From an uncultured Candidatus Saccharibacteria bacterium (GTDB taxonomy: Bacteria > Patescibacteriota > Minisyncoccia > Phycocordibacterales > JACOZG01), in NCBI GenBank assembly GCA_964648765.1, contig CAZYLF010000001.1, positions 293,797 through 357,796 of the forward strand: a DNA stretch of 64,000 nt. Reading direction: 5' to 3'. Shown one piece after another: positions 1-64,000 of this stretch. The notes beneath the pieces are model-generated. The model searched no databases, was not told the origin of the DNA, and saw only the letters and a list, made by a program, of their open reading frames with translations. A program made the translations under genes and the position numbers. Every line of letters starts with the position of its first letter. Position 1 is the first letter of the stretch.

Positions 1-1488
1 TTCTCCATCCAAGCCGACAACACTAATCCAGTAGTTACGATTACTTCACCGGTTAACAACAGCAACGTGTCTGGCTCTGTGATTGTGCAGGCTAATGCCA
101 CTGACGATGTGAGAATTGCTGGTGTGCAGTTTAAAAGAGGTAATTCAAATATTTTTCTCGAAGATACATTAGCACCATACGCTGTACCTTGGGCTACTAA
201 CAATGTGGCTGACGGATCATACGCAATTACCGCTGTCGCTCGCGACACCTCTGGCAATGTCACAACCTCTCAGGCAATTACGGTAACTGTGGCCAATAAT
301 GTTAATCCACCAGGTGACACCACCGCGCCAGTGATCAGTGCGGTAAGTGAATCAAGTATTACCGAGAATTCTGCCACGATTACCTTCACCACTGACGAAT
401 CCGCTAGCACTGATATCTTTTATGGTTCCACCTCTGGATACGGTTCCACTTTGAGCTCTGCCACAGCCGGAACAAATCATACCTTCAACTTGTCTAGCCT
501 TTCGCCGAATACCACATACCATTATTACGTGAGCGCTGTAGACTCAAGTGGTAACTCTTCAGTAACGGCTGATGACACTTTTGCAACTATTGCCCCACCA
601 TCAGGTGGAGGAGGAGGCGGTGGGGGTGGGGGCGGAGGTGGGGGAGGAAATTCTGACAACACTGCACCAGGTATGGTCACGGTGGCCTCAGCTGTGGCTG
701 GTGATCGCCAAGTAGTTATCACTTGGCAAAATCCAAGCGACAATGATTTCGACAAAACCTTGATTGTTCGTGGCAGCTCTCCAATTTCTACTACTGCTTC
801 CAATCCTCGCAACATCGCCGGCACCACGGTGGTTTACGACGGCAACTCTGAACAATTTATTGATACTGGTTTAACTAACGGTCAAACTTATTATTACGCT
901 CTCTTTACTTACGACGAAGTACCAAATTATTCTAATGGTGTAGCGCTTACAGCAGTGCCCGGCACGAGTTCCGCTCAGAATCAAACAGTGGTCACTGCTG
1001 GCACTGGCGGATCATCAAATGGCACATCAGCTTTGCCTACCACCACCACAACTACTATTACCCTCGCCACAGTTACCGGTCCGTTTGCGCTCGGCACCAC
1101 CGGTGAACAAGTACGAATTCTCCAACAAATGCTGACTCTTGGTGGCTATTATTCCGGCACTCCAAGTGCGGTTTACGACAACGCCACTATTCTCGCCGTG
1201 CAAAGCTTCCAACGCACTAACAGCATTGTCTCAAGTGGATCCCCAGAGACCACGGGCTACGGCATGGCTGGTCCTGGCACTCGTCTCGTCTTAAATCGAT
1301 TATATGCTGGCAAAACTCTAACGATCACTGGCCTCTCATTGCCCGACTTAAGCAACTATCAAAATCTTACTCCAGAACAAAAGGAGACAATCTTAAACAC
1401 CTTACGCACAATTATTGTGGAGTTACAAAAGGCAATCGTGGCTTTGCTGCAACGGCTCGTCTTGACTCTGCAGGGTAGATCAATATAA
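1..1488 (+). CDS. Cell-surface protein, 5'-truncated at the window edge. It has Ig-like/FN3-like repeats, a poly-Gly linker and a C-terminal peptidoglycan-binding domain.
   Basis: The open frame runs from nt 1 in the same frame as ORF 67..1488. '[23 protein letters not shown]...YHYYVSA' looks FN3-like. '[36 protein letters not shown]' looks PG_binding_1-like. Gly15 tract at 601-650. Confidence 0.6.
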
Positions 1489-1490
1489 TC
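1461..1490 (+). promoter_or_regulatory. Sigma70-like promoter for groES. -35 TTGACT at 1462-1467, -10 TATAAT at 1484-1489. The ATG is about 7 nt after the -10 and no SD is present, so the transcript is probably leaderless.
   Basis: Near-consensus hexamers read directly, with a 16-17 nt spacer. The promoter lies inside the 3' end of the upstream CDS. Confidence 0.45.
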
Positions 1491-1496
1491 CAGTGT

Positions 1497-1808
1497 ATGA
1501 GTAAAAAAATAAATATCACGCCTTTAGGCGATAGGGTTTTAGTATTACCTCTAAATGAGGAAGAAAAAGGAGGCAAAACTAAGAGTGGTATTATCATCCC
1601 CGACACTGTGAGCAAAGAGAAGTCGGAGCAAGGTAAAGTGGTGGCGGTGGGCGAGGGAAAACTTAATGAAGCGGGCAAACGCGTACCACTTCAAGTTAAA
1701 AAAGGTCAAACGGTTATTTTCTCTAAATATGGACCAGATGAAATTAAAGTGGACGGCGTAGAATATTTTATTATCAGTGAGTCGAACATTTTAGCTATCA
1801 TTGATTAA
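1497..1808 (+). CDS. groES: Co-chaperonin GroES
   Basis: 103 aa with typical GroES sequence (PLGDRVLV...KSGIIIPD...GKVVAVG) immediately upstream of groEL. Confidence 0.95.
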
Positions 1809-1810
1809 AT

Positions 1811-3466
1811 ATGTCTAAACAAATTATTTTCGGCGACAATGCTCGCAAACTTTTAAAAAGTGGAATTGACCAAGTGGCCGATGCGGTGAAGATTACGATC
1901 GGCCCGAAGGGGCGGAACGTCGTCTTCGATAAAGGTTATGGCGCGCCGACTATCACTAACGATGGAGTTTCAATTGCTAAAGAGATTACCCTCAAAGATA
2001 AAATTGAGAACATGGGCGCGGAAATTATTAAAGATGTGGCGTCTAAAACTAATGATGCGGCTGGTGATGGAACGACTACCGCGGTAGTGCTCACTCAAGC
2101 GATTATTGAAGAAGGGTTTAAGAAAACTTCACTCGGAGTAAACGCGATGGGTATCCGCCACGGTATTGAAGCCGCCACGCGCGAGGTGGTGGCCGCGCTT
2201 AAAGCCATTGCTAAGCCAATAAAAAATAAAGAAGAAATAAAACAAGTTGCCACGATCTCGGCTGAGAGTGCAGAGTTTGGCACGATTATTGCCGAGGCGA
2301 TTGATAAGGTAGGTAAAGACGGCGTGGTGACGGTGGAAGAGTCACAGAGTTTCGGTGTGGAATCAGAATTGGTGGAAGGGATGCAATTTGATAAAGGTTA
2401 CGTGTCACCTTACATGATCACTGATGGTGATAGGATGGAAGCTGAATATGGTGATGCCTATATTTTGTTAACAGATAAAAAGATTTCATCAATTAAAGAA
2501 ATTCTTCCGCTACTTGAAAAGATGGCGCAGTCAGGGAAAAAGGAATTGGTGATAATTGCCGATGACATTGATGGCGAGGCGATGGCGACTTTGGTGGTAA
2601 ATAAAATCCGTGGCTCGTTTAATACGCTCGGTATTAAAGCTCCGGGTTATGGTGATCGTAAAAAGGAGATGCTCGAGGATATTGCCATTTTAACTGGTGG
2701 CAAAGTTATTTCAGAAGAGGTTGGACTCAAGCTTGATAATATTGATCTTGCGATGCTTGGTCGCGCGCGGAAGGTGATTGCGACCAAAGATCTCACCACT
2801 ATTGTGGGCGGCAAAGGTAAAAAGTCAGATCTTAATGCTCGCGTGTCACAAATTAAAAAGCAAATTGAAAAGGTAGATTCGGCTTACGATAAAGATAAAC
2901 TCCGTGAGCGCCTCGGCAAACTTTCTGGCGGTGTGGCAGTGATTAAGGTAGGTGCGGCTACAGAATCGGAGATGAAATACAAAAAGTTAAAAATTGAGGA
3001 CGCGGTGGAGGCTACCAAGGCAGCAATTGAGGAGGGGATTGTGCCGGGTGGTGGATCAGCGCTGGTGCGCGCGGGAGCCAAAGTGGCACTTAAAAAGATT
3101 GCACCAACTTCACAAGATATTGCGCATGAATTTGAAGTGGGAGTTAAACTTTTACTTCGCTCACTTGAAGCACCGTTACGCCAAATTGCCATTAACGCTG
3201 GTAAAGATGATGGCGCGGTGATCGTGGACAAAATTAAATCTGGCAAAGGTAATGAGGGTTACGATGCTAACGCCGATAAAATTGTCCCCGACATGTTTGA
3301 AGTTGGGATTATTGACCCGGTGAAGGTGACGCGCACCGGTCTCGAGCGCGCCGCTTCCGCCGCCGCGATCTTACTCACCACTGAAGTGGCAATTGCCGAT
3401 GAACCGAAGGAAGAAAAATCGATGGGCGGCATGCCCCCAGGCGGTATGGGTGGAATGGAGTACTAG
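1811..3466 (+). CDS. groEL: Chaperonin GroEL
   Basis: 551 aa with GroEL hallmarks (AGDGTTTA, equatorial/apical motifs) and a C-terminal GGM tail '[14 protein letters not shown]'. Confidence 0.97.
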
Positions 3467-3507
3467 AGGGGGGAAGGAATAGGTTATAGGTAATAGATGG
3501 AATAGCG

Positions 3508-3541
3508 CCCCACTTGGTGTAGAAACACCAAGTGGGGTTTG
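3508..3541 (+). terminator. Rho-independent terminator after groEL
   Basis: Stem CCCCACTTGGTG / CACCAAGTGGGG with loop TAGAAA, followed by TTTG. Confidence 0.6.
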
Positions 3542-3557
3542 CTATGATTGAATAAAT

Positions 3558-4076
3558 ATGGAAACACAAGTTCAAATTACCTCACCAAAAAAGTTAGGGA
3601 TTCTTTGGATAATCATCGGCTTTATCGCCGCCATTCTTGCCTGCGCCATGTTTTGGAGTTTGAAGGATCAACCTGTTCAAACTCAAAGTGTTGATACAGC
3701 AAATTGGCAAACTTATCGGAACGAAGAGTATGGGTTTGAGTTTAAGTATCCAGAAGATTGGAAAGTTTTAAATTGGAATGATGATTCAATTCAAGGTCGA
3801 AATTGGGAAATTGTGGCACTTTACAGTCCGGAGACAGATATTAATGAAATAAGAGACACTGATATCCCATCAAACATCTTTTTTGTTCATATTGAGGATA
3901 ATGGTAAAAGAGAACCCGGCCTCACTGATAGTGGCTGGGGAGTATCAGAACTTGGTGGAGGTTCTTTTAGACAAGTGAATATTGACGGACTTTTTGAAAT
4001 TAAAATAAGTTCACTAGATAAACATAATTTTGAAATTTTGAATCAAGTTTATTCCACCTTCAAATTTACGAAGTAA
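3558..4076 (+). CDS. Hypothetical signal-anchored protein, paralog of 4273..4716
   Basis: N-terminal TM 'KKLGILWIIIGFIAAILACAMFWS' is nearly identical to the downstream paralog. The C-terminal domain is diverged. Confidence 0.6.
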   Translation: METQVQITSPKKLGILWIIIGFIAAILACAMFWSLKDQPVQTQSVDTANWQTYRNEEYGFEFKYPEDWKVLNWNDDSIQGRNWEIVALYSPETDINEIRDTDIPSNIFFVHIEDNGKREPGLTDSGWGVSELGGGSFRQVNIDGLFEIKISSLDKHNFEILNQVYSTFKFTK

Positions 4077-4094
4077 GATGGTATAATGGTCAAT

Positions 4095-4250
4095 ATGAAT
4101 AAACAGTTACCAATCATTATTGAAAGAGATGAGGACGGCACTTATGTGGTAGAGTGTCATCTTTTTGATGGTTGTTATAGTCAAGGTAAAACTATAGATG
4201 AGGCAATGGAGAACATCCGTGAGGCCATTGCTCTTGCGCTTGAGGAATGA
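4095..4250 (+). CDS. HicB-like / UPF0150 family small protein, a putative orphan type II antitoxin (51 aa; an alternative start at 4086 is possible)
   Basis: MNKQLPIIIERDEDGTYVVECHLFDGCYSQGKTIDEAMENIREAIALALEE is typical of the HicB_like_N fold. The ORF is below the 60-aa cutoff of the track and no hicA gene is adjacent. Confidence 0.65.
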   Translation: MNKQLPIIIERDEDGTYVVECHLFDGCYSQGKTIDEAMENIREAIALALEE

Positions 4251-4272
4251 ATTTTTAAAATTAATTTAAACC

Positions 4273-4716
4273 ATGGAACCACAAATAATCTCGCCAAAAA
4301 AGAAGGGAATCGTGCTAATCATCATCGGCTTCATCGCTGCCATTCTCGCCTGCGCCGTGTTTTGGAGTTGGGACAGTTCATTAGTTGCTACTAATATTGA
4401 TACATCATCTTGGTTGGTATATCATGATTCTAGTGGGAATATTGACATTTACTATCCTCCAGATTGGGCTACATCTTTAATTGATGGTGGTAAAGTTTTT
4501 GCTATAAAATCACCAAGCGGACAAGAAATTTTTATGGGTTGGCCGTCATCAGTTCCTGAATGGTCAGATGTTTGTCTCGAGCTAGAGTTCAATAAAAAGG
4601 TTACAAAATGTGATGATAAAATATTTTCAGGTGTTTATACGAACAGTAGTGACCCTGGAACTCTAGAAGTTTTCGACATGATTATTAAAAATATTAAGGT
4701 CGTGGGTAGAGGATAA
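4273..4716 (+). CDS. Hypothetical signal-anchored protein, paralog of 3558..4076
   Basis: N-terminus 'PKKKGIVLIIIGFIAAILACAVFWSW' is conserved with the upstream paralog at both DNA and protein level. Confidence 0.6.
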   Translation: MEPQIISPKKKGIVLIIIGFIAAILACAVFWSWDSSLVATNIDTSSWLVYHDSSGNIDIYYPPDWATSLIDGGKVFAIKSPSGQEIFMGWPSSVPEWSDVCLELEFNKKVTKCDDKIFSGVYTNSSDPGTLEVFDMIIKNIKVVGRG

Positions 4717-4733
4717 TTATTAACTTATTTTTT

Positions 4734-5285
4734 ATGACATATATAATTTTGGCGGTATTAGTTGCTTTAGTTTTATGGGTAATTGCTAGTTACAACAGTT
4801 TGGTGAAGTTGGTTACAAGAGCTAAGGAGGCTTGGGCCGACATTGAGGTTCAGCTTAAACGTCGTTACGATTTAATCCCTAATTTAGTTAACACGGTTAA
4901 GGGTTACGCCACGCATGAGACTTCCGCGTTTGAGAATGTTACCAAGGCTCGCGCCGCGGCGATGGGTGCTAGTTCCTTAGCGGAACATGGTCAAGCAGAG
5001 AACATGCTCACGGGCGCGCTCAAGTCGCTCTTTGCCGTGTCTGAAGCTTACCCAGATCTTAAAGCCAATCAGAACTTTTTAGAACTCCAACGTGAGCTTT
5101 CAGATACTGAAAATAAGATTCAAGCCGCGCGTCGATTCTATAACACTAATGCTCGCGATCTCACTATTGCCATCGACACTTTCCCTTCAAACATTATTGC
5201 CAACATGTTTAAATTCCAAAAGGTCGAATTCTTCGACATTCCTGATAACGGTGCTGAAGCGGAGCCCGTACCTGTGAACTTTTAA
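4734..5285 (+). CDS. lemA: LemA family protein
   Basis: N-terminal TM followed by a LemA-type sequence (SYNSLVKL...AWADIEVQLKRRYDLIPNLV). Confidence 0.9.
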   Translation: MTYIILAVLVALVLWVIASYNSLVKLVTRAKEAWADIEVQLKRRYDLIPNLVNTVKGYATHETSAFENVTKARAAAMGASSLAEHGQAENMLTGALKSLFAVSEAYPDLKANQNFLELQRELSDTENKIQAARRFYNTNARDLTIAIDTFPSNIIANMFKFQKVEFFDIPDNGAEAEPVPVNF

Positions 5286-6178
5286 TGGTTTCAAATCTCT
5301 ATACTCATCAAGCGTCTAATGTACGCAAAACGTGGTTTTTAATGACCGTGTTTTTAATCGTGGTGATAGGGATCGGATACATTTTTAGTCAGGTTTGGGG
5401 TGATCCATCAATTCTTTATATTGCGGTGGCGTTCAGTATCTTGATGAACTTTTTTAGTTACTGGTTCTCCGACAAAGTGGTGGTGAAGATGACAGGCGCC
5501 AAGCCTGCGAGTAGGCAAGAATACTTTGACCTCTGGACGAGTGTAGAGAATTTGTCTATCACGGCCGGCTTGCCGATGCCCAAGGTTTATGTGATCAACG
5601 ACCCCGCGCCCAACGCCTTTGCCACGGGGCGCGATGCTGAGCATGCGGTGGTGGCCGTGACCACCGGACTTTTAGCTGTGCTTAACAAAACTGAACTTGA
5701 GGGTGTGATTGCTCATGAGCTTGCGCATATTGGCAATAAAGACATGCTACTTTCCACAGTGGCGGTCGTCCTTGTGGGCTTCGTGAGTATTCTCTCCGAC
5801 ATCTTTTTACGTTCAGGATTTCGGGGTGGAGGAGATAAAGATCGAGGTAAAGTTGGCGCGATAATTATGATCGTGGGAGTGGTGCTTGCAATACTTGCGC
5901 CAATTTTTGCCACGCTTATCCACTTGGCAATCTCACGCAAAAGGGAATTTTTAGCCGACGCCTCGGGTGCGCTCCTTACTCGCTACCCAGATGGCCTCGC
6001 TTCTGCCTTACAAAAAATTAGCGAACACGGCGCTCCAATGATGCGCAAGAGTAACGCCACGGCGCATTTATTTATCGCTAATCCTTTTGGTTCTAAGGCG
6101 GGAGTAATTAGTAAAATGTTTATGTCGCATCCGCCCGTTGGTGATAGAATTAATGCATTAGTTGGTCACACAAGATAA
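5285..6178 (+). CDS. htpX: M48 family zinc metalloprotease, HtpX-like
   Basis: HEXXH motif 'HELAHIGNKD', TM segments, and the usual LemA-HtpX gene pairing. Confidence 0.88.
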   Translation: MVSNLYTHQASNVRKTWFLMTVFLIVVIGIGYIFSQVWGDPSILYIAVAFSILMNFFSYWFSDKVVVKMTGAKPASRQEYFDLWTSVENLSITAGLPMPKVYVINDPAPNAFATGRDAEHAVVAVTTGLLAVLNKTELEGVIAHELAHIGNKDMLLSTVAVVLVGFVSILSDIFLRSGFRGGGDKDRGKVGAIIMIVGVVLAILAPIFATLIHLAISRKREFLADASGALLTRYPDGLASALQKISEHGAPMMRKSNATAHLFIANPFGSKAGVISKMFMSHPPVGDRINALVGHTR

Positions 6179-6187
6179 AATAATTTT

Positions 6188-6754
6188 ATGGTTTTGGTAG
6201 ATAAAATTTTGCACAAATCCCTTTTCAAACTTTTTCCTTGGGTTTTAACACCCAATCATCTAACAACTTTTAGGTTTTTAATGATTCCGGTAGTTTTTTA
6301 TCTTTTGATTGCGGACAACTTTCTCTGGGGCACAATCATTTTTATTATTGCCGCTTTCTCTGATGTAGCTGATGGTGCGCTTGCTCGCACCACTAATCGT
6401 GTAAGCGATTGGGGCAAACTTTATGATCCTTTGGCCGACAAACTTTTAATTAGCACAGCTGCCGCACTTTTAATTGTGCATCTTCTGCATCCGTATTTGG
6501 CGATCGCTATTATTGCTATGGAGATTATCACCATGGCTGGCGCGGCTCTTAAACTCAAACAAGGCTTCGACCGTACTAAAATCCAAGCTCACCCCATGGC
6601 CAAACTCAAAATGTTTCTCCAGTGCATGGGTGTGATTATTTTACTTTTTTACCTCATCTTCCAATTACCTTGGCTCCTCCCCACCGCCGCCTATGTACTC
6701 TACGCCTCCCTCTTTTTCTCCATTGTTAGTTTGATTGTGTATAGATCAATATAA
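6188..6754 (+). CDS. CDP-alcohol phosphatidyltransferase
   Basis: Exact family motif D-G-x2-A-R-x8-G-x3-D-x3-D in 'DVADGALARTTNRVSDWGKLYDPLAD'. Multi-TM protein. Confidence 0.8.
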   Translation: MVLVDKILHKSLFKLFPWVLTPNHLTTFRFLMIPVVFYLLIADNFLWGTIIFIIAAFSDVADGALARTTNRVSDWGKLYDPLADKLLISTAAALLIVHLLHPYLAIAIIAMEIITMAGAALKLKQGFDRTKIQAHPMAKLKMFLQCMGVIILLFYLIFQLPWLLPTAAYVLYASLFFSIVSLIVYRSI

Positions 6755-6759
6755 AAAAG

Positions 6760-6797
6760 AAGCGCACGTCCCGAAGGCCGTGCGCTTGTGTTTTTGT
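6760..6797. terminator. Bidirectional intrinsic terminator between convergent genes
   Basis: AGCGCAC...GTGCGCT stem followed by TGTGTTTTTGTTT. Confidence 0.55.
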
Positions 6798-6822
6798 TTG
6801 AATTAACAACGCGCGTTGTTAA

Positions 6823-7398
6823 TTATTTGTTCCGCTTCTTGACCCCCAACACCTGGTGAGCGAAGATCCAGAAGAAAGTAAAGATGTGATAATTCTCCGG
6901 AGGCAGTTCAAATGTGAACCGAGTGTTGTCCTCGTTGTATGACCCATAAATCAACTCCTCTGGGAACCCCTCACAAGTGACGGGGTCTACGCGCTCTTCA
7001 GGGTTGAAGAGACCCATGAAGCCGGCCGTAACACTCCGAGGGCTGTTGACAGAAACTCTCCACTTGTAAAAATTGTACTGCAAGGTGAAGGTGATGCCAT
7101 TGTCGAGTTCCAGGCTAAACACCGGAAGGAGTACAGCTTGAGACGTGTGGGTCGAGATCACCCTCATTTTGGCCTGAATAATCTTGTATTCCTCGGGATT
7201 TTTTGCCAGTGCGCGGGCAATTTTGTCGCGCACAAAGGTGATCTGATCCCAGTAGCCCTGGGCGAACATTGGCCCATTTTGAGGCTGATTGGCATTTGCC
7301 CACTCTTGCAGTGGTACCGACATTTCTCGTGTTGCTGTTGCCATCACTAAGTTCTCCTGTGTATGAGTTTCTTGAAGTGTCCTTATCTTAAGCCACAT
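6823..7398 (-). CDS. Hypothetical protein
   Basis: 191-aa ORF with no recognisable motif. Confidence 0.45.
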   Translation of the reverse strand: MWLKIRTLQETHTQENLVMATATREMSVPLQEWANANQPQNGPMFAQGYWDQITFVRDKIARALAKNPEEYKIIQAKMRVISTHTSQAVLLPVFSLELDNGITFTLQYNFYKWRVSVNSPRSVTAGFMGLFNPEERVDPVTCEGFPEELIYGSYNEDNTRFTFELPPENYHIFTFFWIFAHQVLGVKKRNK

Positions 7399-7434
7399 TA
7401 GCTCAAGTTTTCGTCCACAATTATCCTAGCATTT

Positions 7435-7890
7435 TTAATCTATTTTGTCAACTAAGGATTTGGAAATTAAATCTCTTACCAATCTATCAATTTTTTCATA
7501 CGTTTCTTCCGCGACTTTCTGATCTACTGAAGTTGGGTTTTCAATTTCCCACCAAATCACCTTTCCGGCGTTTTTTAAAAAATCAGGAATATATGGTTCT
7601 TCTGCCATCGAGATCACGATCTCGTATTCATCAATCATTGATGGTTGTAAACGTTTCGTCGAGTTGCCACGAACATTCATGCCATTCTTTTCCATTATTT
7701 CAAAAAAGTGAGGAGTTTTAAAAAGGTCTTTTAGAACCTGACCTTCTGGCTCATCCGGCGCCCCGGCGTAAGTCCCTACAGAATCTGCATAATTTGAATC
7801 GGTAAGTTTATTATAAATCGCCGCGGCCATCTGGCTTCTAAACCAGTTTCCCTTACAAATAAACAAAACTTTTTTAGATGATTGGCTCAT
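7435..7890 (-). CDS. Low-molecular-weight protein-tyrosine phosphatase / ArsC-like
   Basis: P-loop CX5R 'VLFICKGNWFRSQMAA' near the N-terminus. Confidence 0.8.
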   Translation of the reverse strand: MSQSSKKVLFICKGNWFRSQMAAAIYNKLTDSNYADSVGTYAGAPDEPEGQVLKDLFKTPHFFEIMEKNGMNVRGNSTKRLQPSMIDEYEIVISMAEEPYIPDFLKNAGKVIWWEIENPTSVDQKVAEETYEKIDRLVRDLISKSLVDKID

Positions 7891-8590
7891 GTTTATTTTT
7901 CTGTAACGAATAATACTTTCTTACCTTTTTGATACCAACAATAAGACTGATACAGAGCACCACTAGGATCACCATAAAGCTCTCGCGGTCAGAAGAATCC
8001 TTGATATCAATTAAGAGCGGGATAATTAAAGCTAAACTTCCTACGAACAACGAAGCCCAGAATCTTACTCTGAGTGAGGAAACAAAAACTTTCAAAGGAC
8101 TTCCTCCTTCCACTATTTGAGCTACCTCATAACTTGATCTAAAGGCGGGGAACCATGTGGTCCACACACGATCTTTAACTTGATAATCTTCAGGGAGTTT
8201 TAGTTTTATAATTTTGTTTCTATAAATTTTGGCAAGATAAATATTCACAACGCCCGCAAGACTCCAGCCAATAAAAATTAATAATATCGTGGTGATAAAG
8301 ACAGCCAAGCCATTTGTCCCAGAAATAATCGCGATAATTATCACCAAGCTTGATCCAGGGAAAAAGCTTCCGATAAAATACAAACCTTCAATAAATATAG
8401 AAAGAAAAGCGGCTAAGTAAATATACTTCTCGTTGATATTAGAAAGAAATTTTACCAATTCTCCCATGCCAGGAATCTGTGAATCGAGAAAGAGTATCAC
8501 TCCATAAACTGCCAACGCAACTGCCGAAATTATCCAAATTATCCCCGCATACAGTTGGCTTTTATCTGTCTTTATTTTGTCAGTAATCAT
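7874..8590 (-). CDS. Multi-pass membrane protein, possibly DedA/VTT-like
   Basis: Hydrophobic helices throughout. Overlaps the downstream gene by 17 nt. Confidence 0.4.
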   Translation of the reverse strand: MITDKIKTDKSQLYAGIIWIISAVALAVYGVILFLDSQIPGMGELVKFLSNINEKYIYLAAFLSIFIEGLYFIGSFFPGSSLVIIIAIISGTNGLAVFITTILLIFIGWSLAGVVNIYLAKIYRNKIIKLKLPEDYQVKDRVWTTWFPAFRSSYEVAQIVEGGSPLKVFVSSLRVRFWASLFVGSLALIIPLLIDIKDSSDRESFMVILVVLCISLIVGIKKVRKYYSLQKNKHEPII

Positions 8591-8686
8591 ATAGGAGACT
8601 TTTAGAGTTAAGGTGATTATAGCAATTAACAGACCTTTGTTTAACTAGCTTTATTGGTCAAAATTTATTAGGATAAACAAGCACTT

Positions 8687-8773
8687 GGAGAGGTGCCAGA
8701 GCGGTCGAATGGGCAGACCTGGAAAGTCTGTGTATCAGAAATGGTACCGAGGGTTCGAATCCCTCCCTCTCCG
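8687..8773 (+). tRNA. tRNA-Ser(GGA), long variable arm
   Basis: Acceptor GGAGAGG/CCTCTCC. Anticodon loop CTGGAAA. T-arm GGGTTCGAATCCC. Confidence 0.85.
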
Positions 8774-8788
8774 CAGCGAACGTAGTGA

Positions 8789-8892
8789 GCGAGGAGAGTG
8801 GGATTCGAAAGACGGAGCACGACGGTGCGAGTCGGGGTCGAGAAAATTTTCAGCAGAAAATTATTCGTGACCGATCCCTCCCTCTCCGCCAT
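8789..8892 (+). repeat. tRNA-like remnant. It has a GGAGAG...CTCTCC acceptor-like pairing. It ends with a direct repeat of the tRNA-Ser 3' end: ATCCCTCCCTCTCCGCCA at 8874-8891.
   Basis: A 16-nt exact repeat of the tRNA 3' end lies about 100 nt downstream of the tRNA. An inverted partial copy GGGATTCGAA lies in between. Confidence 0.5.
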
Positions 8893-8906
8893 TACGTTTT
8901 TAAAAA

Positions 8907-10064
8907 ATGACAACTCGAGTCGAAACAATAATTGTTGGGGCGGGGATTTCGGGGTTGGCGTGTGCGAACAAGTTGCAGGAGGCGGGGAAAGATTTTTTAG
9001 TTATCACTAAAGATATTGGGGGTAGGGTCAGACCGTCGAAAGTAGATCCAAAAATAAATTTGGGTGGAGTTTATATAAATTCCGATTATTTTAATCTACT
9101 GCCATTTGTGGAAGTTATCGAACCGTTTCGGGTGCGGGATTTTTATTTTTTCGACGGGGAGAAATATCGAACAATTTTCGCTGTCAAAAATCTGAAGTTT
9201 TTACCAAAGATTTTGAAATTTATAATTTTGCTGTGGCAGTTTAGGAATCGGTTAAATATAATGAGAAAGAAGGCAGAAACGGAAGAGTTAAAAGTTCTGA
9301 TTGAAGGCGACGCTTTACTCAAGCAATATTGGGATCTCTCGGCTACAGATTTTATTAAAAAGTACGGTTTTGAGAAACTCGATTACCAATTCGGCCAGCC
9401 AACTGCCGGCACCAACGTGTTTACTACCTCCAAAGATTTAAACACTTTTTACTATCTATATTTATTTCTTACCCTGATCCGCCCGGCTTACATTGTGGAT
9501 TTAAGTCAGACTGCCAAGCGTTTATCGGTAGGGTTTGAATCAAAAATAATAATTGATACGGTTACGTCGATAGAGAAACAGAGCGACGGTAATTATCACG
9601 TCACGGCCAGTAAAAATAATTTTATTTGTAAGAACGTCGTTATTGCCGCACCCTTTCTGGATATCAAGGGTGTCTATAATCTGCCGACCCCAGCCAAGAT
9701 CACTTCGGTGTTTACATATTATGTGGTCGGGCGGCGGAAGAAGGAATATGCTAATAAAAAAGGCGTGGTGCTCCACCCAGATTTCCATGACGCTTACTTG
9801 CTGTGGAGGCAGAAGTCGGGTGGGGATTTAATTTATTCCAAAACCGGGGATCTCGACCTGAGCAAATATTATGATGACTTTGTGGTTAAGGATAAAATGT
9901 TTTGGCCAACTGGCATGCATCTCCCTGGTGAGCAGGTTATAAAGCAAAAGCTGGATGCTGGCCTCTATCTCGCCTCTGATTATAATTTCAGCTTGATGGA
10001 GGACGCCTTCATCACCGGCCTCTACGCGGCTAACAGTATCATTGGCCAGGCTCAAAAAGTTTGA
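8907..10064 (+). CDS. FAD/NAD(P)-binding oxidoreductase, amine oxidase / desaturase-like
   Basis: N-terminal Rossmann motif 'IIVGAGISGLACANKL'. Confidence 0.7.
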   Translation: MTTRVETIIVGAGISGLACANKLQEAGKDFLVITKDIGGRVRPSKVDPKINLGGVYINSDYFNLLPFVEVIEPFRVRDFYFFDGEKYRTIFAVKNLKFLPKILKFIILLWQFRNRLNIMRKKAETEELKVLIEGDALLKQYWDLSATDFIKKYGFEKLDYQFGQPTAGTNVFTTSKDLNTFYYLYLFLTLIRPAYIVDLSQTAKRLSVGFESKIIIDTVTSIEKQSDGNYHVTASKNNFICKNVVIAAPFLDIKGVYNLPTPAKITSVFTYYVVGRRKKEYANKKGVVLHPDFHDAYLLWRQKSGGDLIYSKTGDLDLSKYYDDFVVKDKMFWPTGMHLPGEQVIKQKLDAGLYLASDYNFSLMEDAFITGLYAANSIIGQAQKV

Positions 10065-10134
10065 AACCAAGCCCTAATGAGGCGAGTGCCATAAAAAAGC
10101 CGCCTTGGAATTAACCAAGACGGCGGTGATGATT

Positions 10135-10848
10135 TCAAGTTGGGTTGGTTCTAAATTTCGGGATATATCCCGTTGCGTTTTTCCACTTTACGCGTGCGTC
10201 TTCGAACCAGCATTTTTGACAGCTGACTGGTCCAAAGCCAATGCACTCAACATTTGATTTGCCAGCAGACTCAGGCTTTGTTTGGGAGTAACGTTCAAAA
10301 TGTGTCAGTCCTAAACAAGCAGTGAAGAATGACCCAAGAGGAAATTTGTCATCCGACGCGAGATCTACTTCTACGTCGAACTTTACCGGAAGGACGATAA
10401 TTTCCCCTTTCTGATGAGTGCGTATAGCCTCAAGTGCCAGCCGAGTCTTCTCGGGTAGGAAGAACTTTTCTGGTGTTGACTTACAATCCAGACCTTCGAA
10501 TTCCCACGATCTCTTGCTGATCTTGTCTAATGCGAGTTCGGTTGATCTACGGTATCTCTCGATCTGATCTTTGGAATCCGGGAAGAACCTTTGAGCGATC
10601 GCATCTATTGTTGGCAACGCGAACCAACCTTTCGCCTCGTCCGGCAAGATAGCATCGAGAAATGGTCCATCTAGGAACTGCAATGTCAGTTCCTCTGCCA
10701 GATCGAATTCTCTCGCTAGTCCTTTGACCTGCTCGTATATCGGTTGAGGCTGCCAATCTACATGGGGCGAGGTGGTGAACTCTTCGTTTGTCTTGCTAAT
10801 TGGGTATAACTGGAGCGAGTGATCTTTTGATAGTTTTGATAGGTCCAT
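10135..10848 (-). CDS. Hypothetical protein
   Basis: 237-aa ORF with no recognisable motif. Confidence 0.45.
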   Translation of the reverse strand: MDLSKLSKDHSLQLYPISKTNEEFTTSPHVDWQPQPIYEQVKGLAREFDLAEELTLQFLDGPFLDAILPDEAKGWFALPTIDAIAQRFFPDSKDQIERYRRSTELALDKISKRSWEFEGLDCKSTPEKFFLPEKTRLALEAIRTHQKGEIIVLPVKFDVEVDLASDDKFPLGSFFTACLGLTHFERYSQTKPESAGKSNVECIGFGPVSCQKCWFEDARVKWKNATGYIPKFRTNPT

Positions 10849-11020
10849 AAAATTCCTTTCTTGTTAATGTCCTTTCTGGTCCAATTAAAACACCTCCTTA
10901 TCGTCTAGTCATCTCTTTTACGCATAATCTGCTAATTACCCTTATTTGAAGGGGTATATTTGATTAATAAAAAGTAGTCAAAAAAATTGACTGTTTTATA
11001 GATATCTATATAGTTGTTCT

Positions 11021-11797
11021 ATGAATAAATTACTTGAGACCCTAGTGGCATTTGGCCTGACTGAAAAGGAGGCTTCGATATACCTGGCTTTGTATAAGTT
11101 GGGTGACGCGACTGCCTATCAGATCGCCAAGGAATCAGGTATCAAACGTCCCACGGTCTACGTCCTCATGGATGAATTACGTAAGCGTGGTCTCGCGTTG
11201 GTCATCCCACACTACAAGAAGCGGTTGTTTGTTGCTAAGGATCCCTATGAGTTCATTCAGGAATTTCAGTCGAAAATGAGTGGCAATATGCGTAATCTTC
11301 TAACGCTCCTGCCGAAGCTATCTCATCCCGGTTCCCACACAGTTATCTTCAAGGGTGATGGTGCTCTTGTGCAAGGTCTCTCATATGGTCTGCATAGCGC
11401 TAAGGATAAAAATATAATCGCTTTTTATGCGGGAGTGCGGAAGGGTCTTAAGGTTGGTGGAGAATATAAAGATTATTTCCACGAACTCTACCGGCTTGGC
11501 TTTAAACTCAAATCAATCACACCCTCAAATTCTCATGACGAAGATTTCCGAGAGGGTGACAAGAAATATGGCTTTGAATCCAAAAAGATACCGAATGAAT
11601 TGTTTTCTCCGGGCGTATCGATTGAGGTGTGTGGCGATTTGACCAAGACCGTGGTTCATAAAAATGGGGAAGTGGTTGTTGTTCGTGACAAGAGCGTGGC
11701 GGAATTCTACCGTCAGATTTTCAACATCTTGTGGAGTTTAGACTTCGACCAGGTGAGAGGTCAAAGTGGCTTCCCCAAGAAATCAAAAAAGTGCTAG
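11021..11797 (+). CDS. TrmB-family transcriptional regulator
   Basis: N-terminal wHTH 'GLTEKEASIYLALYKLGDATAYQIAKESGIKRPTVYVLMDELRKRGL'. Confidence 0.7.
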   Translation: MNKLLETLVAFGLTEKEASIYLALYKLGDATAYQIAKESGIKRPTVYVLMDELRKRGLALVIPHYKKRLFVAKDPYEFIQEFQSKMSGNMRNLLTLLPKLSHPGSHTVIFKGDGALVQGLSYGLHSAKDKNIIAFYAGVRKGLKVGGEYKDYFHELYRLGFKLKSITPSNSHDEDFREGDKKYGFESKKIPNELFSPGVSIEVCGDLTKTVVHKNGEVVVVRDKSVAEFYRQIFNILWSLDFDQVRGQSGFPKKSKKC

Positions 11798-11904
11798 AGT
11801 ACTTCTACTCTAAGTATGGAAAGATAGGTGATCAGGACATGGCAAGGGGCCCCCTTGACATCAACCCTACCGAAAAAAATTTTGAAATTCGCACCCTGTC
11901 TCAA

Positions 11905-11952
11905 AATAAAAAAACCGAAAGTGTGTGACACTTTCGGTGTGGGTTTTGTCTT
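11905..11952. terminator. Bidirectional intrinsic terminator
   Basis: CCGAAAGTGTG/TGACACTTTCGG hairpin flanked by an A-run and a T-run. Confidence 0.6.
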
Positions 11953-12346
11953 ATGTTCCAGCTGTGACGTTCATTTTGTAAGTGCTTGCAACTTGGTGTT
12001 GCCTGAGATCTCCCAAAATTTGTTCAATCAACTTTTCGCTAAGGACTTTTGACTCATCAACTGTCTGGAGATCCGGATGAAAAGTTCTCACCAAAAAGCT
12101 TCCGCTATCCTCAAATTCACTAATAATTGCTTTGCGGGAGATTTTGAGAATATTTTCAACAATTTCAATTGCCTTCTCTGGAGTATCTGCAAACGGGGTT
12201 GAGCTGATCATGCGTTTGAAGTTGTGGCCAGGTCCGCGGGTAATAAGTAGTCCGTACTTTCCATCAGGTCCGAGGAAAATTGAGAATTCCAGATCATGGG
12301 GATTACTATAAATCTCGAGGGCGGTAATGAGCCTGAATGCTGCCAT
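11951..12346 (-). CDS. Hypothetical protein
   Basis: 131-aa ORF. Confidence 0.45.
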   Translation of the reverse strand: MAAFRLITALEIYSNPHDLEFSIFLGPDGKYGLLITRGPGHNFKRMISSTPFADTPEKAIEIVENILKISRKAIISEFEDSGSFLVRTFHPDLQTVDESKVLSEKLIEQILGDLRQHQVASTYKMNVTAGT

Positions 12347-12435
12347 GAAGTTCTCCTTTCATTTTCTTCTCCTTTGACAACTTGCTATCCGTTATGGATA
12401 CTAGCGAAATTTTTTATAATTGCAAGTGACTCTCT

Positions 12436-12891
12436 ATGATACAAAGGCCAGCTAATCAATTTTCAGTTATAATGCTAGTTATGTCTGAGCAATTTAATGA
12501 AAACAAACTAGAGACAATACCTAATTCAGTTTTAGATTTCTTGTCCCAAAAGCACCAGGAGTTGCTTGATGATTACAAAACTCCCGATGGTAAACATTCC
12601 AATAGTTGCTCCTTGATTGCAGGCGAAGTGGCTGAGCTTTTACTTAAAGATGGTAAACGGCCGTCAATCATGACGATAATTAAACGTAATGATGCTCTTG
12701 TCCCTGTTCAATATGGTGGACGGGTGAAGTGGGGTGGTCATACCGTTTGTGTGGCTGAGGGATTAGTTTTCGACCCTATGGTTGGGCGACCAGTTCCGCT
12801 AAGTGAGTATCCTATGGTGGCTTTTGGCACTGAGGTAGAAATGAATACGCACGTTAGTGAGGATAAGATTGAAGAATATTTGAGCAAATAA
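12436..12891 (+). CDS. Hypothetical protein, first gene of a 4-gene operon
   Basis: Tightly spaced with the next ORF. Confidence 0.5.
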   Translation: MIQRPANQFSVIMLVMSEQFNENKLETIPNSVLDFLSQKHQELLDDYKTPDGKHSNSCSLIAGEVAELLLKDGKRPSIMTIIKRNDALVPVQYGGRVKWGGHTVCVAEGLVFDPMVGRPVPLSEYPMVAFGTEVEMNTHVSEDKIEEYLSK

Positions 12892-12894
12892 ATC

Positions 12895-13563
12895 ATGTCT
12901 TTCGAAAATCCGACATTTGAGGTCAAGATTGAAGTTGAGGTGGGTTATGATAACTTTGTGCCTGAGGAATTTAAGCAAGATCCGCTGGGTTACTTTGAAC
13001 GTGAGGGGAAGAATATTAAATTGGGAGAAGTTAAACGAGATGAAACTGGGCGGGTGAGGGAAGATCCAACGGCGGTGAAGGAGTTGCCCGTTTGGTCTGA
13101 TGCGACTGGTCAAGAATTAGCGACGGTAGGTAAAAGAGTGAATGTGGAGAAGGGGAAGGTGGGGGAATCGGGTGACCCATTTTATGAATATCAGATTATG
13201 ATGGCGGTGAGAGAGGCTGGCTTACCAGCGCCCCGGCCAATTGCCAAAGTGGAGCAAGTGGGCGCTCACTTAATAATCATGGAGAAAGTGCCCGGTATTG
13301 GCGCTCATAGTAGCGATGTGCAAAAACTAAAGGAGGCTGGGTACACTGATCAAGATCTCGAAATTTTGAAAGGGCAAGCCGAAGCGGAAATGGAGAAACT
13401 AAAAGCGCTGTTTGATGAAGCGGGCATTGAACGCCAGTGGAAGCTGAAAGATATGATTATCGATCTAGATATTGCACAAAAAAAGATTAATAAAATCACG
13501 CCGGTGGATTGGGAGAGGACCAAGATTAACCAGGAGAAATTAGAGGCTTCTAAAAATGGATAA
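12895..13563 (+). CDS. Hypothetical protein; weak resemblance to RIO/Kdo-type kinase fold ('LIIMEKVPG', 'IIDLD')
   Basis: Motif-level resemblance only. Confidence 0.45.
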   Translation: MSFENPTFEVKIEVEVGYDNFVPEEFKQDPLGYFEREGKNIKLGEVKRDETGRVREDPTAVKELPVWSDATGQELATVGKRVNVEKGKVGESGDPFYEYQIMMAVREAGLPAPRPIAKVEQVGAHLIIMEKVPGIGAHSSDVQKLKEAGYTDQDLEILKGQAEAEMEKLKALFDEAGIERQWKLKDMIIDLDIAQKKINKITPVDWERTKINQEKLEASKNG

Positions 13564-14029
13564 ACCTCTCACGGTCGGCAAAGATGGTAAATGGAACACC
13601 GAGCCGCCGGTGGCTGATGATAAGTTGGGGAATATTAACTGTCACAAATTTACACTTTACGTGATAGGTAAAATTAGTTGGGAGGAAATGGTGGCTGACA
13701 ACGACAAAATTTATGGTGCTGAAGCTAGGGCAATATCAGATATTCAATTTATCCAGATCAATAGCCTGGCATCACTACTTAAATTTGCCAGTGAGTGCTG
13801 TAAGATTGGTGAATTTTATGTGGCACAAATACTTGATGCCAATACCGATGAAATGGCCCATTCATTTATTTTAAAACAGGAATCCCTAAATAATTTTATT
13901 TGTTATGAAAAGCAAGGTTTTAAATATCCGTTTACTGTCCAGGGCTTAGAAACGATACTTGATTTTGTAAATAAGGATGGCGTGAGATCAAATGAAAATC
14001 AAAAATGGCGATTTGTGCCTCAAGTTTGA
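13556..14029 (+). CDS. Hypothetical protein
   Basis: Overlaps the previous gene by 8 nt (ATGGATAA), which suggests translational coupling. Confidence 0.5.
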   Translation: MDKPLTVGKDGKWNTEPPVADDKLGNINCHKFTLYVIGKISWEEMVADNDKIYGAEARAISDIQFIQINSLASLLKFASECCKIGEFYVAQILDANTDEMAHSFILKQESLNNFICYEKQGFKYPFTVQGLETILDFVNKDGVRSNENQKWRFVPQV

Positions 14030-14080
14030 TTCCACCTTCTCTATCTGCTACGATGTTGACCGCTTAGGAGAGAAAATTTT

Positions 14081-14662
14081 ATGACTAAAAAACCACGTTA
14101 TCGCAGTGTTGATGAAATGCTCGCTCTAATTAGCGAACCTAATCGTTCGGCTTGCCGGAAGTTGCTAGATGAAAATCGCGAGCGTTTCCAATCTACTCCA
14201 GGATCATCTCATAACCATCAGGCTTGGCCTGGTGGTTATTTTGATCACATCCAAGAAGCGATGAATATTGGTGTGGTGGTGTATAAAGGTTTGAGTGCTC
14301 TCCGGCCACTCCAATTTTCACTATCTGATTTATTACTCGTGGTGTTTTTACACGATCTAGAGAAGCCCTGGAAGTATGGTAAAGGCAAAAAAGGTGTGCC
14401 AATTATGAAAACAAAAAAAGATCGGCACGACTTCCGTTTAAAGAAGATTAATGAATACAATATTGTGCTAACTCCAGAGCAAGAAAATGGTATCCGCTAT
14501 GCTGAAGGGGAGCATGATGACTACTCAAGTAAATATCGCGTGATGAATCCTTTGGCTTCACTCGCTCATGCTTGTGATGTGTTTAGTGCTCGCTTGTGGC
14601 CCGAGCATCCACTAGCTAAGGGCGAGTACCCTTGGCTTGAAGCCGGCCGGATTAGAGATTAG
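14081..14662 (+). CDS. HD-domain phosphohydrolase
   Basis: H...HD motif: 'HNHQAWPGGYFDHIQ' ... 'VVFLHDLEKPW'. Confidence 0.6.
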   Translation: MTKKPRYRSVDEMLALISEPNRSACRKLLDENRERFQSTPGSSHNHQAWPGGYFDHIQEAMNIGVVVYKGLSALRPLQFSLSDLLLVVFLHDLEKPWKYGKGKKGVPIMKTKKDRHDFRLKKINEYNIVLTPEQENGIRYAEGEHDDYSSKYRVMNPLASLAHACDVFSARLWPEHPLAKGEYPWLEAGRIRD

Positions 14663-14739
14663 TTTTGCTCATTGCTTTCTCTCTAATTGTGCGTAATATC
14701 TGAGTTAGAACTTAGGCCTTTGTTATAAGGAGATTAAAT

Positions 14740-16008
14740 ATGAAGAAGAGGGTGTTGGTTGTGGGCGGTGGCGGGCGCGAACATGCTCTCGCCTGGAAGA
14801 TTAGTGAGTCACCAAACTTAGGTAAATTGTTTGTGGCGCCGGGCAATGCGGGCACGGCAAAAATTGCTGAAAACGTGCCGATTGAGTCAACGGATGTTGA
14901 GGGTCTGCTTAAGTTTGCAGGTAAGAAGAAAATTGACCAGACGATTGTGGGGCCAGATGATCCGCTTGCGCTTGGGATCGTGGATAGATTTAGATCAAGG
15001 GGTTTACGCATTTTTGGACCCACCAAAGCGGCAGCGCAAATTGAGTCATCCAAACTTTTTGCAAAAGAGTTGATGGGGCAGGCTGGTGTGCCCACGGTGA
15101 TGTCGAGTGTATTTACAAATCCCAGAGTGGCGCTGGTTGTGGCTGATCATCATTTCAGTAAAAATGCGGCCAAGCCCATTGTCCTTAAGGCCGATGGTTT
15201 AGCGCTCGGTAAGGGAGTCTACATTTGTAGAACTTTTACTGAAGCCGAGGTGGCGATAGATGAAATAATGGTGCGGCGCATTCACAGTGATGCTGGCAAA
15301 GTTATGATTGGTGAAGACTTTGTGGAAGGACCAGAAGTCTCGATCCATGCTTTTTGTGATGGCAAGTCTTTTGAACTTTTTCCCCCAGCTCAAGATCATA
15401 AAGCAATTTTTGATGGTGACCAAGGCCCAAACACTGGTGGTATGGGGACAATTGCGCCAGTGCCCGGATTTGGTCACCTCCAAGTTGTGAGCGATAAAGT
15501 GGTAAGACCGATTTTGGAAAAGTTGAAGTTTTCTGGCCTACTTTATCCAGGATTAAAAATCACAGACAACGGTCCTTTGGTGCTTGAGTACAATGCTCGC
15601 TTCGGTGATCCAGAAACGCAAGTGTACATGCGACTTCTCAAATCTGATCTTCTAGAGATCTTTGAGGCTTGTGTGGATGGCAATCTCGATAAAATTAAGA
15701 TCGAGTGGCATCCGAGTTTTGCTGTTTGTGTGGTGCTAGCTTCAGCTGGTTATCCTAGAGCGGATTACCAAAAGGGTTTGCCGATTACTGGCATTGAGAA
15801 GGCCAACAGGCTACCCGGGGTCACTATTTTCCAGGCGGGGACGAAAGTCCTTGATGGTCAATTAGTTACTTCAGGTGGGCGAGTGCTGGGCGTGACGGCT
15901 GTCGGCCCAACACTTGAAAAGGCCGTTGGTTCCGCCTACAGAGCAGTTGATCATATTCATTTTGAAGGGATGCAATATCGCAAAGATATCGGTGCGAAGT
16001 TTCTTTGA
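14740..16008 (+). CDS. purD: Phosphoribosylamine--glycine ligase
   Basis: 'MKKRVLVVGGGGREHALAWK' and ATP-grasp motifs. RBS AAGGAG upstream. Confidence 0.95.
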   Translation: MKKRVLVVGGGGREHALAWKISESPNLGKLFVAPGNAGTAKIAENVPIESTDVEGLLKFAGKKKIDQTIVGPDDPLALGIVDRFRSRGLRIFGPTKAAAQIESSKLFAKELMGQAGVPTVMSSVFTNPRVALVVADHHFSKNAAKPIVLKADGLALGKGVYICRTFTEAEVAIDEIMVRRIHSDAGKVMIGEDFVEGPEVSIHAFCDGKSFELFPPAQDHKAIFDGDQGPNTGGMGTIAPVPGFGHLQVVSDKVVRPILEKLKFSGLLYPGLKITDNGPLVLEYNARFGDPETQVYMRLLKSDLLEIFEACVDGNLDKIKIEWHPSFAVCVVLASAGYPRADYQKGLPITGIEKANRLPGVTIFQAGTKVLDGQLVTSGGRVLGVTAVGPTLEKAVGSAYRAVDHIHFEGMQYRKDIGAKFL

Positions 16009-16021
16009 TAATTTTAACCCA

Positions 16022-16051
16022 CTGCCTAGCATGTGCTAGGCAGTTTTTTTA
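16022..16051 (+). terminator. Intrinsic terminator after purD
   Basis: CTGCCTAGC-ATGTG-CTAGGCAG followed by T7. Confidence 0.7.
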
Positions 16052-16068
16052 TGCTTTAATTATACTTA

Positions 16069-17079
16069 ATGAATGAGCAGAAGTTGAAGAATCCGTTTTT
16101 GTTGGTTTTGTTGCTTGGGATTTTTGTGTTGTCGTTTTTTATTCTTCGGCCGTTTATTTTTCCTATCATTTTGGCTGGCGCTTTTTCGGTAGTCTTTGCG
16201 CCGGTTTACCGCTGGCTTGGTTTGCGTTTTAAATTTGGACCTAACCTTGTTTCAGCGCTTTGCACAGTGCTCGTTTTTATTGTTATTTTTACCCCACTCA
16301 TTTTCCTCGGCACACAGATCACGCAAGAGGCCACGGCGCTTTACTCCTCAATGGTTAGCGGGGGAGCCACGGGGCGACTTACAATTTTAATTAGCGAAAG
16401 AGTTGCACAATATTTACCAAACGCAAATTTAAATATTAGCCAATATGCTGAGTCTGGTTTGGGTTGGCTCTTACCACATTTAGGCTCGCTCTTTTCAAAC
16501 TCGGCCAGTTTGCTTTTGGCGGCATTTATCTTTTTCTTCTCACTCTTTTACTTTTTTAAAGATGGTCATCATCTCAAACAAATTGTGATAGCAATGAGCC
16601 CGCTCTCAGACGGCGATGATGAGATGCTCTTAGCTCGTTTGACTACTGCCATCAACGCGGTGGTGAGAGGTAATATTTTAATCGCGATTATCCAAAGCAT
16701 TATCGCCACTGTCGGCTTTGCGATTTTTGGTGTACCCAACCCAGCGCTGTGGGGCGCGGTGACGATGGTGGCGGCGCTTGTGCCCGGCATTGGCACAGCG
16801 CTAGTTTTAATCCCTGCAATTATTTATCTTTTTATTTTTTCAAGCTTGGCGATGGCGCTTGGGATGCTCGGTTGGGGCATGGCGGCGGTGGGGCTAGTGG
16901 ATAATATTTTAGGTCCACGTTTAATGGGGCGGGGCACGGGGCTCCACCCGTTACTTGTTTTTCTTTCCGTAATCGGTGGCATCGCCTTCTTTGGTCCGGT
17001 GGGCATTTTACTCGGCCCAATCGTTATCAGCCTCCTCGTGGCCCTCTTTGAACTCTACACTCTCCGTTTGAAAAATTAA
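16069..17079 (+). CDS. AI-2E family transporter (UPF0118 permease)
   Basis: 8-TM protein with a typical AI-2E N-terminus and a conserved Gly-rich C-terminal region. Confidence 0.7.
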   Translation: MNEQKLKNPFLLVLLLGIFVLSFFILRPFIFPIILAGAFSVVFAPVYRWLGLRFKFGPNLVSALCTVLVFIVIFTPLIFLGTQITQEATALYSSMVSGGATGRLTILISERVAQYLPNANLNISQYAESGLGWLLPHLGSLFSNSASLLLAAFIFFFSLFYFFKDGHHLKQIVIAMSPLSDGDDEMLLARLTTAINAVVRGNILIAIIQSIIATVGFAIFGVPNPALWGAVTMVAALVPGIGTALVLIPAIIYLFIFSSLAMALGMLGWGMAAVGLVDNILGPRLMGRGTGLHPLLVFLSVIGGIAFFGPVGILLGPIVISLLVALFELYTLRLKN

Positions 17080-17124
17080 TCTTACTTTTGATATACTAAG
17101 TCATTACTATTTAATAAAAATATT

Positions 17125-17277
17125 ATGGAACAAACAATGATGGAGAAGTTGAAGGCAGATTGCTCTTGTGGCTCGGGTAAGATGTACGTTCAATGTTGTG
17201 GTAAAGCAGAGATGTGCCCATGCGGTTCTGGTAAAAAGGCAATTGATTGTTGTTTAGTAAGTCCTGAAACGCATTAG
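17125..17277 (+). CDS. SEC-C motif mini-protein (50 aa)
   Basis: Two SEC-C metal-binding motifs: 'CSCGSGKMYVQCCG' and 'CPCGSGKKAIDCC'. Below the ORF-track size cutoff. Confidence 0.5.
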   Translation: MEQTMMEKLKADCSCGSGKMYVQCCGKAEMCPCGSGKKAIDCCLVSPETH

Positions 17278-17373
17278 TAATAATCTAAAAATATTTAATT
17301 GTGGCAGGGCGTTGCCTTGGCATCGATTGAATTTTAAAAAAATCGAGTGTAAGCTGGGTTTATATAAACGCGG

Positions 17374-18018
17374 ATGATCACGGTATTCAAATATGATTTT
17401 GAGAAAGATGTAGACAACTTTATTCGTGGCACACGGGCGAAGAATAGTTCAAAGGTTACCAAGTTGCAGCAAGTGTATATTGATAAATACGGCACAAATT
17501 ACGATAGGTCCAAGGTCCAAGAATTTTTAAAAGACCAAATTAGAACTACAGTTTTTGACGCAGAAAAGGTTGCGATGGAAATTGAAGCCGATTGGAGAAA
17601 AATTGAGGGTGAGTTTATTACGAGAGTGGAAAAAATGTTTGGATTAAATTATCCTGCTCCTGAAATTACGGCTTACTTAACCACTAATCAACGTTGCACT
17701 TATAACATTGCTGAGAATTACTTTTTCGTTTATTTTGCTTCCAAATTTCCGAATCTCACGATCGCACATGAATTATTTCATTTTTATACTTGGCAGGCAT
17801 ATCGTGATGATTTAATTAAAGCTGGTCGAGATGAAAATCAGTATAACGACTTAAAAGAATCGCTGACGGAATTATTAAATGTGGAATTTTCAGATTTACT
17901 CGATGGCGCACACGATGACGGCTACCCGCAACATATAGAAATGAGAAATCAAATTAAAGAATTATGGCGCGAGACAGGGGATTTAAGAAAGGTGGTGTTT
18001 GGGGTTCAGCAATTATAA
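17374..18018 (+). CDS. Hypothetical protein with an HExxH motif, putative zincin-like
   Basis: 'IAHELFHFYTW'. Confidence 0.45.
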   Translation: MITVFKYDFEKDVDNFIRGTRAKNSSKVTKLQQVYIDKYGTNYDRSKVQEFLKDQIRTTVFDAEKVAMEIEADWRKIEGEFITRVEKMFGLNYPAPEITAYLTTNQRCTYNIAENYFFVYFASKFPNLTIAHELFHFYTWQAYRDDLIKAGRDENQYNDLKESLTELLNVEFSDLLDGAHDDGYPQHIEMRNQIKELWRETGDLRKVVFGVQQL

Positions 18019-18408
18019 ATGGACAAAAATAAATTATCGCTAAGACTAAAAAAAGTCCACGGGCATTTGCCGACGTCGGAGTTTGAGTTGGTAGACGGAG
18101 ATCAGGTGATCGGACTTATTCAAATTAGACACAAGCCTTCTCATGGTAAGGACGTGCCGGCACATTTGGCCAATCACATTTATTATGAAATTGGAGAAGA
18201 GCACCAAGGAAAAGGTTATGGTAAATTGATCCTCAAGCTTGGCTTGGAGGAAGCTAAAAAAATTGGTTTAACTGAAGTTTTTGTGACTTGTTTAGAGTCT
18301 AATGTTGTTTCAAAAAAAATTATTGAAGCAAACGGCGGAATTTTGATTGATGAAGATATTATACCAACCGAAGGACAAAAAATGCTTAAGTATAAAGTCA
18401 GTTTTTAA
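18019..18408 (+). CDS. GNAT-family N-acetyltransferase
   Basis: 'HQGKGYGKLILKLGLEEAKK' acetyl-CoA binding motif. Confidence 0.6.
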   Translation: MDKNKLSLRLKKVHGHLPTSEFELVDGDQVIGLIQIRHKPSHGKDVPAHLANHIYYEIGEEHQGKGYGKLILKLGLEEAKKIGLTEVFVTCLESNVVSKKIIEANGGILIDEDIIPTEGQKMLKYKVSF

Positions 18409-18466
18409 GGCACAAAAAAGAGAGCTGGTTAGGCTCTCTCGGATTTCTTTTACAACCGCTTTGGTT

Positions 18467-19741
18467 TTACATATTCGTTCCCTCAAAAATGAGAACTTTG
18501 GCATTCTCTCGAGAAAAATCCTGAAGCCGTTCGAGGTAGTCTTTAAAGTCTACTTCCGCGAACGCTTTGGTGACATCCTCATCGTTAGTAAAGATCCGAT
18601 CAGCCCCAAGACTTATCCGTTCAAGCATGTAATCGGTCAGTTTTCCTGGGTCAACAGTTCTCATTGCATTACTGCCGACAATCTGGTCTGTTACGAACTG
18701 ATACCAGTCAGACGAAAAGGTTTGTTTGTCTAACAGGGCATCAAAGATTCCTTCTACTACCGCTTCAATATTACCCTGGCTCGCTGTCTCGGCCTGGATA
18801 GAAAATAAACCACTGTCGATGCCGGCACTTACCGCACTAGCTGAAGCGCCGTACACTAGCTGGCGTTCTTCTCTTAGGATGCGCATCAGAGGTGAACTCA
18901 AACCCCCATTTCCCAAACTTGATTCAATTCTACCCATGACCAACTCCTTTTTAATCCGGCTTTTTTCATCCACGGAAGCTGTTGGCCAAACAACCAAAAC
19001 AGCAGAGGCGGGGAAAGGAGCTTGTGTTATTTCAGTTTCTAGACTCCACGGCGCTATCTGACCATAACTCGCGGGATATTGTCTTGGAGATAGTTTATTG
19101 TCTGGAAGTCGTTCAAGTTTTTTGCTTGCGGCTACAATATCAACTTTTTTAATATCGCCAGCGATAACCAGAACGGCCCTGCTACGATCGTACATTTTCT
19201 GATGTGCAAGTCTGAGATTTTCTGGAGTAACAGCGTGCAAACTCTCTTTCGTGCCAAGAGTGGGTTTAAACCACGGATGGTCGCTTTTCAAAAGCTTTGA
19301 TAGTTCGTTACGCTTCCATTGTGTGTATTGGGAGTTCGACACTGAGATCTCACTCTCGATCACTTGGCGTTCTTCACGAACACTTTGTTCTGAAAGTAAT
19401 GGTTCTGAGACTAGGCTCACGAGAACATCGAGAGCTTCAAGCCAGAGGTTTGAGGGCACTCTGGCGTAATAGCAGGTTTGTGTTTTGCCCGTACAAGCGC
19501 CAATTCTACCAGCAAATCGCTGAAATGGTTCGCATATATCGACTCTGCCTTTGGGGTAACGAGATGTGCCTTTAAATGGCACATGTTCAAGCCAGTGCAT
19601 TATCCCTTCGCCACCAGCCTCTTGATCGTCCATACTGCCGGAAAAAATTGCCAATTCAATACTGACAAACTTTACCCCGGGTACTTTCTCGTAAAAAATC
19701 CTTACCCCGTTTGGAGCTTTAACCAACTGAAATCCTGGCAT
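18467..19741 (-). CDS. M16 (pitrilysin/insulinase) family zinc peptidase
   Basis: Inverted zinc motif HxxEH 'HWLEH'. Confidence 0.75.
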   Translation of the reverse strand: MPGFQLVKAPNGVRIFYEKVPGVKFVSIELAIFSGSMDDQEAGGEGIMHWLEHVPFKGTSRYPKGRVDICEPFQRFAGRIGACTGKTQTCYYARVPSNLWLEALDVLVSLVSEPLLSEQSVREERQVIESEISVSNSQYTQWKRNELSKLLKSDHPWFKPTLGTKESLHAVTPENLRLAHQKMYDRSRAVLVIAGDIKKVDIVAASKKLERLPDNKLSPRQYPASYGQIAPWSLETEITQAPFPASAVLVVWPTASVDEKSRIKKELVMGRIESSLGNGGLSSPLMRILREERQLVYGASASAVSAGIDSGLFSIQAETASQGNIEAVVEGIFDALLDKQTFSSDWYQFVTDQIVGSNAMRTVDPGKLTDYMLERISLGADRIFTNDEDVTKAFAEVDFKDYLERLQDFSRENAKVLIFEGTNM

Positions 19742-19978
19742 TTTCTACCTTTCAATGAACAAGTTAATTTATTAAGGACACTCCTTAATTCCGTTAGTTA
19801 AACTAACCGATAAAATGTGTTCTGTCAATATAACCTTTAAGTTAGCCAAATTTTAGCCTATTGACTTTTGGAGTGAATTAGTATAGGATAGTAGGGTAAG
19901 AATTTCTCGAGGTAGGAGTATATCTTTGAGCCAAGAGAAGGTCGCCTTACAATTTTATTGAAAATTTAAGTCAACTAC

Positions 19979-20263
19979 ATGGCTAAAAAGTTATACGTTG
20001 GTGGTTTGTCTTACGGAACTTCCGAAGACACACTTCGTGAGTCTTTTGCCCAAGCTGGTAGCGTTGAGTCTGCATCGGTCATTATGGACCGTGCAACTGG
20101 ACGTTCCAAAGGCTTTGGATTCGTGGAGATGGCTTCTGACGCCGATGCCGAGAACGCAATCAATATGTGGAACGGTAAAGAGTTAGAAGGCCGCCGATTG
20201 ACGGTGAATGAGGCTCGTCCTATGACGGAGCGTCCTCCTCGTCGCGACAGTTTCCGCAGTTAA
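19979..20263 (+). CDS. RRM-type RNA-binding protein
   Basis: RNP-2 'KLYVGGL' and RNP-1 'KGFGFVEM'. A long 5' leader follows a promoter-like TTGACT...TAGGAT. Confidence 0.85.
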   Translation: MAKKLYVGGLSYGTSEDTLRESFAQAGSVESASVIMDRATGRSKGFGFVEMASDADAENAINMWNGKELEGRRLTVNEARPMTERPPRRDSFRS

Positions 20264-20286
20264 TTATAATTGCAGAACACAAAATT

Positions 20287-20325
20287 AAGGGATCCCAGTT
20301 GGGATCCCTTTTGTGTTGTTTTTTA
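20287..20325. terminator. Bidirectional intrinsic terminator
   Basis: AAGGGATCCCA-GTT-GGGATCCCTT followed by T-runs. Confidence 0.7.
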
Positions 20326-20336
20326 TTCTCCGTTAA

Positions 20337-20633
20337 CTATCCAAGTGAAATTGCGCCAATAGTTACTTCTGCCGAGCGATTGTTGTTCGGGTTTCGAACC
20401 AGGATCCTCCAATTGTCGTCGAGGCGTTGAACTTCAAGCGAAGTGCGGGCATCACAGCCCAAACTTCTCAAGTACTCACTTCCTCGTCTGTGATTTGGAT
20501 CAATCCGAACTGATTTTCCCACTTCAATCATACTCCCAGTTTGTTGAACCGGCAACTCCATTGCCAAAGATTTGTTGCTCCCTGATTTTCGCCTTGCCAT
20601 CCTGTTTCTCCTTAATGGCTTTTCCATACCCAC
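20337..20633 (-). CDS. Hypothetical protein
   Basis: ORF only; the start is uncertain. Confidence 0.35.
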   Translation of the reverse strand: MGMEKPLRRNRMARRKSGSNKSLAMELPVQQTGSMIEVGKSVRIDPNHRRGSEYLRSLGCDARTSLEVQRLDDNWRILVRNPNNNRSAEVTIGAISLG

Positions 20634-20719
20634 AATCCTTAAAAGACCACAGCCCCCCAGTCCAAATGTAAATGGTATGCCTACTGAAAATAGTTGTCAA
20701 ATAGTTTATACTTACGTGC

Positions 20720-21550
20720 ATGTGGATATTACTCGACATTGGAGGAACAAAAACTCGCTTGGCTGTGACTCACAAAGGTGAGGTGCCAGAAGAAGGCTCG
20801 ATAAAAATTATCGACACGCCTAAACTTTTGGCAGACGCTGGTAAAGTTTATGGGGAAAATATCAAAGTTTTAACTGGTGATGATAAAGTGCGCGGGGTAG
20901 TGGTAGGCATTGCCGGCACGTTGAATGCCGCGCGTACCACTCTCACTGCCTCAACCCATTTGCCAGACTGGGCAGGCAAAGATCTCCACACTTTTTTTAA
21001 AGAATTAACTGGAGCGAAGAAGGTTTTAATTGAAAACGACGCTGCGTTGGTAGGTTTAGGTGAGGCATATTATGGTGCAGGCGTCGGTAAGAGGATTATG
21101 GTGTATCTCACCGTTTCAACGGGCGTGGGCGGAGTAAGAATTACTAATGGCAAAATTGATGAGAGCGCCCTTGGCTTTGAACCTGGCAAACAAATTATAG
21201 ATATTGAACACAATTTATCACTTGAGGATTATGTGTCGGGCAGAGCGGTGGAGGAGCGCTTTAAACAAAAGCCCAAAGAGATTTTTGACTCTGCGATTTG
21301 GCATAAGGTGGCGCGTTTTTTGGCTTACGGTATTCACAATGTGATTTTAGAGTGGTCGCCCGATGCCGTTATACTTGGTGGGAGCATGATGAAATCACCA
21401 GGCATAAAGGTTGATGATGTTAATTCTCATTTACGTTCAATCTCTGGTGTGGTGTTCCAAGATCTGCCCCCAATTTTGCTGGCAAAATTGGGGGATTTTG
21501 GTGGTATTTATGGAGGAGTTGCATTGCTAAAAGAGAAAAATGTTTTCTAA
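20720..21550 (+). CDS. ROK family sugar kinase / glucokinase
   Basis: 'ILLDIGGTKTRLAV' N-terminal ATPase motif and a ROK-type body. Confidence 0.8.
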   Translation: MWILLDIGGTKTRLAVTHKGEVPEEGSIKIIDTPKLLADAGKVYGENIKVLTGDDKVRGVVVGIAGTLNAARTTLTASTHLPDWAGKDLHTFFKELTGAKKVLIENDAALVGLGEAYYGAGVGKRIMVYLTVSTGVGGVRITNGKIDESALGFEPGKQIIDIEHNLSLEDYVSGRAVEERFKQKPKEIFDSAIWHKVARFLAYGIHNVILEWSPDAVILGGSMMKSPGIKVDDVNSHLRSISGVVFQDLPPILLAKLGDFGGIYGGVALLKEKNVF

Positions 21551-21556
21551 ATAAAG

Positions 21557-21634
21557 TTATCCACCGAAAAAATTACAAGCTCCCAAAATTTTCTTATAAA
21601 ATTCTAAAGTCGCATTTTATCCACAAAAAAATTA
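21557..21634 (+). promoter_or_regulatory. Two direct repeats TTATCCAC(C/A)(G/A)AAAAAATTA at 21557-21575 and 21617-21634, upstream of the RNR gene
   Basis: Direct 18-19 nt repeats spaced about 60 nt apart, immediately 5' of nrd. Confidence 0.35.
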
Positions 21635-21641
21635 TAAAAAT

Positions 21642-23969
21642 ATGCCCCCAAATCCCACTCAAAAAAAGAAGGCCAAAATCGCTCTCACGAAGGTAAAAAA
21701 GCGTGATGGGTCACTTGTGCCTTTCGAGCCAGCTCGCGTCTCTACGGCTACTTTTAAGGCTATGAAGGCCTCTGGCGAGGGCTCTGAGAAGGATGCTGAG
21801 AGGGTGGCAAATGATGTGGTAAAGGAATTGCTTAAAATTAAGCAAAAGGGTGGCAAAGACTACGTACCGAGTGTGGAGGAGGTCCAAGATTTGGTGGAGA
21901 AGCAATTAATCTTTCACTCTTTTGCAGCCACGGCCAAAGCCTATATTCTCTATCGTCAACGTCGCACGGAGCTTCGCCAGGAGCGAGGCGAAGTGCCTAA
22001 GGAGGTGCGCGAGATGGTGGCCGAAAGTAAAAAATACTTCCGCAATCAGCTCTCTGAATATGTTTATTACACTACGTACTCTCGTTGGCTAGACGACAAG
22101 GGTCGTCGCGAAACTTGGCTTGAAACGGTGGATCGCTACATTACTTTTATGCGCGAGCAACTTGGCGAAAAGTTAAAGGATAAAGAATATGACGAAGTCC
22201 GTGAGTATATGGCCGGCATGAGTGCTTTGGGCTCAATGCGCTTACTCCAATTTGCTGGTAAGGCGGCGGCTAACACTAATGTGGCTGCCTATAATTGCTC
22301 TTTCACTGCGCCATCATCTTGGCAAGACTTTGCAGAAATTGTTTACATTTTGATGTGTGGCACAGGCGTGGGTTACTCGGTGGAAGAACAAAACATTGGT
22401 CAATTGCCAATGATCAAAAGACAAACCGGCGAGAAGCTTAAGACTTACGTAATTGACGATAGCCGTGAGGGTTGGGCAGACTCTTTGGCTTATGGAATGA
22501 ATGTGTGGTCATCGGGTAAGGATGTGCAATTTGATTACTCACAGCTCCGACCACGTGGCGCGCGTTTAAAGACGATGGGCGGACGCTCATCTGGCCCTGA
22601 TCCACTTCGTAATCTCCTTAACTTTACTCGGGAGAAAATGTTGGCACGCCAAGGTAGACGCTTAAAGACGATCGACGCTCACGATATTATTTGTAAAATT
22701 GGTGAGGTGGTGGTGGCAGGTGGCGTGCGACGTTCCGCACTCATCTCACTTTCAGATCTTGATGATATGGAAATGCGTGAGGCCAAGAACGGACAATTTT
22801 ATCTTACAAATCCAGAACGCAGTATGGCCAATAACTCTGTGGCTTATAACGAGAAGCCCACAATGGCGCAATTTTTAGATGAGTGGGTAAACTTGGCCAA
22901 GGCTGGATCGGGTGAGCGAGGAATCTTTAACCGCGGAAGTTTGAAAACTCAATTACCAACTAGGCGTTGGAAGGTATTTGAAAAAGATAAAGACGATTCA
23001 GGCACTAACCCTTGCGGAGAAATTATTTTAAAGTCCAAACAATTTTGTAACTTAACTGAAGTGGTGGCTAGACCAGAAGATAATGAGGAGACTTTGATGG
23101 AGAAGGTGCGAGTGGCGACAATTTTGGGTACTTATCAAGCTACGCTTACTAAATTCCCTTATCTATCTAAAAAGTGGAAGGATAATTGTGAGGAGGAGGC
23201 TTTGCTTGGTGTGTCGGTGACGGGGCAATGGGATTGCTCAGCTTTAAGAAATCCATCCGTCTTCCGCAAACTTAAAGAAGTGGCCATTGAGACTAATCGT
23301 AAATACGCCGAGCGTTTTGGTATTAATCGCTCCACGTGTATTACCACGGTTAAGCCTTCTGGTAATGGTTCACAACTTTTTGATTCTTCATCGGGTATGC
23401 ATCCACGTCATGCTCCTTACTACATTCGTCGCGTAAGAGTGGAGGGACATAATCCAATCTTCCAAATGCTTAAAGATATGGGTGTACCTTATCATCCTGA
23501 AGTGGGTCAGGATCCATCTACAGCCACCACTTTTGTGCTGGAATTCCCTATCCAATCTCCAAAGAGCAAAGCGTTTAAAAATGATTTAACAGCCATTGAG
23601 CAATTAGAGTATTGGAAGATGGTGAAGGAGAATTATACCGAGCATAATCCATCCACCACTATTTCGGTGGGCGAGGAGGAGTGGCTTAAGGTAGGGCATT
23701 GGGTATATGAAAATTGGGACATGGTGGGCGGACTCTCCTTTTTGCCACGCTCAAATCACGTTTATCGTTTAGCGCCTTATGAAGAAATTAGTGCTGAGCA
23801 ATATGCCGAATTTGCTAGCAAATTCCCGCAAATTGATTTTGCCAAACTCGTGCTGTATGAGAGGCAAGATAACACTGAAGTAAAAAAGGAGTTGGCTTGT
23901 GTGTCAGGAGTCTGCGAAGTAGATTACTCGCCTAGCACTTCCGAAACCAAAGTCTCAAGCGATAAATAA
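21642..23969 (+). CDS. nrdJ: Ribonucleotide reductase, class II (B12-dependent) type with N-terminal ATP-cone
   Basis: ATP-cone 'VKKRDGSLVPFEPARV'. Active-site 'GTNPCGEI'. No glycyl-radical motif. Confidence 0.75.
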   Translation: MPPNPTQKKKAKIALTKVKKRDGSLVPFEPARVSTATFKAMKASGEGSEKDAERVANDVVKELLKIKQKGGKDYVPSVEEVQDLVEKQLIFHSFAATAKAYILYRQRRTELRQERGEVPKEVREMVAESKKYFRNQLSEYVYYTTYSRWLDDKGRRETWLETVDRYITFMREQLGEKLKDKEYDEVREYMAGMSALGSMRLLQFAGKAAANTNVAAYNCSFTAPSSWQDFAEIVYILMCGTGVGYSVEEQNIGQLPMIKRQTGEKLKTYVIDDSREGWADSLAYGMNVWSSGKDVQFDYSQLRPRGARLKTMGGRSSGPDPLRNLLNFTREKMLARQGRRLKTIDAHDIICKIGEVVVAGGVRRSALISLSDLDDMEMREAKNGQFYLTNPERSMANNSVAYNEKPTMAQFLDEWVNLAKAGSGERGIFNRGSLKTQLPTRRWKVFEKDKDDSGTNPCGEIILKSKQFCNLTEVVARPEDNEETLMEKVRVATILGTYQATLTKFPYLSKKWKDNCEEEALLGVSVTGQWDCSALRNPSVFRKLKEVAIETNRKYAERFGINRSTCITTVKPSGNGSQLFDSSSGMHPRHAPYYIRRVRVEGHNPIFQMLKDMGVPYHPEVGQDPSTATTFVLEFPIQSPKSKAFKNDLTAIEQLEYWKMVKENYTEHNPSTTISVGEEEWLKVGHWVYENWDMVGGLSFLPRSNHVYRLAPYEEISAEQYAEFASKFPQIDFAKLVLYERQDNTEVKKELACVSGVCEVDYSPSTSETKVSSDK

Positions 23970-23985
23970 TTAAAATTAAGACTAA

Positions 23986-24014
23986 AAATCACCTCACAAA
24001 TGGGGTGATTTTTA
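23986..24014 (+). terminator. Intrinsic terminator after the RNR gene
   Basis: ATCACC...GGTGAT hairpin followed by T5. Confidence 0.55.
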
Positions 24015-24092
24015 TCTTTGCATAAATTTGTCACGCGTGGTAGTTTGAAAATTGGAATTGGGGAAATAGCGACATTGTTAAGGAGAAATAAA

Positions 24093-24389
24093 GTGGCAGA
24101 AGAAATTCCAATCAAAAATTGGGGAGTGATTTATCACAATCAGATGCATCATGGTATGGATTATGATTGTCGTTGTGGCTGGGCGGCCTCGTCACTTTTA
24201 GGAGAATACAGTGACTATGGTCAACACGTAAGTGGTTTTGATCTAAATGGTCCGTCTGGTAGTTGTGGCACCTGGATTGTTATCTTGACGTGCCCAAAGT
24301 GTTTTGAGCATTTCTGGTTTCATTTTCCTCCCCAAAGAATTAGTGTGGAATTGCTGGCGGAGCATTGTTCAAATTGGCCAAAAAAGTAG
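24093..24389 (+). CDS. Cys/His-rich hypothetical protein (GTG start)
   Basis: RBS AGGAGA 6 nt upstream of the GTG. 'CRCGW...CGTW...CPKCFEHFWFHF'. Confidence 0.45.
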   Translation: MAEEIPIKNWGVIYHNQMHHGMDYDCRCGWAASSLLGEYSDYGQHVSGFDLNGPSGSCGTWIVILTCPKCFEHFWFHFPPQRISVELLAEHCSNWPKK

Positions 24390-24397
24390 ATCTTATC

Positions 24398-24428
24398 ACG
24401 CGTGGTTTTACACCACGCGTTTTTTATT
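24398..24428 (+). terminator. Intrinsic terminator
   Basis: ACGCGTGG-TTTTACA-CCACGCGT followed by T6. Confidence 0.7.
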
Positions 24429-24528
24429 TAAATAAACTAACTTGCAATATATTAAATATATGCTATAGTTTTAGCTGATCCAAAACAGTGAGTTTTGGCA
24501 AAAGTTCTTCGAAAATAGGAGGTGCAAG

Positions 24529-25380
24529 ATGCACATTTTGGAAATAATCTCACAGATGGCAATTGTGGTGTTCGGTCTCTCGTCCGTATTTCTGGTAGCA
24601 AGAGGAAATCGAGTTGGTTTTTTGATGGGATTGAGCGCCCAACCGTTTTGGTATTTTACAACAATCCTTAACGGCCAGTGGGGGATCTTTTTCCTTAGCG
24701 TTGGGTACACAGTCTCGTGGGTTACGGGTGTGTATGAGAACTACTTCAAAAAACCAGTTACCATCAGCTCAATAATTCTCAACCGAGATGGGTTGTATGT
24801 TGGAGATTTGATTCATTACTACAAACTGATAGTGAATTCGGGTGGAAACTTTAACCCATATCATAACCTCCGGCATGCCCAACATGTGCTGTGGCTTTGT
24901 TATGATGCATGTGTGAATTACCGTAAGGAGTTAACCCCGCGGAAAATTCGCAGTAAATTGATTGCTGCCATGACGCACGATATTGGGCACAGTGGTGATA
25001 ATCGTCCTGACTTTGTGCAGGTGGACACTGCCGTTAAATGGATTACGGAAAATATTCACCCCGATGACAAGGCATATTTGCCAGAGATTGTGGCGTTGAT
25101 GCGTGGAACAGAGTACCCACACAAAGAGGGATTTGTTGGTCTAGCCTATGACATTTTGCGTGACGCAGATTTGTCGCAAGCTTTGAACAGCACTTGGATT
25201 CATCAAGCGCTTGGCTTGGGGCGGGAGAAGGGTTGGACTCCACGCGAGACGATGGAACGTCAGGTGGCGTTCCTCAATAATCTCGAGTTCAAAACTAAGT
25301 GGGCGAGGAAGAAATTCCCGCGCTCTCTGATTGAATCTAAGGTTAAGGAAGCCAAGGAGCTGGCAATTTGTCTTGCGTAA
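24529..25380 (+). CDS. Membrane-anchored HD-domain phosphohydrolase
   Basis: About 70 aa of N-terminal TM helices, then 'NPYHNLRHAQHV' ... 'MTHDIGHSG'. Confidence 0.6.
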   Translation: MHILEIISQMAIVVFGLSSVFLVARGNRVGFLMGLSAQPFWYFTTILNGQWGIFFLSVGYTVSWVTGVYENYFKKPVTISSIILNRDGLYVGDLIHYYKLIVNSGGNFNPYHNLRHAQHVLWLCYDACVNYRKELTPRKIRSKLIAAMTHDIGHSGDNRPDFVQVDTAVKWITENIHPDDKAYLPEIVALMRGTEYPHKEGFVGLAYDILRDADLSQALNSTWIHQALGLGREKGWTPRETMERQVAFLNNLEFKTKWARKKFPRSLIESKVKEAKELAICLA

Positions 25381-25454
25381 TGGTAATTTAGGGATTGGAA
25401 TTTTTGCTTGCTTGATGGAAACAAGCAAGCCCGGTCTTTTAGAGGAGAGAAAGT

Positions 25455-25745
25455 ATGGGTAGTAAGCCGTTCCATAAGTCAATTATCGCGTGCATTCAAA
25501 AGGTGGATGCACGTGGGATCAATTACGTGATCTCAACAATCGTTGGTACCACAATCCCAGAGGGGCATGAGGAGATTATTAAAGCAATCAAGGCAAAGTT
25601 CGCTGTGCTCAACCAGAACTTGAGCGAGACGGCGAATTCGGTTATTGTTTATTTGCTAGCCGAACATCAACATTGCGTCAATGAAGCGGGAAGGCTCAAG
25701 ACGGCAAACGCCAAAGGACGGCTCGTTGGAGCAAGTGTCGTTTAA
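25455..25745 (+). CDS. Hypothetical protein
   Basis: RBS GAGGAG upstream. 96 aa. Confidence 0.5.
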   Translation: MGSKPFHKSIIACIQKVDARGINYVISTIVGTTIPEGHEEIIKAIKAKFAVLNQNLSETANSVIVYLLAEHQHCVNEAGRLKTANAKGRLVGASVV

Positions 25746-25763
25746 GAAATAAAAACAAAACAA

Positions 25764-25806
25764 AAGGCGCGGAGGTGATTTATCACTCCGCGCCTATTTT
25801 TTATTC
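25764..25806. terminator. Bidirectional intrinsic terminator
   Basis: GGCGCGGAG(G)TGAT / ATCACTCCGCGCC with flanking A-runs and T-runs. Confidence 0.7.
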
Positions 25807-26922
25807 GTTTATGAACTTTTCCCTTATCGAAGCTCCGATTTTTGCAAGGTTCGCTTTAAGATAGGCTTTCCCCTTTCCAGTCAAAGGACCTATTTCTTGA
25901 TCAATTCTTGCTGCACCGATTTGACCGCCTGGACTTAACTTTGAACCAGACCCTGGGAAATGCTTTTTGAGTAAGGCGCCGAGATCAATTGCGGAACTTC
26001 GACACCTAGCACATATCTTAACGTAATTGTTGTTCACCACTCCCCACACAATTACTGTCACAATCCCCGAAAGACGAAAGACTAAATCGGCGATGGTTCC
26101 AATATCGTCGATAGATTCATGTTCATCAATATCTCCTACGCTGAGAACTACGACACCGTGGACCGGCCTTAAGTCTTTTGTTGCTTTGTGCAAATTCTGG
26201 AAAAAAGTTAATGGTAACTCATATTTTGTGAGTCTATAGAAGTCGTCATAATTAATTTTTTCACTCACAAACTCATGGGCTTGATAGTCACGCTTCTTAG
26301 CGTTAACCATATCCTGAGAGTCGTTGTGGATACCTAGAGCAAGTAGTATAGATGCTCGATCTGAGAAATCTAGACCAAGTTCTCTGCCGATTTCCACAAC
26401 AAGTGTACTGGCAGAAGTTACACCAGTGTCAACGAGGTTAAATTCCCCCGTATCTTCTTCGGAGACATCTCCTGTGTGGTGATCAATTACCCCTAGTGGA
26501 CGTTGTTTCCGGTATTGTTCTGGGACACGATTGTCATTTGTGGTATTAGAATCGACAAGAAAAATTCGATCGTTTTCTCCCAAAGTGATATTGCCTATGG
26601 GAACCATGTGCCTATTTAAATCATGCACTGCCACAATCGTTCTGTTTTGTCTGTGGCTAATCTCACCACAGTAAGTTATCTTTACAGATATCTCATTCTC
26701 TTCAACTAACTTTTCTATTATCTCCAGCATGCCCATAGCGGCACCTATCGCGTCAGGGTCAACCTGTGCAATAACAAGCAAAATTATCCCACCTGGCTTA
26801 ATCGAGTTTACAGCCTCTTTTAGTCGATCAATCATTGTTGTTTTTCCATTGCCATTTGCCACTTTTTTCTCCTTATAACAAAGGCCTAAAATCCTTGACT
26901 CTAACTGTTGATAAACTAGCAT
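25801..26922 (-). CDS. DHH-family phosphoesterase (NrnA-like oligoribonuclease/pAp phosphatase)
   Basis: 'LLVIAQVDPDAIGAAMGM' and the DHH motif 'VIDHHTGD'. The real start may be the internal M ('MIDRLKEAV'). Confidence 0.7.
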   Translation of the reverse strand: MLVYQQLESRILGLCYKEKKVANGNGKTTMIDRLKEAVNSIKPGGIILLVIAQVDPDAIGAAMGMLEIIEKLVEENEISVKITYCGEISHRQNRTIVAVHDLNRHMVPIGNITLGENDRIFLVDSNTTNDNRVPEQYRKQRPLGVIDHHTGDVSEEDTGEFNLVDTGVTSASTLVVEIGRELGLDFSDRASILLALGIHNDSQDMVNAKKRDYQAHEFVSEKINYDDFYRLTKYELPLTFFQNLHKATKDLRPVHGVVVLSVGDIDEHESIDDIGTIADLVFRLSGIVTVIVWGVVNNNYVKICARCRSSAIDLGALLKKHFPGSGSKLSPGGQIGAARIDQEIGPLTGKGKAYLKANLAKIGASIREKFINE

Positions 26923-26981
26923 AAGTACCCTATTGTCTACATTAGTATCTTGTGATATAATAACTGGAGTTCTTTGCTAGA

Positions 26982-27333
26982 TGGTTGCTCTCTTTGGTGC
27001 GTAAGTACTAGAGGGGGAGGAAAGTCCGAACACAGCCCGCCTAAATGCGTAAGCTTTTGGTGGGTAAAACGGTAGCGGGTAATGCCCGTCGCCCGCCAAC
27101 ATCTGCGAAGTTGTGGCGGGTAGAGGTGCGAGCAGAAACGCCAAAGCCGAAAGGCCTAGGATCCCTTCGGGGATAGTCTCATCGAGAGGTGAGAATGAAA
27201 CGGCTAAATCCTTACTTCTGTGCAAGGCCGTATCCCGTCAAAATGCGAAAGCTTTTGTTGGGGAGTGCCGCTCGAGCCAAACAGTAATGCTTGGCCCAGA
27301 TAAATAATCATCCACGACAGAATTCGGCTTATC
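26982..27333 (+). ncRNA. rnpB: RNase P RNA (bacterial type A)
   Basis: P4 strands 'GGAGGAAAGTCCGAACAC' and 'ACAGAATTCGGCTTATCGG' with a GNRA-loop-rich body. The ends are approximate. Confidence 0.8.
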
Positions 27334-27403
27334 GGCAAAGAACTAAAATAATCAGAAAGTCCCTCGCTTCACGCGTGGGATTTTTTGATTTATAATATAG
27401 GAG

Positions 27404-29104
27404 ATGATAGCGCTACTTAAAAACCCAGCCTCAAAAATTTATTTATTAATTCTTTTTTTACTCCCGATTTTTTATTGGTCTAGAGTCGGATTAGATATTG
27501 AAGTAACTAAAACCACCTTTGCTTATATAGGAATTCTTTTGATAGTTTTTTTGTGGTTAATACCAAGTTTACGAGTTGGTAAAATTGAGACAACTGTTGA
27601 TGGTTTGCAACTTGGTTTAGGTTTAGTGCTTCTGCCCATTATTTATCAAGCAATCACTTCAAGCAATCCCGCTTTGTTAATTAGTAGTTTGGTTTATATT
27701 TTCTGGTTTTTACTCACGTTTAGGATTTTTAAAAAAACAGAGGAGTGGTTAATGGTTTATTTAGCTGTTGTAGCTTCAGCAATAGTTTTATTTATATTTC
27801 AATTAATTTGGTATTTTATTAACCCTGGTCTAATTATTATAGGGTCAAGTTTTGATTTGGTAATTCTGTTTGGTTATATTTTAATTCTGGTAATTTATTC
27901 TCTAATTAATTTCTCACTCAGTAGTTTACGTTATGGTAATCAAGCTACGGTTGCTTTGGGAGTTATATCGATACTTGTAATTGTGCAGAGTGTCTACAAT
28001 CTCCCAATCGGAACATTTTGGCCAATTAAATTTGATTTTACAAATTATTTGTCCTTACTTTGGATAGTATTTGGTTTCTATTTTGTATTTTATGCTTACA
28101 AAACAATTAATTTTTTACGCCAAAGCACTAAACCAAATCCTGCCCTCCTTTTGTCTTTAATTTCTAGTATTTATTTCTGGGCTAGTTTACTTAAATATAA
28201 TCCTGGAGTAGTGGTTACCGTTTTGGCTTACGTATTTTTGGGCCTTTGGGTGTCGGCAATGATTAAGGCAAAAATTATTACTGAAAAATTTGTGGTCTTG
28301 AAAAAGGGTGGGCCATGGAGTAACTTTTTCACCATCTTTATTTCCCTTTCAGTTCTTGCTCTGACTCTAATTGGTGCAAAGTATCAGTTTGCATATTTTA
28401 AAGAAGGGCAGATGGCTTCGGTAGATGCATCAACTTCGGAATATTTTAGATCTGCAAAATCAGCTTTCGATGAATTGAGGGCTTTAGTTAGTCAGCCAGA
28501 CGCACCGGTGGAAAGTGAGGAGTTTATTAGTAGGAGAGATGCGCTGGCTAATCAAGCTGTTACTTTTGCAAAAAAAGCAGTGGAGGATGAACCGGACGAT
28601 TATCGTAATTGGGCGCTTTATGGTGAGATTGCCAGTATGTTTATTGCTGCGCAAGTGCCAAATGCAATTGAGGAGGCCATAGGTGCTTATGAGAGAGCGA
28701 TTGTGCTTAAACCTGATAATACTGAAATAATCACAAAGTATGCTCAAACCTTGGCTTTGGTGGCCAATACATATTTACAAAATAACGATCTTGCTTCAGC
28801 TAGGGTTGAAGTTGAAAAACTCTCAAGGCTTACCCCAAATGATTACAGTGTTTGGTGGCAATTAGGGCGTTTGGATTACATGGAAAATAATTTTGAAGCA
28901 TCTGATCAGCACTTTAAGACCTCACTTGAATTACTTCCAAATGATGCTAACCTGCTTTATCAATTGGCCCTTTTTTACTCTGGTGTAAACGACACAGATC
29001 GTGCCATCGCGGCCATTGATGAGGCATTAAGTATTGATCCTAACAATCTTGACGCGCTCACACTTAAAGAGCAAATTTCTCCACAAGTATCAGCTGAAAA
29101 CTAA
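27404..29104 (+). CDS. Polytopic membrane protein with C-terminal TPR repeats
   Basis: About 10 N-terminal TM helices. The C-terminus has TPR-like 'AIEEAIGAYERAIVLKPDN...YSVWWQLGRLDYMENNFEASDQHFKTSLELLPNDANLLYQLA'. Confidence 0.6.
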   Translation: MIALLKNPASKIYLLILFLLPIFYWSRVGLDIEVTKTTFAYIGILLIVFLWLIPSLRVGKIETTVDGLQLGLGLVLLPIIYQAITSSNPALLISSLVYIFWFLLTFRIFKKTEEWLMVYLAVVASAIVLFIFQLIWYFINPGLIIIGSSFDLVILFGYILILVIYSLINFSLSSLRYGNQATVALGVISILVIVQSVYNLPIGTFWPIKFDFTNYLSLLWIVFGFYFVFYAYKTINFLRQSTKPNPALLLSLISSIYFWASLLKYNPGVVVTVLAYVFLGLWVSAMIKAKIITEKFVVLKKGGPWSNFFTIFISLSVLALTLIGAKYQFAYFKEGQMASVDASTSEYFRSAKSAFDELRALVSQPDAPVESEEFISRRDALANQAVTFAKKAVEDEPDDYRNWALYGEIASMFIAAQVPNAIEEAIGAYERAIVLKPDNTEIITKYAQTLALVANTYLQNNDLASARVEVEKLSRLTPNDYSVWWQLGRLDYMENNFEASDQHFKTSLELLPNDANLLYQLALFYSGVNDTDRAIAAIDEALSIDPNNLDALTLKEQISPQVSAEN

Positions 29105-29106
29105 TT

Positions 29107-30786
29107 ATGGTTGAAAAGGTTTTAAATTTGTTTAACCGTGAATGGAGTAGCCTAAATGAGGCTGCTTTTTTACTCGGTCTTTCAGCATTCCTTTCCCAAG
29201 TCCTTTCTCTTTTTAGAGATCGCTTACTTGCTGGTGCTTTCGGCGCTGGCCATGAACTTGATATTTATTACTCCGCTTTTCGTATCCCAGACATAATTTA
29301 TGTGTCAGTAGCCTCCTTGGTCTCGATTACCATTTTAATTCCGTTTATTATCCGTCATTTAGATAGTGACGATAAAAATGGAGCAAGAGAATTAATTAAT
29401 GGCGTTTTTACCCTTTTTTTTACTTTAATGATTGTGGTCGCGGTAGTGGCATTTATTTTTATGCCCTACTTAGCCCCACTAGTGGCACCAGGATTTGATC
29501 TTCCGTCCCAAGCTCATTTAATTGATTTAAGTAGGATTTTATTACTTTCACCAATCTTGCTTGGACTCTCAAACTTGTTTGGTAGCGTCACCCAATCTTT
29601 TAAAAGATTTTTTATTTATGCGCTAAGTCCAATTTTATATAACGTTGGTATTATTATTGGCATAGTTTATTTTTATCCAAGTCTCGGGCTTACCGGTTTG
29701 GTGTGGGGAGTAATTTTAGGCGCAGGGCTTCATTTGCTTGTTCAGGTTCCCACTGTACATTCATTAAAATTATTTCCTAAATTTAGTCTCAAAATCAATT
29801 GGAGTGAAATTAAGCGCCTCGTGGCCCTCTCGCTCCCCAGAACCTTTACTCTCTCTGTGCACCAAATCACCATTTTGGTGTTGGTGGCGCTGGCCTCACT
29901 TATGGATAAAGGTTCTATTGCGGTATTTAACTTTGCCTATAATTTGCAATCAGTGCCCTTGGCCATCGTTGGTTTGAGCTACTCTGTGGCCGCTTTTCCT
30001 ACTTTAGTTAAAATTTATAACAACGGTGATCGGCCACAATTTGTTACTCAAGTTTCAGACGCTTTGCGCTACATTGTTTTTTGGTCCATTCCGGCGATGG
30101 CAATTTTTATTGTTTTACGGGCCCAAATTGTGCGAGTAATTTTAGGTTCGGGAGAGTTTGATTGGTCTGACACGCGACTTACCGCCGCCGCCTTAGCTTG
30201 TTTTTCCATTTCTGTCATCGCTCAAAGTTTAATTTTGCTTTTTGTGCGAGCGTATTATGCAGCAGGCAAAACTAGCAAGCCATTAATCATAAACGTTGCA
30301 TCATCAATTTTTGTGGTTTTGCTCGCCTTCGGCTTAAACTCCTGGTATCAAGGTGCTAGTGAATTTCAGCAATTGGTGGAGGGTTGGCTACGTGTTGAAG
30401 CTGTTGGGGGGACGATTGTGCTTATTTTACCAATCGCTTTTTCACTCGGGATGTTACTTAATCTATTTTTATTCTGTTACTTTTTCCGAAAAGATTTTGG
30501 TAAATTTGGGACGAGAGTGATGCGTACTTTTTGGCAGGTATTTTTTGCCTCAATAATTGGCGCAGTGGCGAGTTACTTGCTTCTTAATGTATTCGACAAC
30601 TGGTTTGACTTAGACACATTTATTGGTATCTTGCTACAAGGGCTTTTGGCCGGTATGGGCGGAATTGCGGTAGGTTTTGGGATGCTCCGCCTAGCTAAGA
30701 GCCAAGAGTTAACAAGTATTGTTGAATCCCTGCGTAACCGTTTTTGGCAGACGCGCGTGGTGGCTGAATCTCCGGAAGAAATATGA
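29107..30786 (+). CDS. murJ: Lipid II flippase MurJ
   Basis: 14-TM MviN/MurJ pattern with a typical N-terminus 'AAFLLGLSAFLSQVLSLFRDRLLAGAFGAG'. Confidence 0.9.
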   Translation: MVEKVLNLFNREWSSLNEAAFLLGLSAFLSQVLSLFRDRLLAGAFGAGHELDIYYSAFRIPDIIYVSVASLVSITILIPFIIRHLDSDDKNGARELINGVFTLFFTLMIVVAVVAFIFMPYLAPLVAPGFDLPSQAHLIDLSRILLLSPILLGLSNLFGSVTQSFKRFFIYALSPILYNVGIIIGIVYFYPSLGLTGLVWGVILGAGLHLLVQVPTVHSLKLFPKFSLKINWSEIKRLVALSLPRTFTLSVHQITILVLVALASLMDKGSIAVFNFAYNLQSVPLAIVGLSYSVAAFPTLVKIYNNGDRPQFVTQVSDALRYIVFWSIPAMAIFIVLRAQIVRVILGSGEFDWSDTRLTAAALACFSISVIAQSLILLFVRAYYAAGKTSKPLIINVASSIFVVLLAFGLNSWYQGASEFQQLVEGWLRVEAVGGTIVLILPIAFSLGMLLNLFLFCYFFRKDFGKFGTRVMRTFWQVFFASIIGAVASYLLLNVFDNWFDLDTFIGILLQGLLAGMGGIAVGFGMLRLAKSQELTSIVESLRNRFWQTRVVAESPEEI

Positions 30787-32585
30787 ATTTAAAAAATATC
30801 AGAAACTTTTCAATTATTGCTCACATTGATCACGGCAAGTCGACCTTAGCTGACCGCTTGCTTGAGATCACCGGCACAATTGAGAAACGCAAAATGATGG
30901 AACAAGTGCTTGATAGCATGGAGCTTGAGCGTGAGCGCGGTATCACTATTAAGATGCAACCGGTGCGGATGAATTGGAATTATAAGGGAGAGGACTACGT
31001 TTTAAATTTAATCGACACGCCGGGACACATCGATTTTTCTTACGAAGTTTCGCGCTCGCTTAAAGCGGTGGAGGGGGTGATCCTTTTGGTTGATGCTACA
31101 AAAGGTGTGCAGGCGCAAACGATGTCTGTGCTCTCGATGGCGCGCGAGGCAGACTTAAAAATTATACCGGTAATTAATAAAATCGATTTGCCCGTGGCGC
31201 GTACCGAAGAAGTGATTGAAGAAATTGTGGAACTTTTAAATTGTCGTCGCGAGGATATTCTTAAAATTTCGGCCAAAACGGGTATGGGAGTTGAGGATTT
31301 ACTTAAGCGGGTTATAGACGTGGTGCCACCACCACAAGTGGAAACTAGTGACCCAAAAGGTAAACGGGCGCTGGTCTTCGACTTTGAATATTCAACCCAT
31401 CAGGGGATTATTGTTTACGTGCGGGTGTTTGACGGCGAAATTAATCGTCACGATAAATTAACTTTTACTGCGGCCGGCGAAACCTTCAGCGTGCTCTCTG
31501 TTGGCACCTTCCGCCCCACTAAAACCGAGAGTGATAAATTGGTGGCGGGGGAGATTGGTTATTTAGTCACAGGGATTAAAGAGCAAAGTCGCGCTCGCGT
31601 GGGTGACACGATTAATAATCCTAACTTTCCTTTACCCGCTTTCCCTGGCTACACTGAGCCTCGCCCGATGGTGTGGGCCGCAATTTATCCTAATAGCCAA
31701 AATGACTTCACTGTGCTTAAGCAAGCCCTGCAGCGTTTGAGTCTTTCGGATTCCTCGCTTTCATTTTCTGAAGAAGCGGCAAGCTCGCTCGGCAGAGGAT
31801 TTATTTGTGGGTTCTTAGGTTTGCTCCATCTAGAAATTATTACCGAGAGATTGAAGCGCGAATTTAATTTGGAACTCACAGTGACCTCACCCTCAATTAG
31901 TTACCAGATAATTGATAAAGCGACAGGTAAAGAAGAAACGATTGCTTCACCTCATCTTTTCCCTGAAAATTTAAAACAAGAGACAATTCTTGAACCTTGG
32001 GCGGAGGCCAATATTATTACACCGACCGCATACCTTGAAGTAATTTTGAAAATGCTAAATTCGCACGAGGCTTTGCCAATGCTAACCACAACCTTAAGTC
32101 ATTCTCGCTCCTCACTGACCATCCAATTGCCACTTCGAGAATTAATGCGAAACTTTTTTAATGAACTCAAAAGTATCTCCTCGGGCTACGCTTCGCTCTC
32201 TTACCACTTAATTGGTTTGCGCGAGGCTGATGTGGCTAAACTCGAGATTTTAATTACGGAAGAATTGGAACCAGCGCTCACGAGGATTGTGTCGCGCAGT
32301 CGGCTTGCCAAAGATGCGGAAGATTTAGTGGAACGTTTGAAGGAACTTTTGCCACGGCAACTTTTTACAATTAAAATTCAGGCCCAAGCTCTTGGGAGGA
32401 TAATTGCTTCGCGCTCTATCTCAGCAATGAAAAAGGACGTTACCGATTATCTCTATGGTGGTGATATCACGCGTAAAATGAAGCTCAGAGAGAAGCAAAA
32501 GAAAGGCAAAAAGAAGATGCAAGCGCGGGCGTCAATGAAGATTCCTCACGATGTGTTTGTGAAGTTGCTTGGTTCTAAAGAATAG
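30783..32585 (+). CDS. lepA: Elongation factor 4 (LepA)
   Basis: 'IRNFSIIAHIDHGKSTLADRLL' G-domain and a LepA-specific C-terminus. 4-nt overlap with murJ. Confidence 0.95.
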   Translation: MNLKNIRNFSIIAHIDHGKSTLADRLLEITGTIEKRKMMEQVLDSMELERERGITIKMQPVRMNWNYKGEDYVLNLIDTPGHIDFSYEVSRSLKAVEGVILLVDATKGVQAQTMSVLSMAREADLKIIPVINKIDLPVARTEEVIEEIVELLNCRREDILKISAKTGMGVEDLLKRVIDVVPPPQVETSDPKGKRALVFDFEYSTHQGIIVYVRVFDGEINRHDKLTFTAAGETFSVLSVGTFRPTKTESDKLVAGEIGYLVTGIKEQSRARVGDTINNPNFPLPAFPGYTEPRPMVWAAIYPNSQNDFTVLKQALQRLSLSDSSLSFSEEAASSLGRGFICGFLGLLHLEIITERLKREFNLELTVTSPSISYQIIDKATGKEETIASPHLFPENLKQETILEPWAEANIITPTAYLEVILKMLNSHEALPMLTTTLSHSRSSLTIQLPLRELMRNFFNELKSISSGYASLSYHLIGLREADVAKLEILITEELEPALTRIVSRSRLAKDAEDLVERLKELLPRQLFTIKIQAQALGRIIASRSISAMKKDVTDYLYGGDITRKMKLREKQKKGKKKMQARASMKIPHDVFVKLLGSKE

Positions 32586-32654
32586 TTTTGGACTACTGAA
32601 GAAGGGGAAAAGCGTATAGCGCCAACATGCCAAGAATGGTGATTATGCTAGCGA

Positions 32655-33110
32655 TTGTCCATACAACTTGAAGCTTTCTTCGGTGTTTTTTCTCAATCAT
32701 GGGCAAAAATATTAATTTTGATATATTATAAGCTTATAATGCTCGACTTTCAACCTAAAAGCTACTGGCGACGTTTGATCCACTCTAAAGTGTTTTTATT
32801 GCCAATGGCCATTTTTACGGTAGTGTTACTTAACGCGGTGTTTGGTTTGTATAATAAAAGTCGTGTGGCAAATCAGGCTTTAGAGATGGCGAGGTTGGAA
32901 GAGGGGCGCTTGGAGGCTAGGGCGAGCTATCTTGAGGCGGCCATTGGTGAGCTTGAGACTGACCGAGGCGTGGAGAAGGTGATTAGAGAAAAATTTGGCA
33001 TGGTGCGCCCTGGCGAAAGAGTAATTAATTTGGTTGAGGCAAAAGAGGCTACAGCAACACCACTTACCTCATCTAAAAAATCATTTTGGCAGAGGTGGAT
33101 CAGTGATTAA
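32655..33110 (+). CDS. FtsB/DivIC-like septum formation initiator (the likely true start is the internal ATG near 32742)
   Basis: TM helix followed by a coiled coil and the motif 'EKVIREKFGMVRPGERVINL'. Confidence 0.5.
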   Translation: MSIQLEAFFGVFSQSWAKILILIYYKLIMLDFQPKSYWRRLIHSKVFLLPMAIFTVVLLNAVFGLYNKSRVANQALEMARLEEGRLEARASYLEAAIGELETDRGVEKVIREKFGMVRPGERVINLVEAKEATATPLTSSKKSFWQRWISD

Positions 33111-33123
33111 AATATAATTAACA

Positions 33124-33224
33124 AAAGCGGGTATAGTTCCCGCCTAAAGCCCTGAGGATCGGGCATTAAGGCGGGCCCGCCTCCAATGTCTTTACTAAGA
33201 CTTTGGGCGGGTAGTGGTAGAATT
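33124..33224 (+). repeat. Structured ~90-nt repeat, copy A. It ends in the tRNA-like 5' fragment GGCGGGTAGTGGTAGAAT.
   Basis: Shares AGTTCCCGCC(T/C)AAAG...GGCGGGCCCGCC...CTTTGGGCGGGTAGTGGTAGAAT with copy B at 33567-33655. Contains nested hairpins. Confidence 0.6.
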
Positions 33225-33232
33225 ATTCAAGA

Positions 33233-33505
33233 ATGTTCTATGTTTACATTTTATTGTGTGAAGACACGAAGCGGAAGCGGAGTAAATTTTATATTGGCTC
33301 GACTAGTAATTTAAAAGAAAGGTTGGAGCAACATCGCAAGAAGTCAACTCAAACCACAAAAAGTTTTGATAAGCTAGCCTTAATTTACTACGAGGCCAGC
33401 CTGAACAAAACTGACACAAGAAAGCGTGAAATTCAATTGAAAACAGGCTTTGGTCGTGGTTATATTAACAGGAGGTTGGAAGAGTATTTAAAGAAGCGAG
33501 ATTAG
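33233..33505 (+). CDS. GIY-YIG nuclease family protein (90 aa)
   Basis: 'FYVYILLCEDTKR...FYIGSTSNLKERLEQH' GIY-YIG core. The last 10 nt overlap the tRNA-Gly 5' end. Confidence 0.75.
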   Translation: MFYVYILLCEDTKRKRSKFYIGSTSNLKERLEQHRKKSTQTTKSFDKLALIYYEASLNKTDTRKREIQLKTGFGRGYINRRLEEYLKKRD

Positions 33506-33566
33506 TTTAGTGGTAGGACGATTGCTTCCCAAGCAATAGGCGGGAGTTCGATTCTCCCATCTCGCA
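33496..33566 (+). tRNA. tRNA-Gly(CCC)
   Basis: Acceptor GCGAGAT/ATCTCGC. Anticodon stem ATTGC/GCAAT with loop TTCCCAA. T-arm GGGAGTTCGATTCTCCC. Confidence 0.8.
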
Positions 33567-33655
33567 TTACGAGAGTTAGTTCCCGCCCAAAGGCTTTACA
33601 GCCATAGAGGCGGGCCCGCCAGAATGCGGAGCTTTCGGCGGGTAGTGGTAGAATG
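33567..33655 (+). repeat. Structured ~90-nt repeat, copy B
   Basis: See copy A. Confidence 0.6.
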
Positions 33656-33704
33656 GTTGCTTCCCAAGCAACAGACACGAGTTCGATTCTCGTATCCCGC
33701 ACCA
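33638..33704 (+). pseudogene. tRNA-Gly(CCC)-like sequence with truncated D-arm and bulged acceptor stem, probably a tRNA remnant
   Basis: GCGGGTA + 11 nt + GTTGC-TTCCCAA-GCAAC + T-arm CGAGTTCGATTCTCG + TATCCCGC-ACCA. Too short for a canonical D-arm. Confidence 0.4.
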
Positions 33705-33707
33705 TTT

Positions 33708-33989
33708 ATGTCTCAAGTATTTAAGAAAGTTAAAGAGGATTTTGATTGCGGGCATTGCGGGGCCAGCGTAATTGGGAGTGGATATACAAATCATTGCCCG
33801 AAATGTTTGTGGAGCAAGCACGTGGATATTAATCCAGGTGATAGGGCGGAGGAGTGTGGTGGGTTAATGAAGCCGGAAAAAGTAGAAATGGAGAAGGGGG
33901 AATTTGTGATTGTTCATAAATGTGAAAAATGTGGTAAGGTAAAGCGATGTCGCGCCTCGCGCGGTGATGAAATAGGTGTGCCGCTGTAG
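33708..33989 (+). CDS. RNHCP-domain zinc-ribbon protein
   Basis: 'CGHCGAS...YTNHCPKCLWSKHVD...CEKCGK'. The 3' end overlaps the following tRNA by 10 nt. Confidence 0.6.
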   Translation: MSQVFKKVKEDFDCGHCGASVIGSGYTNHCPKCLWSKHVDINPGDRAEECGGLMKPEKVEMEKGEFVIVHKCEKCGKVKRCRASRGDEIGVPL

Positions 33990-34050
33990 TTCAATGGATA
34001 GAACAGTCCCGTCCTAAGGGATAGATACAGGTTCGATTCCTGTTGGCGGC
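33980..34050 (+). tRNA. tRNA-Arg(CCT)
   Basis: Acceptor GCCGCTG/TGGCGGC with 2 GU pairs. Anticodon loop GTCCTAA. T-arm ACAGGTTCGATTCCTGT. Confidence 0.65.
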
Positions 34051-34116
34051 AAAAATTGGCGAGTCAGGCGAGTGGGCCATCTAGAAAAATATTTTGGAAA
34101 AGGATAAAATTGTTTT

Positions 34117-35880
34117 ATGAATAATCCGCTAACTTACCTTTTCCGAAAAATGTGGGGGTATTCTCAAGGAAATCGCAAAAATGTAATTTTTTATATTGTG
34201 TTGTCAATTTTTGCAACACTGCTTTTGGCTTTTGAACCTTTAATTGTTGGGTTGTTCTTAAATACCATTCAAACCGAAGGTGTAACTAGAGAAGTTCTAC
34301 CCCACCTAATTTCAATTTTGAGCCTATTGTTTTTCCTTGAACTTGGTTTTTGGTCAACGCATGGACCATCACGAGTGATGGAAACTCGCAATGCATTTTT
34401 TGTTCGAAGAAACTATAAAAACTATCTTTTGGAAGGAACAATGGCTTTGCCGATAGAGTGGCATACCAACCATCATTCTGGGGATACTATTGATAAAATT
34501 GAGAAAGGAACAACAGCATTATTCAACTTTTCCGAGAGAACCTTTGAAATAATTCAGGGTGTTATCAGTTTAACTACTGCCTTTGTGGCCATGTTTGTTT
34601 TTGACCTGATTTCAGGTAGCGCGGCTTTAATAATTAGTCTTTTTACTTTTTATATTTTAACGCTATTTGATAAAAAACTCATTCCTGGATACAGAATAGT
34701 GAATCAGGTAGAGAATAGTATATCGGCCAAAATTTTTGATGCTCTAAGTAATGTAACAACAGTTATTATTCTTCGGGTAGAAGATCTGGTACTGAAATCA
34801 ATTGACACCTTTATTAAAAAACCACTTGATAGATTTCATTTGAATAATAAAATTAACGAATGTAAATGGTTCTCCGCTTCTTTGTTTGGGCGTATTGCGG
34901 TTATTGCTGTTGTGGGTATCTATCTTTTTTCCAAGGTTTCTTCAGGGGTAATTCTTGTGGGGACCGTATATATACTGTATGGATACGCGAATCAAATTCG
35001 TGATACTTTTTTTAAGTTTGCTTATTTATATAATGATATCGTTCGTTATAGGTCTTCGGTGAGTAATACAGAAGAACTTTCAAAAGATTTTCGACAAACA
35101 ATCCTAGTGGGTAAAAATCATCTACCTAATGAGTGGCAATCGCTTGAGATTGAGAAATTGTCCTTTTCTTATCATTCAGAAGAAGGGGCAGATCTCCATT
35201 TAGATAACGTTTCTATAAAAATTAAAAAAGGAGAGAGAATTGCCCTTATTGGAGAAAGTGGAGGTGGAAAAAGCACTTTTCTTAGAATTTTGCGAGATCT
35301 ATATCATCCCAAGTCACTTAGTCTTTCTGTAAACGGCGAACAAACATCAAAGGGTTTTGCATCAATTAGTGAGTCCATTTCCTTAATCCCCCAAGACCCA
35401 GAAATATTTGCGACGACCATAAGGGAAAACATTACATTGGGAGTTGAGTATAAAGATGAGCACATCCAAGTCTTTACAGATATGGCATGTATGACCCAAG
35501 TTATTGATCGTTTACCAAAAAAACTCGAATCTTCAATCGTGGAGAAGGGCGTTAATTTGAGCGGCGGAGAAAAGCAACGCCTCGCACTCTCCAGAGGACT
35601 TTTGGCTTCAGTCGACAAAGATATAATCCTTATGGATGAGCCAACAAGCAGTGTCGACTTTCAAAACGAGCTAGAGATTTTTAAGAATATTTTTCAAGCA
35701 TTTCCAAAACAGACAATTATTGCCTCAGTTCACAGACTTCACCTTTTGTCTCTTTTTGACTCAGTTTATTTTTTTGAAAATGGAAAAATAATTGCTTCTG
35801 GAACATTTGAAGAATTAAAAGAATCTTCATTGGAATTCCAAAAACTTTGGAAAAAATATATTGAAACTCGGGATGCATAG
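34117..35880 (+). CDS. ABC exporter, fused permease and ATPase (MsbA-like)
   Basis: 6 N-terminal TM helices. Walker A 'GESGGGKST', signature 'LSGGEKQRLALSRGL', Walker B 'ILMDEPTSS'. Confidence 0.85.
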   Translation: MNNPLTYLFRKMWGYSQGNRKNVIFYIVLSIFATLLLAFEPLIVGLFLNTIQTEGVTREVLPHLISILSLLFFLELGFWSTHGPSRVMETRNAFFVRRNYKNYLLEGTMALPIEWHTNHHSGDTIDKIEKGTTALFNFSERTFEIIQGVISLTTAFVAMFVFDLISGSAALIISLFTFYILTLFDKKLIPGYRIVNQVENSISAKIFDALSNVTTVIILRVEDLVLKSIDTFIKKPLDRFHLNNKINECKWFSASLFGRIAVIAVVGIYLFSKVSSGVILVGTVYILYGYANQIRDTFFKFAYLYNDIVRYRSSVSNTEELSKDFRQTILVGKNHLPNEWQSLEIEKLSFSYHSEEGADLHLDNVSIKIKKGERIALIGESGGGKSTFLRILRDLYHPKSLSLSVNGEQTSKGFASISESISLIPQDPEIFATTIRENITLGVEYKDEHIQVFTDMACMTQVIDRLPKKLESSIVEKGVNLSGGEKQRLALSRGLLASVDKDIILMDEPTSSVDFQNELEIFKNIFQAFPKQTIIASVHRLHLLSLFDSVYFFENGKIIASGTFEELKESSLEFQKLWKKYIETRDA

Positions 35881-36186
35881 TTGGTGGCAAAAGATCGTGA
35901 TATAATATTTGCTATGTATGGTGATGATCACAAACTCCTTGAAAGGTTGGTGGAATTAGCTGAAGACAACAACCGAATATTGCATCAGATGCGTCGGGCT
36001 AATCGTTGGGGGCACTTCTTTACTTTTATCAAATGGCTGGTTATTATTGCTTTGTCGCTCGGTAGCTACTATTATCTTGAGCCTTATCTTGAGGCGATAA
36101 TGGACTTTTACCAAAATGTGGTCCCTAGCATCACTGAGTCGACAAAAAATCTCGAATTTTTAGGTAAATTAAACATCGGCAGTTAA
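35881..36186 (+). CDS. Hypothetical small membrane protein
   Basis: TTG/ATG start adjacent to the ABC gene. One TM helix. Confidence 0.35.
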   Translation: MVAKDRDIIFAMYGDDHKLLERLVELAEDNNRILHQMRRANRWGHFFTFIKWLVIIALSLGSYYYLEPYLEAIMDFYQNVVPSITESTKNLEFLGKLNIGS

Positions 36187-36212
36187 AAACCGATATCCTC
36201 TATTTTGATTAT

Positions 36213-36285
36213 GCCGAGGTAGCTCAGTTGGTAGAGCGTCCGCCTGAAGAGCGGTAGGTCGCCGGTTCGATCCCGGCCCTCGGCA
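36213..36285 (+). tRNA. tRNA-Phe(GAA)
   Basis: GCCGAGGTAGCTCAGTTGGTAGAGC... with anticodon loop CTGAAGA and T-arm GCCGGTTCGATCCCGGC. Confidence 0.85.
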
Positions 36286-36304
36286 CATTTTGTTAGATAG
36301 TACA

Positions 36305-36877
36305 CTATTTAAGTAGATACAAAACTCGGAGTTTTTCTAAACCTCGGTGAGCTTGCACGGCGATGGTGTTTTTGGTTTGACCGAGTATGAGAGACATATC
36401 TTTTAAAGACAAATCCTGTATATAGCGCATGCGCATTACTCGTTGATATTTAAGTGGTAAGAGTTTAATTAAACCAAGCGCAGTTTTGCCATCAATGGTG
36501 TTTAGTAATTTTTCAGTGTAATCCTTGCCCGTAGGTTCAAAGCCTTTTTCCATTAAACCGTCTAATGAGAGAGTTTTGTGTTTGCGATATTCGTCTACAA
36601 TTAGATTATTTAAAATGTGATACAAAAATGATTTCATTACATCTACCTTACCGCCGGCCACTAAGTACTTCCAAGTTTTGAGGAAGGTATTTTGCACTAA
36701 TTCATCAGAAATTGAGCGATCGCTAACCTTAAAAAAAGCGTGACGATTAAGCCCTTTTTGAAAATCGAAGTGGGCAGAATTTATGTCCTCTCTGTTTTGA
36801 TTATCTTGTTCGGGTGTCATTACATATTGGTGCCGTAATAGAGGGGAATGCGTTACAAGAGTATTACAAGTTGCCAT
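36305..36877 (-). CDS. Sigma-70 family (ECF-like) RNA polymerase sigma factor
   Basis: Region 2 'FLKTWKYLVAGG...LYHILNNLIVDEYRKHK'. Region 4 HTH 'LPLKYQRVMRMRYIQDLSLKDMSLILGQTKNTIAVQAHRGLEKLR'. The likely start is the internal M (MTPEQ). Confidence 0.7.
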   Translation of the reverse strand: MATCNTLVTHSPLLRHQYVMTPEQDNQNREDINSAHFDFQKGLNRHAFFKVSDRSISDELVQNTFLKTWKYLVAGGKVDVMKSFLYHILNNLIVDEYRKHKTLSLDGLMEKGFEPTGKDYTEKLLNTIDGKTALGLIKLLPLKYQRVMRMRYIQDLSLKDMSLILGQTKNTIAVQAHRGLEKLRVLYLLK

Positions 36878-36949
36878 AATCTAAACTTAGCACGTATGTG
36901 TGCTTAGCACTAACTGTAATAGGTATATTGGCCCAGCGTCTAAGGAGGT

Positions 36950-37507
36950 ATGGAAACAATTAAAGACGATTTTTTTGAGAAATTGTGGGAGGAAAGCTGG
37001 ACGTATATTAAAACTGTGGTCGATGTGGTGCGTGAGCCAGTCTTGATTCTTAATCGAGATTTGGCGGTAGTAGCGGCTAATGAATCCTTCTATAGTACCT
37101 TTCAGGTAGAGCGCAAAGAGACAGAAAAAAAGATTGTTTATGAGCTTGGTAATGGGCAGTGGGATATTCCATCCTTACGCAAGTTGCTTGAAGATATTTT
37201 ACCAAAAAACTCGTTTTTTAAGGGTTTTGAGGTTATCCACGAATTTCCTCATATAGGGAAAAAAGTGATGATCTTAAACGCCCGTCAAATATACTTTAAG
37301 GAGAATGAGAAGAATAAAGTCTTTCCTCCTATCATTTTGCTTGCGATGGAGGATGTAACCGAGATGATTGCCATTGCCGAGAAGCTTGCTGGTCATGTGA
37401 ACCAGTTTGAGTCAAAGCTTATGGCCCGTACCCAGAGGCTAGAGAGGGGGATAGAGAGATTAGAGAACGAAATAACAGCATTAAAAAATAAAAATAAAAA
37501 TAAATAA
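36950..37507 (+). CDS. Hypothetical protein with C-terminal coiled coil
   Basis: ORF with RBS GGAGG. Confidence 0.45.
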   Translation: METIKDDFFEKLWEESWTYIKTVVDVVREPVLILNRDLAVVAANESFYSTFQVERKETEKKIVYELGNGQWDIPSLRKLLEDILPKNSFFKGFEVIHEFPHIGKKVMILNARQIYFKENEKNKVFPPIILLAMEDVTEMIAIAEKLAGHVNQFESKLMARTQRLERGIERLENEITALKNKNKNK

Positions 37508-37508
37508 T

Positions 37509-37760
37509 ATGGGTATAATTTTATGGATAATTTTTGGCGCTTTGGTGGGTTGGGTGGCATCTTTAATAATGAAAACAGACGGCGAGCAGGGGATAATCTT
37601 AAATGTAATAGTGGGAGTTATTGGTGCCGTGCTTGGCGGATGGCTTATGAGCTTAATTGGGAAGAGCGGTACGGGCGGGTTTAACCTTTATAGCTTTTTA
37701 GTGGCTTTGCTCGGAGCGTGTGTGCTAATTGCAGTTGTGAAGGCTTTGCGCAGAGGGTAA
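37509..37760 (+). CDS. GlsB/YeaQ/YmgE family stress-response membrane protein
   Basis: 'GIILWIIFGALVGWVASLIM...IVGVIGAVLGGWL'. Confidence 0.75.
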   Translation: MGIILWIIFGALVGWVASLIMKTDGEQGIILNVIVGVIGAVLGGWLMSLIGKSGTGGFNLYSFLVALLGACVLIAVVKALRRG

Positions 37761-37785
37761 AAACTAAAAAAAATTATCGTAAAAA

Positions 37786-37813
37786 ATCCCCCATCTCATA
37801 TGGGGGATTTTTG
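37786..37813. terminator. Bidirectional intrinsic terminator
   Basis: TCCCCCAT-CTCAT-ATGGGGGA followed by TTTTTG, preceded by an A-run. Confidence 0.7.
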
Positions 37814-38290
37814 TTATACCGATTTAACTTTAATTTTTTGGATCTTCTTTTTATCTATTTTGGTGAGACGGATGGTGAGAAGACCGGTTTTATCTGAAGT
37901 GGCATCAACTTCACCACTCTCAACCTCGCAGGGTAGTACGATGGTGCGTGAAAAGGCTCCCCAATATAGCTCGCGAATAAAATAATCATCGTCTCTGCCC
38001 TCATGCGTAGGCTGACGTTTGCCGGTGATTGAAACGGTTTCTCTATTGGCGTTGATTTCAATGTCTTCTCCCTTAACTCCGGCCACTAGAGCTTTAATCA
38101 CGATTTCAGTGGAGGTTTGGTACACATCTACAGCAAGTTCACCCACCTCAGCCTCCTCCTTTATCCAGTTATTATCGTCTTCTTCACTGACGCTGCTTTC
38201 TTCATGTTCGGGGGTGACGGATATTGGTTCATCATCAGAAAGAGAAATACCTCCGGTCAATCTTTCAAAAAACGATTTCTTTTTACTCAT
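37814..38290 (-). CDS. Hsp20/alpha-crystallin small heat-shock protein
   Basis: ACD core 'VDVYQTSTEIVIKALVAGVKGEDIEI...LPCEV...GLLTIRLTK'. Confidence 0.85.
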   Translation of the reverse strand: MSKKKSFFERLTGGISLSDDEPISVTPEHEESSVSEEDDNNWIKEEAEVGELAVDVYQTSTEIVIKALVAGVKGEDIEINANRETVSITGKRQPTHEGRDDDYFIRELYWGAFSRTIVLPCEVESGEVDATSDKTGLLTIRLTKIDKKKIQKIKVKSV

Positions 38291-38292
38291 GG

Positions 38293-39042
38293 TTATTTTG
38301 GTTGCCAGACTATAGCTTTAACTTTTTCAAACAATAAAATGATAAAGATTGTGGAGAGCCAGAGTAAACCGAAGATCTGTAGAATATTTTTACCTTCGTA
38401 TTTAATTATAAACAAGTTAAAGTTGCCGTGCAAGGCAATGGCGAGGATTAAGCCAGCTAAAATATACCAAACTCTTATATGGGGGCGTTTATAAAATCCG
38501 AGCGCTATGGCGCCACCAAGCGTGGCTGAGGCCACTACGTGGAGTAAGGTGGCACCAAGGAAGCGGAGATTGCCTGTGAGGAGGAAGGTACCAAGTTCTT
38601 GAGTTGGGTAAATCGTGTCGAAGAGGAAAAAGATGTTCTCAAGCGCGGCAAAGCCAAGTGCGGCGGTGATCATGTAGATCATCGCATCAATTGGCTCATC
38701 AAATGCTTTATTATAAAAAATTGAGAAGTAAATAACTGCGAGTTTGATAGATTCTTCAACCACTGGAGCAATAACAATGCCAAGGGCCCCGCGGTCACTT
38801 AGGCCGAAGATATTTAAACCAATGAGCGATAGGTTACGAAAGGTGGAAAATAATTCTCGTTCTAAAAAGTAGGCCACGATTACGCCGAGTGAGCCTAAAA
38901 AAAATGTGCGAACTAAAAGTAATTTTGGCTCTGGATGATCATTGTCTTCTCTAAGCCAAAACCAAAGCCAAATTAATGCAGGCAACACTCCGCCCAAAAG
39001 CGTTAAGTTTAATGTCTCGATCGCCGTATTCCAATCGATCAC
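38293..39042 (-). CDS. PrsW-family intramembrane protease
   Basis: 'VVEESIKL' and 'FAALENIFF' motifs in a multi-TM protein. Confidence 0.65.
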   Translation of the reverse strand: MIDWNTAIETLNLTLLGGVLPALIWLWFWLREDNDHPEPKLLLVRTFFLGSLGVIVAYFLERELFSTFRNLSLIGLNIFGLSDRGALGIVIAPVVEESIKLAVIYFSIFYNKAFDEPIDAMIYMITAALGFAALENIFFLFDTIYPTQELGTFLLTGNLRFLGATLLHVVASATLGGAIALGFYKRPHIRVWYILAGLILAIALHGNFNLFIIKYEGKNILQIFGLLWLSTIFIILLFEKVKAIVWQPK

Positions 39043-39057
39043 GTTGCATTAATTTTA

Positions 39058-40230
39058 TCATAAACTTAAATTTCCATCAGCTTTGAAGTTTTTGGGCAGG
39101 CGGGTTTTGGTTTGGAGGTGGAGATAAGCGGCGGCGGCGATCATTGTGGCGTTGTCGGTAGAAAGTTCGCGAGTGGAGATTAATAAGTTAATGTCCGGAA
39201 ATTCGTTTTTAATCATTTCAGATGCCTGACGACCGAGTTCTTGATTGGCGGCCACGCCACCGGCGATGATTAGAGTTTTAGGTTTAAATTTGACAATCGC
39301 TTTGGCGGTTTTCTTAATCAAAACTTCCACGGCGGCTTGTTCAAACTCGTAAGCCATCATAATTTTCTCTTCATCAGTTAAAACGCCATCAGAATTGGCT
39401 GCTTTCAATTTATTTACTGCGTAAAGCACGGCAGTTTTAAGACCAGAATAAGAGAAGTTGAAATCCCCAGAGTGGAGCATGGGTCTCGGTAATTTAATTT
39501 CAGAAGTACCTTTAAAACTTTTTGCCAATTTAGAAATTTCTGGTCCGCCAGGGTAGGGGAGATCGAGCAGGCGTGCCGCTTTGTCGAAAGCCTCACCCAC
39601 CGCGTCATCTAAAGTTTGACCAATAATTTTATGTTTCAGCCAATCTTTAATTAGCACTAGTTCGGTGTGACCGCCAGACACGAGTAAAGCAAGAGCGGGG
39701 AATGTTAACCTCCTGCCATCTATAAGCACGGAATATATATGCCCCTCCATGTGGTTGATGGGGATGAGGGGTTTACCCCACGCCAATGCCAAAGCTTTTG
39801 CAAAATTAATGCCCACCCACAGCGCGGGCTCAAGCCCCGGTCCACGTGTCACAGCGACAGCATCAATCTTTGGCACACCGTTACTTTTTATAAATTCCAA
39901 AAACGGCGCAATTAATTCTGTTTCTCTTTCTAAAATTTTTTTAATTTTGGATTCAGGGATATTTTTTGACCCGCTTGACTGTCGGGCAGGCTTACCGCTT
40001 TTTACTTTGGACTTTTCAATTGCTTCCTTCAACACTGGCACCAAATTTATCTGATGCTCTCTGCGGGCTAAATTTGGCACCACGCCGCCCCATTTGGCAT
40101 GGAGTTCAATCTGTGAGGCCACCACATGCGAGAGCACATTAAAAACGGGTTTTCGGGCACCCTTGCAGTCCACTATACTTATCGCTGTTTCATCACAGCT
40201 CGTCTCAATTGCGAGAATTTTCATGTTCAC
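39058..40230 (-). CDS. tsaD: tRNA N6-adenosine threonylcarbamoyltransferase TsaD (with a ~50-aa insertion)
   Basis: 'KILAIETSCDETAISIV' and the Kae1/TsaD HxxH body. Confidence 0.9.
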   Translation of the reverse strand: MNMKILAIETSCDETAISIVDCKGARKPVFNVLSHVVASQIELHAKWGGVVPNLARREHQINLVPVLKEAIEKSKVKSGKPARQSSGSKNIPESKIKKILERETELIAPFLEFIKSNGVPKIDAVAVTRGPGLEPALWVGINFAKALALAWGKPLIPINHMEGHIYSVLIDGRRLTFPALALLVSGGHTELVLIKDWLKHKIIGQTLDDAVGEAFDKAARLLDLPYPGGPEISKLAKSFKGTSEIKLPRPMLHSGDFNFSYSGLKTAVLYAVNKLKAANSDGVLTDEEKIMMAYEFEQAAVEVLIKKTAKAIVKFKPKTLIIAGGVAANQELGRQASEMIKNEFPDINLLISTRELSTDNATMIAAAAYLHLQTKTRLPKNFKADGNLSL

Positions 40231-40250
40231 AAACTAGCACATTATTTCGG

Positions 40251-40323
40251 TGGGCGGTATAGGATTTGAACCTATGACCTTCTCGACGTCAACGAGACGC
40301 TCTACCAACTGAGCTAACCGCCC
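40251..40323 (-). tRNA. tRNA-Val(GAC)
   Basis: Reverse complement GGGCGGTTAGCTCAGTTGGTAGAGC...TTGACGT...GGTTCAAATCC. Confidence 0.85.
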
Positions 40324-40327
40324 CTTC

Positions 40328-40417
40328 TGGCGGAGAGGGTGGGATTTGAACCCACGATCCACTTTCGCGGATGCCGGTTTTCGAAACCGGTGCCTTCAAC
40401 CACTCAGCCACCTCTCC
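40328..40417 (-). tRNA. tRNA-Ser(CGA), long variable arm
   Basis: Reverse complement GGAGAGGTGGCTGAGTGGTTGAAGGCACCGGTTTCGAAAACCGG...GGGTTCAAATCCCACCCTCTCCGCCA. Confidence 0.85.
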
Positions 40418-40528
40418 TCTCCGTTTTTTTAGCCTAACATTTTTTACTAAGATTTTCAAAAAATTTAATAACCAAAAATCACCCCGACTTTGGTTGAGGT
40501 GATTTTTGATCTGACGGTAAAGCTATAT

Positions 40529-40603
40529 CTATTTTCCACACTCACAGCTAGTGCAAGTACAACCGTCTTCCTTCTTCTCGTGTTTACATGTTTCGCAGGT
40601 CAT
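40529..40603 (-). CDS. Possible 24-aa Cys-rich peptide MTCETCKHEKKEDGCTCTSCECGK
   Basis: Short ORF between tRNA genes with 7 Cys in 24 aa. No clear SD. Confidence 0.25.
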   Translation of the reverse strand: MTCETCKHEKKEDGCTCTSCECGK

Positions 40604-40730
40604 AAAATATTTATCAGAATTAAAATCTAATAATTTTCGACCTTCCCACTACCCATTCATTATCCTCCTATCAAGTTTTTAAACAAGTTGCGAAAGGCAC
40701 ATTATATGTTAAAGTTTTCTGGCCACTCAT

Positions 40731-40802
40731 GGCCCTATCGTCTAACGGTTAGGACGCCGGCTTTTCAAGCCGTTAATCCGGGTTCGATTCCCGGTAGGGT
40801 CA
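40731..40802 (+). tRNA. tRNA-Glu(TTC)
   Basis: GGCCCTATCGTCTAACGGTTAGGAC... with anticodon loop TTTTCAA and T-arm CCGGGTTCGATTCCCGG. Confidence 0.85.
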
Positions 40803-40889
40803 AAAAAACGAACTATTGATTTAATAAGCTAGATGATGTAGTGTGCTTTTTGGATAAGGACAAATTAAAATTTGAAAGGAGGGTGAACC

Positions 40890-41522
40890 TTGAAAGAGAT
40901 TGAAGGGTTCGGTCTTAACCCTCTAACGATTAGTTTCGTTGGAGTGATGTTTTTTGGAACCGTCGGAGCTCTATCACTTTTACATCAATCCCGACTTATC
41001 AAAAAAAGTCAGTCGGGGCAGTCAGTGTCTACCCCTTGGTACATGATGGTGTTTTCTACTAGTGCTATTTTATTGATCTATGGTTGGCATAGAGATAATT
41101 TGGCTCTGATCCTGCTCTTTTTTCTCCGCGCACCTTTCACCTTTCTGATTCTGAAAGGGTTACTAAAAGTAAAAGGTTTTAGCTGGGGAGAATGGGCGAT
41201 GGCCTTAGTCTTGGGTGCAGCGGTGGTCTGGATGCCTTTCTCCAATGAAAAGGAGCTCATCTACCTAGTATTTACTGCCACTGGAGTGGTGATGGCTATT
41301 TTTCCACCACACAAAATCTGGTCTGAACAAAGCCGCGGAATGGTCTCTAAGTGGCCAGCTCTGACTAGTTTTGGCAGCGCCATCTTTTGGACTTTTTACG
41401 GTTTGATGGTGGAGAATGAGCTGATCTGGCGCACTTCAGCTTGCCACATCGTTCTGAATTTTATCATGGTATTGGCGTGGTACATTTACCCCGCCAAATA
41501 TCAAAACGCCCCGATCGCCTAG
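40890..41522 (+). CDS. Hypothetical polytopic membrane protein
   Basis: 6-7 hydrophobic helices. Confidence 0.5.
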   Translation: MKEIEGFGLNPLTISFVGVMFFGTVGALSLLHQSRLIKKSQSGQSVSTPWYMMVFSTSAILLIYGWHRDNLALILLFFLRAPFTFLILKGLLKVKGFSWGEWAMALVLGAAVVWMPFSNEKELIYLVFTATGVVMAIFPPHKIWSEQSRGMVSKWPALTSFGSAIFWTFYGLMVENELIWRTSACHIVLNFIMVLAWYIYPAKYQNAPIA

Positions 41523-41540
41523 CGCACGGGGCGTTTTTTT
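41507..41540. terminator. Intrinsic terminator, usable from both convergent genes
   Basis: CGCCCCG...CGGGGCG followed by T7. Confidence 0.65.
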
Positions 41541-41545
41541 ATATT

Positions 41546-44500
41546 CTACTGATTTGAGATTAGGCGATTGACAATTTTTCTTGTTGCAGAACCAAAGTAA
41601 CCTGTGGCTTCTGTGAGACCGAGCGGGGTTAAGATCTCAGCTCGGTGAGCCTCTTGGAACTTCTTAAGTGCAATTTCAGTTAGATCTCCAAAAATCGTGG
41701 TTTCATTACCAGGTGAACCTGGACCAGTGCTAGCTATTACGAAACCATTATTATTTAAGAACTTTTGCAGTTCTTTAACCTGGGGGTGGACCATGTCTAA
41801 TTTCAGATCCACGGTGAAGGCAAAATTATCACTCAAGGCACCTTGGGATTGCGAAGTAGATTGCTTTAAAATCTCAACCTGAGACTTTAGTTCAGTAATT
41901 AGTTTAATAATAGTGTTTTCTAACACTTGTTTAACTTTATTTGTAGTTACTTCTTGAGCTTCCCCGGTAGTCTGAGCAGACTCAATAATCACTTGTACCG
42001 CATTTAAAGTGTTCTGAATAATTGTACTAACTTGAGTGGGAGTGTTGCTACCTCCGGAATTATTTTCTGAAGTAGTGGTCGTTTCGGTATTTGAATCAGT
42101 CTCTTCCTCCTCGTCTTCATCATCGTTGTTATTGTTTCCTCCGCCTCCACCGCCGCCACCTGAATCGTCATCATCGTCGTCGGAATCATCCACCCCGTCA
42201 GTATCAATTACTAGAGCTTTATTTGCTGCTAATCCAGTTGCAGGTACAAAGTCAGACATGGCGTTAGCCGATTGGTCAGCGATTGTGCCGCTGATTGTAG
42301 CTTCCAAATCAGCTGAAGTGTCACCAGCTTGCACGGTGTAATCACATGTGCCCGTAGTTGAGTTGGAGACAGTGAAGGTGCATGTTCTATCAGTGGCACC
42401 AGTTTCAAGAGTTACTGTGACGTTACCTGTGGAAGTAACAGCTTCAGAGAAGGTGACATCAATATCAATTACTTCTCCAACATCATAAGTTCCATTGGTC
42501 TTGCTGGAGGAGACGCTCGAGATGGTCGGTACGCCTACATCGGCGGTGGTAAAGCTCCAGCTGGTGGTGTTAGCGATGCCCGCGTAGCTGTTGAGCGCCA
42601 CGTCGCGGAAAGCTGTGCTGGCCACTTGAACATAATAACCAGTTAAACTGCCGAGAGTTACTGATGGATTAATAGTAAAGGAGTTTGAACCAGAATCAGT
42701 GACCTGACTACCCGCCACATCAATAGTTTCAACGGTTGAATCATTGGAAGCTAACTTAATTAGAATATTGCCGGTGCTGGTGGAAACGGCCGTGTCAAAG
42801 GTGATTACAAGGTTGGCCGTAACAGAGACACCTGTGGCGTTATCGGCCGGCGAGAGGGTGCTCACCGTCGGCGCGGTGGTATCAATTACTAGAGCTTTGC
42901 TGGCTGCCAGATTGGTGCTTGGCACAAAGTTGCTCATCGCGTTAGCAGATTGATCAGCGATTGTTCCACTGATTGTGGCTTCCAAATCGGCAGAAGTGTC
43001 ACCAGCTTGCACTGTATAGTCGCAGGTGCCCGTAGTTGAGTTGGAGACAGTGAAGGTGCAAGTGCGGTCAGTGGCCCCAGTTTCTAAAGTCACTGTGACG
43101 TTGCCTGTGGAAGTAACAGCTTCAGAGAATGTAACGTCGATGTCAATAACTTCTCCAACGGTGTATGAGCCGTTAGTTTTGCTGGACGAGACGGTCGAAA
43201 TGGTGGGGGCAGAAGCATCAACATTTACGCCAAAAGCGTGGCTATTACCGGAGTGGGTGATTAGGCCAGTGGTGGCGTCTGTGGAGGAGGCTTTGAGGAG
43301 GTAACTTCCATTTGAGATTCCGGTGAAGGTGTGACGAACCGTGTAGGCATTAGTGCGATAACGAGCAAAATAATCAGCTTCGCCGAAAATATAGAGATAG
43401 TCGCCAGTGTTATCGAAAGTTAGGCCTTCAGCTTGGTCTGTCGCTCCTACGGGGACGCTATTTAAATAATCTCCCGTATCACCTGAAGTGTTGCCATCTC
43501 CATCACTGTCAACGAATGCACAAGTAGAAGTACTGGTAATGTTGACCGGAACAATTCGGCTACTATTATCAGAGAGGACGAACAAGATGCCGTTATTGTT
43601 GTAATAAAGATCTGAAAAGTCAGTGGCAATAGAAGTGAAGTCTAAATTAGCGCAAATCTGTACTGCTGTACCGCCAAGTGAAGGATACTCATAAAGAGTG
43701 GCGGAGGCGCTTTCTTCAGCTAAATAGAATACACCAGAACTTGAATTGTAAGCGATACCTTCAAGACCTGTGTTTGCTCCGTGGGCAATGCCCGTAGAAT
43801 ATGCATCACTGTTAGTGACCGTTACCGAACCAGTGGATGGAATTATAACTTTGAAGACTCTGCCATTTGCCTGAACGTCTTCTGTTGATAATACAAACGT
43901 GTGATCAAAAACTCCAGGAGCGGTGGAAGAGGCAAGGCTTGAGACTAGAGTAATCCCCTCGATATCGCCGCAACTTGTGCAGGTAATTGTCCGTACTACT
44001 GCTCCGGTAGTAGATGCAATTTCAGTAATACTTGTAGTATTCCCCGCTGATGTGTTATGAGGAATAAAAATCGTGCCAGTGGTAGGAACATAAATTGAAC
44101 CGGAGGTGTTAGCGGTTAAACTTAAGTCTAGATTTGAAATAGTGTTAGTGTAATGAGTGAGATTATAGTCACCATAACGAGTAGTGGTGCTTACCTGACT
44201 TGAAACTGCGCCGGCTGGTGTGGTGACAAATAAATTCCAAGCGGTGGAGGTGGCGGTAGTTTGAATGGTGGATGAAGCGTAAACCGTGACCGACGATGAA
44301 GTGGTGGTGGAATTAGCTGAAGGTGATGGAGTGATGAAAGAAATGTAGGTCCCGATACCAATGGCTTTGTTTGCTGCCAAGTTGGTGGAAGGCGCAAAGT
44401 TGGTTATCGGGTTGGCAGTTTGATCTTCAATATAACCACTAATAGTAGAGACGGTGAGGTCAGTGGTTACGTCACCGGCTTGCACAGTGTAGTTGCAACT

Positions 44501-45751
44501 AGCGGTAGAGGAGTTGGAAATGGAGGCAATACTGCAAGTGCGGTCGGTGGTGCCAGTTTCTAACGTGACTGTAATAGATGTGGTGGCAGTGACCGCTTCA
44601 GAAAAGGTGATATCGATATCAATTATTTCACCCGCGCCATAAAAGCCGTTAGTTTTATCTGAAGACACGCTAGAAATGGTCGGAGCAGAGTCAGCTTCGT
44701 TATCAGTGATCGTTACATTCACATCATCAACGGTTATGACGTTGTAGTTGGGGTCAGAGCTTGAAGTGGTGTGCGAGATGGAGGTCTCGTGCTCACCTTC
44801 AGCGTCTTCGTCATCAACCGCAGTGATTGTGACAGTTTGCGGAGTGAACCAGTTGCTTGAGGTAAAGGTAAGAGAATCAGGGCTGGTGCCAGCCTCGGCG
44901 GATTCTGTGACGGTGACAGTGACATCAGCCGTGGGTGCGGTTTTTAATACTACAGTGTAAGTGTCAGTGGCTCCGCCTTCAGTAACATCAGCCGTAGTGG
45001 GGGAAACTGTAACCGCCGCCCCGGCCGTATAAATTTGCTTGACCTCCGTGGCCGTTAAAGATCGGTTATAAATTGCCACTTCGTCTATTACAGCGTTACC
45101 TCCTTCAGCTGTGGCTCCATTGATTGTGCCCACATATAGATTACCGGGGAGAGTGTATGAAGAAATAGTGGTTGTTCCTTGATGAACGCCATTTACATAC
45201 ATTGCGGCGTTTGTACCCTCTGTTAGTAGCACCAAATGATACCATCGGTGTGGTTGTACTGTGCCTGCTGTGGCGGCATTAACCTCTGCGGCACCTCCAA
45301 TTCTATAATTCCATTGTCCGGTGGTTGAGCGACACCTAATGTAGAAGCGGGTGTTTTGTCCAGACACTCCGTGGCCAAAAATGTGGCGATCAGTACTACA
45401 AGTGCCTTGGTTGTTTACCCACAAACTTACAGAGATGGCTGAGGCTGTTGGGTCGATTCCGGAACCGTAACCCGTTGTGACGTAATCGTCCGCAGTGTCA
45501 AACAACACACCATAGCCGCCAAATGGGGATGTTGTGGTGGCATAGTAAGCCGCGTTGCCACTCAAAGCACTATCGTAAGTGTTACCACCTGTACCAGTGT
45601 TCTCAATTGCCCCAGTACCTTCCTCAAAAGAGTAACGGATTAACTCATCACCAAAAGGATAGGCGGCGTGGGCAGTGGAATTAGTTGATAAAAATAAGCT
45701 AGTAAAAATTAAACCAAACGAAATTTTGGTGAAAAAGCTAAAGGTACTCAT
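41546..45751 (-). CDS. Giant secreted cell-surface protein (1401 aa). Domains: signal peptide; LamG/ConA-like lectin; Calx-beta/cadherin-like; three ~110-aa Ig-like repeats, two of them near-identical; a beta-propeller-like region; an acidic low-complexity linker; and a C-terminal peptidoglycan-binding domain.
   Basis: Signal peptide 'MSTFSFFTKISFGLIFTSLFLSTNSTAHA'. 'DEVAIYNRSLTATEVKQIY' is LamG-like. Repeats 'PTIS(T/S)VSSSKTNG(S/T)Y(T/D)VGEVIDIDVTFSEAVTSTGNVTVTLETGATDRTCTFTVSNSTTGTCDYTVQAGD'. Linker '[29 protein letters not shown]'. C-terminus 'VKELQKFLNNNGFVIASTGPGSPGNETTIFGDLTEIALKKFQEAH'. Confidence 0.8.
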   Translation of the reverse strand: MSTFSFFTKISFGLIFTSLFLSTNSTAHAAYPFGDELIRYSFEEGTGAIENTGTGGNTYDSALSGNAAYYATTTSPFGGYGVLFDTADDYVTTGYGSGIDPTASAISVSLWVNNQGTCSTDRHIFGHGVSGQNTRFYIRCRSTTGQWNYRIGGAAEVNAATAGTVQPHRWYHLVLLTEGTNAAMYVNGVHQGTTTISSYTLPGNLYVGTINGATAEGGNAVIDEVAIYNRSLTATEVKQIYTAGAAVTVSPTTADVTEGGATDTYTVVLKTAPTADVTVTVTESAEAGTSPDSLTFTSSNWFTPQTVTITAVDDEDAEGEHETSISHTTSSSDPNYNVITVDDVNVTITDNEADSAPTISSVSSDKTNGFYGAGEIIDIDITFSEAVTATTSITVTLETGTTDRTCSIASISNSSTASCNYTVQAGDVTTDLTVSTISGYIEDQTANPITNFAPSTNLAANKAIGIGTYISFITPSPSANSTTTSSSVTVYASSTIQTTATSTAWNLFVTTPAGAVSSQVSTTTRYGDYNLTHYTNTISNLDLSLTANTSGSIYVPTTGTIFIPHNTSAGNTTSITEIASTTGAVVRTITCTSCGDIEGITLVSSLASSTAPGVFDHTFVLSTEDVQANGRVFKVIIPSTGSVTVTNSDAYSTGIAHGANTGLEGIAYNSSSGVFYLAEESASATLYEYPSLGGTAVQICANLDFTSIATDFSDLYYNNNGILFVLSDNSSRIVPVNITSTSTCAFVDSDGDGNTSGDTGDYLNSVPVGATDQAEGLTFDNTGDYLYIFGEADYFARYRTNAYTVRHTFTGISNGSYLLKASSTDATTGLITHSGNSHAFGVNVDASAPTISTVSSSKTNGSYTVGEVIDIDVTFSEAVTSTGNVTVTLETGATDRTCTFTVSNSTTGTCDYTVQAGDTSADLEATISGTIADQSANAMSNFVPSTNLAASKALVIDTTAPTVSTLSPADNATGVSVTANLVITFDTAVSTSTGNILIKLASNDSTVETIDVAGSQVTDSGSNSFTINPSVTLGSLTGYYVQVASTAFRDVALNSYAGIANTTSWSFTTADVGVPTISSVSSSKTNGTYDVGEVIDIDVTFSEAVTSTGNVTVTLETGATDRTCTFTVSNSTTGTCDYTVQAGDTSADLEATISGTIADQSANAMSDFVPATGLAANKALVIDTDGVDDSDDDDDDSGGGGGGGGNNNNDDEDEEEETDSNTETTTTSENNSGGSNTPTQVSTIIQNTLNAVQVIIESAQTTGEAQEVTTNKVKQVLENTIIKLITELKSQVEILKQSTSQSQGALSDNFAFTVDLKLDMVHPQVKELQKFLNNNGFVIASTGPGSPGNETTIFGDLTEIALKKFQEAHRAEILTPLGLTEATGYFGSATRKIVNRLISNQ

Positions 45752-45765
45752 CTATATAATTTAAC

Positions 45766-46218
45766 TTAAACTACTTCTGATTGCGAACTTTTTCTCCACA
45801 AAATTGCTTGACCTAAAATAAAAATAAGGGTTGAGGTGAGGGCAGAGAAGAGGCAATAAATGCAAAGACTTTTGATAACAAAAATTTGGAGGTAGAGGAA
45901 GTAAAGTGACGTCAAAAATCCAAGCCACGTGGCGCGCGCGGTGAAGGTGAGAATTTTTGTGTTGACAGAGTTGTTTAGATAGGCAAAAATTCCAAAAAAG
46001 ATTGCTAAGTAATAGAGCGCACCAAAGAGCGCCACCGGGATACCAAAAAAGTTGTTGTAATCACTGGTGAGCACCGCCTCGCAACCCTCGGTAAGTGTGC
46101 AAGGGGGGATGACTTCTTGATAGTGTTTTACGGTGAGATATGTAGCGTCGAGGAAGCCAATAAACGCGATTATCAAAATCGCGAATATTAATTTTTTATT
46201 GAGCAGTGCTGGTGGCAT
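45766..46218 (-). CDS. Vitamin K epoxide reductase (VKOR) family membrane protein
   Basis: 4 TM helices. 'CTLTEGCEAV' and active-site 'CIYC'. Confidence 0.75.
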   Translation of the reverse strand: MPPALLNKKLIFAILIIAFIGFLDATYLTVKHYQEVIPPCTLTEGCEAVLTSDYNNFFGIPVALFGALYYLAIFFGIFAYLNNSVNTKILTFTARATWLGFLTSLYFLYLQIFVIKSLCIYCLFSALTSTLIFILGQAILWRKSSQSEVV

Positions 46219-46996
46219 TGATGTTATCGCTTACGCTTCCAATTGCTTCAGCTAGGAGTTTCTTGAATTCTTCAAGACCACCAGGATTCCCAATTTTTTT
46301 GCCATTGAGATAAAAGGTAGGTGTGCCGGTGACTAAGAACTTTTCACCACTTGTGGTGTCGGCCTCCACTTGATCACGAGTGGCTTTAGAATCTCGATCA
46401 GTTTTAAATTTAGCCAAATCAAGTCCGAGGGTGGTGGCATACTCTTCAAAAACAGAGTCCACGTTTCTGCGCCCTTCCCATTTATCTTGATTATCAAAAA
46501 TCATATCAACCATTTCCCAAAACTTGCCTTGAGCCCCAGCAGCTTCAGCGGCGTAAGCGGCTGGCTTGGCGCCCAAATGTTGACCGAGTGGGAAGTGGCG
46601 ATAAACTAGTGCAAAATCCTTACCCATTTCATCTACCAATGACTTCACAATTGGTGCATATGCGCCACAAGCCGGACATTCAAGATCGCTGTATTCCACA
46701 AGTACTGTTTTGGCGAGGGGATTACCTCGTACCCAATCATCAGCGCTAATTTTAGTTAATTCCGTTTCAACTTTAGTTGGCTCATTTTTATCATCTCCAC
46801 CAGAGCGTGAGAGGGCCACAATGCCGTAAATTGAGGCTAAGATGAGCAAAATGGCAATTAACCATGGTCTGAGCTTGTTACCACCATTGCCACCACCTTG
46901 GGCCATTTGGCGAGCTAATTTCTCCTTTTGTCTGCGTAGTCGGCGCTCTTGCTTTTTACTCAAAACACCCTCCTGATTTTGGTTTAAGTTATCCAT
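46196..46996 (-). CDS. DsbA-like thioredoxin-fold thiol:disulfide oxidoreductase, membrane-anchored
   Basis: TM anchor followed by the CxxC motif 'ECPACG'. Confidence 0.8.
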   Translation of the reverse strand: MDNLNQNQEGVLSKKQERRLRRQKEKLARQMAQGGGNGGNKLRPWLIAILLILASIYGIVALSRSGGDDKNEPTKVETELTKISADDWVRGNPLAKTVLVEYSDLECPACGAYAPIVKSLVDEMGKDFALVYRHFPLGQHLGAKPAAYAAEAAGAQGKFWEMVDMIFDNQDKWEGRRNVDSVFEEYATTLGLDLAKFKTDRDSKATRDQVEADTTSGEKFLVTGTPTFYLNGKKIGNPGGLEEFKKLLAEAIGSVSDNINATSTAQ

Positions 46997-47006
46997 GTTT
47001 ATATTA

Positions 47007-47936
47007 CTACCTTAAATGTAAGTAAGAGTAAATATCTTCCACTGCCTTCACGGCGTCACCGGCGGCAATATTGTTTTGGTGATAAAGCGCGTCGGTGGCA
47101 TCACCAGCCGCCCACACGCCCTTCATGCTAGTTTGCTGATTTTTAGGATTTGTAATTACTGAACCAATCGAGTTCATGTCTACTAAACCTTTCACATAAT
47201 CGGTGCTTGGTACCAAACCAATTTCCACAAAAATTCCTTCAACTTTTAATTCAATTTCTTTACTAGTTAATTTATCTTTATAAACTAAAGCATTCACAAA
47301 TTGATCGCCCTTAACTTGTGTGGGTTCAGCATTGGTGATTAATTTAACTTTAGGATTAGCTCGAACTTTCTCCACCGTAATGGCGTCGGCTTTAAATTCT
47401 TCGTTTTTATGAAGCAAAGTTACACTTTTAGCATAAGCAGCGAGTTGGGCGGCAGTTTCAAAGCCGGCATTACCACCGCCAATTACCACCACATCTTTAT
47501 CCGCAAAGAGCGGTCCATCACACGTGGCGCAATAGGTGAGACCTTTTTGATCAAACTCGGCGGCACCAGGCACAGCGAGTTTACGGCGTGAGGCGCCAGT
47601 AGCAATTAAAACTGTTTTGCCTTCAAATTTTTCTCCCTTTTTGGTTTCGGCCGCAAAGTTGCCATCAGAATTTTTTGTTACGGATTTTACAAATGCGCGA
47701 TCCAAAATGGTAAGGTCATCACCTTGGTAGGCAAACAAATGTTCTTTAAGACTTTTTGCCAAATCGTTACCGGAGATTGATTTAGTGCCAATCCAATTTT
47801 GGATTTCTGCTGAAACGCTCGATTGTCCACCAAAGTCGCTAGTTAAAAATAAAGTTTTTAATTTTTTACGCGCTGAATAAACTCCAGCAGCGACGCCAGC
47901 AGGCCCACCACCAATGATTATTAAATCGTAGAGCAT
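47007..47936 (-). CDS. trxB: Thioredoxin reductase
   Basis: 'YDLIIIGGGPAGVAAGVY' and redox-active 'CATCDG'. Confidence 0.9.
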   Translation of the reverse strand: MLYDLIIIGGGPAGVAAGVYSARKKLKTLFLTSDFGGQSSVSAEIQNWIGTKSISGNDLAKSLKEHLFAYQGDDLTILDRAFVKSVTKNSDGNFAAETKKGEKFEGKTVLIATGASRRKLAVPGAAEFDQKGLTYCATCDGPLFADKDVVVIGGGNAGFETAAQLAAYAKSVTLLHKNEEFKADAITVEKVRANPKVKLITNAEPTQVKGDQFVNALVYKDKLTSKEIELKVEGIFVEIGLVPSTDYVKGLVDMNSIGSVITNPKNQQTSMKGVWAAGDATDALYHQNNIAAGDAVKAVEDIYSYLHLR

Positions 47937-49105
47937 TACTTGTTTTTAGGTCTGCGCAAGAAGGCGGGGATTGAGGACCAATCGTCCTCCTCTTCTTCAA
48001 GTGGCTTGGGAGTAAGTTTGGCGGAATCAACTTTTTTAGGAGTTTTAATTTCTACTGACTCAGTAGGGCGATCATCCTTTTGGGTAATTACTGAATTGGA
48101 GCCATGATCAAGATCGGGGGTAGCTTTCTTTTTATTACTATCGAGGAATCCGGAAGCAATAACGGTAATTTTAACTTCATTCTTATTAAGTTTTTCATCA
48201 TGAATCGCACCAAAAATAATTTTAGCGTTAGGGTCAATTGATTCAATAATAACTTTAGCGGCTTCTTGGATCTCGAGCATCCCGAGATCTTTATCACCAG
48301 CAATAGAGAAGAGCACGCCCTTAGCACCTTCAATAGAGATGTCGAGGAGCGGAGAGTTGATAGCGGCTTTGGCGGCTTCCACCGCGCGATTCTCACCCGA
48401 GGCGCGACCGATACCCATAAGCGCGGAACCAGTATTCGACATCACGGCCTTAATGTCGGCGAAGTCAACGTTGATGATACCTGGGGTAGTAATTAAATCA
48501 GAGATGCCCTCCACGGCTTGGCGGAGTACTTCATCACACATGGCAAACGCGCTTTGGCAGGTGGTGTTTTTATCAATAATTCCGAGCATACGATCGTTAG
48601 GGATCATGATGATGGAGTCCACCTCACGGCGCAATTCATCAATACCTTTTTCGGCTAATTGCATGCGTTGATTGCCTTCAAAAAAGAATGGTTTAGTAAC
48701 CACAGCCACAGTTAGAATGCCTTGCTCTTTAGCAGTTTTAGCAATTACGGGCGCGGCGCCAGTGCAGGTGCCACCACCCATTCCGCCAGCAATAAAAATC
48801 ATATCAGCACCTTTAATAACTTCTTGGATTTCCTCGATACTTTCGTTAGCGGCGTTGCGTCCGAGTTCTGGATTCATGCCAGTGCCTAAACCGCGAGTAA
48901 GATTTTTGCCGATGTGGATCTTCTTTTTTGCGAGTGAGTGATGGAGATCTTGAGCGTCGGTGTTTACCGCCACAAACTCCACGCTTTTAACATTAGAGCG
49001 GATCATGTGGTTAACGGCGTTCTTACCTGAACCGCCAACACCAATTACCTTAATCCGAGCAAAAGTTTCAATTTCTGGGCTAACTTTAGGCATGTATAGC
49101 CTCAA
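47936..49105 (-). CDS. ftsZ: Cell division GTPase FtsZ
   Basis: 'GGGTGTG' tubulin signature and N-terminal 'IKVIGVGGSGKNAV'. Confidence 0.95.
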   Translation of the reverse strand: MRLYMPKVSPEIETFARIKVIGVGGSGKNAVNHMIRSNVKSVEFVAVNTDAQDLHHSLAKKKIHIGKNLTRGLGTGMNPELGRNAANESIEEIQEVIKGADMIFIAGGMGGGTCTGAAPVIAKTAKEQGILTVAVVTKPFFFEGNQRMQLAEKGIDELRREVDSIIMIPNDRMLGIIDKNTTCQSAFAMCDEVLRQAVEGISDLITTPGIINVDFADIKAVMSNTGSALMGIGRASGENRAVEAAKAAINSPLLDISIEGAKGVLFSIAGDKDLGMLEIQEAAKVIIESIDPNAKIIFGAIHDEKLNKNEVKITVIASGFLDSNKKKATPDLDHGSNSVITQKDDRPTESVEIKTPKKVDSAKLTPKPLEEEEDDWSSIPAFLRRPKNK

Positions 49106-49144
49106 GATTATCAGTTAAAAAAACAAAAAGCAAATAGGGGATTA

Positions 49145-50311
49145 TTAGGGCAAAAACTCCTTTAGCCACTTAATAAACTTATGACCTGCTTGGCGGAAAA
49201 TTTTGGCGCTAAAGGCCGTATCTGGCTCACTGCCGAGACCAAATAGGCATAAACCGTAGGCCACTGACCAGGCTGGGTCCTTAACTTGACTGCGGGAGCT
49301 TGTGTCGGTGTCACTTCCGGCGATGCGAGCGGGGAGTTTTAAATAATTTTTGGCCTGCTTTTCAATATCAGACAAACTTGAGCCACCACCAGTAAAAATA
49401 ATACCAGCCGGAAGAAGTTCGTTGCGGCCAATTTTTTTAAGTTGAGTTTCAATTAATTCAAACATGTCGGAGAGACGAGCCTCAATAATCTCGTCTAACT
49501 TTTTCTTAGTTGATAAGTTACTTTGGCCAAGAGAAACTTTTAACTTTTCAGCATCTTCAAGCGAGAGGCGAAGTCCTAAAGCTATATCATTGGTGACGTC
49601 TGAAGAACCAATTGGTAAAACATTTACACAAATTGGTAAGCCTTCTTCATAAACCACAATTGAAGTAGTTTGAGCGCCCACATTTGCAAGCACGGCTCCA
49701 GCCGCCTTTTGGGTGTTAGAGAGTGTGGTAAAACTGGCTGCTAGTGGTGAGGCAATTATGTCTTCCACCGACACTTGCGCAGCTTCCACGGCTCTGACGA
49801 GATTATTTATATGTTGATTTAGGGCACAGATAAAAAGGGTTTTAACTTCAAGTTTGTTGCCCTTCATACCCTCCGGACGACCTAGGATTTTTTTCCCATC
49901 AAGTTTAAAAAGAAGCGGGATAGTGTGAATGACCTTAAAATTATTAACATTAGTTAAGTTGGCTTCCGAAAGTTCTACCGCGCGGTTAATATCCAACTCA
50001 TTAATTTCTGAATCGGCTTTAGTTACCGCCACTTGGCCCTCGCCAGTGCGTGATTCAAGCCCGATACCACCAATTCCTAAAAATACTCCTCTGATTTTTA
50101 TTTTTGAAATCCTCTCAGCCTCTTGAATTGCTTCAAAAATAGCACCCTCGGCCTCTTCTTGATTTACAATGTAGCCCCGGCGGAGTCCACGACTAGGTAC
50201 TCGCACCATTGCTAAAATTTTTGGTGAATTAGAATTACGAATTACCTCGCACACCACCACTCGGATGGAGTTTGTTCCCACGTCTAATCCTGTGATGAGG
50301 TGTTTTGACAT
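49145..50311 (-). CDS. ftsA: Cell division protein FtsA (start taken at the internal M 'MSKHLITGLDVGT')
   Basis: Actin-like ATPase motifs. Sits upstream of ftsZ. Confidence 0.9.
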   Translation of the reverse strand: MSKHLITGLDVGTNSIRVVVCEVIRNSNSPKILAMVRVPSRGLRRGYIVNQEEAEGAIFEAIQEAERISKIKIRGVFLGIGGIGLESRTGEGQVAVTKADSEINELDINRAVELSEANLTNVNNFKVIHTIPLLFKLDGKKILGRPEGMKGNKLEVKTLFICALNQHINNLVRAVEAAQVSVEDIIASPLAASFTTLSNTQKAAGAVLANVGAQTTSIVVYEEGLPICVNVLPIGSSDVTNDIALGLRLSLEDAEKLKVSLGQSNLSTKKKLDEIIEARLSDMFELIETQLKKIGRNELLPAGIIFTGGGSSLSDIEKQAKNYLKLPARIAGSDTDTSSRSQVKDPAWSVAYGLCLFGLGSEPDTAFSAKIFRQAGHKFIKWLKEFLP

Positions 50312-50696
50312 TAGTAGTGAGAAAAATCTGACTAAATTCTTTCTCCTTAGCATCCATTCTACTACCGTGCGTTAAACCTTTCAAATGTAAGCATCCGTGG
50401 ATAAGTAAATAAATTAGCCGGTTTTTTGCTGTTTCGCCAAAAAGTTTTGCTTCTCTTTTTGCTACGCTAGGATTTAAAAAAATTTCACCCGCATCTTTAC
50501 CAAGCGGAAAACTTAAAACATTGGTGGGCGTATCCTTTCCTTTATGCTCGCGGTGTAACTTTTGAGAGAGTTCGTCAGACGCAAAAACCAGACTCAAATC
50601 GTAGTCTGGTCCTAGTACCCGATCACTAACTTTTTGCCACTTAAAGCGTGGTAAAGTTTCTTTAGTGAGTTTTTGTAAAGCCAACATTGGTGGCAA
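50235..50696 (-). CDS. ybeY: Endoribonuclease YbeY
   Basis: 'HGCLHLKGLTHGSRMD' zinc motif. The 3' end overlaps ftsA. Confidence 0.75.
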   Translation of the reverse strand: MPPMLALQKLTKETLPRFKWQKVSDRVLGPDYDLSLVFASDELSQKLHREHKGKDTPTNVLSFPLGKDAGEIFLNPSVAKREAKLFGETAKNRLIYLLIHGCLHLKGLTHGSRMDAKEKEFSQIFLTTNVKTPHHRIRRGNKLHPSGGVRGNS

Positions 50697-50910
50697 TTTT
50701 GCCGAGCTTTTTTAAGCGTTCGCGATCCACTCGTTTTGAAAGGCGTTTGAGCGCAGCTTTCTTCACTTTGTAGTGAGATTGGACGCGCTCTCGTGACTTT
50801 AGGCCTTTAACCTTACGCACAATACCCGAGCTTTGCACCCGCTTGGAAAACCGCCTCATAATACTTGAGTTGGATTCTCCGGCTGTTCGGCTAACTTCAA
50901 TTACAATCAT
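50662..50910 (-). CDS. rpsU: 30S ribosomal protein bS21 (probable)
   Basis: Basic 82-aa protein. 'IMRRFSKRVQSSGIVRKVK' resembles the S21 core. Confidence 0.55.
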   Translation of the reverse strand: MIVIEVSRTAGESNSSIMRRFSKRVQSSGIVRKVKGLKSRERVQSHYKVKKAALKRLSKRVDRERLKKLGKIATNVGFTKTH

Positions 50911-50930
50911 GGTGGATAAAAACTAGCACA

Positions 50931-52226
50931 TTACTTAATGTTTTTCAAATATTCACCTAACTCTTTAATTGGTACCACGTCTTGTGAGCGGTTGGTCATG
51001 TTGCGCACAATTACCGTGTTCTCAATGGCCTCGCGCTGACCGAGGATGATGGTGTAGGGGACTTTAAGTCGCTCGGCAATGGCCAGTTGAGCAGCGAGAG
51101 AGTCTTTGGAGATGGATTGAGCAATTGGCACTTTGGCTTTACGCAAAACCTCAATTACTTGCATGCTTTTTAGTTTGGCGTCGAAGCTAAGTTGAATAAA
51201 GAATACCTTGGGTTTTTTAAGTAACCTTGAGTGAGGCATTACAGCGCCGGCGGAAAGTAAAACTCGATCCACGCCGATGGCGCCGCCCACCGCGGGCGTG
51301 TCCTTTTTGCTCCCTAAACGTCGAGCCAAATAATCATAACGGCCACCACCGGCGATTGAGCCAGCATCTGGGCCATCATCACGATTGGTAATCTCAAAAA
51401 CCGTGCGTGAGTAATAGTCCAAACCACGCACGAGGTTGTGATTGATCTCGTAGGTTACGCCCATCATCTCAAGATATTCTAACAGCTCTTTAAAGTGAGC
51501 TTTGCATCCAGCGCAAAGGAAACTGATAGCGTTTGGTGCCTCACTTTTAATTGGTTGGCATTCGGGGCTTTTGCAATCTAGCAAACGGAGAGGATTGGTT
51601 TTTAAACGTTCTCTACAGTCAGGGCAAATATCTTTAAGATGTTTTTTATAATAATTTACTAGTTCTTTACGATATTCACTGCGGCACTCTTTGTCTCCAA
51701 TACTATTTAAATCGAGTTTTAGATTCTTTAATCCCGCTTCCTCCAAAATAAGTAAGGTGAGTTTAATGATCATGGCGTCGGCAATGCTTTTGGATGTGCC
51801 AATAATCTCAAGATCAAATTGACGGAACTCGCGATAACGACCCTTTTGTGGTCTATCATGACGGAAAAGTGGGCCATAAAAATAGAGCATCACTGGTTGC
51901 GGTTGACCTTGAAAACCGTTTTCAAAATAGGCGCGCATTATGGAGACAGTGCCTTCAGGTCTGAGTGCAATCCGTTCACCACCTTTAGTTTTAAAAGCGT
52001 AAATTTCTTTATCTACTATATCTGTGCCCTCACCAACTCCAGAAATAAATAAATTCTCTTCTTCAAGCACTGGAGTTTCAATTGGTTGGAAGCCGTAATA
52101 AATAGCGATCTCCGCGGCCTTTTCATAAAAGCCTTGATAGGCGTAGTATTCATCACCAAAAATGTCGCGCATCCCCTTTAGCGTTTTAGAATCTTTTTTG
52201 TCGTTTGGGCTTTTTTCAGGATTCAT
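50931..52226 (-). CDS. hisS: Histidine--tRNA ligase
   Basis: Class II motifs, including 'GGGRYDYL' (motif 3) and a HisRS anticodon-binding C-terminus. Confidence 0.9.
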   Translation of the reverse strand: MNPEKSPNDKKDSKTLKGMRDIFGDEYYAYQGFYEKAAEIAIYYGFQPIETPVLEEENLFISGVGEGTDIVDKEIYAFKTKGGERIALRPEGTVSIMRAYFENGFQGQPQPVMLYFYGPLFRHDRPQKGRYREFRQFDLEIIGTSKSIADAMIIKLTLLILEEAGLKNLKLDLNSIGDKECRSEYRKELVNYYKKHLKDICPDCRERLKTNPLRLLDCKSPECQPIKSEAPNAISFLCAGCKAHFKELLEYLEMMGVTYEINHNLVRGLDYYSRTVFEITNRDDGPDAGSIAGGGRYDYLARRLGSKKDTPAVGGAIGVDRVLLSAGAVMPHSRLLKKPKVFFIQLSFDAKLKSMQVIEVLRKAKVPIAQSISKDSLAAQLAIAERLKVPYTIILGQREAIENTVIVRNMTNRSQDVVPIKELGEYLKNIK

Positions 52227-52228
52227 AA

Positions 52229-52792
52229 TTAAAATTTGGTTATTTTATCTACAGGGAAAAGTCTCACAAAAACCTTACCTTTTAATAATTTCTCTGGCAC
52301 GGCACCCCAAAAGCGGGAGTCATAACTCTGATCACGATTATCACCCATCACAAAATACTCACCGGCGCCAAGTGTGGTGGTGTGGTCGGCGAGGGTTTGC
52401 TCTTTAATATATGAGTCATCAATTTCAATATTTTGCTCGCCATTTTTAATTGTGACTTTATTATCCTTGATGGTTACCGTTTCACCAGGTAAACCAATTA
52501 AACGTTTAATGAAAAAAGTTTTGGGATTTTTAGGATAACGGAAAACCACCACCTCACCGCGCGCTGGCTCGCGGAAATGGTAAGAGAGCTCATCAATAAT
52601 TAAATATTGACCGTTCTCAAAGGTTGGCGACATCGAGTTGCCGTTGACCACAAATGGTTGAGCTACATAGGCACGAATAGGCACTACGATTACGAGTACC
52701 ACAAGTAAAAAACGAACGGTTTCAAGGAGGGTATTGAGCGTCTTTTTCATACGATTATGGCTAATTTTATTACAAAAATGGGTGGTGCGCAA
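52229..52792 (-). CDS. lepB: Signal peptidase I
   Basis: 'SMSPTF' Ser box, 'KRLIGLPGE' Lys box, 'GDNRDQSYDSRFWG'. Confidence 0.9.
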   Translation of the reverse strand: MRTTHFCNKISHNRMKKTLNTLLETVRFLLVVLVIVVPIRAYVAQPFVVNGNSMSPTFENGQYLIIDELSYHFREPARGEVVVFRYPKNPKTFFIKRLIGLPGETVTIKDNKVTIKNGEQNIEIDDSYIKEQTLADHTTTLGAGEYFVMGDNRDQSYDSRFWGAVPEKLLKGKVFVRLFPVDKITKF

Positions 52793-52860
52793 GCCTGCCC
52801 GATAGTCAGGCGGGTTTACCCGAACTTGGGCGGGCCTGCAAAAAATGCTATCCTAACTTC

Positions 52861-53382
52861 ATGAAATATTTTTTGCTGGCCTTGGGCAATCCCGGGGCAG
52901 AATATGAAAATACTAGGCACAATGTGGGCCGGATGGCGATAGAAAAGTTTGAACATCCAAAGTTTAAGATTGTTGAGTCAGCAGAGATGATGAATAATTC
53001 TGGTCGGGCGCTTAAATCTCATATTAAAAGTCAAAAGGATGCAGAGAAATTGGTGGTGATCCATGATGATTTAGATTTGCCACTTGGAGTTTTAAAAATT
53101 AGTTTTAATCGTGGGGCTGGGGGGCACAGGGGAGTGGATTCGGTTATTAAAACTTTGAAATCAGAAGCCTTCACTCGCGTGCGGATCGGTGTGTCGCCCG
53201 TGACGCCTGGCGGTAAACTTAAAAAACCGAAGGGTGAGGAAAAAGTGGTGGATTTTATTTTAGGTAAATTTAAACCCGCCGAAATTGCAGAACTCAAAAA
53301 GGTTTTCAAAAAAGTTTGCGAGGCGCTCACAATGATTGCAGATGAAGGGAGAGAAAAAGCCATGGGGGAGTTTAATAAATAA
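52861..53382 (+). CDS. pth: Peptidyl-tRNA hydrolase
   Basis: 'LLALGNPGAEYENTRHNVG' and 'HDDLDLPLG'. Confidence 0.92.
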   Translation: MKYFLLALGNPGAEYENTRHNVGRMAIEKFEHPKFKIVESAEMMNNSGRALKSHIKSQKDAEKLVVIHDDLDLPLGVLKISFNRGAGGHRGVDSVIKTLKSEAFTRVRIGVSPVTPGGKLKKPKGEEKVVDFILGKFKPAEIAELKKVFKKVCEALTMIADEGREKAMGEFNK

Positions 53383-53503
53383 AAATGCACGGCCAGATGG
53401 TCGTGCATAAAAGAGATATTGTCAGCTTGAGGTGAGGTATTTTAAGCTAACGATAAAAACTACCGCACAAGCTAATACTCCACCCGAGCAGATCCAGAAG
53501 ATC

Positions 53504-53608
53504 CTATCGCCCCCCCGGTTTTGAGTAGGCGTTCTGACCGATGATGCCAAGTGGCAACATGCCGAGGTCAGCTACTATACAAATTCCTAACCAAATCAGA
53601 CTCGACAT
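53504..53608 (-). CDS. Possible 34-aa hydrophobic peptide MSSLIWLGICIVADLGMLPLGIIGQNAYSKPGGR
   Basis: Strong RBS: GAGAAGGAG, then 6 nt, then ATG. Single TM-like helix. Below the track size cutoff. Confidence 0.3.
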   Translation of the reverse strand: MSSLIWLGICIVADLGMLPLGIIGQNAYSKPGGR

Positions 53609-53692
53609 TTTGAACTCCTTCTCAAAAAACTCACCATTTGTGCTTTTAGCTGAGAACATCTCAACCAGTTCCAATTTGAGTCTACCATGTTT

Positions 53693-54196
53693 TTAAGTAG
53701 TTTGCGGTAGACTGATGAACTTTTGAATTGTGTAGTCGATTAACTCCTTCATGTCTTCCATCCCATCACATTTGGGTGAGATGATTACAAAGTTGATCAC
53801 TTCTTTTTTTACCTCAATCTTAAGGAGACTACGTTTTTCAATCTCGTCGTTGTCGCAAGTGACCATGACGATGGTAACTTTGCTTCCGAAATGTGCCCGG
53901 AGTGTTTGGCAATACTTGATTGCTCTTGCTAGCAACCGAATGTTACAGGCGTGGACAAAAACAATAAGTTTTTTGCCGTCCTTTACTTCGGGCAGATCAA
54001 GCCACTCAAATTGCTTGAATTGTCTTTGGCGGATGTCGGTGACAAGCTCACCGCGCTCGTGGCTTTTGATCCCACTTTTGTAGCCCTTAATGAGCCCGTA
54101 AGTAAAGAATAGGGCATAAAGTTTCCGTTTACTTCCGCTCAGAATGTTTTGGAACTCCTGGCTCAAGATGAACTCATACAACTTCCAGATTCGCAT
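53693..54196 (-). CDS. Hypothetical protein. Possibly the terminal unit of the repeat-flanked array: a degenerate box + hairpin lies upstream at 54433-54506.
   Basis: RBS AAAGGAG upstream of MRIWKL. Confidence 0.5.
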   Translation of the reverse strand: MRIWKLYEFILSQEFQNILSGSKRKLYALFFTYGLIKGYKSGIKSHERGELVTDIRQRQFKQFEWLDLPEVKDGKKLIVFVHACNIRLLARAIKYCQTLRAHFGSKVTIVMVTCDNDEIEKRSLLKIEVKKEVINFVIISPKCDGMEDMKELIDYTIQKFISLPQTT

Positions 54197-54279
54197 CTTT
54201 TACTCCTTTCAGATTTCAGTATGTTATGAATGATCAACCAATTTTTACCCTACCATTAATTATTAATCTTGTAAAACGC

Positions 54280-54302
54280 AAAAAACCCCGCCAGGGCGGG
54301 GC
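54280..54302 (-). terminator. Intrinsic terminator (minus strand: CCCCGCCCTGGCGGGG + T6)
   Basis: Read directly from the sequence. Confidence 0.6.
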
Positions 54303-54432
54303 GATCAAATAGGTTAAAGCGATAGTCCAGATTGTGTGGAGAGAGCCACTCAATCTAAAAAAATCTCCTCATCCCATTCAATGCGCCCCGCTCAAGCGGG
54401 GTTTCTGTAATTATATCTTATAAATTCTTCCT

Positions 54433-54506
54433 ACGAACTCACCATCCGCCACCGGACGAATGATAAATTCGAAAAGAAGGAGAACGCACAAATGAGCACG
54501 TTCTCC
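54433..54506 (-). repeat. Array element copy 10. Degenerate box + type-B hairpin GGAGAACG(C/T)GC-AAATGA-GCACGTTCTCC.
   Basis: Shares ...CGAAAAGAAG + an AAATGA-loop hairpin with copies at 57968, 61892, 61188. Confidence 0.6.
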
Positions 54507-54522
54507 ATACTCCACAAATGGA

Positions 54523-54804
54523 TTACTTGGAATTCTCCCAACGGCACTCGATCTCGGGTGTTTCTCCCCGCTCGAGGGCGGCTGAAACTTTTGTGTGGGT
54601 GGCGATGTATATCTCGCAGTACCTGTCTTTGTCGTCGACGGCGTAGACGTCACCATTTTGACCATGCTGCAGTAATCTCACCACCTTCCCTTTGGTGTAG
54701 GGCGGCACTTCATCAGGAATTTTTTCAGACCCTACGGTGAACACCAGTAGCAACGTCAAAAAGACAACCCAGAGAAATCCATTCCACTTACTTCGATTCG
54801 ACAT
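54523..54804 (-). CDS. Small secreted protein (signal peptide + ~65-aa 2-Cys domain), paralog of 54822..55106
   Basis: 'YTKGKVVRLLQHG...RYCEIY(I/V)(A/S)THTKVS(A/L)ALERGETPEIECRW' is shared with its neighbour. Confidence 0.65.
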   Translation of the reverse strand: MSNRSKWNGFLWVVFLTLLLVFTVGSEKIPDEVPPYTKGKVVRLLQHGQNGDVYAVDDKDRYCEIYIATHTKVSAALERGETPEIECRWENSK

Positions 54805-54821
54805 CTCATTTCTCCTCTGAA

Positions 54822-55106
54822 TTACTTGGAATCATACCAACGACACTCGATTTCCGGAGTCTCTCCTCGTTCAAGAGCGAGAGAAACCTTCACATGCGTA
54901 GAAACGTATATTTCGCAGAATCTGCCTGCGCTGTCGATGGCGACGACTATCCCGTCTCTGCCGTGTTCCAGCACCCTCACTACTTTTCCTTTGGTGAGAG
55001 GGATATAGTTTCTTCGCGTTTCCGCCTCGGCACATAGAAAGCTACTACCCAGGATCAAAATAATTACAAAAATTACTTTGATAGAATTCCAAATCCGTTT
55101 CCACAT
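54822..55106 (-). CDS. Small secreted protein, tandem paralog
   Basis: Same family as 54523..54804. RBS GGAGAAGGAG. Confidence 0.65.
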   Translation of the reverse strand: MWKRIWNSIKVIFVIILILGSSFLCAEAETRRNYIPLTKGKVVRVLEHGRDGIVVAIDSAGRFCEIYVSTHVKVSLALERGETPEIECRWYDSK

Positions 55107-55143
55107 CTTATTTCTCCTTCTCCCTTACTTTTGCCTTGATTTT

Positions 55144-55247
55144 TTCCAATCAACTTACGATCACACGATCGCGAATTGAAAAAGAAGATCGAGAGTCCGC
55201 ACACTCTCGATCTTTAAAATTATCCCGTGGTCTCCCGTGCGGGGGAG
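55144..55247 (-). repeat. Array element copy 1: conserved box TTCCAATCAAC(T/C)(T/C)ACGATCACACGATCG...GAA(A/T)AAGAAG, type-A hairpin GATCGAGAGT-CCGCAC-ACTCTCGATC, and CTCCCGTGCGGGGGAG hairpin
   Basis: Near-identical to the copy at 56059-56164. Confidence 0.7.
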
Positions 55248-55251
55248 AATA

Positions 55252-55545
55252 TCAGCAGTAGTCCATCGCCTTCACAGGGTTTTGATCCCATCCCGGATAA
55301 TCACCGTCGGGCAGGAACACGCTCCACTTGACGATTGCCGCCATCTTCATGTCCCGCAAGGATTGAATCACCCCACATTCAATGGCTTGATCAGAGGCTA
55401 GGGGAAAATCCTTTTTCAGGATATCACCAAGCTTCAAGAATGCTGCCAGGCTGTGGTCGTAGCCTCCGATCACGCGAATGTCGGCGTACATCTTTCCTTC
55501 TCTGTTTCGGGGTTCATCCTTGCGCCAGTATATTCTTTTTTGCAT
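55252..55545 (-). CDS. Hypothetical 97-aa protein (MQKRIYWRKDEP...), paralog of 56889..57182
   Basis: About 45% identity to the paralog, with shared 'GGYDHSL', 'DYP.W(D/N)QNP'. RBS AGAGAGAAGGAAA. Confidence 0.6.
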   Translation of the reverse strand: MQKRIYWRKDEPRNREGKMYADIRVIGGYDHSLAAFLKLGDILKKDFPLASDQAIECGVIQSLRDMKMAAIVKWSVFLPDGDYPGWDQNPVKAMDYC

Positions 55546-55576
55546 TTTCCTTCTCTCACTTTCTTTGTCTTGAATT

Positions 55577-55612
55577 GTTTCCAATCAACTCACCATCGCT
55601 CGTGATGAGTAC
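55577..55612 (-). repeat. Array element copy 2 (degenerate box only)
   Basis: TTCCAATCAACTCACCATCGCTCGTGATGAG. Confidence 0.45.
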
Positions 55613-56029
55613 TTATTTAGTCCCAGCTAAACACCCATGAATTTTCTCACCAACTTTCAAGAAGATCCATTTTCCTGAACTTGTTGCGTCACCGTTTCCA
55701 AGATAAATTGTTCGAACGAACCATCCGTCCCGAACAACGGCGAACCCTAAGCCGTTTACTGTCCCGCTCCCAACGATGACGTCCCAGTTCCTGTTTAACA
55801 GAAACTTTCTGCTCGTCGCGTCGGTGTTGATGGGGATACCTACCCCCTTATTAATGCCTATTGTCCACATCGTTATCATGGACATCAGAAAGAAGACCAA
55901 CCCAATTGTAAGGTGAATAATCGGTCCGCCTTCAGGCCCAGTGGAAATTGTGGCTCCAGCACACACGAGATTGTAGATCGAGATTGCGCTTACGGTCAGA
56001 AATAGTAACCAATCATGAATCTTAGACAT
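55613..56029 (-). CDS. Hypothetical membrane protein (3 TM helices + C-terminal domain)
   Basis: RBS AAAAGGAGAA upstream of MSKIHDW. Confidence 0.55.
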   Translation of the reverse strand: MSKIHDWLLFLTVSAISIYNLVCAGATISTGPEGGPIIHLTIGLVFFLMSMITMWTIGINKGVGIPINTDATSRKFLLNRNWDVIVGSGTVNGLGFAVVRDGWFVRTIYLGNGDATSSGKWIFLKVGEKIHGCLAGTK

Positions 56030-56058
56030 CCTGATTCTCCTTTTGTAATTTCTTGTTT

Positions 56059-56164
56059 CTTCCAATCAACTCACGATCACACGATCGCAGGTTGAAAAAG
56101 AAGATCGAGAGTCCGCACACTCTCGATCAATGATCAATATAATCTTGTACTCCCGTGCGGGGGA
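56059..56164 (-). repeat. Array element copy 3 (box + type-A hairpin + CTCCCGTGCGGGGGAG hairpin)
   Basis: Read directly from the sequence. Confidence 0.7.
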
Positions 56165-56199
56165 GTTAATGCTGAAACGGCCGACCCCCCATATGTTGG

Positions 56200-56751
56200 C
56201 TACGAGGTGTGTGCCGCCTTTTTGCTTGCTCCAGGGAGAAACTCAGCCTGAAGCTGATTCAGCCGATTGGTTGTAGTAGTTTCTTCCCACGCCTTATTGT
56301 ACTCGCGAAGAGCAACATTCAAGTGATCGGCTAGGTCGCCACAATTCCTTCTGATCTGCAAGATTGTTTCCTCATCGCCCTGGACCGCGTCCACGATTGA
56401 TTGAGCAAAAGCCGCTTCTTCATTGGGCGCTTCATCCCACATTCTTTTTACTAGTTTGGTGAAGGCTAGTCTCCCTAGTTGCATCTGACCGCCAGTCGCT
56501 AGTGGGGAAAAAGAGAAAAGCCTCTTTTTTTCTCCAGTTGCGTCTTGGGTGTCAGTGATGACACCGAGGGCGGTGAGAACTCCTTCAAGCTTGGCTTCCA
56601 TGCCTCGCGTACACAGAATCTCGAACATCTCATCCCGCCGACTCATCCGTCGCCTTTCTTGCCAGTCGCTGACTACCTTCATCGTTATCAGTATGATGAC
56701 GATGATAGTCGCCAGCATCAAAATAGTGATAGGCATAAATTCCAGTTCCAC
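56200..56751 (-). CDS. Hypothetical protein with N-terminal TM anchor
   Basis: GTG start with GGAGA RBS. Confidence 0.5.
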   Translation of the reverse strand: MELEFMPITILMLATIIVIILITMKVVSDWQERRRMSRRDEMFEILCTRGMEAKLEGVLTALGVITDTQDATGEKKRLFSFSPLATGGQMQLGRLAFTKLVKRMWDEAPNEEAAFAQSIVDAVQGDEETILQIRRNCGDLADHLNVALREYNKAWEETTTTNRLNQLQAEFLPGASKKAAHTS

Positions 56752-56779
56752 TGTTGTCTCCTTAAAATTAGACTACCAA

Positions 56780-56884
56780 CCCTCTTCTAACGAGCTCACC
56801 ACACACGTGACGAGTTCGAAAAGAAGATCGAAGCCCGCACGCTTCGATCTTTAAAATTATCCCGTTGCCTCCCGTGCGGGGGAG
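56780..56884 (-). repeat. Array element copy 4 (degenerate box + type-A hairpin variant GATCGAAGC-CCGCAC-GCTTCGATC + CTCCCGTGCGGGGGAG)
   Basis: The stem shows compensatory changes relative to copies 1 and 3. Confidence 0.65.
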
Positions 56885-56888
56885 AATA

Positions 56889-57182
56889 TCACCAGCTGTA
56901 GTCCATCAGCGGCGGGTTCTGATTCCAGTCAGGATAATCACCCCGATCCAGGAATCCACTCCACACTGCAATGGCCATTCCACTCATGTCGACTGAGCCA
57001 CTGGTTACCCCCAACACAATGTTGAGATCATTTGCCTGCGGAAAATCCTGTTTCAGGATCTCCACAAGTTTCTGATATGCGCCCAGGCTGTGGTCGTAGC
57101 CTCCGACCACCTGTACGTTTGCGTACATTTTGCCCTCCGCATTTTTTGGTTGCTCCCTGCGCCAATAAATTCTCTTTTGCAT
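56889..57182 (-). CDS. Hypothetical 97-aa protein (MQKRIYWRREQP...), paralog of 55252..55545
   Basis: See paralog. Confidence 0.6.
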   Translation of the reverse strand: MQKRIYWRREQPKNAEGKMYANVQVVGGYDHSLGAYQKLVEILKQDFPQANDLNIVLGVTSGSVDMSGMAIAVWSGFLDRGDYPDWNQNPPLMDYSW

Positions 57183-57213
57183 TTTCCTTCTCTCTTTCTC
57201 TTTTTTGAATCGT

Positions 57214-57275
57214 TTCCAATCAACCCACGAGCACACGCTCGCCGGGTTGAATAAGAAGGGGAACCGAAGTTCCCC
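57214..57275 (-). repeat. Array element copy 5 (box + hairpin GGGGAAC-CGAA-GTTCCCC)
   Basis: Read directly from the sequence. Confidence 0.65.
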
Positions 57276-57380
57276 GTGCTGGTCAGACTTTTTCATCACC
57301 CAGAATTGGCGACCAACTCAACTTGGGCTGCATTTACACCTCATTTTACCTCTACCTTTCTCCCGGCCTGGGGAAATGTA

Positions 57381-57614
57381 TTACAGATCGCCTCGGCCCG
57401 TGAGTTCTCCCCACGAGGCACTGACGGTGAAGATAATTACCGTCAACACTGTGGCCGCTTGAGCCACATTGTGTTTGAAGTTGTCGGGGTAATCCGTCAG
57501 CCACCAAAAGACTCCCATCCCCGCAACTTCTACGGTGGCGATTACTGCCCACCGCTTGATAAATCGCTTGCTCCGTTCTTTTTGTAGCAACAGATACTTT
57601 CCCAGAAATCCCAT
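57381..57614 (-). CDS. Small membrane protein (77 aa, start MGFLGKY)
   Basis: RBS GGAGAGGAG, then 8 nt, then ATG. Confidence 0.5.
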   Translation of the reverse strand: MGFLGKYLLLQKERSKRFIKRWAVIATVEVAGMGVFWWLTDYPDNFKHNVAQAATVLTVIIFTVSASWGELTGRGDL

Positions 57615-57666
57615 CTCAAATCTCCTCTCCAGCATCTTTTGCTGGTAAAAGTTTGCAATTATTCGC

Positions 57667-57903
57667 TCACTTCTTTTTTGGTTTACTCCGTAGGCCACTG
57701 AAGACGAACTTTAGGCCGATCAGGATCACCACTAGCACCAGCAGTGATTCAAAAATTGGCCTAACCTCATGAGTTAAACTAGTCAGCGATGATTGAATCA
57801 CCCCTGGCCAAATTTTACTCACGACTGCCGCCGCCGCGATCACAACGCAACACACCAAAAACCGCTTCGGCGTGCCGATGAAAAAATTCAACCATTCTTT
57901 CAT
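57667..57903 (-). CDS. Small 2-TM membrane protein (78 aa, start MKEWLNFF)
   Basis: RBS GGAAAGGAAAAACC upstream of the ATG. Confidence 0.5.
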   Translation of the reverse strand: MKEWLNFFIGTPKRFLVCCVVIAAAAVVSKIWPGVIQSSLTSLTHEVRPIFESLLVLVVILIGLKFVFSGLRSKPKKK

Positions 57904-57925
57904 GGTTTTTCCTTTCCAATTTTCT

Positions 57926-57997
57926 TCCAATCAACTCACGATCACACGATCGTAGGCTGAATAAGAAGGGGGAGGTTGCAAATGAGCAACGTCCCCC
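57926..57997 (-). repeat. Array element copy 6 (box + type-B hairpin variant GGGGGAGGTTGC-AAATGA-GCAACGTCCCCC)
   Basis: Compensatory T:A insertion relative to copy 9. Confidence 0.7.
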
Positions 57998-58048
57998 GAT
58001 AAAGAACTATTTAAAGACACTTAATGGCTGTCTCTTTTAGCCAAAACT

Positions 58049-60529
58049 TTACTTAATGTCCACACCCGCACTTCGAAGGAGGTCACCAAGGGAACTCCCA
58101 AGTACTTCCTTCGAGTTTAAGGTTACCGGTTTCGACGCGGCTCGCCTTGAAGCCTCTGCCGCTATTCTGGCTTTTTCATTTTCAGCTTGTTGTCGCATCC
58201 TTTCTTGGGCGGCGACACGAGTTGTTTCGGCTTCAGCCAACTGCTTTGCAATTGTCTCGTCGCGAACCCGATTGAGCTCAGTCTGTTCGGCACGATATCG
58301 ATCCATAGCTTCTTGTTGACGGAGTTTTTCCGCCTTCTGGTTAACTATGTCTGCGATAAGGCTATTCCGAACAGCCACAGCCTCGTTATAACTTCGAAAC
58401 CAGACAGACTTTGTGCTGCCGTACCAGCGAGAATACTCCCATGTTCCGAAGACCATGAGATCCTCGCTGGTTTCTGGATGAGACCCAACAATGCAAGTTT
58501 GCACTGGCGGTACTGATGTCTCATCATTCATATCTACGCGGGGGAGTTCCGGCTTCTGGAACGTCGCGTACATATGTTCCACCCTCACTCGAGTTGCCTC
58601 GGGGTGGGTGGGGTCCGGCACGATTTCTTCCCGCACCTTGTGACTGTTGAAGTAAAACTCAGTGGTAGAAACCACCATGTTTTTCTCCCGGTCGAAGGTG
58701 GGGTTGATGCCCGTTTTTGTTTCCACCAACTGTGGAGCAACTTCAACTAGCCAATTCGGGTCAACCTTTGTCGCCATCCTCACCAAGTGGAGCGTAGTAA
58801 GACCACGTCTCGTTTGGATTTGGAGATCGAACGGCAGTCCAACCAACCACTCAGCACCGAACGACATACCCACGACTGATTCGCGAGCGAGTGATCGTAA
58901 TTGACCGTCACCGTTACGGTAACCGCCAAATGATTGTTTCCACAGATGATCCACCATTCCGGCGCAAATTGCCCGCAGGATATCCTCCCGCTTGCCACTT
59001 GACCTGAAATCGCGAACTTTTCCGCGGAGCGCATCAGCGAGATGTCGGCGTTTCTCTACTGCTTGAAAATAACCTTTGAGAAAAACACCTGACTCGCGGA
59101 GCTCATCCTTGCTCATGTGCCGCGCGCCATTAAATACTGCGAGCTGAGCCATGACGTCGGATGAGCGTTCTGTCGGACAAAACTTTTCCCGCCAGACATG
59201 GAACGCGTTATCTTCATAACCATCCCTCCGTATCTTGCGAGCGGTGATCTCACCTTGTTCAAGAATTGCGGCAACGTTGATAACGTCGTCAACAACTCCC
59301 AGACGCTCGGCCTCAATCACCATTCTGCCAAACTGCACCGACACCGGGAGTTTGGATACCCGGTGTCCAATTTGTGTGACTTCTCCATTTGCATCCATAC
59401 AACCAAGCGCTTTAAGTGAGCGCTTTGCTTCATGGATTTCTGCCAAGTCCGGCTGATGGAAGAATCGTAACGCTTCCATATCGATTCCGGCCTCAGCAAG
59501 TCGGAGAACAGTTTGGTCCAACCGCGTGCGGTGAATTTCCGCCTTCGGGTAAACCAAACGTTCAGCATTCGCTGGGCACCAATTAATGTAGATGCCAGGC
59601 TTGGTGCGACCGGCTCGGCCTTTGCGCTGCAGTGAATCGGTTTGTGAAATGCTCATGAGGTACAAGCCCTCAACGCCATTCACAAGTTCAACTCTTCGCT
59701 CAACGCCGCTGTCTACCACAGCATCGATGTCGTCGATCGTGACGCTTGTTTGCGCCACGTTTGTCGACACTACACACTTTGGACGCGCGTAGCTTCGGAA
59801 GCAGCGATCTTGCTCTTCCAAATCCAGCTCGCCGTGAAGCGGCAGGATTTCAGCATCGATGTCTGTGGAGGCTTTGAGTTCGGCAACCGCTTTCGCGATC
59901 TCCGATTTGCCCGGTTGGAACCAAAGAACGTTATGTCCCTCCAGAAGGAGACGACGCACGTCATTTAGTTCACTTATTCCACGTGGTTTTTCCTCCACCG
60001 GGAACTGTCTTCCGGGAACTTGGAGTATGGGAGCACCTCCAAAAAAGCTTGAGAGCTTTTCCGCTTCCAACGTGGCGCTCATCACGACCACCTTGAAGTT
60101 TGCCCCCAACTCAATTTGGTGCTTGGCCCACGCCACTAGCACCTCGATGTTCAGGTTCCACTCGTGAACCTCATCGAGTAAGAGGACACTGTGGCTGCCT
60201 GCTCCCATGAGCTCGCGCACTAGCGCTAGCCCATCGGTGCAAAACAAACACCGCGTACTTGCACTGTCTTGGCGCTCGAAGGCGGTGCGAAAGCCGACCG
60301 TCTGGCCGATCTTCTCACCGATTTCATACGCCACGCGGGAGGCAACCGTCCGGGCCGCCAAACGGCGCGGTTGGGTCACAACGATGTTGTAACCCTTTTC
60401 GAGCAAGTATTGAGGTACCTGCGTCGATTTGCCTGCGCCCGTTTCGGCGGTGATGATCACTGCTGGGTGCTCGCGCACGGCAGCAATCACCTGATCCTGG
60501 AAATCACTGATAGGTAGTCCTTGGTTCAT
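58049..60529 (-). CDS. DEAH-box (HrpA/HrpB-like) ATP-dependent helicase with C-terminal coiled-coil extension
   Basis: Walker A 'TAETGAGKST'. 'LLLDEVHEW' DExH box. 'QPRRLAAR', 'SATL' and HA2-like region. C-terminal 'EKLRQQEAMDRYRAEQTELNRVRDET...'. Start MNQGLPI with RBS GAGGAG. Confidence 0.8.
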   Translation of the reverse strand: MNQGLPISDFQDQVIAAVREHPAVIITAETGAGKSTQVPQYLLEKGYNIVVTQPRRLAARTVASRVAYEIGEKIGQTVGFRTAFERQDSASTRCLFCTDGLALVRELMGAGSHSVLLLDEVHEWNLNIEVLVAWAKHQIELGANFKVVVMSATLEAEKLSSFFGGAPILQVPGRQFPVEEKPRGISELNDVRRLLLEGHNVLWFQPGKSEIAKAVAELKASTDIDAEILPLHGELDLEEQDRCFRSYARPKCVVSTNVAQTSVTIDDIDAVVDSGVERRVELVNGVEGLYLMSISQTDSLQRKGRAGRTKPGIYINWCPANAERLVYPKAEIHRTRLDQTVLRLAEAGIDMEALRFFHQPDLAEIHEAKRSLKALGCMDANGEVTQIGHRVSKLPVSVQFGRMVIEAERLGVVDDVINVAAILEQGEITARKIRRDGYEDNAFHVWREKFCPTERSSDVMAQLAVFNGARHMSKDELRESGVFLKGYFQAVEKRRHLADALRGKVRDFRSSGKREDILRAICAGMVDHLWKQSFGGYRNGDGQLRSLARESVVGMSFGAEWLVGLPFDLQIQTRRGLTTLHLVRMATKVDPNWLVEVAPQLVETKTGINPTFDREKNMVVSTTEFYFNSHKVREEIVPDPTHPEATRVRVEHMYATFQKPELPRVDMNDETSVPPVQTCIVGSHPETSEDLMVFGTWEYSRWYGSTKSVWFRSYNEAVAVRNSLIADIVNQKAEKLRQQEAMDRYRAEQTELNRVRDETIAKQLAEAETTRVAAQERMRQQAENEKARIAAEASRRAASKPVTLNSKEVLGSSLGDLLRSAGVDIK

Positions 60530-60716
60530 TTTATCTCCTCGAGCATGGGTACTCCGACATAAAGTCGAAGCAATGACCCACCCTGCTCGGCCGCATTTAA
60601 GCGACTTCCGTTCGGCGTAATGCCTACGGCATGCGGGCAGGGTTGCCCAGGTTTTTCCATAACTCACCAACTCCTACTTAGCTGATCCCTTTCTCCTAAT
60701 TTTCTTAGGACATAAT

Positions 60717-60792
60717 TTCCAATCAACCCACGATCACACGATCGCCGGGTTGAATAAGAAGAGGGACGCAACTTGCAAGCAAGCCACGTCCC
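60717..60792 (-). repeat. Array element copy 7 (box + hairpin GGGACG...CGTCCC)
   Basis: Read directly from the sequence. Confidence 0.65.
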
Positions 60793-60948
60793 TCGTTGAT
60801 TTTTACACGCATGCACAAAGTGCACCGCAACCGGAGCCACCCGGGATTTTGTACTGTCTCCATAGTCGGAGGCCACCCGACTGGTTCAGAATCTATACTT
60901 CACTATGCACCTCTCCCTTTCTCCCGGCCTGGGAAAATTTTCACTTTT

Positions 60949-61104
60949 TCACTTGATTGGACCGCCGTTGTAGAGCGACCAAGCCTGGGGAGACACTTCC
61001 CGATGGCTGTTGATGTTCGCCAGGTGGGCGAACAATGCCACAAGTGCTACGAGACCCACGACATTCCACTGGTACTGTTTTACGACTTTCTTCCAATTCG
61101 ACAT
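60949..61104 (-). CDS. Small membrane protein (51 aa) MSNWKKVVKQYQWNVVGLVALVALFAHLANINSHREVSPQAWSLYNGGPIK
   Basis: RBS GGGAGAGGAG 6 nt upstream. Sits between two array elements. Below the track size cutoff. Confidence 0.45.
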   Translation of the reverse strand: MSNWKKVVKQYQWNVVGLVALVALFAHLANINSHREVSPQAWSLYNGGPIK

Positions 61105-61142
61105 CTCAATTCTCCTCTCCCAAACTTAATCGGGAAAAAACT

Positions 61143-61219
61143 CATTCCATTGAACCCACAAGCACACGCTTACGGATTCAATCAGAAGGGGAACGCGCAA
61201 TTTTCATCGCACGTTCCCC
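61143..61219 (-). repeat. Array element copy 8 (degenerate box + GGGGAACGCGCA...CGCACGTTCCCC hairpin)
   Basis: Read directly from the sequence. Confidence 0.55.
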
Positions 61220-61237
61220 TGGAACTTCACGAAAGAA

Positions 61238-61801
61238 CTACAACTGGTCCCCAGGGGATGCGGGGACTTCCTCTCCTTCCTCCTCTATTACCTCCACTTC
61301 ATCGAAGGAGTTGATGGTGGCCTTGCCCGAGGCTACCAGGAACGCCTCCTCAGCGGTGAACCACCCCTCCTTTTGGTCGGGGTGCCACACGTTTTTACCG
61401 AGGACTTCCTCGGCAGCCCAGGCCCGCGCGAGCCCCCTTTCGGTGGTCTCGCATGAGATTTCGAGATAGAGATTTTTTTCCCCGGGGGCATAACAACCCC
61501 CGCACCCTGACACCTTTGTAATGGTGGTATCACCTCGCCATTCCAGGGACCATTCATGGCCGCTCAGGTTGAGATGAATGGCCTTAGCCACCCCGTGGGG
61601 GGCATCATAATCTATACTGGCCTCGGCGTAAGCTCTGGCCACTGCCGAAACAAGGGCCTCTACCGAGAGGCCACCGCCTTGCATTTTTTGTTCCACCATC
61701 CAGTTGAGGTGGTGGGGGTGGTTGGCCCCCGCGATACTGGCTGCCTTACAAAAGGCGGCGATGGCTTGCGCTGCTTGAACTTTTGCGTAGATCTTCAACA
61801 T
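61238..61801 (-). CDS. Hypothetical protein (187 aa), GC-rich codon usage
   Basis: ATG with RBS GGAGATGAGAAG. Confidence 0.55.
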   Translation of the reverse strand: MLKIYAKVQAAQAIAAFCKAASIAGANHPHHLNWMVEQKMQGGGLSVEALVSAVARAYAEASIDYDAPHGVAKAIHLNLSGHEWSLEWRGDTTITKVSGCGGCYAPGEKNLYLEISCETTERGLARAWAAEEVLGKNVWHPDQKEGWFTAEEAFLVASGKATINSFDEVEVIEEEGEEVPASPGDQL

Positions 61802-61847
61802 CTTCTCATCTCCATCTCCCGATCTTTTTTATCGGATAAAAACTCAC

Positions 61848-61919
61848 TTCCAATCAACCCACGATCACGCGATCGCAGGTTGAATAAGAAAGGGGAACGT
61901 GCAAATGAGCACGTTCCCC
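61848..61919 (-). repeat. Array element copy 9 (box + perfect type-B hairpin GGGGAACGTGC-AAATGA-GCACGTTCCCC)
   Basis: Read directly from the sequence. Confidence 0.7.
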
Positions 61920-61989
61920 TGAAACTTTATGAAAGAACTATTTTTTGACAGTTTACCGAACTGCCACGGGGAGTAGCTACCTAAACCTA

Positions 61990-62184
61990 CTACTCCAGAT
62001 TCTGGGCCGAGTTGTTCCTGCGACCAGGAGACGACTTTGTGTGGGCCCGCGAGATAGCATTGACCTCACGGATGAATTCCCATCCCCACGCTTTTTTCAC
62101 GAGGGGTATTGAATTCATGACCGCGTTCACTGTGCGAGCTACCCGAGGAAAACGATAATACATATCAGAAATCGGTGTAAACAT
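61990..62184 (-). CDS. Hypothetical small protein (64 aa, MFTPISDMYYRF...)
   Basis: RBS AAGGAGA 6 nt upstream of the second ATG. The ORF track shows a longer GTG-initiated frame. Confidence 0.45.
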   Translation of the reverse strand: MFTPISDMYYRFPRVARTVNAVMNSIPLVKKAWGWEFIREVNAISRAHTKSSPGRRNNSAQNLE

Positions 62185-62585
62185 TTTCATTCTCCTTAAA
62201 TTTTCGTACTCACTTTTGAATCGCGCCCGCCCTAACATTAGGTCGGGTAAATTTGCGATCCCTCTTGTCACACCGAGTCTAGAGTAGTTTGTAGTCCTAC
62301 CTCTCTCCGTGAGACGAAGAGGAATAACAATGATTGCCTTTCGGCAGTTGTTTCCTTTTCTCTCTATTTAATTGTTAAAGTCCTTGGATTAATACGAAAA
62401 AAAGCGATTTTTAGGCTCCTCATCGTAAATGATTGAGAGAAACGCAAAAATCGCTCTTATGGCCATCTCACCCCGGCCCCGGGCTCTCTCTCAACCTATT
62501 CCATTTTTAATCTACTCCTATTATACACCCAAATGAGTTATTTGTCAAGTTAAAGTGATGAGTTTCGCATCTAAATTTTAGGGCT

Positions 62586-62612
62586 CAAAAAATGGCCCAA
62601 CTGGGCCATTTT
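62586..62612 (-). terminator. Intrinsic terminator after rpsA
   Basis: Minus strand reads AAAAATGGCCCAGTTGGGCCATTTTTT. Confidence 0.7.
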
Positions 62613-62635
62613 TCGTAAGACTATTTGCTAGTAGG

Positions 62636-63784
62636 TTAAGCTTTTTTAACGACTCCGGGGACGTTAGGAGTGAGAGTCATTTTTTGATTTTTTGGATCAA
62701 AAAAGTTGATGGTGAATGGGTAAGTTTTGCCAAGCTCTAAACTTTTGCGCAGAGCCTCCTCATTTGCAAATTCCGACACATGCACCAAGCCCGCCACGCC
62801 CTCCTCAATAGACACAAGCGCGCCATGCTTATTGTGTTTGATTACCACACCCTTCACTTCATCACCTTTTTTATACTTTTTACCAGCTTCATCCCAAGGA
62901 TTCTTTTTGAGTGCCTTAAGCGAGAGCGAGATTTTGTTATCCTTAATCTCAATAATTTTGGCTTTTACGTTTTCACCAACTTTGTAAAGTTCTTTAGGAT
63001 TTTCCACTAAAGCCCAATCAATTTCTGAAATGTGGATCAAACCTTCTAAACCTTCTTCAATTTTTACAAAAATTCCAAAGTCCACCGCGCCCGTCACTTG
63101 GCCTTCCACAGTGTCGCCCAAGGCATACTTTTCAATAATATCTTTTTTAACTTGATTGCCCACAACTTTTTCAGAGAAGATGAGTTTGCCCTCTTTAGGA
63201 TCAGCGGCAATAATGAAGACTTCAAGTGGTTGGCCTACGAACTTTACGAGTTCTACTAAAATTTTATCTTTGTCACCATCTGGGACTTTAGGATAATGTT
63301 CAGCCTTAAGTTGTGAGGCGGGCATAAAGCCGTCGAGGCCTTGCCACTCTAAAATCAAACCACCTTTATTAGCTTCTTTAACAATTAAATTGAGAGGTTC
63401 TTTATTATCAATAAACTTTTTGGCTTCACTCCAAATGATAGCTTGCTTAGCCTCTTTGAGTGAGAGTTCCATATAACCGCGTTCGCCCTCGGGGAGCACC
63501 ACTTTGGCGGTGATCTCATCGCCCTCGTTGATCTCCTTAATAATGTCACGAGCGATTAAGAATTCGCGACCGAAGATGATACCAGTGCCGAAAGGAGGCA
63601 CATCCACATAGAGAGCCATTTTGTCGCGTCCAATTACTGTGCCGGTGACGAGAGAATTGATCTCGGGAGGATTCTCCGAGTTCCGCATGATCTCATCCAT
63701 CACCGGATTTACAGGCGCCATCGCCATTTCGGCGTCGGTCACCACTTGCTCCTCTTCTTTAACCTTTTTTGTGGCTGTTACCAT
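62636..63784 (-). CDS. rpsA: 30S ribosomal protein S1 (short 4-domain form)
   Basis: Repeated S1 domains ('GTVIGRDKMALYVDV', 'GQVTGAVDFGIFVKI', 'VKGVVIKHNKHGALVSI'). No SD upstream. Confidence 0.88.
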   Translation of the reverse strand: MVTATKKVKEEEQVVTDAEMAMAPVNPVMDEIMRNSENPPEINSLVTGTVIGRDKMALYVDVPPFGTGIIFGREFLIARDIIKEINEGDEITAKVVLPEGERGYMELSLKEAKQAIIWSEAKKFIDNKEPLNLIVKEANKGGLILEWQGLDGFMPASQLKAEHYPKVPDGDKDKILVELVKFVGQPLEVFIIAADPKEGKLIFSEKVVGNQVKKDIIEKYALGDTVEGQVTGAVDFGIFVKIEEGLEGLIHISEIDWALVENPKELYKVGENVKAKIIEIKDNKISLSLKALKKNPWDEAGKKYKKGDEVKGVVIKHNKHGALVSIEEGVAGLVHVSEFANEEALRKSLELGKTYPFTINFFDPKNQKMTLTPNVPGVVKKA

Positions 63785-63837
63785 AGTAGGAGGATTATAT
63801 ACAAAAGCCCGCAGTTGGCAAGGGGAGTTTAAAACAT

Positions 63838-63887
63838 AAAAGAAAAAAGGCCCGAGTCATTCTGCTTTAGCAGAGACTCGGGCCTCG
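63838..63887 (-). terminator. Intrinsic terminator
   Basis: GGCCCGAGTC...GACTCGGGCC hairpin; the minus strand is followed by TTTTTTCTTTT. Confidence 0.65.
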
Positions 63888-63907
63888 TTGTCATTCTTGC
63901 GAATGAT

Positions 63908-64000
63908 TACTCCCCCTTTTGAATTCCGTACCCTTGTTTCTCCAGCATCTTTTGGATCTCACTTTTTGAAGTCCACGGGCTCAGTCCGTTGTAGACGGCG
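63908..64000 (-). CDS. 3' end of an unidentified minus-strand CDS that runs off the window (...SEIQKMLEKQGYGIQKGE*)
   Basis: Open frame to the window edge with stop at 63908-63910. Confidence 0.35.

Follow-up and report, generated by a model that had tools for sequence, protein, structure and literature searches.

The window, the whole 64,000-nucleotide stretch of DNA analysed here, contains downstream of divIC an insert of about 570 bases (33138-33707) made up of a palindromic element designated E, a GIY-YIG open reading frame (ORF) and its own tRNA-Gly gene. A promoter-like site, TTGGCA and TAAAAT separated by a 16-nt spacer (33086-33113, + strand; consensus scan, 10/12 matches), precedes the start of the resident tRNA. 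Its spacer is kept in the relatives L083-L086, and judging from its position and sequence the site may be the sole plausible driver of the whole array.

What is left of the resident tRNA-Gly(CCC) at the left boundary is its 5′ end, nt 1-12 (GCGGGTATAGTT; 33127-33138, + strand), which is identical to relatives at 11 of 12 nucleotides and is as far from divIC as the intact tRNA is in L083-L087. The first copy of the palindrome, E_A (33139-33211, 73 nt, not assigned to a strand), is a dyad-symmetric double hairpin delimited by covariance model R1 that occupies the D-loop position of this relic. It is followed by the tRNA remnant TAGTGGTAGAAT (33212-33223, + strand), which comprises the D-loop and the 3′ strand of the D-stem and aligns to nt 13-25 of the two tRNAs farther downstream (tRNA#1 and tRNA#2). 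The gene for a stand-alone GIY-YIG nuclease of 90 amino acids (33233-33505, + strand; Pfam PF01541), of the minimal SLX1/UPF0213-like type, runs directly into an intact tRNA-Gly(CCC), tRNA#1 (33496-33566, + strand), which is called by ARAGORN, scores 69.5 bits in Rfam and is presumed to be the functional replacement. As the initial annotation had noted for the ORF and the canonical tRNA between the repeats, the two genes overlap by 10 nt: the last 10 nt of the ORF are nt 1-10 of the tRNA, and the stop codon TAG is nt 8-10. Beyond tRNA#1 are found a degenerate 5′ tRNA remnant (CGAGAGTTAGTT; 33570-33581, + strand) that aligns with nt 2-13 of tRNA#1, the second double-hairpin copy, E_B (33582-33642, 61 nt, likewise without assigned strand; covariance model R1), and the 3′ part of a second tRNA-Gly(CCC) (33643-33704, + strand). 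The right boundary is marked by an RNHCP gene (33708-33989, + strand; Pfam RNHCP, 2.2e-27). This gene overlaps a tRNA-Arg in the same manner, so that a stop codon within a tRNA is not unique to the GIY-YIG ORF.

The second tRNA had been described as a D-armless molecule with a bulged acceptor. By alignment it consists of nt 14-76 of a tRNA-Gly(CCC) (33643-33701) followed by an encoded CCA (33702-33704), its D-loop interrupted by E_B, and it would be non-functional as it stands. ARAGORN does not call this interrupted tRNA at its default threshold, and Rfam gives 33638-33701 a score of 35.7 bits (cut-off 29) only with the help of GCGGG taken from the E_B end. The 3′ part shares 83% identity with tRNA#1 over 59 nt and matches the GCGGGAT-type tRNA-Gly of L088 exactly in the T-arm and the 3′ strand of the acceptor; with neither upstream 5′ piece does it form more than 5 of the 7 acceptor pairs. 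The outer pieces belong to different tRNA types, the 5′ piece resembling the resident allele of close relatives and the 3′ piece a different tRNA-Gly type; they are not the two halves of one gene. E occupies a loop position, bordered by D-stem nt 12/13 and the D-loop. When 33127-33139 is joined to 33644-33704, ARAGORN can call the product as a tRNA-Gly(CCC), which has mismatches at 6:67 and 7:66. Other spliced constructs gave no tRNA; only the upstream 5′ piece together with the downstream 3′ part does so.

The palindromic element and the nuclease

With its tRNA-derived flanks, the repeat unit extends over 33134-33223 and 33577-33654, the two copies sharing 65 identities in 90 columns of a gapped alignment. 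The motifs GGCGGGCCCGCC and GGCGGGTAGTGGTAGAAT occur exactly twice each in the 64 kb, and at least two matches were obtained in 0 of 100 shuffles. E_A and E_B each fold as two adjacent hairpins on either strand (fold z-scores -3.9 to -6.5), which upholds the earlier report of a hairpin-rich repeat of about 90 nt present twice. As DNA, E_A folds at -24.3 kcal/mol (z -6.0) and E_B with a z-score of -3.9. Covariance model R1 scores E_A at 57.3 bits on the + strand and 57.6 on the - strand, and E_B at 65.1 and 56.4 bits. Across copies of E, which range from 55 to 99 nt, the stems covary with compensatory changes in 11 of 20 stem pairs, hairpin 1 has an invariant A.A mismatch and hairpin 2 an invariant T.T mismatch, and G-T wobbles are rare (26/2292 stem pairs). 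A double E measures about 60 nt, a single hairpin (H) about 30 nt. A cloverleaf-like fold with paired outer ends and a central hairpin was rejected, as each hairpin covaries alone. The stems of hairpins 1 and 2 are often unlike within a single copy (e.g., L061 and L009). An Rfam scan of 32500-34500 with E-values up to 10 returned tRNAs and noise only, and no family for E. A function at the RNA level is unlikely because the element is the same on both strands, contains few G-T wobbles and lies in frame in essential mRNAs. E may be a binding site of the nuclease, its cleavage site, or a block on re-cleavage.

Copies of E are not confined to such cassettes. In an unbiased metagenome sample, 16 of 25 full copies have no GIY-YIG gene nearby. 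Copies lie in frame in genes for prepilin peptidase, uL23 (twice), a YchF-like GTPase, a release factor and other proteins, and single hairpins are found in DnaG, MurA and GrpE. One intergenic copy (L103) lies between 13-nt direct repeats, and two copies in one genome (L005, 774-838 and 2649-2718) have common loop sequences; solo copies show no consistent target motif or target-site duplication. The nuclease gene is physically linked to about one third to one half of the sampled E and H copies, and GIY-YIG is the only gene associated with E. Since 16 of the 25 sampled copies lack it and many are in housekeeping genes, E itself may be what moves, with the nuclease as its partner. E is thus a dispersed palindrome of the kind represented by MITEs and Rickettsia palindromic elements, in-frame insertions in protein genes included. 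The proposal that the repeat serves as a tRNA leader or promoter does not hold for an element that is inserted in a D-loop and is dispersed, also in frame, among protein genes.

The nuclease ORF matches Pfam GIY-YIG (PF01541) with 48.4 bits (cut-off 22.6; E-value 1.1e-12), and Y5, Y20, G22, R30, H34 and E66 are invariant among 29 homologs. Its AlphaFold2 model (pLDDT 90) has the order beta-beta-alpha-beta-alpha-alpha, and the top fold matches are all GIY-YIG proteins, which places it in the GIY-YIG superfamily. With Y5, Y20, R30, H34 and E66 retained in a confidently modelled fold, the enzyme looks active. Profile matches to 1zg2 (6.9e-6), 1ywl (2.6e-4) and SLX1 (0.013-0.03) come ahead of I-TevI (0.2), and Foldseek places 1zg2 and At-HIGLE, an SLX1 homolog, on top. 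The alignment of the 29 homologs has no invariant Asn. By sequence and model the protein appears to belong to the stand-alone Slx1-like/UPF0213 clade, to which its similarity is distant. No NCBIfam family reaches its cut-off, and TIGR01453, the group I intron endonuclease family, scores 24 bits against a cut-off of 56. Past the catalytic core the model contains a single helix (residues 72-89), with no further domain and no DNA-binding module; the linker and C-terminal DNA-binding module of I-TevI and Seg-type enzymes thus appear to be absent. This is no classical homing endonuclease but a 90-aa minimal domain nearest UPF0213/SLX1 that carries no DNA-binding extension. A C-terminal KTGFGRGYxxRRL motif is peculiar to the nuclease family studied here. 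A phage origin was rejected, no relative having been found among the viral contigs of IMG/VR.

Insertion polymorphism and recurrence in Patescibacteria

Five close relatives (L083-L087; DivIC 89-91% identical) have a single intact tRNA-Gly(CCC), spaced from divIC as in the window, and contain neither E nor a GIY-YIG gene there. L083 aligns to 29767-33137 of the window at 86.5% identity, the alignment ending at tRNA nt 11, and in blastn the match of L211 and L212 starts at 33708, the ATG of the RNHCP gene, at 87% identity. Because homology to the relatives ends at 33137 and resumes at 33708, these alignments indicate that 33138-33707 is an insertion or a replacement. As expected of homing, presence/absence polymorphism is combined with co-conversion, the tRNA past the breakpoint being of a different type. 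The ancestral allele is an uninterrupted tRNA without any repeat copy, and deletion of 33225-33655 would therefore not restore it, contrary to what had been proposed. The contigs of the relatives end near the locus. In L087 a serine recombinase island, a separate element, is present at the 3′ end of the tRNA.

The same architecture recurs widely. A protein search gathered 203 protein clusters of the nuclease family, and a scan of GTDB species representatives gave 382 confirmed sites. The stop codon of the ORF lies inside a tRNA in 60 of 80 other GTDB loci with homologs, at an offset of -9 in 44 of the 60, which makes it nt 8-10 of the tRNA; in seven more of the 80, the ORF lies within 14 nt of a tRNA. 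The tRNA joined to the ORF is mostly Gly(CCC). In 74 of 81 loci, E precedes the ATG by 6-67 nt, and in most of these it is followed by some 4-12 nt of tRNA and then by the ORF linker. Use of the CAAGG remnant as a Shine-Dalgarno sequence was dismissed, its spacing to the ATG being too variable.

To the left of E, the tRNA fragment breaks off in the anticodon loop at 30 loci and in the D-loop at 28. Of 47 cases that could be aligned, 27 have a fragment that matches the 5′ part of the downstream tRNA without a difference; the duplication begins at tRNA nt 1, with further identity of only 0-4 nt in 25 of the 27, as expected of recombination limited to tRNA homology. Outer 5′ and 3′ pieces of different tRNA types occur also in L075, and short 5′ remnants left of a downstream E in 12 other loci. 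Paralogous copies stand beside different tRNAs within one contig (L005, L047, L068 and L074), and two loci without an ORF (L175 and L126) consist of a 5′ fragment, E, a remnant and a full tRNA. Nearest neighbours in the nuclease phylogeny share their insertion class in 73% of cases vs 49% expected; this association is only moderate, and the idea that the nuclease sequence fixes insertion in the D-loop or the anticodon loop was not retained.

Pairs of E vary in their likeness. They are near-identical in L070 and L075, and mosaic in L028, where hairpin 1 is identical and hairpin 2 unlike. A large target-site duplication by staggered cuts would fit L070 and L075 but not the window pair (65/90). 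The pair of L004 is visibly more divergent than that of the window and unlike a staggered-cut duplication. Campbell-type integration of a circle via E was likewise rejected, as it predicts matching outer pieces, which is false in the window and in L075.

Comparison with known systems

Cassettes of double hairpin, nuclease and tRNA-Gly are a widespread family of which we found no description in the searchable literature. The free-standing GIY-YIG homing endonuclease SegB of phage T4 is encoded within the tRNA gene cluster of T4; it recognises a motif conserved in tRNA genes and takes neighbouring tRNA genes with it (PMC2330249). The two systems have in common a GIY-YIG gene among tRNA genes that is present or absent in relatives; SegB spreads with adjacent tRNAs by gene conversion (PMC2330249), as the cassette presumably would. 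SegB is, however, a full-size Seg-type phage enzyme without tRNA fusion, palindrome or relic tRNA fragments, whereas the cassette encodes a 90-aa SLX1-like minimal domain in a cellular genome, with its stop codon within a tRNA. The best sequence and fold matches, the UPF0213/Slx1-like proteins 1zg2 and 1ywl, share with it a size of about 90-100 aa, the lack of an auxiliary domain and the lack of a conserved C-terminal Asn (PMC1564403). This stand-alone family is described as mostly inherited vertically and has a predicted role in repair (Dunin-Horkawicz et al., 2006; PMC1564403); neither a tRNA fusion nor a flanking palindrome is reported for it, and the similarity is distant (profile E-value 7e-6). 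In the rRNA genes of CPR bacteria, GIY-YIG ORFs occur in insertions that are neither group I nor group II introns (PMC11270868). These share with the cassette the phylum and the position of a GIY-YIG gene within a structural RNA gene, but the study concerns rRNA genes only and describes no tRNA genes, hairpins or palindromes (PMC11270868).

The closest parallels to E are short palindromes. Rickettsia palindromic elements and prokaryotic MITEs are selfish and tolerated, and are found in frame in unrelated housekeeping genes and in RNA genes (PMC10969869). E and H differ in their length (30-95 nt vs ~150 nt), in having one or two GC-rich hairpins with A.A/T.T mismatches, in their occurrence in Patescibacteria and in their link to a nuclease. 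Mitochondrial genomes harbour the Allomyces double-hairpin elements, yeast GC clusters and Neurospora GC palindromes flanking tRNA genes (cited in PMC2800124). They resemble E in being GC-rich double hairpins of AT-rich genomes, near tRNA genes and with evidence of mobility, and differ in being organellar and in their sequences. To our knowledge, no conserved ORF-tRNA fusion accompanies them.

Replacement of a displaced gene segment also has precedents. A mobile GIY-YIG ORF in the Allomyces atp6 gene brings a duplicate of the gene end with it, the former piece persisting as a relic. Both there and in the cassette an endonuclease ORF is combined with a replacement gene piece, the relic being the 3′ end of a gene in Allomyces vs a 5′ tRNA piece here. 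Integrative elements targeted to tRNA genes bring along a copy of the displaced tRNA segment, usually duplicate the 3′ part, encode a tyrosine or serine integrase and measure kilobases. Like the cassette, they insert within a tRNA gene and regenerate an intact tRNA from an element-borne duplicate. In contrast, the cassette duplicates the 5′ part, is about 0.4-0.6 kb long and lacks an integrase; the 570-bp insert of the window contains only the 90-aa ORF and one tRNA, and no tyrosine or serine integrase. In REPIN-RAYT systems, the RAYTs are HUH Y1 transposases, and the REPINs are extragenic and abundant. Here too, a single nuclease or transposase gene is flanked by palindromes that it supposedly mobilises and that form hairpin doublets, but the enzyme is GIY-YIG rather than HUH, copy number is low and copies lie within genes, so that the likeness is one of analogy only.

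Interpretation of the cassette

We regard 33138-33707, with a probability of roughly 60%, as a selfish cassette that invaded and partly replaced the resident tRNA-Gly(CCC) downstream of divIC and that spreads in a homing-like manner. Its unit would comprise E, placed at a loop of the tRNA, then a few tRNA nucleotides, the 90-aa nuclease gene and a complete tRNA-Gly whose first 10 nt supply the final codons and the stop codon of the nuclease. The promoter of the resident tRNA would transcribe the whole array. The nuclease presumably makes the initiating cut, breaking DNA at a putative position in or beside a tRNA gene, and repair would then copy the cassette, using tRNA sequence as homology arms. 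Upstream, the invaded tRNA would leave its 5′ piece as a relic, and the cassette-borne copy would restore an intact tRNA, because of which insertion would not be lethal. E_B with the 3′ 59 nt of another tRNA-Gly may be the relic of an earlier or nested event; the two-E layout of the window is unexplained by a single simple homing event. Of the homing-type footprint proposed in the initial annotation, the mobile-type GIY-YIG insertion in a tRNA-Gly gene and the replacement tRNA it carries are borne out by the empty alleles and by the same architecture in dozens of genomes; the deletion product, the leader and the classical enzyme are not.

Several points weigh against homing. The restored tRNA is intact and without E, and an enzyme that cuts plain tRNA-Gly would cut its own host copy, a problem of immunity. 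The predicted protein has no DNA-binding domain and seems to group with the structure-specific SLX1/UPF0213 nucleases, versions without the ORF exist (L175 and L126), and the nuclease phylogeny tracks the insertion site only loosely. An alternative, for which we would allow perhaps one chance in four, is a transposable system of nuclease and palindrome. The H and E hairpins would be mobile in the way of MITEs, REPINs and Rickettsia palindromic elements, an SLX1-like GIY-YIG enzyme would cut the extruded hairpins, and E with the ORF would be the autonomous form; the link to tRNAs would arise because only tRNA-regenerating insertions survive and because the tRNA promoter ensures expression. The position of E beside the ORF start in 74 of 81 loci agrees with such a system, as do the dyad symmetry of E, whose strands fold alike with conserved mismatches and compensatory changes, and the structure-specific activity of the nearest solved relatives (SLX1, HIGLE and UPF0213). 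So do the dispersed solo copies of E and H in frame in several protein genes, the 13-nt direct repeat flanking the L103 copy and the loop sequences shared by the L005 copies. GIY-YIG enzymes, however, hydrolyse DNA without a covalent intermediate, which would leave joining to host repair; most ORFs are flanked by E on a single side, E is present in few copies (two in 64 kb) and there is no consistent target-site duplication. Transposition of palindromes alone also leaves the ORF stop inside the tRNA in 60 of 80 loci unexplained.

In a further explanation, which we consider improbable, the GIY-YIG protein is a domesticated host factor, E its operator or 5′-UTR element and the tRNA fragments debris of tandem duplication, nothing being mobile now. 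In its favour, E is always placed between the putative tRNA promoter and the ATG, as an operator or leader should be, its dyad symmetry would suit a dimeric DNA-binding protein, the protein family is well conserved and the RNHCP gene shows a comparable tRNA overlap. A host factor fits poorly with presence/absence among close relatives at a precise breakpoint within the tRNA, with paralogous copies by different tRNAs in single contigs, with outer tRNA pieces of foreign origin and with E inside coding sequences far from any such gene, and the covariation of its stems favours base pairing over a fixed protein-binding sequence. It is very unlikely that E is a true tRNA intron or the tRNA a split one, with E or 33139-33642 removed from RNA to leave functional outer pieces. 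E does sit exactly at loop positions, of the kind occupied by archaeal tRNA introns and split tRNAs (PMC10714607), and the outer pieces join to an ARAGORN-callable tRNA; yet that join is mismatched at 6:67 and 7:66 and its halves come from different tRNA types. Of the 74 loci that have E upstream, most lack a 3′ exon, since the tRNA sequence behind E gives way to the ORF linker after only about 4-12 nt. E, at 55-99 nt, falls short of the size of a group I or II intron (a group I ribozyme core takes about 200 nt or more) and matches no Rfam intron family, its toleration in frame in essential mRNAs implies that it is not an efficient signal for RNA cleavage or splicing, and the empty alleles show that it is not ancestral. 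The genome is bacterial (LepA, DivIC and class A RNase P RNA), with relatives in the Patescibacteria, and covariation describes two self-contained hairpins rather than pairing across the junction, which argues against archaeal-type introns. Least probable of all is a chimeric assembly of two tRNA-Gly loci: repeated tRNA and E sequences do break assemblers, and the relatives' contigs end nearby, but two Logan assemblies, independent of each other (SRR14271335 and SRR14271331), contain the identical arrangement, an NCBI record likewise has the protein, on a 553-kb contig, and dozens of independent MAGs show this architecture too.

A broader and more tentative proposal, about which we are rather doubtful, is that minimal SLX1-like GIY-YIG enzymes and double hairpins constitute a previously unrecognised class of prokaryotic mobile elements. 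Structure-specific cutting of extruded hairpins or of tRNA-gene loops would drive two processes, in which cassettes home into tRNA genes and hairpins lacking an ORF spread to RNase P RNA and, in frame, to protein genes. If this were so, the tRNA-Gly genes of Patescibacteria would evolve by cassette replacement and not by descent. Patescibacteria have tiny genomes in which tRNA genes are usually single-copy, and for this reason a parasite that lives within an essential tRNA gene and pays with a replacement tRNA would be a striking solution. Should homing-like spread of the cassette hold, it would give a concrete role to the otherwise function-less bacterial SLX1/UPF0213 nucleases, explain very unlike tRNA-Gly sequences among close relatives, and make tRNA genes portable homology for gene flow between species. 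It would also offer a bacterial counterpart to the Rickettsia palindromic and mitochondrial double-hairpin elements, with a candidate enzyme that is directly testable. For genome annotation, cassette loci yield false 'pseudo-tRNA' calls and mis-started ORFs.

An interrupted tRNA-Gly locus and its empty alleles

On the forward strand, the locus follows LepA (30783-32585) and a DivIC-like gene (32739-33110). It opens with GCGGGTATAGTT (33127-33138), nucleotides 1-12 of a tRNA-Gly, which runs into a 73-nt copy (E_A, 33139-33211) of a dyad-symmetric palindromic element, here termed E. Behind E_A lie TAGTGGTAGAAT (33212-33223), which represents a D-loop and the 3' strand of a D-stem, a 9-nt linker (33224-33232), and a GIY-YIG ORF of 90 amino acids (33233-33505). 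The ORF end overlaps an intact tRNA-Gly(CCC), tRNA#1 (33496-33566), followed by TTA (33567-33569), a degenerate 5' tRNA remnant CGAGAGTTAGTT (33570-33581), a second, 61-nt copy of the element (E_B, 33582-33642), and nucleotides 14-76 plus CCA of another tRNA-Gly(CCC) (33643-33704). An RNHCP gene (33708-33989) and a tRNA-Arg(CCT) (33979-34052) come next on the same strand. Alignment of tRNA#1 with both interrupted copies places E between D-stem nucleotides 12/13 and the D-loop. The repeat recognized in the initial annotation is real, its diagnostic motifs occurring exactly twice in 64 kb, a count reached by no shuffle, and it is E together with short tRNA flanks.

ARAGORN calls tRNA#1, which scores 69.5 bits with Rfam, and does not call the second copy at its default threshold. 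Rfam does match 33638-33701 (35.7 bits, cut-off 29), but only by borrowing GCGGG of the E_B end as acceptor strand and passing over the 5' D-arm half. A tRNA-Gly(CCC) can be called when 33127-33139 is joined to 33644-33704, although pairs 6:67 and 7:66 are mismatched, and comparison with relatives traces the two pieces to different tRNA types. We take tRNA#1 to be the working gene and the remaining tRNA pieces to be relic.

The suspected insertion has empty-site alleles. Five contigs (L083-L087) encode DivIC homologs of 89-91% identity and carry, directly after divIC and with the same spacer as in the window, a single uninterrupted tRNA-Gly(CCC), GCGGGTATAGTATAGTGGTAATATGAGACCTTCCCAAGGTTTAGACGGGGGTTCGATCCCCCCTACCCGCACCA; these contigs contain neither E nor a GIY-YIG gene. 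L083 aligns with window positions 29767-33137 at 86.5% identity, and the alignment ends at tRNA nucleotide 11, the E_A junction. On the right side, same-sample contigs with a 93%-identical RNHCP gene align from exactly 33708 on. As homology ends at 33137 and restarts at 33708, the segment 33138-33707 belongs to the window lineage alone. What remains of the resident tRNA is a 12-nt stump, 33127-33138. The 3' piece at 33643-33701 is not the other half of that gene; a GCGGGAT-type tRNA-Gly(CCC) in a more distant relative (L088) has the same T-arm and acceptor strand. Since the window contains no 3' half able to pair with GCGGGTA, the relatives' intact gene is not derivable from the window state, and the direction of change, from empty to filled, is clear. 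The site downstream of divIC is a general, variable hot spot in relatives.

The RNHCP stop codon TAG (33987-33989) coincides with nucleotides 8-10 of tRNA-Arg(CCT), the overlap geometry of the GIY-YIG/tRNA-Gly pair, and this region is kept in relatives L211/L212; ORF/tRNA overlaps may be a general trait of these compact genomes. Public gene calls lengthen RNHCP to 121 amino acids (33624-33989), starting within E_B and the tRNA relic, but the Pfam match, like the homology with relatives, favours a start at the ATG at 33708 (93 amino acids). A large serine-recombinase island lies directly after the tRNA in L087 (1168-2646), AbiEi/AbiEii lie between divIC and the tRNA in L088 (1424-2715), and ParE-like toxin-antitoxin genes precede RNHCP in L211-L214 (L211: 911-1442). 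Several independent contigs (L083-L085) end at a GC-rich palindrome, cgtgggcggctcgcagagccgcccattgattt, 157 nt after divIC, and L034 has a similar motif downstream of tRNA-Gly; the palindrome may be a further repeat family or an assembly-breaking polymorphism.

The palindrome, ORF and tRNA as a module

Folding of the repeat, proposed at the outset, yields two adjacent hairpins supported by covariation, with compensatory changes in 11 of 20 stem pairs. The consensus is tCCGCCaAAAGc-loop-gCATTtaGGCGGa for the first hairpin and cCCGCCnaAATGc-loop-CTTTtGGCGGg for the second. Within a single copy the stems are often unlike each other, which excludes a fold pairing the two ends of E. The consensus also reads the same on the reverse strand, including a near-invariant A.A mismatch in hairpin 1 and T.T in hairpin 2; as DNA, one strand folds as well as the other, and G-T wobbles are rare in the stems (26/2292 pairs). 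The equivalence of the strands and the scarcity of wobbles suggest that E acts at the DNA level, as extruded hairpins or a cruciform.

The GIY-YIG protein has 203 relatives (E-values up to 1e-3), and where a source is named, the label reads Patescibacteria, a candidate phylum within that group or just 'bacterium'. A scan of GTDB species representatives confirmed 382 sites, 80 of which were examined. The ORF stops within the tRNA at 60 of these 80 loci, either at offset -9, where the TAG stop is tRNA nucleotides 8-10 (44 loci), or deeper, at offsets -13 to -22 (16 loci). It ends 1-14 nt before the tRNA at seven more and within an interrupted tRNA 5' piece at four, and it reaches the contig end at the tRNA start at another four. 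Of the 63 loci that combine a linked tRNA with an E upstream (the window and 62 of the 80), 56 have tRNA-Gly (CCC 43, TCC 10, GCC 3) and seven have a tRNA for Ile, Val, Thr, Ala or Arg.

A covariance model built from 16 copies of E detected 94 copies in the window and the 80 loci. E ends 6-67 nt upstream of the ATG in 74 of the 81 loci; 15 of 17 other copies lie downstream of the ORF, mostly just beyond the tRNA, one lies 1.4 kb upstream of the ORF (L005), and the last, a weak match, overlaps the start of an ORF (L050). To the left of E, the tRNA fragment breaks off in the anticodon loop in 30 loci (..TTCC-E-CAAGG..) and in the D-loop in 28. To the right there are usually ~4-12 nt more of tRNA, an AT-rich linker and the ATG. 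At 47 loci the left fragment could be aligned with the intact tRNA downstream, and at 27 of them it repeats the 5' part of that tRNA without a difference; the duplicated stretch starts at tRNA nucleotide 1, and in 25 of the 27 the identity extends only 0-4 nt beyond it. A second E lies downstream in thirteen loci, the window among them, in the order short 5' remnant, E, tRNA 3' part. The outer tRNA halves match perfectly in L004 and are of different types in L075 and the window; L017 shows tandem repetition of the unit. The order of E, ORF and tRNA is a family trait.

In four loci (L005, L047, L068, L074) the GIY-YIG gene is accompanied, at a distance of 0.3-1.5 kb, by a more divergent paralog with 33-49% identity to the query. 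In three of the four, a further tRNA (Thr, Leu, Ser) begins 68-107 nt beyond the end of this paralog, which suggests several cassettes per tRNA cluster. E directly follows the 3' end of tRNA-Pro(TGG), ahead of the GIY-YIG ORF, in L037, L060 and L082; no tRNA follows the ORF in L037 and L060. TPA assembly records give many module-carrying MAGs (L003-L082) the title 'uncultured Gammaproteobacteria', 'Pseudomonadales' or 'Bdellovibrionales', probably through automatic mislabelling.

A small nuclease and a proposed homing-type mechanism

The nuclease looks intact. Its family has invariant residues Y5, Y20, G22, R30, H34 and E66 and a C-terminal motif, LKTGFGRGYxxRRL, specific to it. The best PDB profile matches are UPF0213 BH0048 (6.9e-6), EF2693 and SLX1, with I-TevI ranking behind, and Foldseek places BH0048 and the Arabidopsis SLX1 homolog HIGLE on top. 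The protein belongs to the minimal prokaryotic Slx1-like type of Dunin-Horkawicz et al., which lacks a conserved C-terminal Asn (PMC1564403). IMG/VR viral contigs yielded no relative. Cleavage by RNase P at 33496 would take away the nuclease stop codon, which would limit expression. The initial interpretation, insertion into a tRNA-Gly with a replacement tRNA, is partly supported, with the empty sites in its favour; a DNA-binding extension, named at the outset as a point to check, is not seen, as the confident AlphaFold2 model (pLDDT 90) consists of a GIY-YIG core and one C-terminal helix, with no separate DNA-binding domain.

Five points are established: an insertion polymorphism with its breakpoint inside a tRNA, a conserved module of E, ORF and tRNA, duplications bounded by the tRNA 5' end, foreign-tRNA relics, and a nuclease that looks intact. 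Homing-type gene conversion is the simplest process that would yield them all. A break would arise in a tRNA gene and be repaired from a donor carrying a 5' part, E, remnant, ORF and full tRNA, with homology between donor and target confined to the tRNA itself; the upstream flank would consequently stay local, and the ORF would always adjoin a tRNA 5' end. An experimental precedent is phage T4 SegB (PMC2330249), a GIY-YIG enzyme that makes use of a conserved motif in tRNA genes and causes adjacent tRNA genes to spread. The two-E layout of the window needs more than one event and, since the restored tRNA is uninterrupted, homing leaves self-cleavage unexplained. A structure-guided cut would be an attractive candidate mode of action, because E sits at hairpin-loop positions of tRNA genes and the enzyme resembles structure-specific nucleases.

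Full-text searches of the searchable literature returned no description of the module. The nearest report describes CPR rRNA genes with non-intron insertions that contain GIY-YIG ORFs, and leaves tRNAs and hairpins unmentioned (PMC11270868). The module unites known kinds, a free-standing endonuclease cassette and a palindromic selfish element, and there is a fair chance of something more novel.

Palindromes without the nuclease

The main rival to homing by the nuclease takes the hairpins as the mobile agent and the nuclease as their partner. An exact-pattern scan of JGI metagenomes with one hairpin as query returned at least 120 loci; among the matches listed, full E occurs in 25, nine adjoining a GIY-YIG gene and tRNA and 16 not. 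Solo copies, among the same listed matches, lie in frame in a prepilin peptidase (69 nt), in ribosomal protein uL23 on two contigs (63 and 66 nt, near the N-terminus), and in a YchF-like GTPase, a release factor and two other long ORFs (L132, L124, L130, L176, L177, L154, L203), as do single hairpins in DnaG, MurA and GrpE (L133, L185, L194). Such in-frame copies add roughly 10-23 residues to housekeeping proteins, a behaviour that parallels that of Rickettsia palindromic elements (PMC10969869) and mitochondrial hairpin elements (PMC2800124). A 13-nt direct repeat borders one intergenic copy (L103), and at a tRNA-Arg (L175) and a tRNA-Val (L126) the order 5' fragment, E, remnant, full tRNA occurs without the ORF. 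In the window itself, a class A RNase P RNA (26969-27347), missed at default thresholds because its Rfam score of 96.2 bits falls just below the gathering score of 100, contains two hairpins (~27035-27064 and ~27232-27262) that are almost identical to hairpin 2 of E.

Follow-up and report, generated by a model that had tools for sequence, protein, structure and literature searches.

The intergenic gaps of a run of minus-strand genes in the 64-kb window (the whole stretch of DNA analysed, 64,000 nucleotides from an uncultured Candidatus Saccharibacteria bacterium, a CPR-like organism with a tiny genome) carry a structured element, which raises the question of what such a repeat does there. A sequence-only reading had placed at least 10 copies in an array at 53693–62300, and had offered an integron-like array, a defence island or a regulon with a dedicated operator as explanations. 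That interpretation is partly supported by the analysis described here.

Copies and architecture of the repeat

The repeat in the window is real. Its core motif GCGATCGTGTGATCGTG has 7 matches at ≤3 mismatches against a chance expectation of 0.06, and 6 of the 7 correspond to minus-strand copies of the box at 55156–61876. A covariance model trained on 7 box copies and run over the 64-kb window returned 9 copies with E ≤ 7e-6, all on the minus strand at 54425–61890, in agreement with a repeat-family search. There are thus 9 full copies and one partial copy (H), every one on the minus strand as claimed and within a GC-richer island (0.50 vs 0.43).

In 9 copies the box is preceded by a GC hairpin (hp1) and a TTCTT(A/T)TTC-like linker, just as had been described. 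The module opens with hp1 and passes immediately into the bulged box hairpin of 16–24 bp. The box, previously given as ~45 nt, is indeed a hairpin of about this size (43–54 nt in total), but its helices are corrected to 13 bp plus a closing helix of 4–7 bp, in which the pyrimidine linker UUCUU (TTCTT) pairs with the purine tail GGAAG, with a bulge of 1–3 nt at the junction. When 25 modules were folded, hp1 and the bulged hairpin formed in all 25, with 17–24 bp in 23 of them; the hairpin is shorter in L002, a locus of a relative (14 bp), and in window copy I (16 bp), and longer in L074a and L074c. Copies of this genome are highly similar (87% mean column identity). Type I copies carry ATTCAAC...GTTGATT, while AAC/GTT is missing in copies B and J and in the type II relatives; the two types differ in sequence and have identical architecture.

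Pairing in the box hairpin

Across 7 window copies, 97.5% of cells are paired. For 13 sequences from 5 genomes the value is 94.5%, with compensatory changes in 12 of 17 pairs, and the helix is preserved by such changes across lineages whose helicases are 45–75% identical. None of 500 shuffles reached the percentage paired, the covariation score or two other measures, and 3 of 500 reached the fifth, further pair types; slid-alignment controls were only 35–49% paired. Within the window, compensatory changes are present in both stems of module B and in the inner stem of module E (GAGC/GCUC). The covariance model gives 60–72 bits on the sense strand versus 13–28 bits on the antisense strand, and the G-U pairs of the box function solely on the gene-sense strand; the element therefore acts as RNA. 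Junction nucleotides vary by lineage (UAU/UU, a UCC bulge, AUU/AU), which fits a generic dsRNA signal and offers no specific recognition determinant.

These data bear on the proposed regulon, in which the box would serve a dedicated regulator or sigma factor as its operator or as an unusual promoter, and the genes would be separate co-regulated units ended by hp1 as terminator. The high identity between window copies and the location of the boxes 25–50 nt upstream of start codons agree with such a role, as does the terminator-like appearance of hp1 with its T-rich tract: hp1 followed by UUCUUAUUC passes an intrinsic-terminator scan at a lenient setting, so that transcription of a unit could end there and only seldom extend into the box. 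However, the compensatory substitutions retain pairing, G-U pairs included, and not sequence, which argues against a protein operator. A promoter scan found no sigma-70-like -35/-10 hexamers at any box, and in copy D the ATG lies only ~21 nt past TTGATT, too short a distance to hold both a -10 element and a leader. Moreover, a terminator and not a gene follows the box in two relatives, and ribozymes are found at orthologous positions (see below). Regulation at the DNA level is thus considered highly improbable.

The island as a putative operon

The only strong sigma-70-type promoter in the island lies on the minus strand at 62520–62548 (TTGACA-17-TATAAT, 12/12 matches) and is presumed to be the operon promoter. 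It is followed by a leader attenuator (62397–62496) whose long hairpin (62397–62458) ends in U7; the upstream leader segment GGUUGAGAGAGAG (62484–62496) can alternatively pair with UUUCUCUCAAUC within this hairpin, and a 25-codon ORF lies inside the attenuator region. At the far end stands a giant, near-perfect hairpin of 126 nt (54280–54405) that ends in U6, the presumed operon terminator. With one perfect sigma-70 promoter at its head, a leader attenuator behind it and a single large hairpin at its end, the island is probably a single operon of 13 genes. The limits of the array change: the gene at 53693–54196 lies past the terminal hairpin and has no box, and the unit would start further upstream, at the promoter.

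All of the following features are on the minus strand. Leader element 1 (62254–62356), a structured RNA, is conserved at the 5' ends of helicase operons in L002 (7320–7396) and L003 (about 9790–9870). It is followed by gene 1 (61990–62184, a 64-aa ORFan), module A (61847–61920; hp1 61891–61920, box hairpin 61847–61890), gene 2 (61238–61801, a 187-aa ORFan with just 2 matches in 1.84 billion representative proteins), module B (61144–61220; hp1 61187–61220, box 61144–61186), gene 3 (60949–61104, 51 aa, hydrophobic) and module C (60716–60794; hp1 60761–60794, box 60716–60760). A conserved, structured 5' leader RNA (60535–60650) then precedes the 826-aa DEAH/RHA (HrpA/Prp22-like) RNA helicase (58049–60529, DEAH/HA2). 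Module D (57924–57997; hp1 57968–57997, box 57924–57967) separates the helicase from two small membrane-like ORFans, gene 6 (57667–57903, 78 aa) and gene 7 (57381–57614, 77 aa).

Beyond module E (57213–57275; hp1 57258–57275, box 57213–57257) lie gene 8 (56889–57182, 97 aa), module F (56782–56850; hp1 56825–56850, with a divergent box at 56782–56824), gene 9 (56200–56751, a 183-aa ORFan), module G (56057–56128; hp1 56103–56128, box 56057–56102) and gene 10 (55613–56029, a membrane-like ORFan of 138 aa). The partial copy H (55578–55612) consists of a weak hairpin and then UUGAUUGGAA; it keeps the 3' arm and TTGATTGGAA, has a different 5' arm and is not preceded by hp1. Gene 11 (55252–55545, 97 aa) is the second MQKRIYW paralogue, 59% identical to the first, gene 8. 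Module I (55143–55213; hp1 55186–55213, box 55143–55185) is followed by genes 12 (54822–55106) and 13 (54523–54804), 2-Cys paralogues with N-terminal hydrophobic segments and 53% identity, and by module J (54425–54506; hp1 54479–54506, box 54425–54478), a type II variant as in L020, L025 and L026. The gene content read earlier (helicase, MQKRIYW pair, 2-Cys pair and small hydrophobic ORFs) is retained, except for a 44-aa ORF (60526–60660) that overlaps the helicase leader and is probably conserved RNA, spurious as a gene. The suggestion of a defence island is not borne out, as no defence-system model matches the cargo.

Association with helicases and hammerhead ribozymes

In other CPR genomes, too, the module lies beside homologues of the DEAH/RHA helicase, and each top-scoring match in these relatives is on the helicase strand. 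It is located downstream of the helicase in L002, L003, L020 and L025, whose lone modules are orthologous to module D, and upstream in L054, L056, L079 and L095; L026 and L074 contain multiple copies. In L002 and L003 a single module lies in the helicase 3' UTR, with no array. A canonical T-run terminator, and no gene, follows the module in L003 and L025, and the module is therefore transcribed there as 3' UTR.

Type III hammerhead ribozymes are present in the same helicase islands of relatives (>20 matches). At E ≤ 0.01 there are 23, of which 20 are on the helicase strand, the exceptions being 3 in L008, and each adjoins an hp1 hairpin. They are apparently intact and occupy positions equivalent to the boxes. 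Hammerhead- and box-type modules have in common the 5' flank AAAGUUCA, the hp1 loop GUUCAA and the pyrimidine strand, and the GUGU loop of the box recurs in hammerhead stem I. At the site immediately before the helicase leader, a hammerhead in L002 corresponds to box C in the window, after which comes a segment (60687–60716) that, compared with the L002 hammerhead, looks like a decayed stem II with GAAA; a 3'-half hammerhead relic occurs in L025 at 3833. The box has the topology of stems I and III of a type III hammerhead, with a bulged nucleotide at the place of the cleavage site, but neither stem II nor a catalytic core; this putative homology rests on position, topology and the common 5' half.

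Clustered type III hammerheads (Perreault et al. 2011, PMC3088659) are, like the module, repeated small structured RNAs on the gene strand that flank variable genes; for those that flank lone genes or short gene blocks, the proposal is that they divide long transcripts into mRNAs of gene length (PMC3088659; PMC6765202). In contrast, the box is without the CUGAUGA...GAAA core and stem II and has two stacked stems, not a three-way junction. Since its scores with hammerhead models are also at noise level, self-cleavage is not expected.

The module might nevertheless cleave itself, as a minimal motif of a new kind, or be the place at which the DEAH helicase encoded alongside it remodels RNA for cleavage. 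Ribozyme-rich contexts, such as the islands in which it sits, led to the discovery of pistol, hatchet and twister-sister. Such contexts have been reviewed (PMC6765202). The box keeps a bulge like the UH of the hammerhead cleavage site and is invariably linked to a DEAH/RHA RNA helicase, and HrpA-dependent mRNA processing offers a precedent: according to Koo et al. 2004, as cited in PMC3144200, the DEAH helicase HrpA is needed to process the polycistronic daa fimbrial mRNA in E. coli, where endonucleolytic processing yields operon mRNA segments of differing stability. However, identity between the window helicase and E. coli HrpA is only about 29%, and the helicase–module link is genomic only. 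The module has no conserved unpaired nucleotides able to form an active site, its junction being lineage-variable, and no ribozyme-family model matched it. We regard a catalytic or helicase-dependent site as quite improbable.

A probable role in transcript processing

We hypothesize that the module is a sense-strand RNA 'punctuation' in one long operon, marking where the transcript is cut or stabilised, and we consider this the probable explanation; its family travels with a DEAH/RHA RNA helicase that has spread horizontally among CPR bacteria. The polycistronic RNA would run from the promoter through the attenuator and 13 genes to the terminal hairpin, with modules in 3' UTRs and between cistrons. 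Most likely, a protein endonuclease would cut it in or beside the long double-stranded hairpin, an RNase III-type enzyme being the obvious candidate given about 20 bp of dsRNA. The upstream mRNA would then be protected at its 3' end by hp1 and the downstream cistron would be released, an outcome equal to that of ribozyme self-cleavage in the sister islands. Cutting, enzyme and single-operon model are all inferred from sequence.

RNase III processing hairpins between cistrons include the R sites of phage T7 early mRNA and the E. coli rpsO-pnp leader. Like the module, they are intercistronic hairpins of some 20 bp, interrupted by a small bulge or internal loop. They come just after a stable hairpin or terminator that ends the preceding gene, and cleavage would thus leave a protective 3' hairpin. 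The module differs in that it has no sequence relationship to these sites, and in that its family is mobile, has multiplied, goes with a DEAH helicase and has an evolutionary link to a ribozyme; its cleavage is a prediction.

Alternatively, the boxes could be non-functional or selfish: remnants of decayed hammerheads, or a palindrome of REP/MITE type that was copied when intergenic DNA was duplicated. They would then act at most as generic exonuclease barriers. REP elements, which are short, imperfect palindromes in 3' UTRs or between cistrons, serve as intercistronic stabilisers of upstream mRNA. The close similarity of copies within the genome would suit such an origin, as would the L025 relic and the intergenic blocks duplicated along with paralogous genes (repeat families D4, D5 and D7). 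REPs, however, are dispersed genome-wide in both orientations and linked to RAYT transposases, whereas all 9 confident module copies share one strand, that of the genes, and one island, with none in the ~55 kb of the window outside it; random scatter, which the sequence-only reading had named as counter-evidence, was thus not seen in these 64 kb. No transposase or RAYT-like gene was seen among the window genes or in 6.5 kb past the promoter end. The maintenance of the helix by compensatory changes between lineages and the single architecture of types I and II also count against a selfish repeat, which is unlikely.

Turnover of gene cassettes

The island is cassette-like, as had been recognized, with modular, same-strand, promoterless ORFans of distinct composition. 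In an integron-like array the boxes would be attC-type single-stranded DNA recombination sites at which an integrase encoded elsewhere captures cassettes; a structured repeat after each gene, mostly of unknown function, the resemblance of the type I arms to R''/R', the ORFan cargo and a strain difference in cassette content whose junction lies at the module (see below) are as expected of one. However, attC sites are 57–141 nt long and function as a bottom strand that folds with extrahelical bases, whereas the element is 43–54 nt, has no such bases and, owing to its G-U pairs, folds well only as the gene-sense (top) strand. The absence of AAC/GTT from some copies, the lone copies in 3' UTRs of solitary helicase genes and the hammerheads at equivalent positions in sister islands are further points against it. 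No tyrosine recombinase was found among 20 candidate-size window ORFs, as previously stated for the window, or in 6.5 kb past the promoter-proximal end. An integron is accordingly extremely unlikely.

Under the punctuation model, cassette turnover would be a side effect, the ~75-nt repeats permitting recombination by which ORFan cassettes are gained, lost and reordered. Cassette content does differ from that of a close relative: the related strain L049 is without the cassette at ~56103–56825 (gene 9), and the neighbouring cassettes are in altered order. The junction of this indel falls at the hp1/box border, within the linker, and the L049 box shows a compensatory shortening of the stem by 1 bp.

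A repeated module in the minus-strand gene array

Reading of the minus strand between 53000 and 64000 revealed short genes alternating with a recurring block, in which a GC hairpin (hp1) is followed by TTCTT(A/T)TTC and then by CAACCYGCGATCGTGTGATCGTGRGTTGATTGGAAR; hp1 and the bulged hairpin after it (the box) are together referred to as the module (copies A-J). A 17-nt core, searched with up to 3 mismatches, gave 7 matches against 0.06 expected; 6 of them, spread over minus-strand positions 55156-61876, are copies of the box. As the sequence-only reading had recommended, the boxes were aligned, and a covariance model (R1) was built from seven copies and run over the whole window with filters off. 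It returned nine confident copies (E ≤ 7e-6), all of them within the island, on the minus strand from 54425 to 61890; the other ~55 kb of the window gave none, and homologues were recovered in related genomes. A tenth copy (H, 55578-55612) is partial: its 3' arm and UUGAUUGGAA are retained, its 5' arm differs, and no hairpin was found ahead of it. Repeat-family detection agreed with the covariance-model copies. The earlier count had been at least 10 structured copies; the repeat proved real, with nine full copies and one partial copy. The island lies between rpsA and pth, where the other chromosome genes are housekeeping genes, and its GC content is 0.50, compared to 0.43 for the rest of the window.

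REP elements occur as many dispersed copies in both orientations, with a RAYT or transposase, and MITEs carry terminal inverted repeats and target duplications. The module has a single orientation, no copy in the 55 kb outside the island, and no transposase was seen in the 64 kb analysed of a contig of at least 553 kb; further copies may lie in the genome beyond this stretch.

The box as a sense-strand RNA

Every copy forms a 13-bp hairpin with the loop GUGU or GCGU; at its base, pairing of the pyrimidine linker UUCU(U) with the purine tail GGAA(G) adds a closing helix. Folding z-scores of the good copies range from -3.6 to -6. Among the seven close copies, 97.5% of cells are paired, with double changes in four pairs (such as GAUC/GAUC to GAGC/GCUC or AAGC/GCUU, and one C-G to G-C flip). 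In a wider alignment, which adds copies F and J and homologues from loci in other genomes (L002, L003, L020 and L025), 94.5% of cells are paired, with compensatory changes in 12 of the 17 pairs. None of 500 shuffles matched it in four of five measures, including percentage paired and covariation score, and 3 of 500 did so in further pair types; when the partner columns were slid, pairing fell to 35-49%. G-U pairs are numerous, and the sense strand scores 60-72 bits versus 13-28 bits for the complement. The compensatory changes, together with the strand bias from G-U pairs, favour an RNA element over a protein operator or a bottom-strand DNA hairpin, and that the module is a real, conserved sense-strand RNA element is well supported.

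The box is 43-54 nt long and forms a near-continuous helix with one bulge on its 5' side. All 25 modules examined fold alike, as hp1, 0-3 nt, and a hairpin with a 1-3-nt bulge in the 5' strand. This hairpin is about 14-24 bp in 23 of them (mostly 17-24, with 14 and 16 in two) and longer in two, both from the L074 locus (L074a and L074c). Two sequence types were distinguished: type I comprises window copies A-I and those of L002 and L003, and type II comprises window copy J and those of L020, L025 and L026. The earlier reading had recognized no described family in the repeat, and this holds: an Rfam 15 scan of the window gave only tRNAs, and the best match in the island, P31, had E = 0.22, below the gathering score. 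The module is not in Rfam and no description of it was found, and it fits known kinds of element, namely intercistronic processing or stabilizing hairpins and hammerhead-flanked gene arrays.

Promoter, terminator and leader elements

A sigma-70 promoter has properly spaced -35 and -10 hexamers, and an operator a sequence-conserved dyad for a protein. One perfect sigma-70 promoter is present in the island, at 62548-62520; no promoter-like site was detected at the boxes, and overall such sites are fewer than in shuffled sequence. The box was rejected as a sigma-70 promoter or operator, since the promoter at 62548-62520 is the single relevant one and the dyad varies by compensatory change, and the dedicated operator proposed in the sequence-only reading is set aside on the same grounds. 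Also rejected were TTGATT as a -35 element and a -10 or -35 overlapping hp1 (no conserved partner hexamer; spacing impossible in copy D), as well as an N4-type hairpin promoter, nut/boxB-like antitermination and a type III toxin-antitoxin RNA (no supporting island components).

Intrinsic terminators are GC-rich stem-loops followed by a U-rich tract. A lenient terminator scan accepts six to eight of the hp1 hairpins, but the tract is interrupted (UUCUUAUUC), and in relatives a hammerhead stands after hp1 and the U tract is missing. A canonical T-run terminator stands after the module in L003 and L025. The last module of the window is followed by a near-perfect hairpin of 126 nt with a U6 end (54280-54405, minus strand), which closes the array; it has -71 kcal/mol and z = -8.4, and the ordinary terminators of the neighbouring housekeeping genes are much smaller. 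The position of these terminators after the module in L003, L025 and the window suggests that the module is transcribed within the upstream unit, and that hp1 is not, or not only, the terminator. If hp1 does terminate efficiently, as it may, the genes would need promoters of their own, but no promoter-like site lies at any box. The simplest reading of the sequence would be one transcript of ~8.3 kb with 13 genes, punctuated by modules. The 167-aa gene at 53693-54196 had been counted in the array; it and a small hydrophobic ORF downstream of it (together 53504-54196, minus strand) lie beyond the presumed operon terminator and have neither a box nor a family match, and thus form part of a separate unit.

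The leader of 330 nt holds an attenuator-like hairpin and an element common to the 5' ends of the L002 and L003 operons. The attenuator-like segment (62397-62496, minus strand) lies about 50-150 nt past the promoter. Its long hairpin ends in U7, the upstream segment GGUUGAGAGAGAG can alternatively pair with the 5' arm of the hairpin, and a 25-codon ORF (MAIRAIFAFLSIIYDEEPKNRFFSY) lies inside. The common element, leader element 1 (62254-62356, minus strand; L002 7320-7396; L003 ~9790-9870), has the form ...GUUAUUCCUCUUC-variable hairpin-CAAGAGGGAUCGCA; it is structured, is kept in the three genomes and marks the 5' end of the helicase operon. A second leader RNA lies directly 5' of the helicase start codon (window 60535-60650, minus strand; L002 9863-9985; L003 9889-10000; L013 1598-1735), with the form GGGCARCCCUGCCC...CCGAACGGAAGUCGC...GAGCAGGGUGGGU-hairpin-ACCCAUGCUCGAGGAG. 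It is strongly conserved, five of its pairs covary in 4 sequences, and it has no Rfam match; to judge from its sequence, it could be an autoregulatory or riboswitch-like element. The 44-aa reading frame at 60526-60660 is probably not a real gene. Genes 1-3 and modules A-C separate leader element 1 from the helicase leader in the window, and the two are adjacent in L003.

The helicase and the module in related genomes

No match to the box came from exact-pattern scans of genome, viral and metagenome collections, sets in which the source lineage is absent, and for this reason relatives were reached through the helicase. The DEAH/HA2 helicase has thousands of relatives; among those with a solved structure, Prp22/DHX8 and HrpA are the best matches. 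Its closest relatives are in Patescibacteria/CPR genomes, and many, from CPR and also from actinobacterial, clostridial and Bdellovibrio-like MAGs, are 60-75% identical. The helicase was rejected as a phage or plasmid gene, since in phage and plasmid collections it matched only HrpA/HrpB, at about 27-32% identity; blastn of the module DNA gave no match in those collections.

In the two closest relatives (L002 and L003) the helicase is solitary and the neighbourhoods are unrelated, and hp1, linker and box are still present after the helicase stop codon, with the closing helix changed from UUCU/GGAA to CCUC/GAGG. With a broader covariance model (R2), the module was located 3' of the helicase in L020 and L025 and 5' of it in L054, L056, L079 and L095; L026 and L074 have two or three copies. 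The top match of each locus shares the strand of the helicase.

The helicase family is 38-56% identical between CPR and other MAGs or genomes (L006, L009, L017-L019, L021-L044), the non-CPR carriers being assigned, by unverified MAG labels, to Spirillospora, Bdellovibrionales, Gammaproteobacteria and many gut Clostridia. This distribution suggests horizontal transfer, though MAG binning errors could give the same pattern.

Hammerheads in related islands

Type III hammerheads (Rfam RF00008) have the core CUGAUGA ... GAAA around a three-way junction with stem II. An E-value Rfam scan found type III hammerheads in related islands, and a model built from five of them (R3) detected >20 among about 100 helicase loci; those in L008 apart, all lie on the strand of the helicase. 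They occur in L002 (9805-9859), L005 (2391-2445), L020 (7803-7857), L052 (3628), L079 (1652) and L098 (721), and on the minus strand in L008 (785, 3482 and 4302). In three further loci hammerheads and boxes are intermixed in one array: L025 (hammerheads 3833, 4430, 5027 and 15124; boxes about 6945 and 13455), L026 (hammerhead 5126; boxes 3917 and 7048, and one after the helicase cut off by the locus end) and L074 (hammerheads 3919 and 4969; boxes 6441, 6961 and 13254). Those hammerheads that were scanned with Rfam score 31-46 bits, all under the gathering threshold of 48.5, and several hammerheads have CCGAUGA or UCGAUGA in place of CUGAUGA.

An hp1-like hairpin adjoins the 5' side of every hammerhead, often with the loop GUUCAA and with a AAAGUUCA motif ahead. 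Hammerhead-type and box-type modules (window versus L020, L025 and L026) align through the AAAGUUCA flank, hp1 with its GUUCAA loop, and the pyrimidine strand. The likeness extends into the box: the 5' strand of hammerhead stem III is pyrimidine-rich and the 3' strand purine-rich, as in the box closing helix (P0); stem I loops are GUGU, GUGC or GCAU, GUGU being common to both; and the bulged box nucleotide takes the position of the cleavage-site nucleotide, so that P0, bulge and box hairpin stem (P2) have the geometry of stem III, unpaired H17 and stem I. Upstream of the helicase leader, L002 has a hammerhead and the window has box C at the equivalent spot.

No match to the Rfam hammerhead was found in 53400-62700 at E ≤ 5. 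With our own hammerhead model and filters off, the best score was 16.6 bits, within a coding region, and the boxes scored at most 6 bits. An active or split hammerhead was rejected on these noise-level scores; as the window boxes also lack the core, they are described as a core-less relative of the type III hammerhead and not as a member of the family. They may also be inert relics. After box C, the segment at 60687-60716 (minus strand; AUUAUG-UCCUAA-GAAAA-UUAGGA-GAAAGGG) looks, by its sequence, like a decayed hammerhead stem II and GAAA. No relevant work on hammerheads in CPR bacteria turned up in a literature search.

Cassette turnover and the integron reading

The cargo genes are ORFans: gene 2 has 2 matches in 1.84 billion representative proteins, gene 12 matched itself only, and gene 8 has a sole relative, 95% identical, on a 725-bp contig (L049). 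By tblastn, none of the cargo proteins recurs in the about 100 helicase loci, and Pfam, PHROGs and PADLOC found nothing in the cargo except the helicase. The search with defence HMMs that the sequence-only reading had advised thus gave no cargo system: PADLOC returned weak generic matches for the helicase and none for 9 other proteins.

The strain comparison it had also advised could be made with L049. The order there is gene-8 homologue, F-type hp1, G-type box, gene 10, so that the 730-bp gene-9 cassette is missing, with the junction in the common TCGATCTTCTTTT linker. On the upstream side, the place of box E and gene 7 is taken in L049 by an H-type box and a gene-10-like paralogue, and the stem of the L049 box is one base pair shorter, in a compensatory manner. 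Recombination between repeated modules would explain these differences with no dedicated recombinase. The array is therefore cassette-like, as first described, in that its content varies, but the mechanism would be module recombination.

Integrons carry an intI tyrosine recombinase with attI and Pc at the promoter-proximal end of the array. The island does share traits with them, namely promoterless boxes, genes all on the minus strand and the absence of the gene-9 cassette from L049. No intI-like recombinase had been noticed in the window, and the Pfam check agrees: the 20 window ORFs with lengths of 210-424 aa either are housekeeping genes or lack a Pfam match, with no Phage_integrase among them. 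Nor was an integrase Pfam domain found in the island proteins or in the genes of the 6.5 kb beyond the window end. attC sites are 57-141 bp, with R''-L''/L'-R' arms and a bottom strand that folds with extrahelical bases, whereas the box is 43-54 nt, forms a near-continuous helix and folds better on the gene-sense strand (60-72 versus 13-28 bits). The attC core sites are RYYYAAC ... GTTRRRY; type I copies have ATTCAAC...GTTGATT, one mismatch from GTTRRRY; copies B and J lack this motif, as do the type II modules in relatives. With no integrase in the scope searched, and with a size and folding strand unlike attC, the integron-like reading was not retained.

A possible role in RNA processing

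Double-stranded RNA of ~20 bp (two helical turns), in which small internal loops are tolerated, is a substrate of RNase III, as in the T7 R sites and the rpsO-pnp leader. The box, ~20 bp of dsRNA with a 1-3-nt bulge, fits this geometry and is placed like a hammerhead. On these grounds we propose that a protein cleaves there, or that the box at least bars exonucleases, and that the outcome equals that of a ribozyme cut. In the sister islands, self-cleavage 8 nt past hp1 would leave an upstream RNA ending in hp1 and free the downstream RNA. Such a role has been proposed for clustered bacterial hammerheads, and the processing of polycistronic mRNAs is the sole function suggested so far for bacterial hammerheads in general (PMC3088659; PMC6765202). 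The co-encoded DEAH helicase may join in processing; in E. coli, processing of the daa polycistronic mRNA requires HrpA (Koo et al. 2004, as cited in PMC3144200). Cleavage or processing at the modules is what we infer from these comparisons.

A broader reading, tentative and in our judgement somewhat unlikely, is that the modules are a mobile 'RNA punctuation' of CPR bacteria around the DEAH/RHA helicase, in which hammerheads and core-less hairpins are interchangeable and cut the operon RNA into stable single-gene mRNAs. If so, the core-less form would be a natural case in which a protein nuclease or the helicase took over the task of a ribozyme, and the repeats would double as recombination handles that shuffle fast-evolving ORFan cassettes. 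The data suggest that a ribozyme is replaceable by a protein-dependent signal. They provide a natural comparison set, in which an apparently intact hammerhead in some cases, and a plain 20-bp hairpin in others, comes after the same skeleton (flank, hp1 and pyrimidine strand); because the two stand at equivalent positions in sister operons, function is directly testable, and the interest of the locus for the role of bacterial hammerheads lies in this comparison. At least three uncatalogued RNA motifs are defined (the module, the helicase 5' leader and leader element 1), all tied to a CPR RNA helicase that appears widely transferred. Repeated RNA signals can double as recombination sites for ORFan turnover, and RNA-level elements can mimic the appearance of an integron, which calls for caution in annotation.

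Further elements of the island and its relatives

Two small 3'-UTR hairpin repeats sit between stop codons and hp1: CUCCC-CCGCAC-GGGAG after genes 8, 9 and 11 (56869-56884, 56150-56165 and 55232-55247, minus strand), and UCCC-CAGGCC-GGGAGAAAGG after genes 3 and 7 (60916-60933 and 57355-57372, minus strand). The ribosome-binding block GAGGAGAWWUGAGAUG is common to genes 3, 7 and 13 (61102-61117, 57612-57627 and 54802-54817, minus strand), of which 7 and 13 are the second genes of two-gene cassettes. The motif UAGUUCUUUC / CAGAUCUUUCAG occurs at or just past the stop codon, before hp1 (61932-61940, 61232-61240 and 58001-58009, minus strand), and is conserved across genomes (L002 12347-12360, L003 12371-12385, L004 4501-4515); a related motif, GUUCUUUGA, follows hammerheads in L025.

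In L026 (5251-9928), L025 (5177-9908) and L005 (5181-7685), genes for bpMoxR (a MoxR-type AAA+ ATPase) and a vWA protein precede the helicase on the same strand. L026 adds a protein with P-loop and Csx3-like domains, as does L025 by gene order and size only. This neighbourhood suggests an RNA-directed conflict or repair system.

Follow-up and report, generated by a model that had tools for sequence, protein, structure and literature searches.

We found that the type A and type B hairpins recurring in the window, that is, the whole stretch of 64,000 nt from an uncultured Candidatus Saccharibacteria bacterium that was analysed, are the variable first hairpin (H1), free in its stem sequence, of a bipartite RNA element of the minus strand, whose second part, H2, consists of a conserved, interrupted helix some 17-24 bp long. 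We tentatively read this H1-H2 element, with a probability of roughly 0.4, as intercistronic mRNA punctuation, i.e. a signal for processing or stability within a polycistronic transcript made by read-through. Among the functions proposed in the earlier note (a terminator with a recognised loop, a processing site or a folded recombination site), a processing site is our best guess.

The type A hairpins GATCGAGAGT-CCGCAC-ACTCTCGATC are present from 55187 and 56103 (the earlier note gave 55188 and 56102, one base off), the variant GATCGAAGC-CCGCAC-GCTTCGATC starts at 56826, and the type B hairpins are present at 61892, 57968 and 54479. That note had overlooked three more such hairpins, which lie at 57258-57275, 60761-60794 and 61187-61220. 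With respect to the copy at 56103, the type A stem at 56826 is compensated, a G-C pair being deleted in both arms and a T-A pair being replaced by C-G. Pairing in type B is kept on the minus (gene-sense) strand only: relative to the copy at 61892, that at 54479 has on this strand one G-C pair changed to A-U and two changes that give G.U wobbles, whereas on the plus strand C.A and A.C mismatches result. As for the paired insertion described at 57968, an A-T pair is indeed lost and a T-A pair gained on both arms, but one mismatch (G.G on the plus strand, C.C on the minus strand) is uncompensated. The hairpins are real and co-varying but not self-contained, each being the 5' half of a bipartite element.

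Two rounds of covariance-model search were run on 1.43 Mb, and 40 copies were obtained in 14 sources, namely the window and 13 other loci, mostly from Patescibacteria. All 40 are intergenic and lie in gene sense. Of the 82 helicase loci that were searched (L019-L100), 13 gave the element, for the most part loci whose helicases are 50-75% identical, and in these loci the copies cluster round the helicase. In the window there are eight model matches and two variant copies (Table 1) within about 8 kb (54.4-61.9 kb), with no model match in the other 56 kb. One element lies 3' of each ORF of this island, which consists of ORFan cassettes and a DEAH RNA helicase, and in L019 and L020 an element is also found 3' of the last gene. 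For 37 of the 39 copies with a scorable upstream ORF, the distance from the stop codon is 16-156 nt. A search of the window, L019 and L020 against Rfam returned only tRNAs above the gathering threshold, the best sub-threshold match in the array being P31 (25.6 bits versus a threshold of 40, E = 0.22); the H1-H2 element, the array leader and the helicase leader are three conserved structured RNAs without an Rfam family.

Table 1. Coordinates, in the window, of the H1-H2 elements (U1-U10) and of the other features of the island.
Feature	Coordinates	Strand	Details
Sigma-70 promoter, array head	62520..62548	-	TTGACA-17-TATAAT; 12/12 consensus matches
Conserved array leader RNA	62223..62419	-	nhmmer E = 7e-40 to 2e-08
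U1	61844..61920	-	H1 type B 61891-61920; H2 61844-61894; 60-70 bits; z = -8.5; 3' of 93-aa ORF 61990-62271; minimum-energy fold is two abutting hairpins
U2	61141..61220	-	H1 61187-61220 (type B stem, different loop); H2 61141-61191, with compensated stem variants UGAAU/GUUCA and AAGC/GCUU; 3' of 187-aa ORF
U3	60713..60794	-	H1 60761-60794 (15 bp); H2 60713-60764; followed directly by helicase leader
Conserved structured helicase leader	60529..60690	-	directly 5' of helicase start codon
DEAH/RHA (HrpA-like) RNA helicase	58049..60532	-	from Pfam domains and homologues
U4	57921..57997	-	H1 type B 57968-57997, one C.C mismatch; H2 57921-57971; 3' of helicase gene
U5	57210..57275	-	H1 57258-57275 (GGGGAAC-UUCG-GUUCCCC); H2 57210-57261, GAGC/GCUC in place of GAUC/GAUC
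U6	56776..56850	-	H1 type A 56826-56849; H2 divergent, missed by model, still a long interrupted helix, with CUUCU paired to AGAAG at its base; z = -3.1
U7	56056..56128	-	H1 type A 56103-56128; H2 56056-56106
U9	55576..55612	-	degenerate H2-only remnant without H1; weak fold, z = -1.9; not detected by model; begins directly after stop codon of ORF 55613-56029
Small hairpin CUCCC-CCGCAC-GGGAG (minus sense)	55232..55247	-	identical copies 56150-56165 and 56869-56884
U8	55140..55213	-	H1 type A 55187-55212; H2 55140-55190
U10, last of array	54424..54506	-	H1 type B 54479-54506, two G.U wobbles; H2 54424-54482, helix of about 24 bp; 27 bits; z = -8.6
Intrinsic terminator, closes array	54285..54302	-	GC stem, then TTTTTT

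H1 was found in all the 40 copies, with stems of 7-18 bp (median 11 pairs, 59% GC) and a mean folding energy of -16.6 kcal/mol versus -2.8 for the null. A hairpin of -8.4 kcal/mol or lower ends at the H1/H2 junction in 40/40 elements, and in 39/40 within 0-2 nt, the latter being also the length of the linker by which H1 adjoins H2; such a hairpin ends within 2 nt of about 10% of random positions of the same loci.

H2 spans about 45-50 nt and has the consensus 5'-yYYUUAUU-stem-R-YRAW-loop-WUYG-U-stem-AUWGRRr-3'. The predicted pairs number 17-24, the 3x2 internal loop is conserved, and the whole stacks directly on H1; in the units of the window the two-hairpin minimum-energy folds give z values from -3.1 to -8.6 versus dinucleotide shuffles. 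The U-rich "terminator tail" 3' of H1 is the 5' strand of the basal helix of H2, its partner being a downstream purine tract. In the 13 pairs of the H2 core, 95.6% of the cells are paired and double changes occur at 11 pairs, with a covariation of 0.749 versus 0.298 in shuffles and 0.05-0.13 in slid controls; these figures come from a covariance-model alignment, which leans to the modelled core helix, and from 40 copies many of which are within-genome paralogues, so that independent events are fewer than the cells counted. The columns of the basal helix, left unpaired in the model, co-vary as well: pair 6-97 is CG in 19 and UA in 16 copies, and pair 7-96, paired in 100% of them, is CG in 20 and UA in 19. 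The earlier note had read the hairpin variants as selection on structure and not on sequence; this is supported, and much more strongly than that note could see, the strongest covariation being that of H2. Near-invariant nucleotides are also present (U8, U9, A10, U11, A24-U81, G83, U85, U93 and G95), the junction motif U8, U9, A10, U11 being kept in 33-40 of 40 copies; basal pair 8-95 is a nearly invariant U.G wobble (35/40) and pair 20-85 a conserved R.U.

As to the strand, there are 118 G.U cells versus 18 A.C cells in the gene-sense copies, and the sense strand folds more stably than the antisense one in 39/40 copies (-37.0 versus -27.3 kcal/mol, p = 6e-8). Together with the constant gene orientation, these wobbles and this stability point to an RNA in gene sense.

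Since the U tract co-varies with sequence about 45 nt downstream, the pairing can be selected only in transcripts that pass H1. Read-through, and with it the punctuation reading, is also favoured by the short U runs (the longest run after H1 is ≤3 in 32/40 copies, whereas the host terminators here have T6-T7), by the promoter pattern (besides that of the array head, the promoter-like matches on the minus strand within the array reach only 9/12, and no good promoter lies inside it) and by the distance of only 18-43 nt between H2 and the next start codon. Two paralogous cassettes are more conserved in the 3' UTR segment (about 94%) than in the coding region (about 74%). The RNA context is a further point in favour, the anchor gene being a DEAH/RHA RNA helicase; a role in RNA processing has been proposed for the RNA helicase HrpA (PMC8325345, PMC3868530).

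In the mechanism that we propose, the island would be transcribed as a polycistronic RNA, reading through H1, and the H2 helix or the H1/H2 junction would be the recognition and cleavage site of a double-strand-specific or structure-guided RNase, putatively of RNase III type. Cleavage would leave the upstream cistron with a protective 3' hairpin, and the downstream cistron would begin, behind a 5' structure, not far from its ribosome-binding site. In this way every cassette acquired by horizontal transfer would bring along its own stability and insulation signal, and the co-transferred helicase may remodel the H1-H2 structures. H2 does offer a double-stranded helix of about two turns with an internal loop, as in RNase III sites; its length (about 17-24 bp with internal loops) is, however, at the lower end of the range for RNase III substrates in bacteria and counts against the model. 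Moreover, the near-invariant nucleotides suggest sequence-specific recognition by a protein, so RNase III alone is not a sufficient explanation. The RNase III hairpins of phage T7 early mRNA and lambda sib are long and interrupted, have a conserved internal loop, lie between cistrons and form only in read-through RNA. The element resembles them in all these features save length, H2 being shorter; it is also more sequence-conserved and always follows a separate variable hairpin, and its cleavage is putative.

It is somewhat unlikely, in our judgement, that H1 and the U-rich tract terminate transcription after each cassette and that the distal cassettes need a terminator-resistant RNA polymerase, the resistance coming either from the conserved leader RNA, in the manner of put or EAR, or from factors loaded anew at every junction; H2 would then be secondary, for example sequestering the tract after read-through. 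Like an intrinsic terminator, the element has a GC-rich hairpin 3' of the ORF followed by a T-rich tract, with compensatory evolution of a stem of free sequence. The stable hairpin lies directly 5' of the would-be release site in 40/40 copies, and the tract passes a lenient scan (at least 5 T in 8 nt), which picks out six of these hairpins with their tracts on the minus strand; partial termination is therefore possible, and this counts against the punctuation reading. In addition, the array head has only one strong promoter, together with a conserved leader RNA that contains a long-loop terminator-like hairpin (about 62396-62458, in the promoter-proximal part), the junction motif is conserved, and the tract yCUCUUUAUU, 3' of a boxB-like variable hairpin, resembles boxA, which is GCUCUUUA. 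Yet the tract, which takes part in pairing in the conserved fold, is short and interrupted, with C at column 7 in 20/40 copies and, in some families, A or C directly after the stem, whereas the canonical terminators of the window have no downstream pairing partner. Its sequence co-varies with that of the purine tract rather than being fixed, which would not be so for a single-strand site of NusB/S10 type, and termination cannot select pairing with RNA that is still unmade. The plain reading as a terminator with a recognised loop is insufficient because the tail pairs with the downstream purine tract. If the elements were merely leaky terminators, they would be an unusually conserved terminator family, and the covariation between tail and downstream sequence would still need explaining.

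We consider it unlikely that H2 is a specific binding or loading site for a protein encoded by the island, most obviously the DEAH helicase, and that binding would regulate translation or decay of the cassette mRNAs, or package the RNA. The sequence conservation superimposed on the covariation, with the invariant internal loop (UUAUU opposite AUWG) and the conserved U.G and G.U wobbles, would fit such a site, as would the clustering of the elements, which lie on both flanks of the helicase and no more than a few kb away. Likewise, the 5' UTR of the helicase opens with an H1-H2 module, followed by the second conserved leader, which precedes the helicase in 11 other loci as well and is contiguous with H2 in the window, L021, L023 and L028. 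Within one genome the H1 stems diverge but the loops stay the same: in L028 the loop is UUGGUY in 5/7 copies with greatly diverged, compensated stems, and the loop conservation noted earlier for the window follows the same pattern, but in the window it is not significant because the copies are close paralogues. However, loading of DEAH helicases is usually independent of sequence and takes place on single-stranded 3' tails, which argues against specific binding to H2, and the helicase-H2 interaction is purely putative. A binding site of this kind would be compatible with processing and not exclusive of it.

The proposal that the hairpins are folded single-stranded DNA recombination sites is disfavoured: it is very improbable that the elements are attC-like sites, or short homologous junctions for cassette swapping like PeSLs, since the AAC/GTT of the H2 stem of the window (TTCAAC...GTTGATT, close to attC R''/R') is replaced elsewhere by CAGC/GCUG, GAGU/ACUC and others at the same positions, the better-folding strand is the coding one, with G.U wobbles that become A.C mismatches on the other strand, H2 is shorter than attC sites, and no tyrosine recombinase or Phage_integrase domain was found in ten window ORFs of 283-424 aa, ten ORFs of the array region and the neighbours in L021 and L028. 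The integron-like architecture (promoter and leader, then units of ORF plus 3' element), the difference in cassette content between genomes, the homology between the two paralogous cassettes, which begins and stops inside H2, and the duplicated 5' end of holB that flanks the island in L019 speak for this reading, and PeSLs are a precedent as composite junction motifs (PMC4122927); passive homologous exchange may still occur as a side effect.

Compared with known systems, attC arrays share the promoter-proximal leader, the ORF followed by a 3' imperfect palindrome and, in the window, ends that look like RYYYAAC...GTTRRRY; the element here is shorter, folds on the sense strand, is without IntI in the ORFs scanned and without the bona fide attC sites of a CALIN, and has the obligatory extra upstream hairpin H1. 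The conserved R'' (RYYYAAC) and R' (GTTRRRY) of attC are absent among the 40 copies, in which pair 13-91 is CG in 19, GC in 12 and AU in 5, pair 14-90 AU in 31, GC in 5 and CG in 4, and pair 15-89 GC in 13, GU in 13 and AU in 11; nor does the element have the recombinogenic bottom-strand fold, antisense to the cassette ORF and with extrahelical bases, as pairs 8-95 (U.G) and 20-85 (R.U) would mismatch on the other strand. PeSLs are composite terminator/promoter motifs of T4-type phages, in which a stem-loop is followed by a sigma-70 early promoter (PMC2839356, PMC4122927). They too are short composite motifs starting with a stem-loop, between small ORFan genes of a hypervariable region in which relatives carry different cassettes. 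In the element described here a co-varying RNA hairpin forms the second part instead, and the carrier is an island in a bacterial chromosome and not a phage. Neither within the elements nor directly behind them was a promoter-like site found, and the stretch from H2 to the next ATG is too short to hold one. REP/BIME sequences are also imperfect palindromes, 3' intergenic and able to stabilise the upstream mRNA; they are, however, dispersed genome-wide and linked to RAYT transposases, whereas our element keeps to a single island in each genome, as its matches in the window do.

With regard to the island as a whole, it is doubtful, though conceivable, that it represents an undescribed, horizontally mobile platform for RNA-level cassette expression, with a promoter and leader RNA, a helicase with its own leader, changing ORFan cassettes for small, often hydrophobic proteins and portable 3' H1-H2 modules; the helicase or another dedicated factor would specifically recognise H2, with its invariant UUAUU/AUWG loop and U.G wobble, and possibly genome-specific H1 loops, and process, stabilise or gate the mRNAs, and the modules would serve also as exchange junctions. 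If so, it would be an RNA-based functional analogue of integrons and PeSLs in Patescibacteria. These bacteria (candidate phyla radiation) have tiny genomes, and to our knowledge almost no post-transcriptional regulation has been characterised in them. Should H1-H2 be a portable processing or stability signal, it would explain how newly acquired cassettes are expressed from one promoter, and would give a covariance model for finding such islands in metagenomes, a concrete substrate for the study of bacterial DEAH helicases and a defined element for expression engineering in the few cultivable Saccharibacteria.

The RNA helicase to which the three structured RNAs absent from Rfam are linked shows an unusual degree of conservation between distant lineages. 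It has thousands of homologues, the best 120 listed being 55-75% identical, and matches DHX8, Prp16 and HrpA with E of about 1e-68 to 1e-71; no other cassette has recognisable homology, and in other genomes this gene anchors the island, the cassette content being almost wholly different between them. The helix UGUUAUUCCUCUUC...AAGAGGGAUCGCA of the array leader is common to L019, L020, L054, L026, L024 and L041, with double changes at 8/21 pairs. The rest of the island is made up of rapidly changing ORFans, many of which start with a hydrophobic, signal-like or transmembrane-like segment.

Finally, the small hairpin CTCCCGTGCGGGGGAG does recur three times (55232, 56150 and 56869), and its loop, considered before as merely related to CCGCAC, is the exact reverse complement of it. 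It lies upstream of a type A H1, to whose loop, GUGCGG, its own loop is complementary.

The hairpins that the earlier note had singled out among the minus-strand genes at 54.4-62.3 kb (the array, a row of small ORFan genes here called cassettes) belong to a conserved bipartite sense-strand RNA, located 3′ of each cassette in an island anchored by a DEAH RNA helicase gene. We refer to the variable GC-rich hairpin as H1 and to the conserved, interrupted hairpin directly 3′ of it as H2. In gene sense, the unit is composed of a stop codon, a short 3′ UTR, H1, a T-rich tract (CUUCUUAUU or CUUCUUUUU), H2 (in the window, UCAACC-ng-CGAUC-GUGU-GAUCG-ug-GGUUGA), the motif UUGGAAG and, 18-43 nt from this, the next start codon. 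RNAfold gave two hairpins without a linker, in which the T-rich tract and the UUGGAAG flank pair to form the H2 base (z = -3.1 to -8.6). The array has a GC content of 46-53%, versus about 43% in the flanks. Its distal end carries two GC-rich hairpins inverted relative to each other, AAACCCCGCCAGGGCGGGGCG and CGCCCCGCTCAAGCGGGGTTT (54283-54303 and 54384-54404), the first of which is the canonical minus-strand terminator, with a T6 run, that closes the array; this pair may insulate the island from the adjoining 167-aa ORF (53693-54196), for which no family match was found.

All the hairpins quoted in the earlier note were present in the window sequence, and three more of the same kind had gone unseen (57258-57275, 60761-60794 and 61187-61220). 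Because the MAFFT alignment of these hairpins was not structure-aware, changes in H1 were scored manually with the loop as anchor. The differences between copies were compensatory, as had been claimed, except for one uncompensated mismatch in the copy at 57968, in which one A-T pair was lost and one T-A pair gained on both arms. Precisely, between 56103 and 56826 one G-C pair is gone from both arms and one T-A pair is changed to C-G. The copies at 61892 and 54479 differ by one G-C to A-T change and by two more changes, which leave C.A and A.C mismatches if the plus strand is read but G.U wobbles if the minus strand is read; hence the pairing of the stem is kept only in the minus-strand reading, and the minus strand is the sense strand for all the genes of the array region. 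The proposed selection on structure was retained, but its likely form is RNA, not single-stranded DNA, and the true unit is larger than the hairpin.

Neither the exact nor the degenerate core sequence of the window was found in species-representative genomes or viral contigs, and its 16 matches in JGI metagenomes were all unrelated; the variant carried by the window appears to be unique. Only the helicase protein, followed by covariance models, led to relatives. The two closest helicase homologues (loci L019 and L020) have the same adjoining layout of H1, T-tract, H2 and AUUGAGGA, with compensated differences. A covariance model was built from 12 copies, rebuilt from 23 and run on 83 sources (1.43 Mb in total), i.e. 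the window, L019, L020 and 80 helicase loci, giving 40 matches in 14 sources. The loci with matches were mostly from Saccharibacteria, Kaiserbacteria and other Patescibacteria, and one was from a MAG labelled Fimivivens. All 40 matches were intergenic and on the helicase strand, and 37 of the 39 copies with a scorable upstream ORF lay 16-156 nt past its stop codon. The window contains eight model-detected copies, one divergent copy (56776-56850) and one remnant with H2 only (55576-55612), with no model match outside the island within the 64 kb. No match to Rfam was obtained, at either gathering or permissive thresholds, for H1-H2 or for the array leader and the helicase leader described below.

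In the 40-copy alignment, the 13 modelled pairs of H2 were 95.6% paired, and 11 of them had changed on both sides. The covariation score was 0.749, versus 0.298 ± 0.019 for shuffled alignments and 0.05-0.13 for slid registers; within the window, the GAUC/GAUC stem becomes GAGC/GCUC at 57226 and AAGC/GCUU at 61157. The "T tail" columns pair with the 3′ flank in a helix absent from the covariance model (basal pairs in the table). The terminator-like tract is therefore selected for pairing to RNA transcribed about 45 nt further on, so that selection can act only on transcripts reading through H1. Nearly invariant nucleotides (U8, U9, A10, U11, the A24-U81 pair, G83, U85, U93 and G95) occupy the upper helix as well as an internal loop (UAU opposite UW) and its borders. 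As regards the strand, the evidence is clear: there were 118 G.U cells versus 18 A.C cells, and in 39 of the 40 copies H1 plus H2 folded more stably as the sense than as the antisense strand (-37.0 vs -27.3 kcal/mol, p = 6e-8). H1-H2 is a gene-sense RNA structure rather than a symmetrical palindrome in DNA.

Every one of the 40 elements has a single hairpin whose end falls at the H2 base, at a distance of 0-2 nt in 39 and of 6 nt in one. H1 comprises 7-18 pairs, with a median of 11, and its energy averages -16.6 kcal/mol, whereas an equally anchored hairpin at random positions of the same loci has a mean of -2.8 kcal/mol, only about 10% of these matching the weakest observed H1. Its stem sequences are unrelated across genomes and form families with compensated differences inside one genome. 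The helicase locus L028 holds seven H1-H2 elements (6018-12954). The loop conservation claimed in the earlier note was not significant in the window, because the copies are close paralogues, but in L028 the loop UUGGUC/UUGGUU was kept on five of the seven H1 copies, the stems of which have diverged greatly, at many positions and with compensation. This hints at constraint on the H1 loop within lineages, and a functional role for the loop is possible. UGGUU-like H1 loops were also seen in L027 and L031.

In the paralogous cassettes at 55120-55640 and 56756-57290, the 3′ UTR, which begins at the stop codon and takes in a small hairpin and H1, is more conserved than the coding region (about 94%, repeat family D5, versus about 74%, family D4). 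In all three type A cassettes the loop of this small hairpin reads CCGCAC in RNA sense, and its exact complement, GUGCGG, forms the loop of type A H1. A kissing loop or an alternative (anti-H1) pairing is thereby suggested, the complementarity counting as only one independent event since the three copies are paralogous.

Coordinates of the hairpins, leaders, island-edge copies and basal H2 pairs (window positions unless a locus of another genome is named)
Feature	Locus	Position	Strand	Remark
Type A hairpin GATCGAGAGT-CCGCAC-ACTCTCGATC	window	starts 55187, 56103		each one base off the positions in the earlier note
Type A variant GATCGAAGC-CCGCAC-GCTTCGATC	window	start 56826		
Type B hairpin	window	61892, 57968, 54479		
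Small hairpin CTCCCGTGCGGGGGAG	window	55232-55247, 56150-56165, 56869-56884	minus	three copies, repeat family D13; type A H1 20-25 nt downstream
Promoter and array leader	window	62223-62548	minus	
Array leader	L019	7238-7430		
Array leader	L020	9736-9879		
Array leader	L054	403-544		
Array leader	L026	8303-8472		
Array leader	L024	47-155		
Array leader	L041	9478-9556		
Helicase leader	window	60529-60690	minus	
Helicase leader	L019	9843-9980		
Helicase leader	L020	9866-10003		
Helicase leader	L021	9515-9661		
Helicase leader	L023	9835-9983		
Helicase leader	L028	8390-8513, 10576-10691		
holB 5′-end copy	L019	6728-6830		
Counterpart of the holB copy	L019	12693-12800		full holB at right island edge
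Basal pair UA19/AU9/CG4	alignment	5-98		
Basal pair CG19/UA16	alignment	6-97		
Basal pair CG20/UA19/UG1	alignment	7-96		zero unpaired cells
Basal pair UG35/CG3/UA2	alignment	8-95		

The array head carries a perfect sigma-70 promoter, TTGACA-17-TATAAT (62548-62520, minus strand), and the other minus-strand promoter-like matches within the array reach only 9/12. Downstream from the promoter there is an array leader RNA, common to six other loci, in which a co-varying long helix (UGUUAUUCCUCUUC / AAGAGGGAUCGCA) encloses an insert that is variable and co-varies. In the window, a long-loop terminator-like hairpin, AGCGAUUUUU...AAAAAUCGCU, followed by U7 (about 62396-62458), lies in the part of the leader nearest the promoter. 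This leader may be an attenuator or antitermination RNA.

We infer that transcription of the island starts at one promoter and continues through the H1 hairpins. In support of this, good promoters are missing inside the array, H2 and the next start codon are only 18-43 nt apart, the U tracts consist of short, broken runs (at most three in 32 of the 40 copies) and the pairing beyond H1 is under selection. Given a variable stable hairpin stacked, between cistrons, on a conserved helix roughly two turns long, the simplest role for H1-H2 would be intercistronic punctuation, to which we assign a probability of about 40%. An endonuclease would cut in or beside H2, the upstream cistron would keep H1, or H1 and part of H2, as a protective 3′ structure, and the downstream cistron would then begin near its own ribosome-binding site. 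T7 early mRNA and other processed operons work by such intercistronic cleavage. HrpA-type helicases have been linked to RNA processing (PMC3868530, PMC8325345).

Leaky terminators, which leader-dependent or boxA-like antitermination would overcome, are a less probable reading of the elements. H1 has the hairpin of a terminator and the element is partly terminator-like, and its U tract gives mixed signs, passing a lenient scan (at least 5 T in 8 nt) with runs that are mostly as short as just given; selection on the pairing beyond H1 favours read-through. Somewhat more doubtful still is a binding platform for a specific protein or for the helicase, although such binding would be compatible with the processing expected of intercistronic punctuation. 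A DNA recombination site is very improbable, as the integron initially read from AAC...GTT was discarded by cross-genome alignment, strand test and integrase search and, compared with attC, the element has unconserved core sites, the wrong strand and a shorter length, with no integrase among the ORFs scanned.

Two further readings were rejected. Some families read TGnTAGAGT, resembling an extended -10, as for a promoter inside the element, but this is missing in the window, L019 and L020 types and the scan was empty. The purine strand of H2 is not the Shine-Dalgarno of the next gene, as in a FourU-type thermometer, since the true ribosome-binding sites come 18-43 nt beyond it, and elements are also present behind terminal genes that no ORF follows. 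Like PeSL (PMC4122927), the element is found at ORFan cassette junctions, but it has no promoter half; unlike REP/BIME, it is restricted to the island. We found nothing relevant in the literature on integrons or structured RNAs in Patescibacteria or on this helicase island, and H1-H2 was filed as a composite intercistronic RNA element, a new RNA motif family. The motif is solid and undescribed in the resources queried; its function is what we infer. New bacterial RNA motifs are not rare; the RNA layer of this island is unusually rich.

The window helicase, an 826-aa DEAH/RHA protein (58049-60532, minus strand), is the only array protein that is not an ORFan. Over the core (residues 3-624) it has matches to DHX8/Prp22, Prp16 and E. 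coli HrpA, with E of about 1e-68 to 1e-71, and PADLOC returned only weak P-loop matches. It has thousands of homologues, of which the 120 best listed are 55-75% identical; where the source was named among the matches listed, most were Patescibacteria, e.g. Kaiserbacteria and Pacebacteria. The same 55-75% identity is seen across distant Patescibacteria classes (window and L021-L100), and the helicase also occurs in Actinoallomurus and in MAGs labelled Clostridia, Gammaproteobacteria and Bdellovibrionales; this spread over distant taxa suggests frequent horizontal transfer. The C-terminal domain is a separate gene in L022, L024, L026 and L028. Directly 5′ of the helicase start codon, in the window and in 11 other loci, lies a highly conserved structured leader of 120-150 nt; in loci with a split gene, this leader is found ahead of the separate C-terminal-domain gene as well. 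Its features are invariant blocks (GGAAGUC, GGCCGAGCAGGGUGGG and GCUCGAGGAG), a long-range helix and a hairpin of variable, co-varying sequence, and an autoregulatory or riboswitch-like role is possible.

At the left island edge of L019 there is a copy of about 100 nt, about 80% identical, of the 5′ end of holB (DNA polymerase III delta′). This duplicate points to insertion of a mobile segment, by which the 5′ end of the target would have been duplicated or replaced; no recombinase gene is evident in the L019 island. Unlike in L019, no direct repeats or target duplication were found flanking the window island. Cassette content is almost wholly different from genome to genome. The cassette proteins had no match in Pfam, PHROGs or PADLOC, no array protein, helicase included, matched PHROGs, and a homologue search with a 97-aa cassette protein returned that protein alone. 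Among the array ORFs at 54523-57903 (minus strand) most products are small (51-183 aa), and two pairs of array ORFs are tandem or dispersed paralogues. By eye, many cassette products start with a hydrophobic, signal- or transmembrane-like stretch, e.g. MSNRSKWNGFLWVVFLTLLLVF and MWKRIWNSIKVIFVIILILG.
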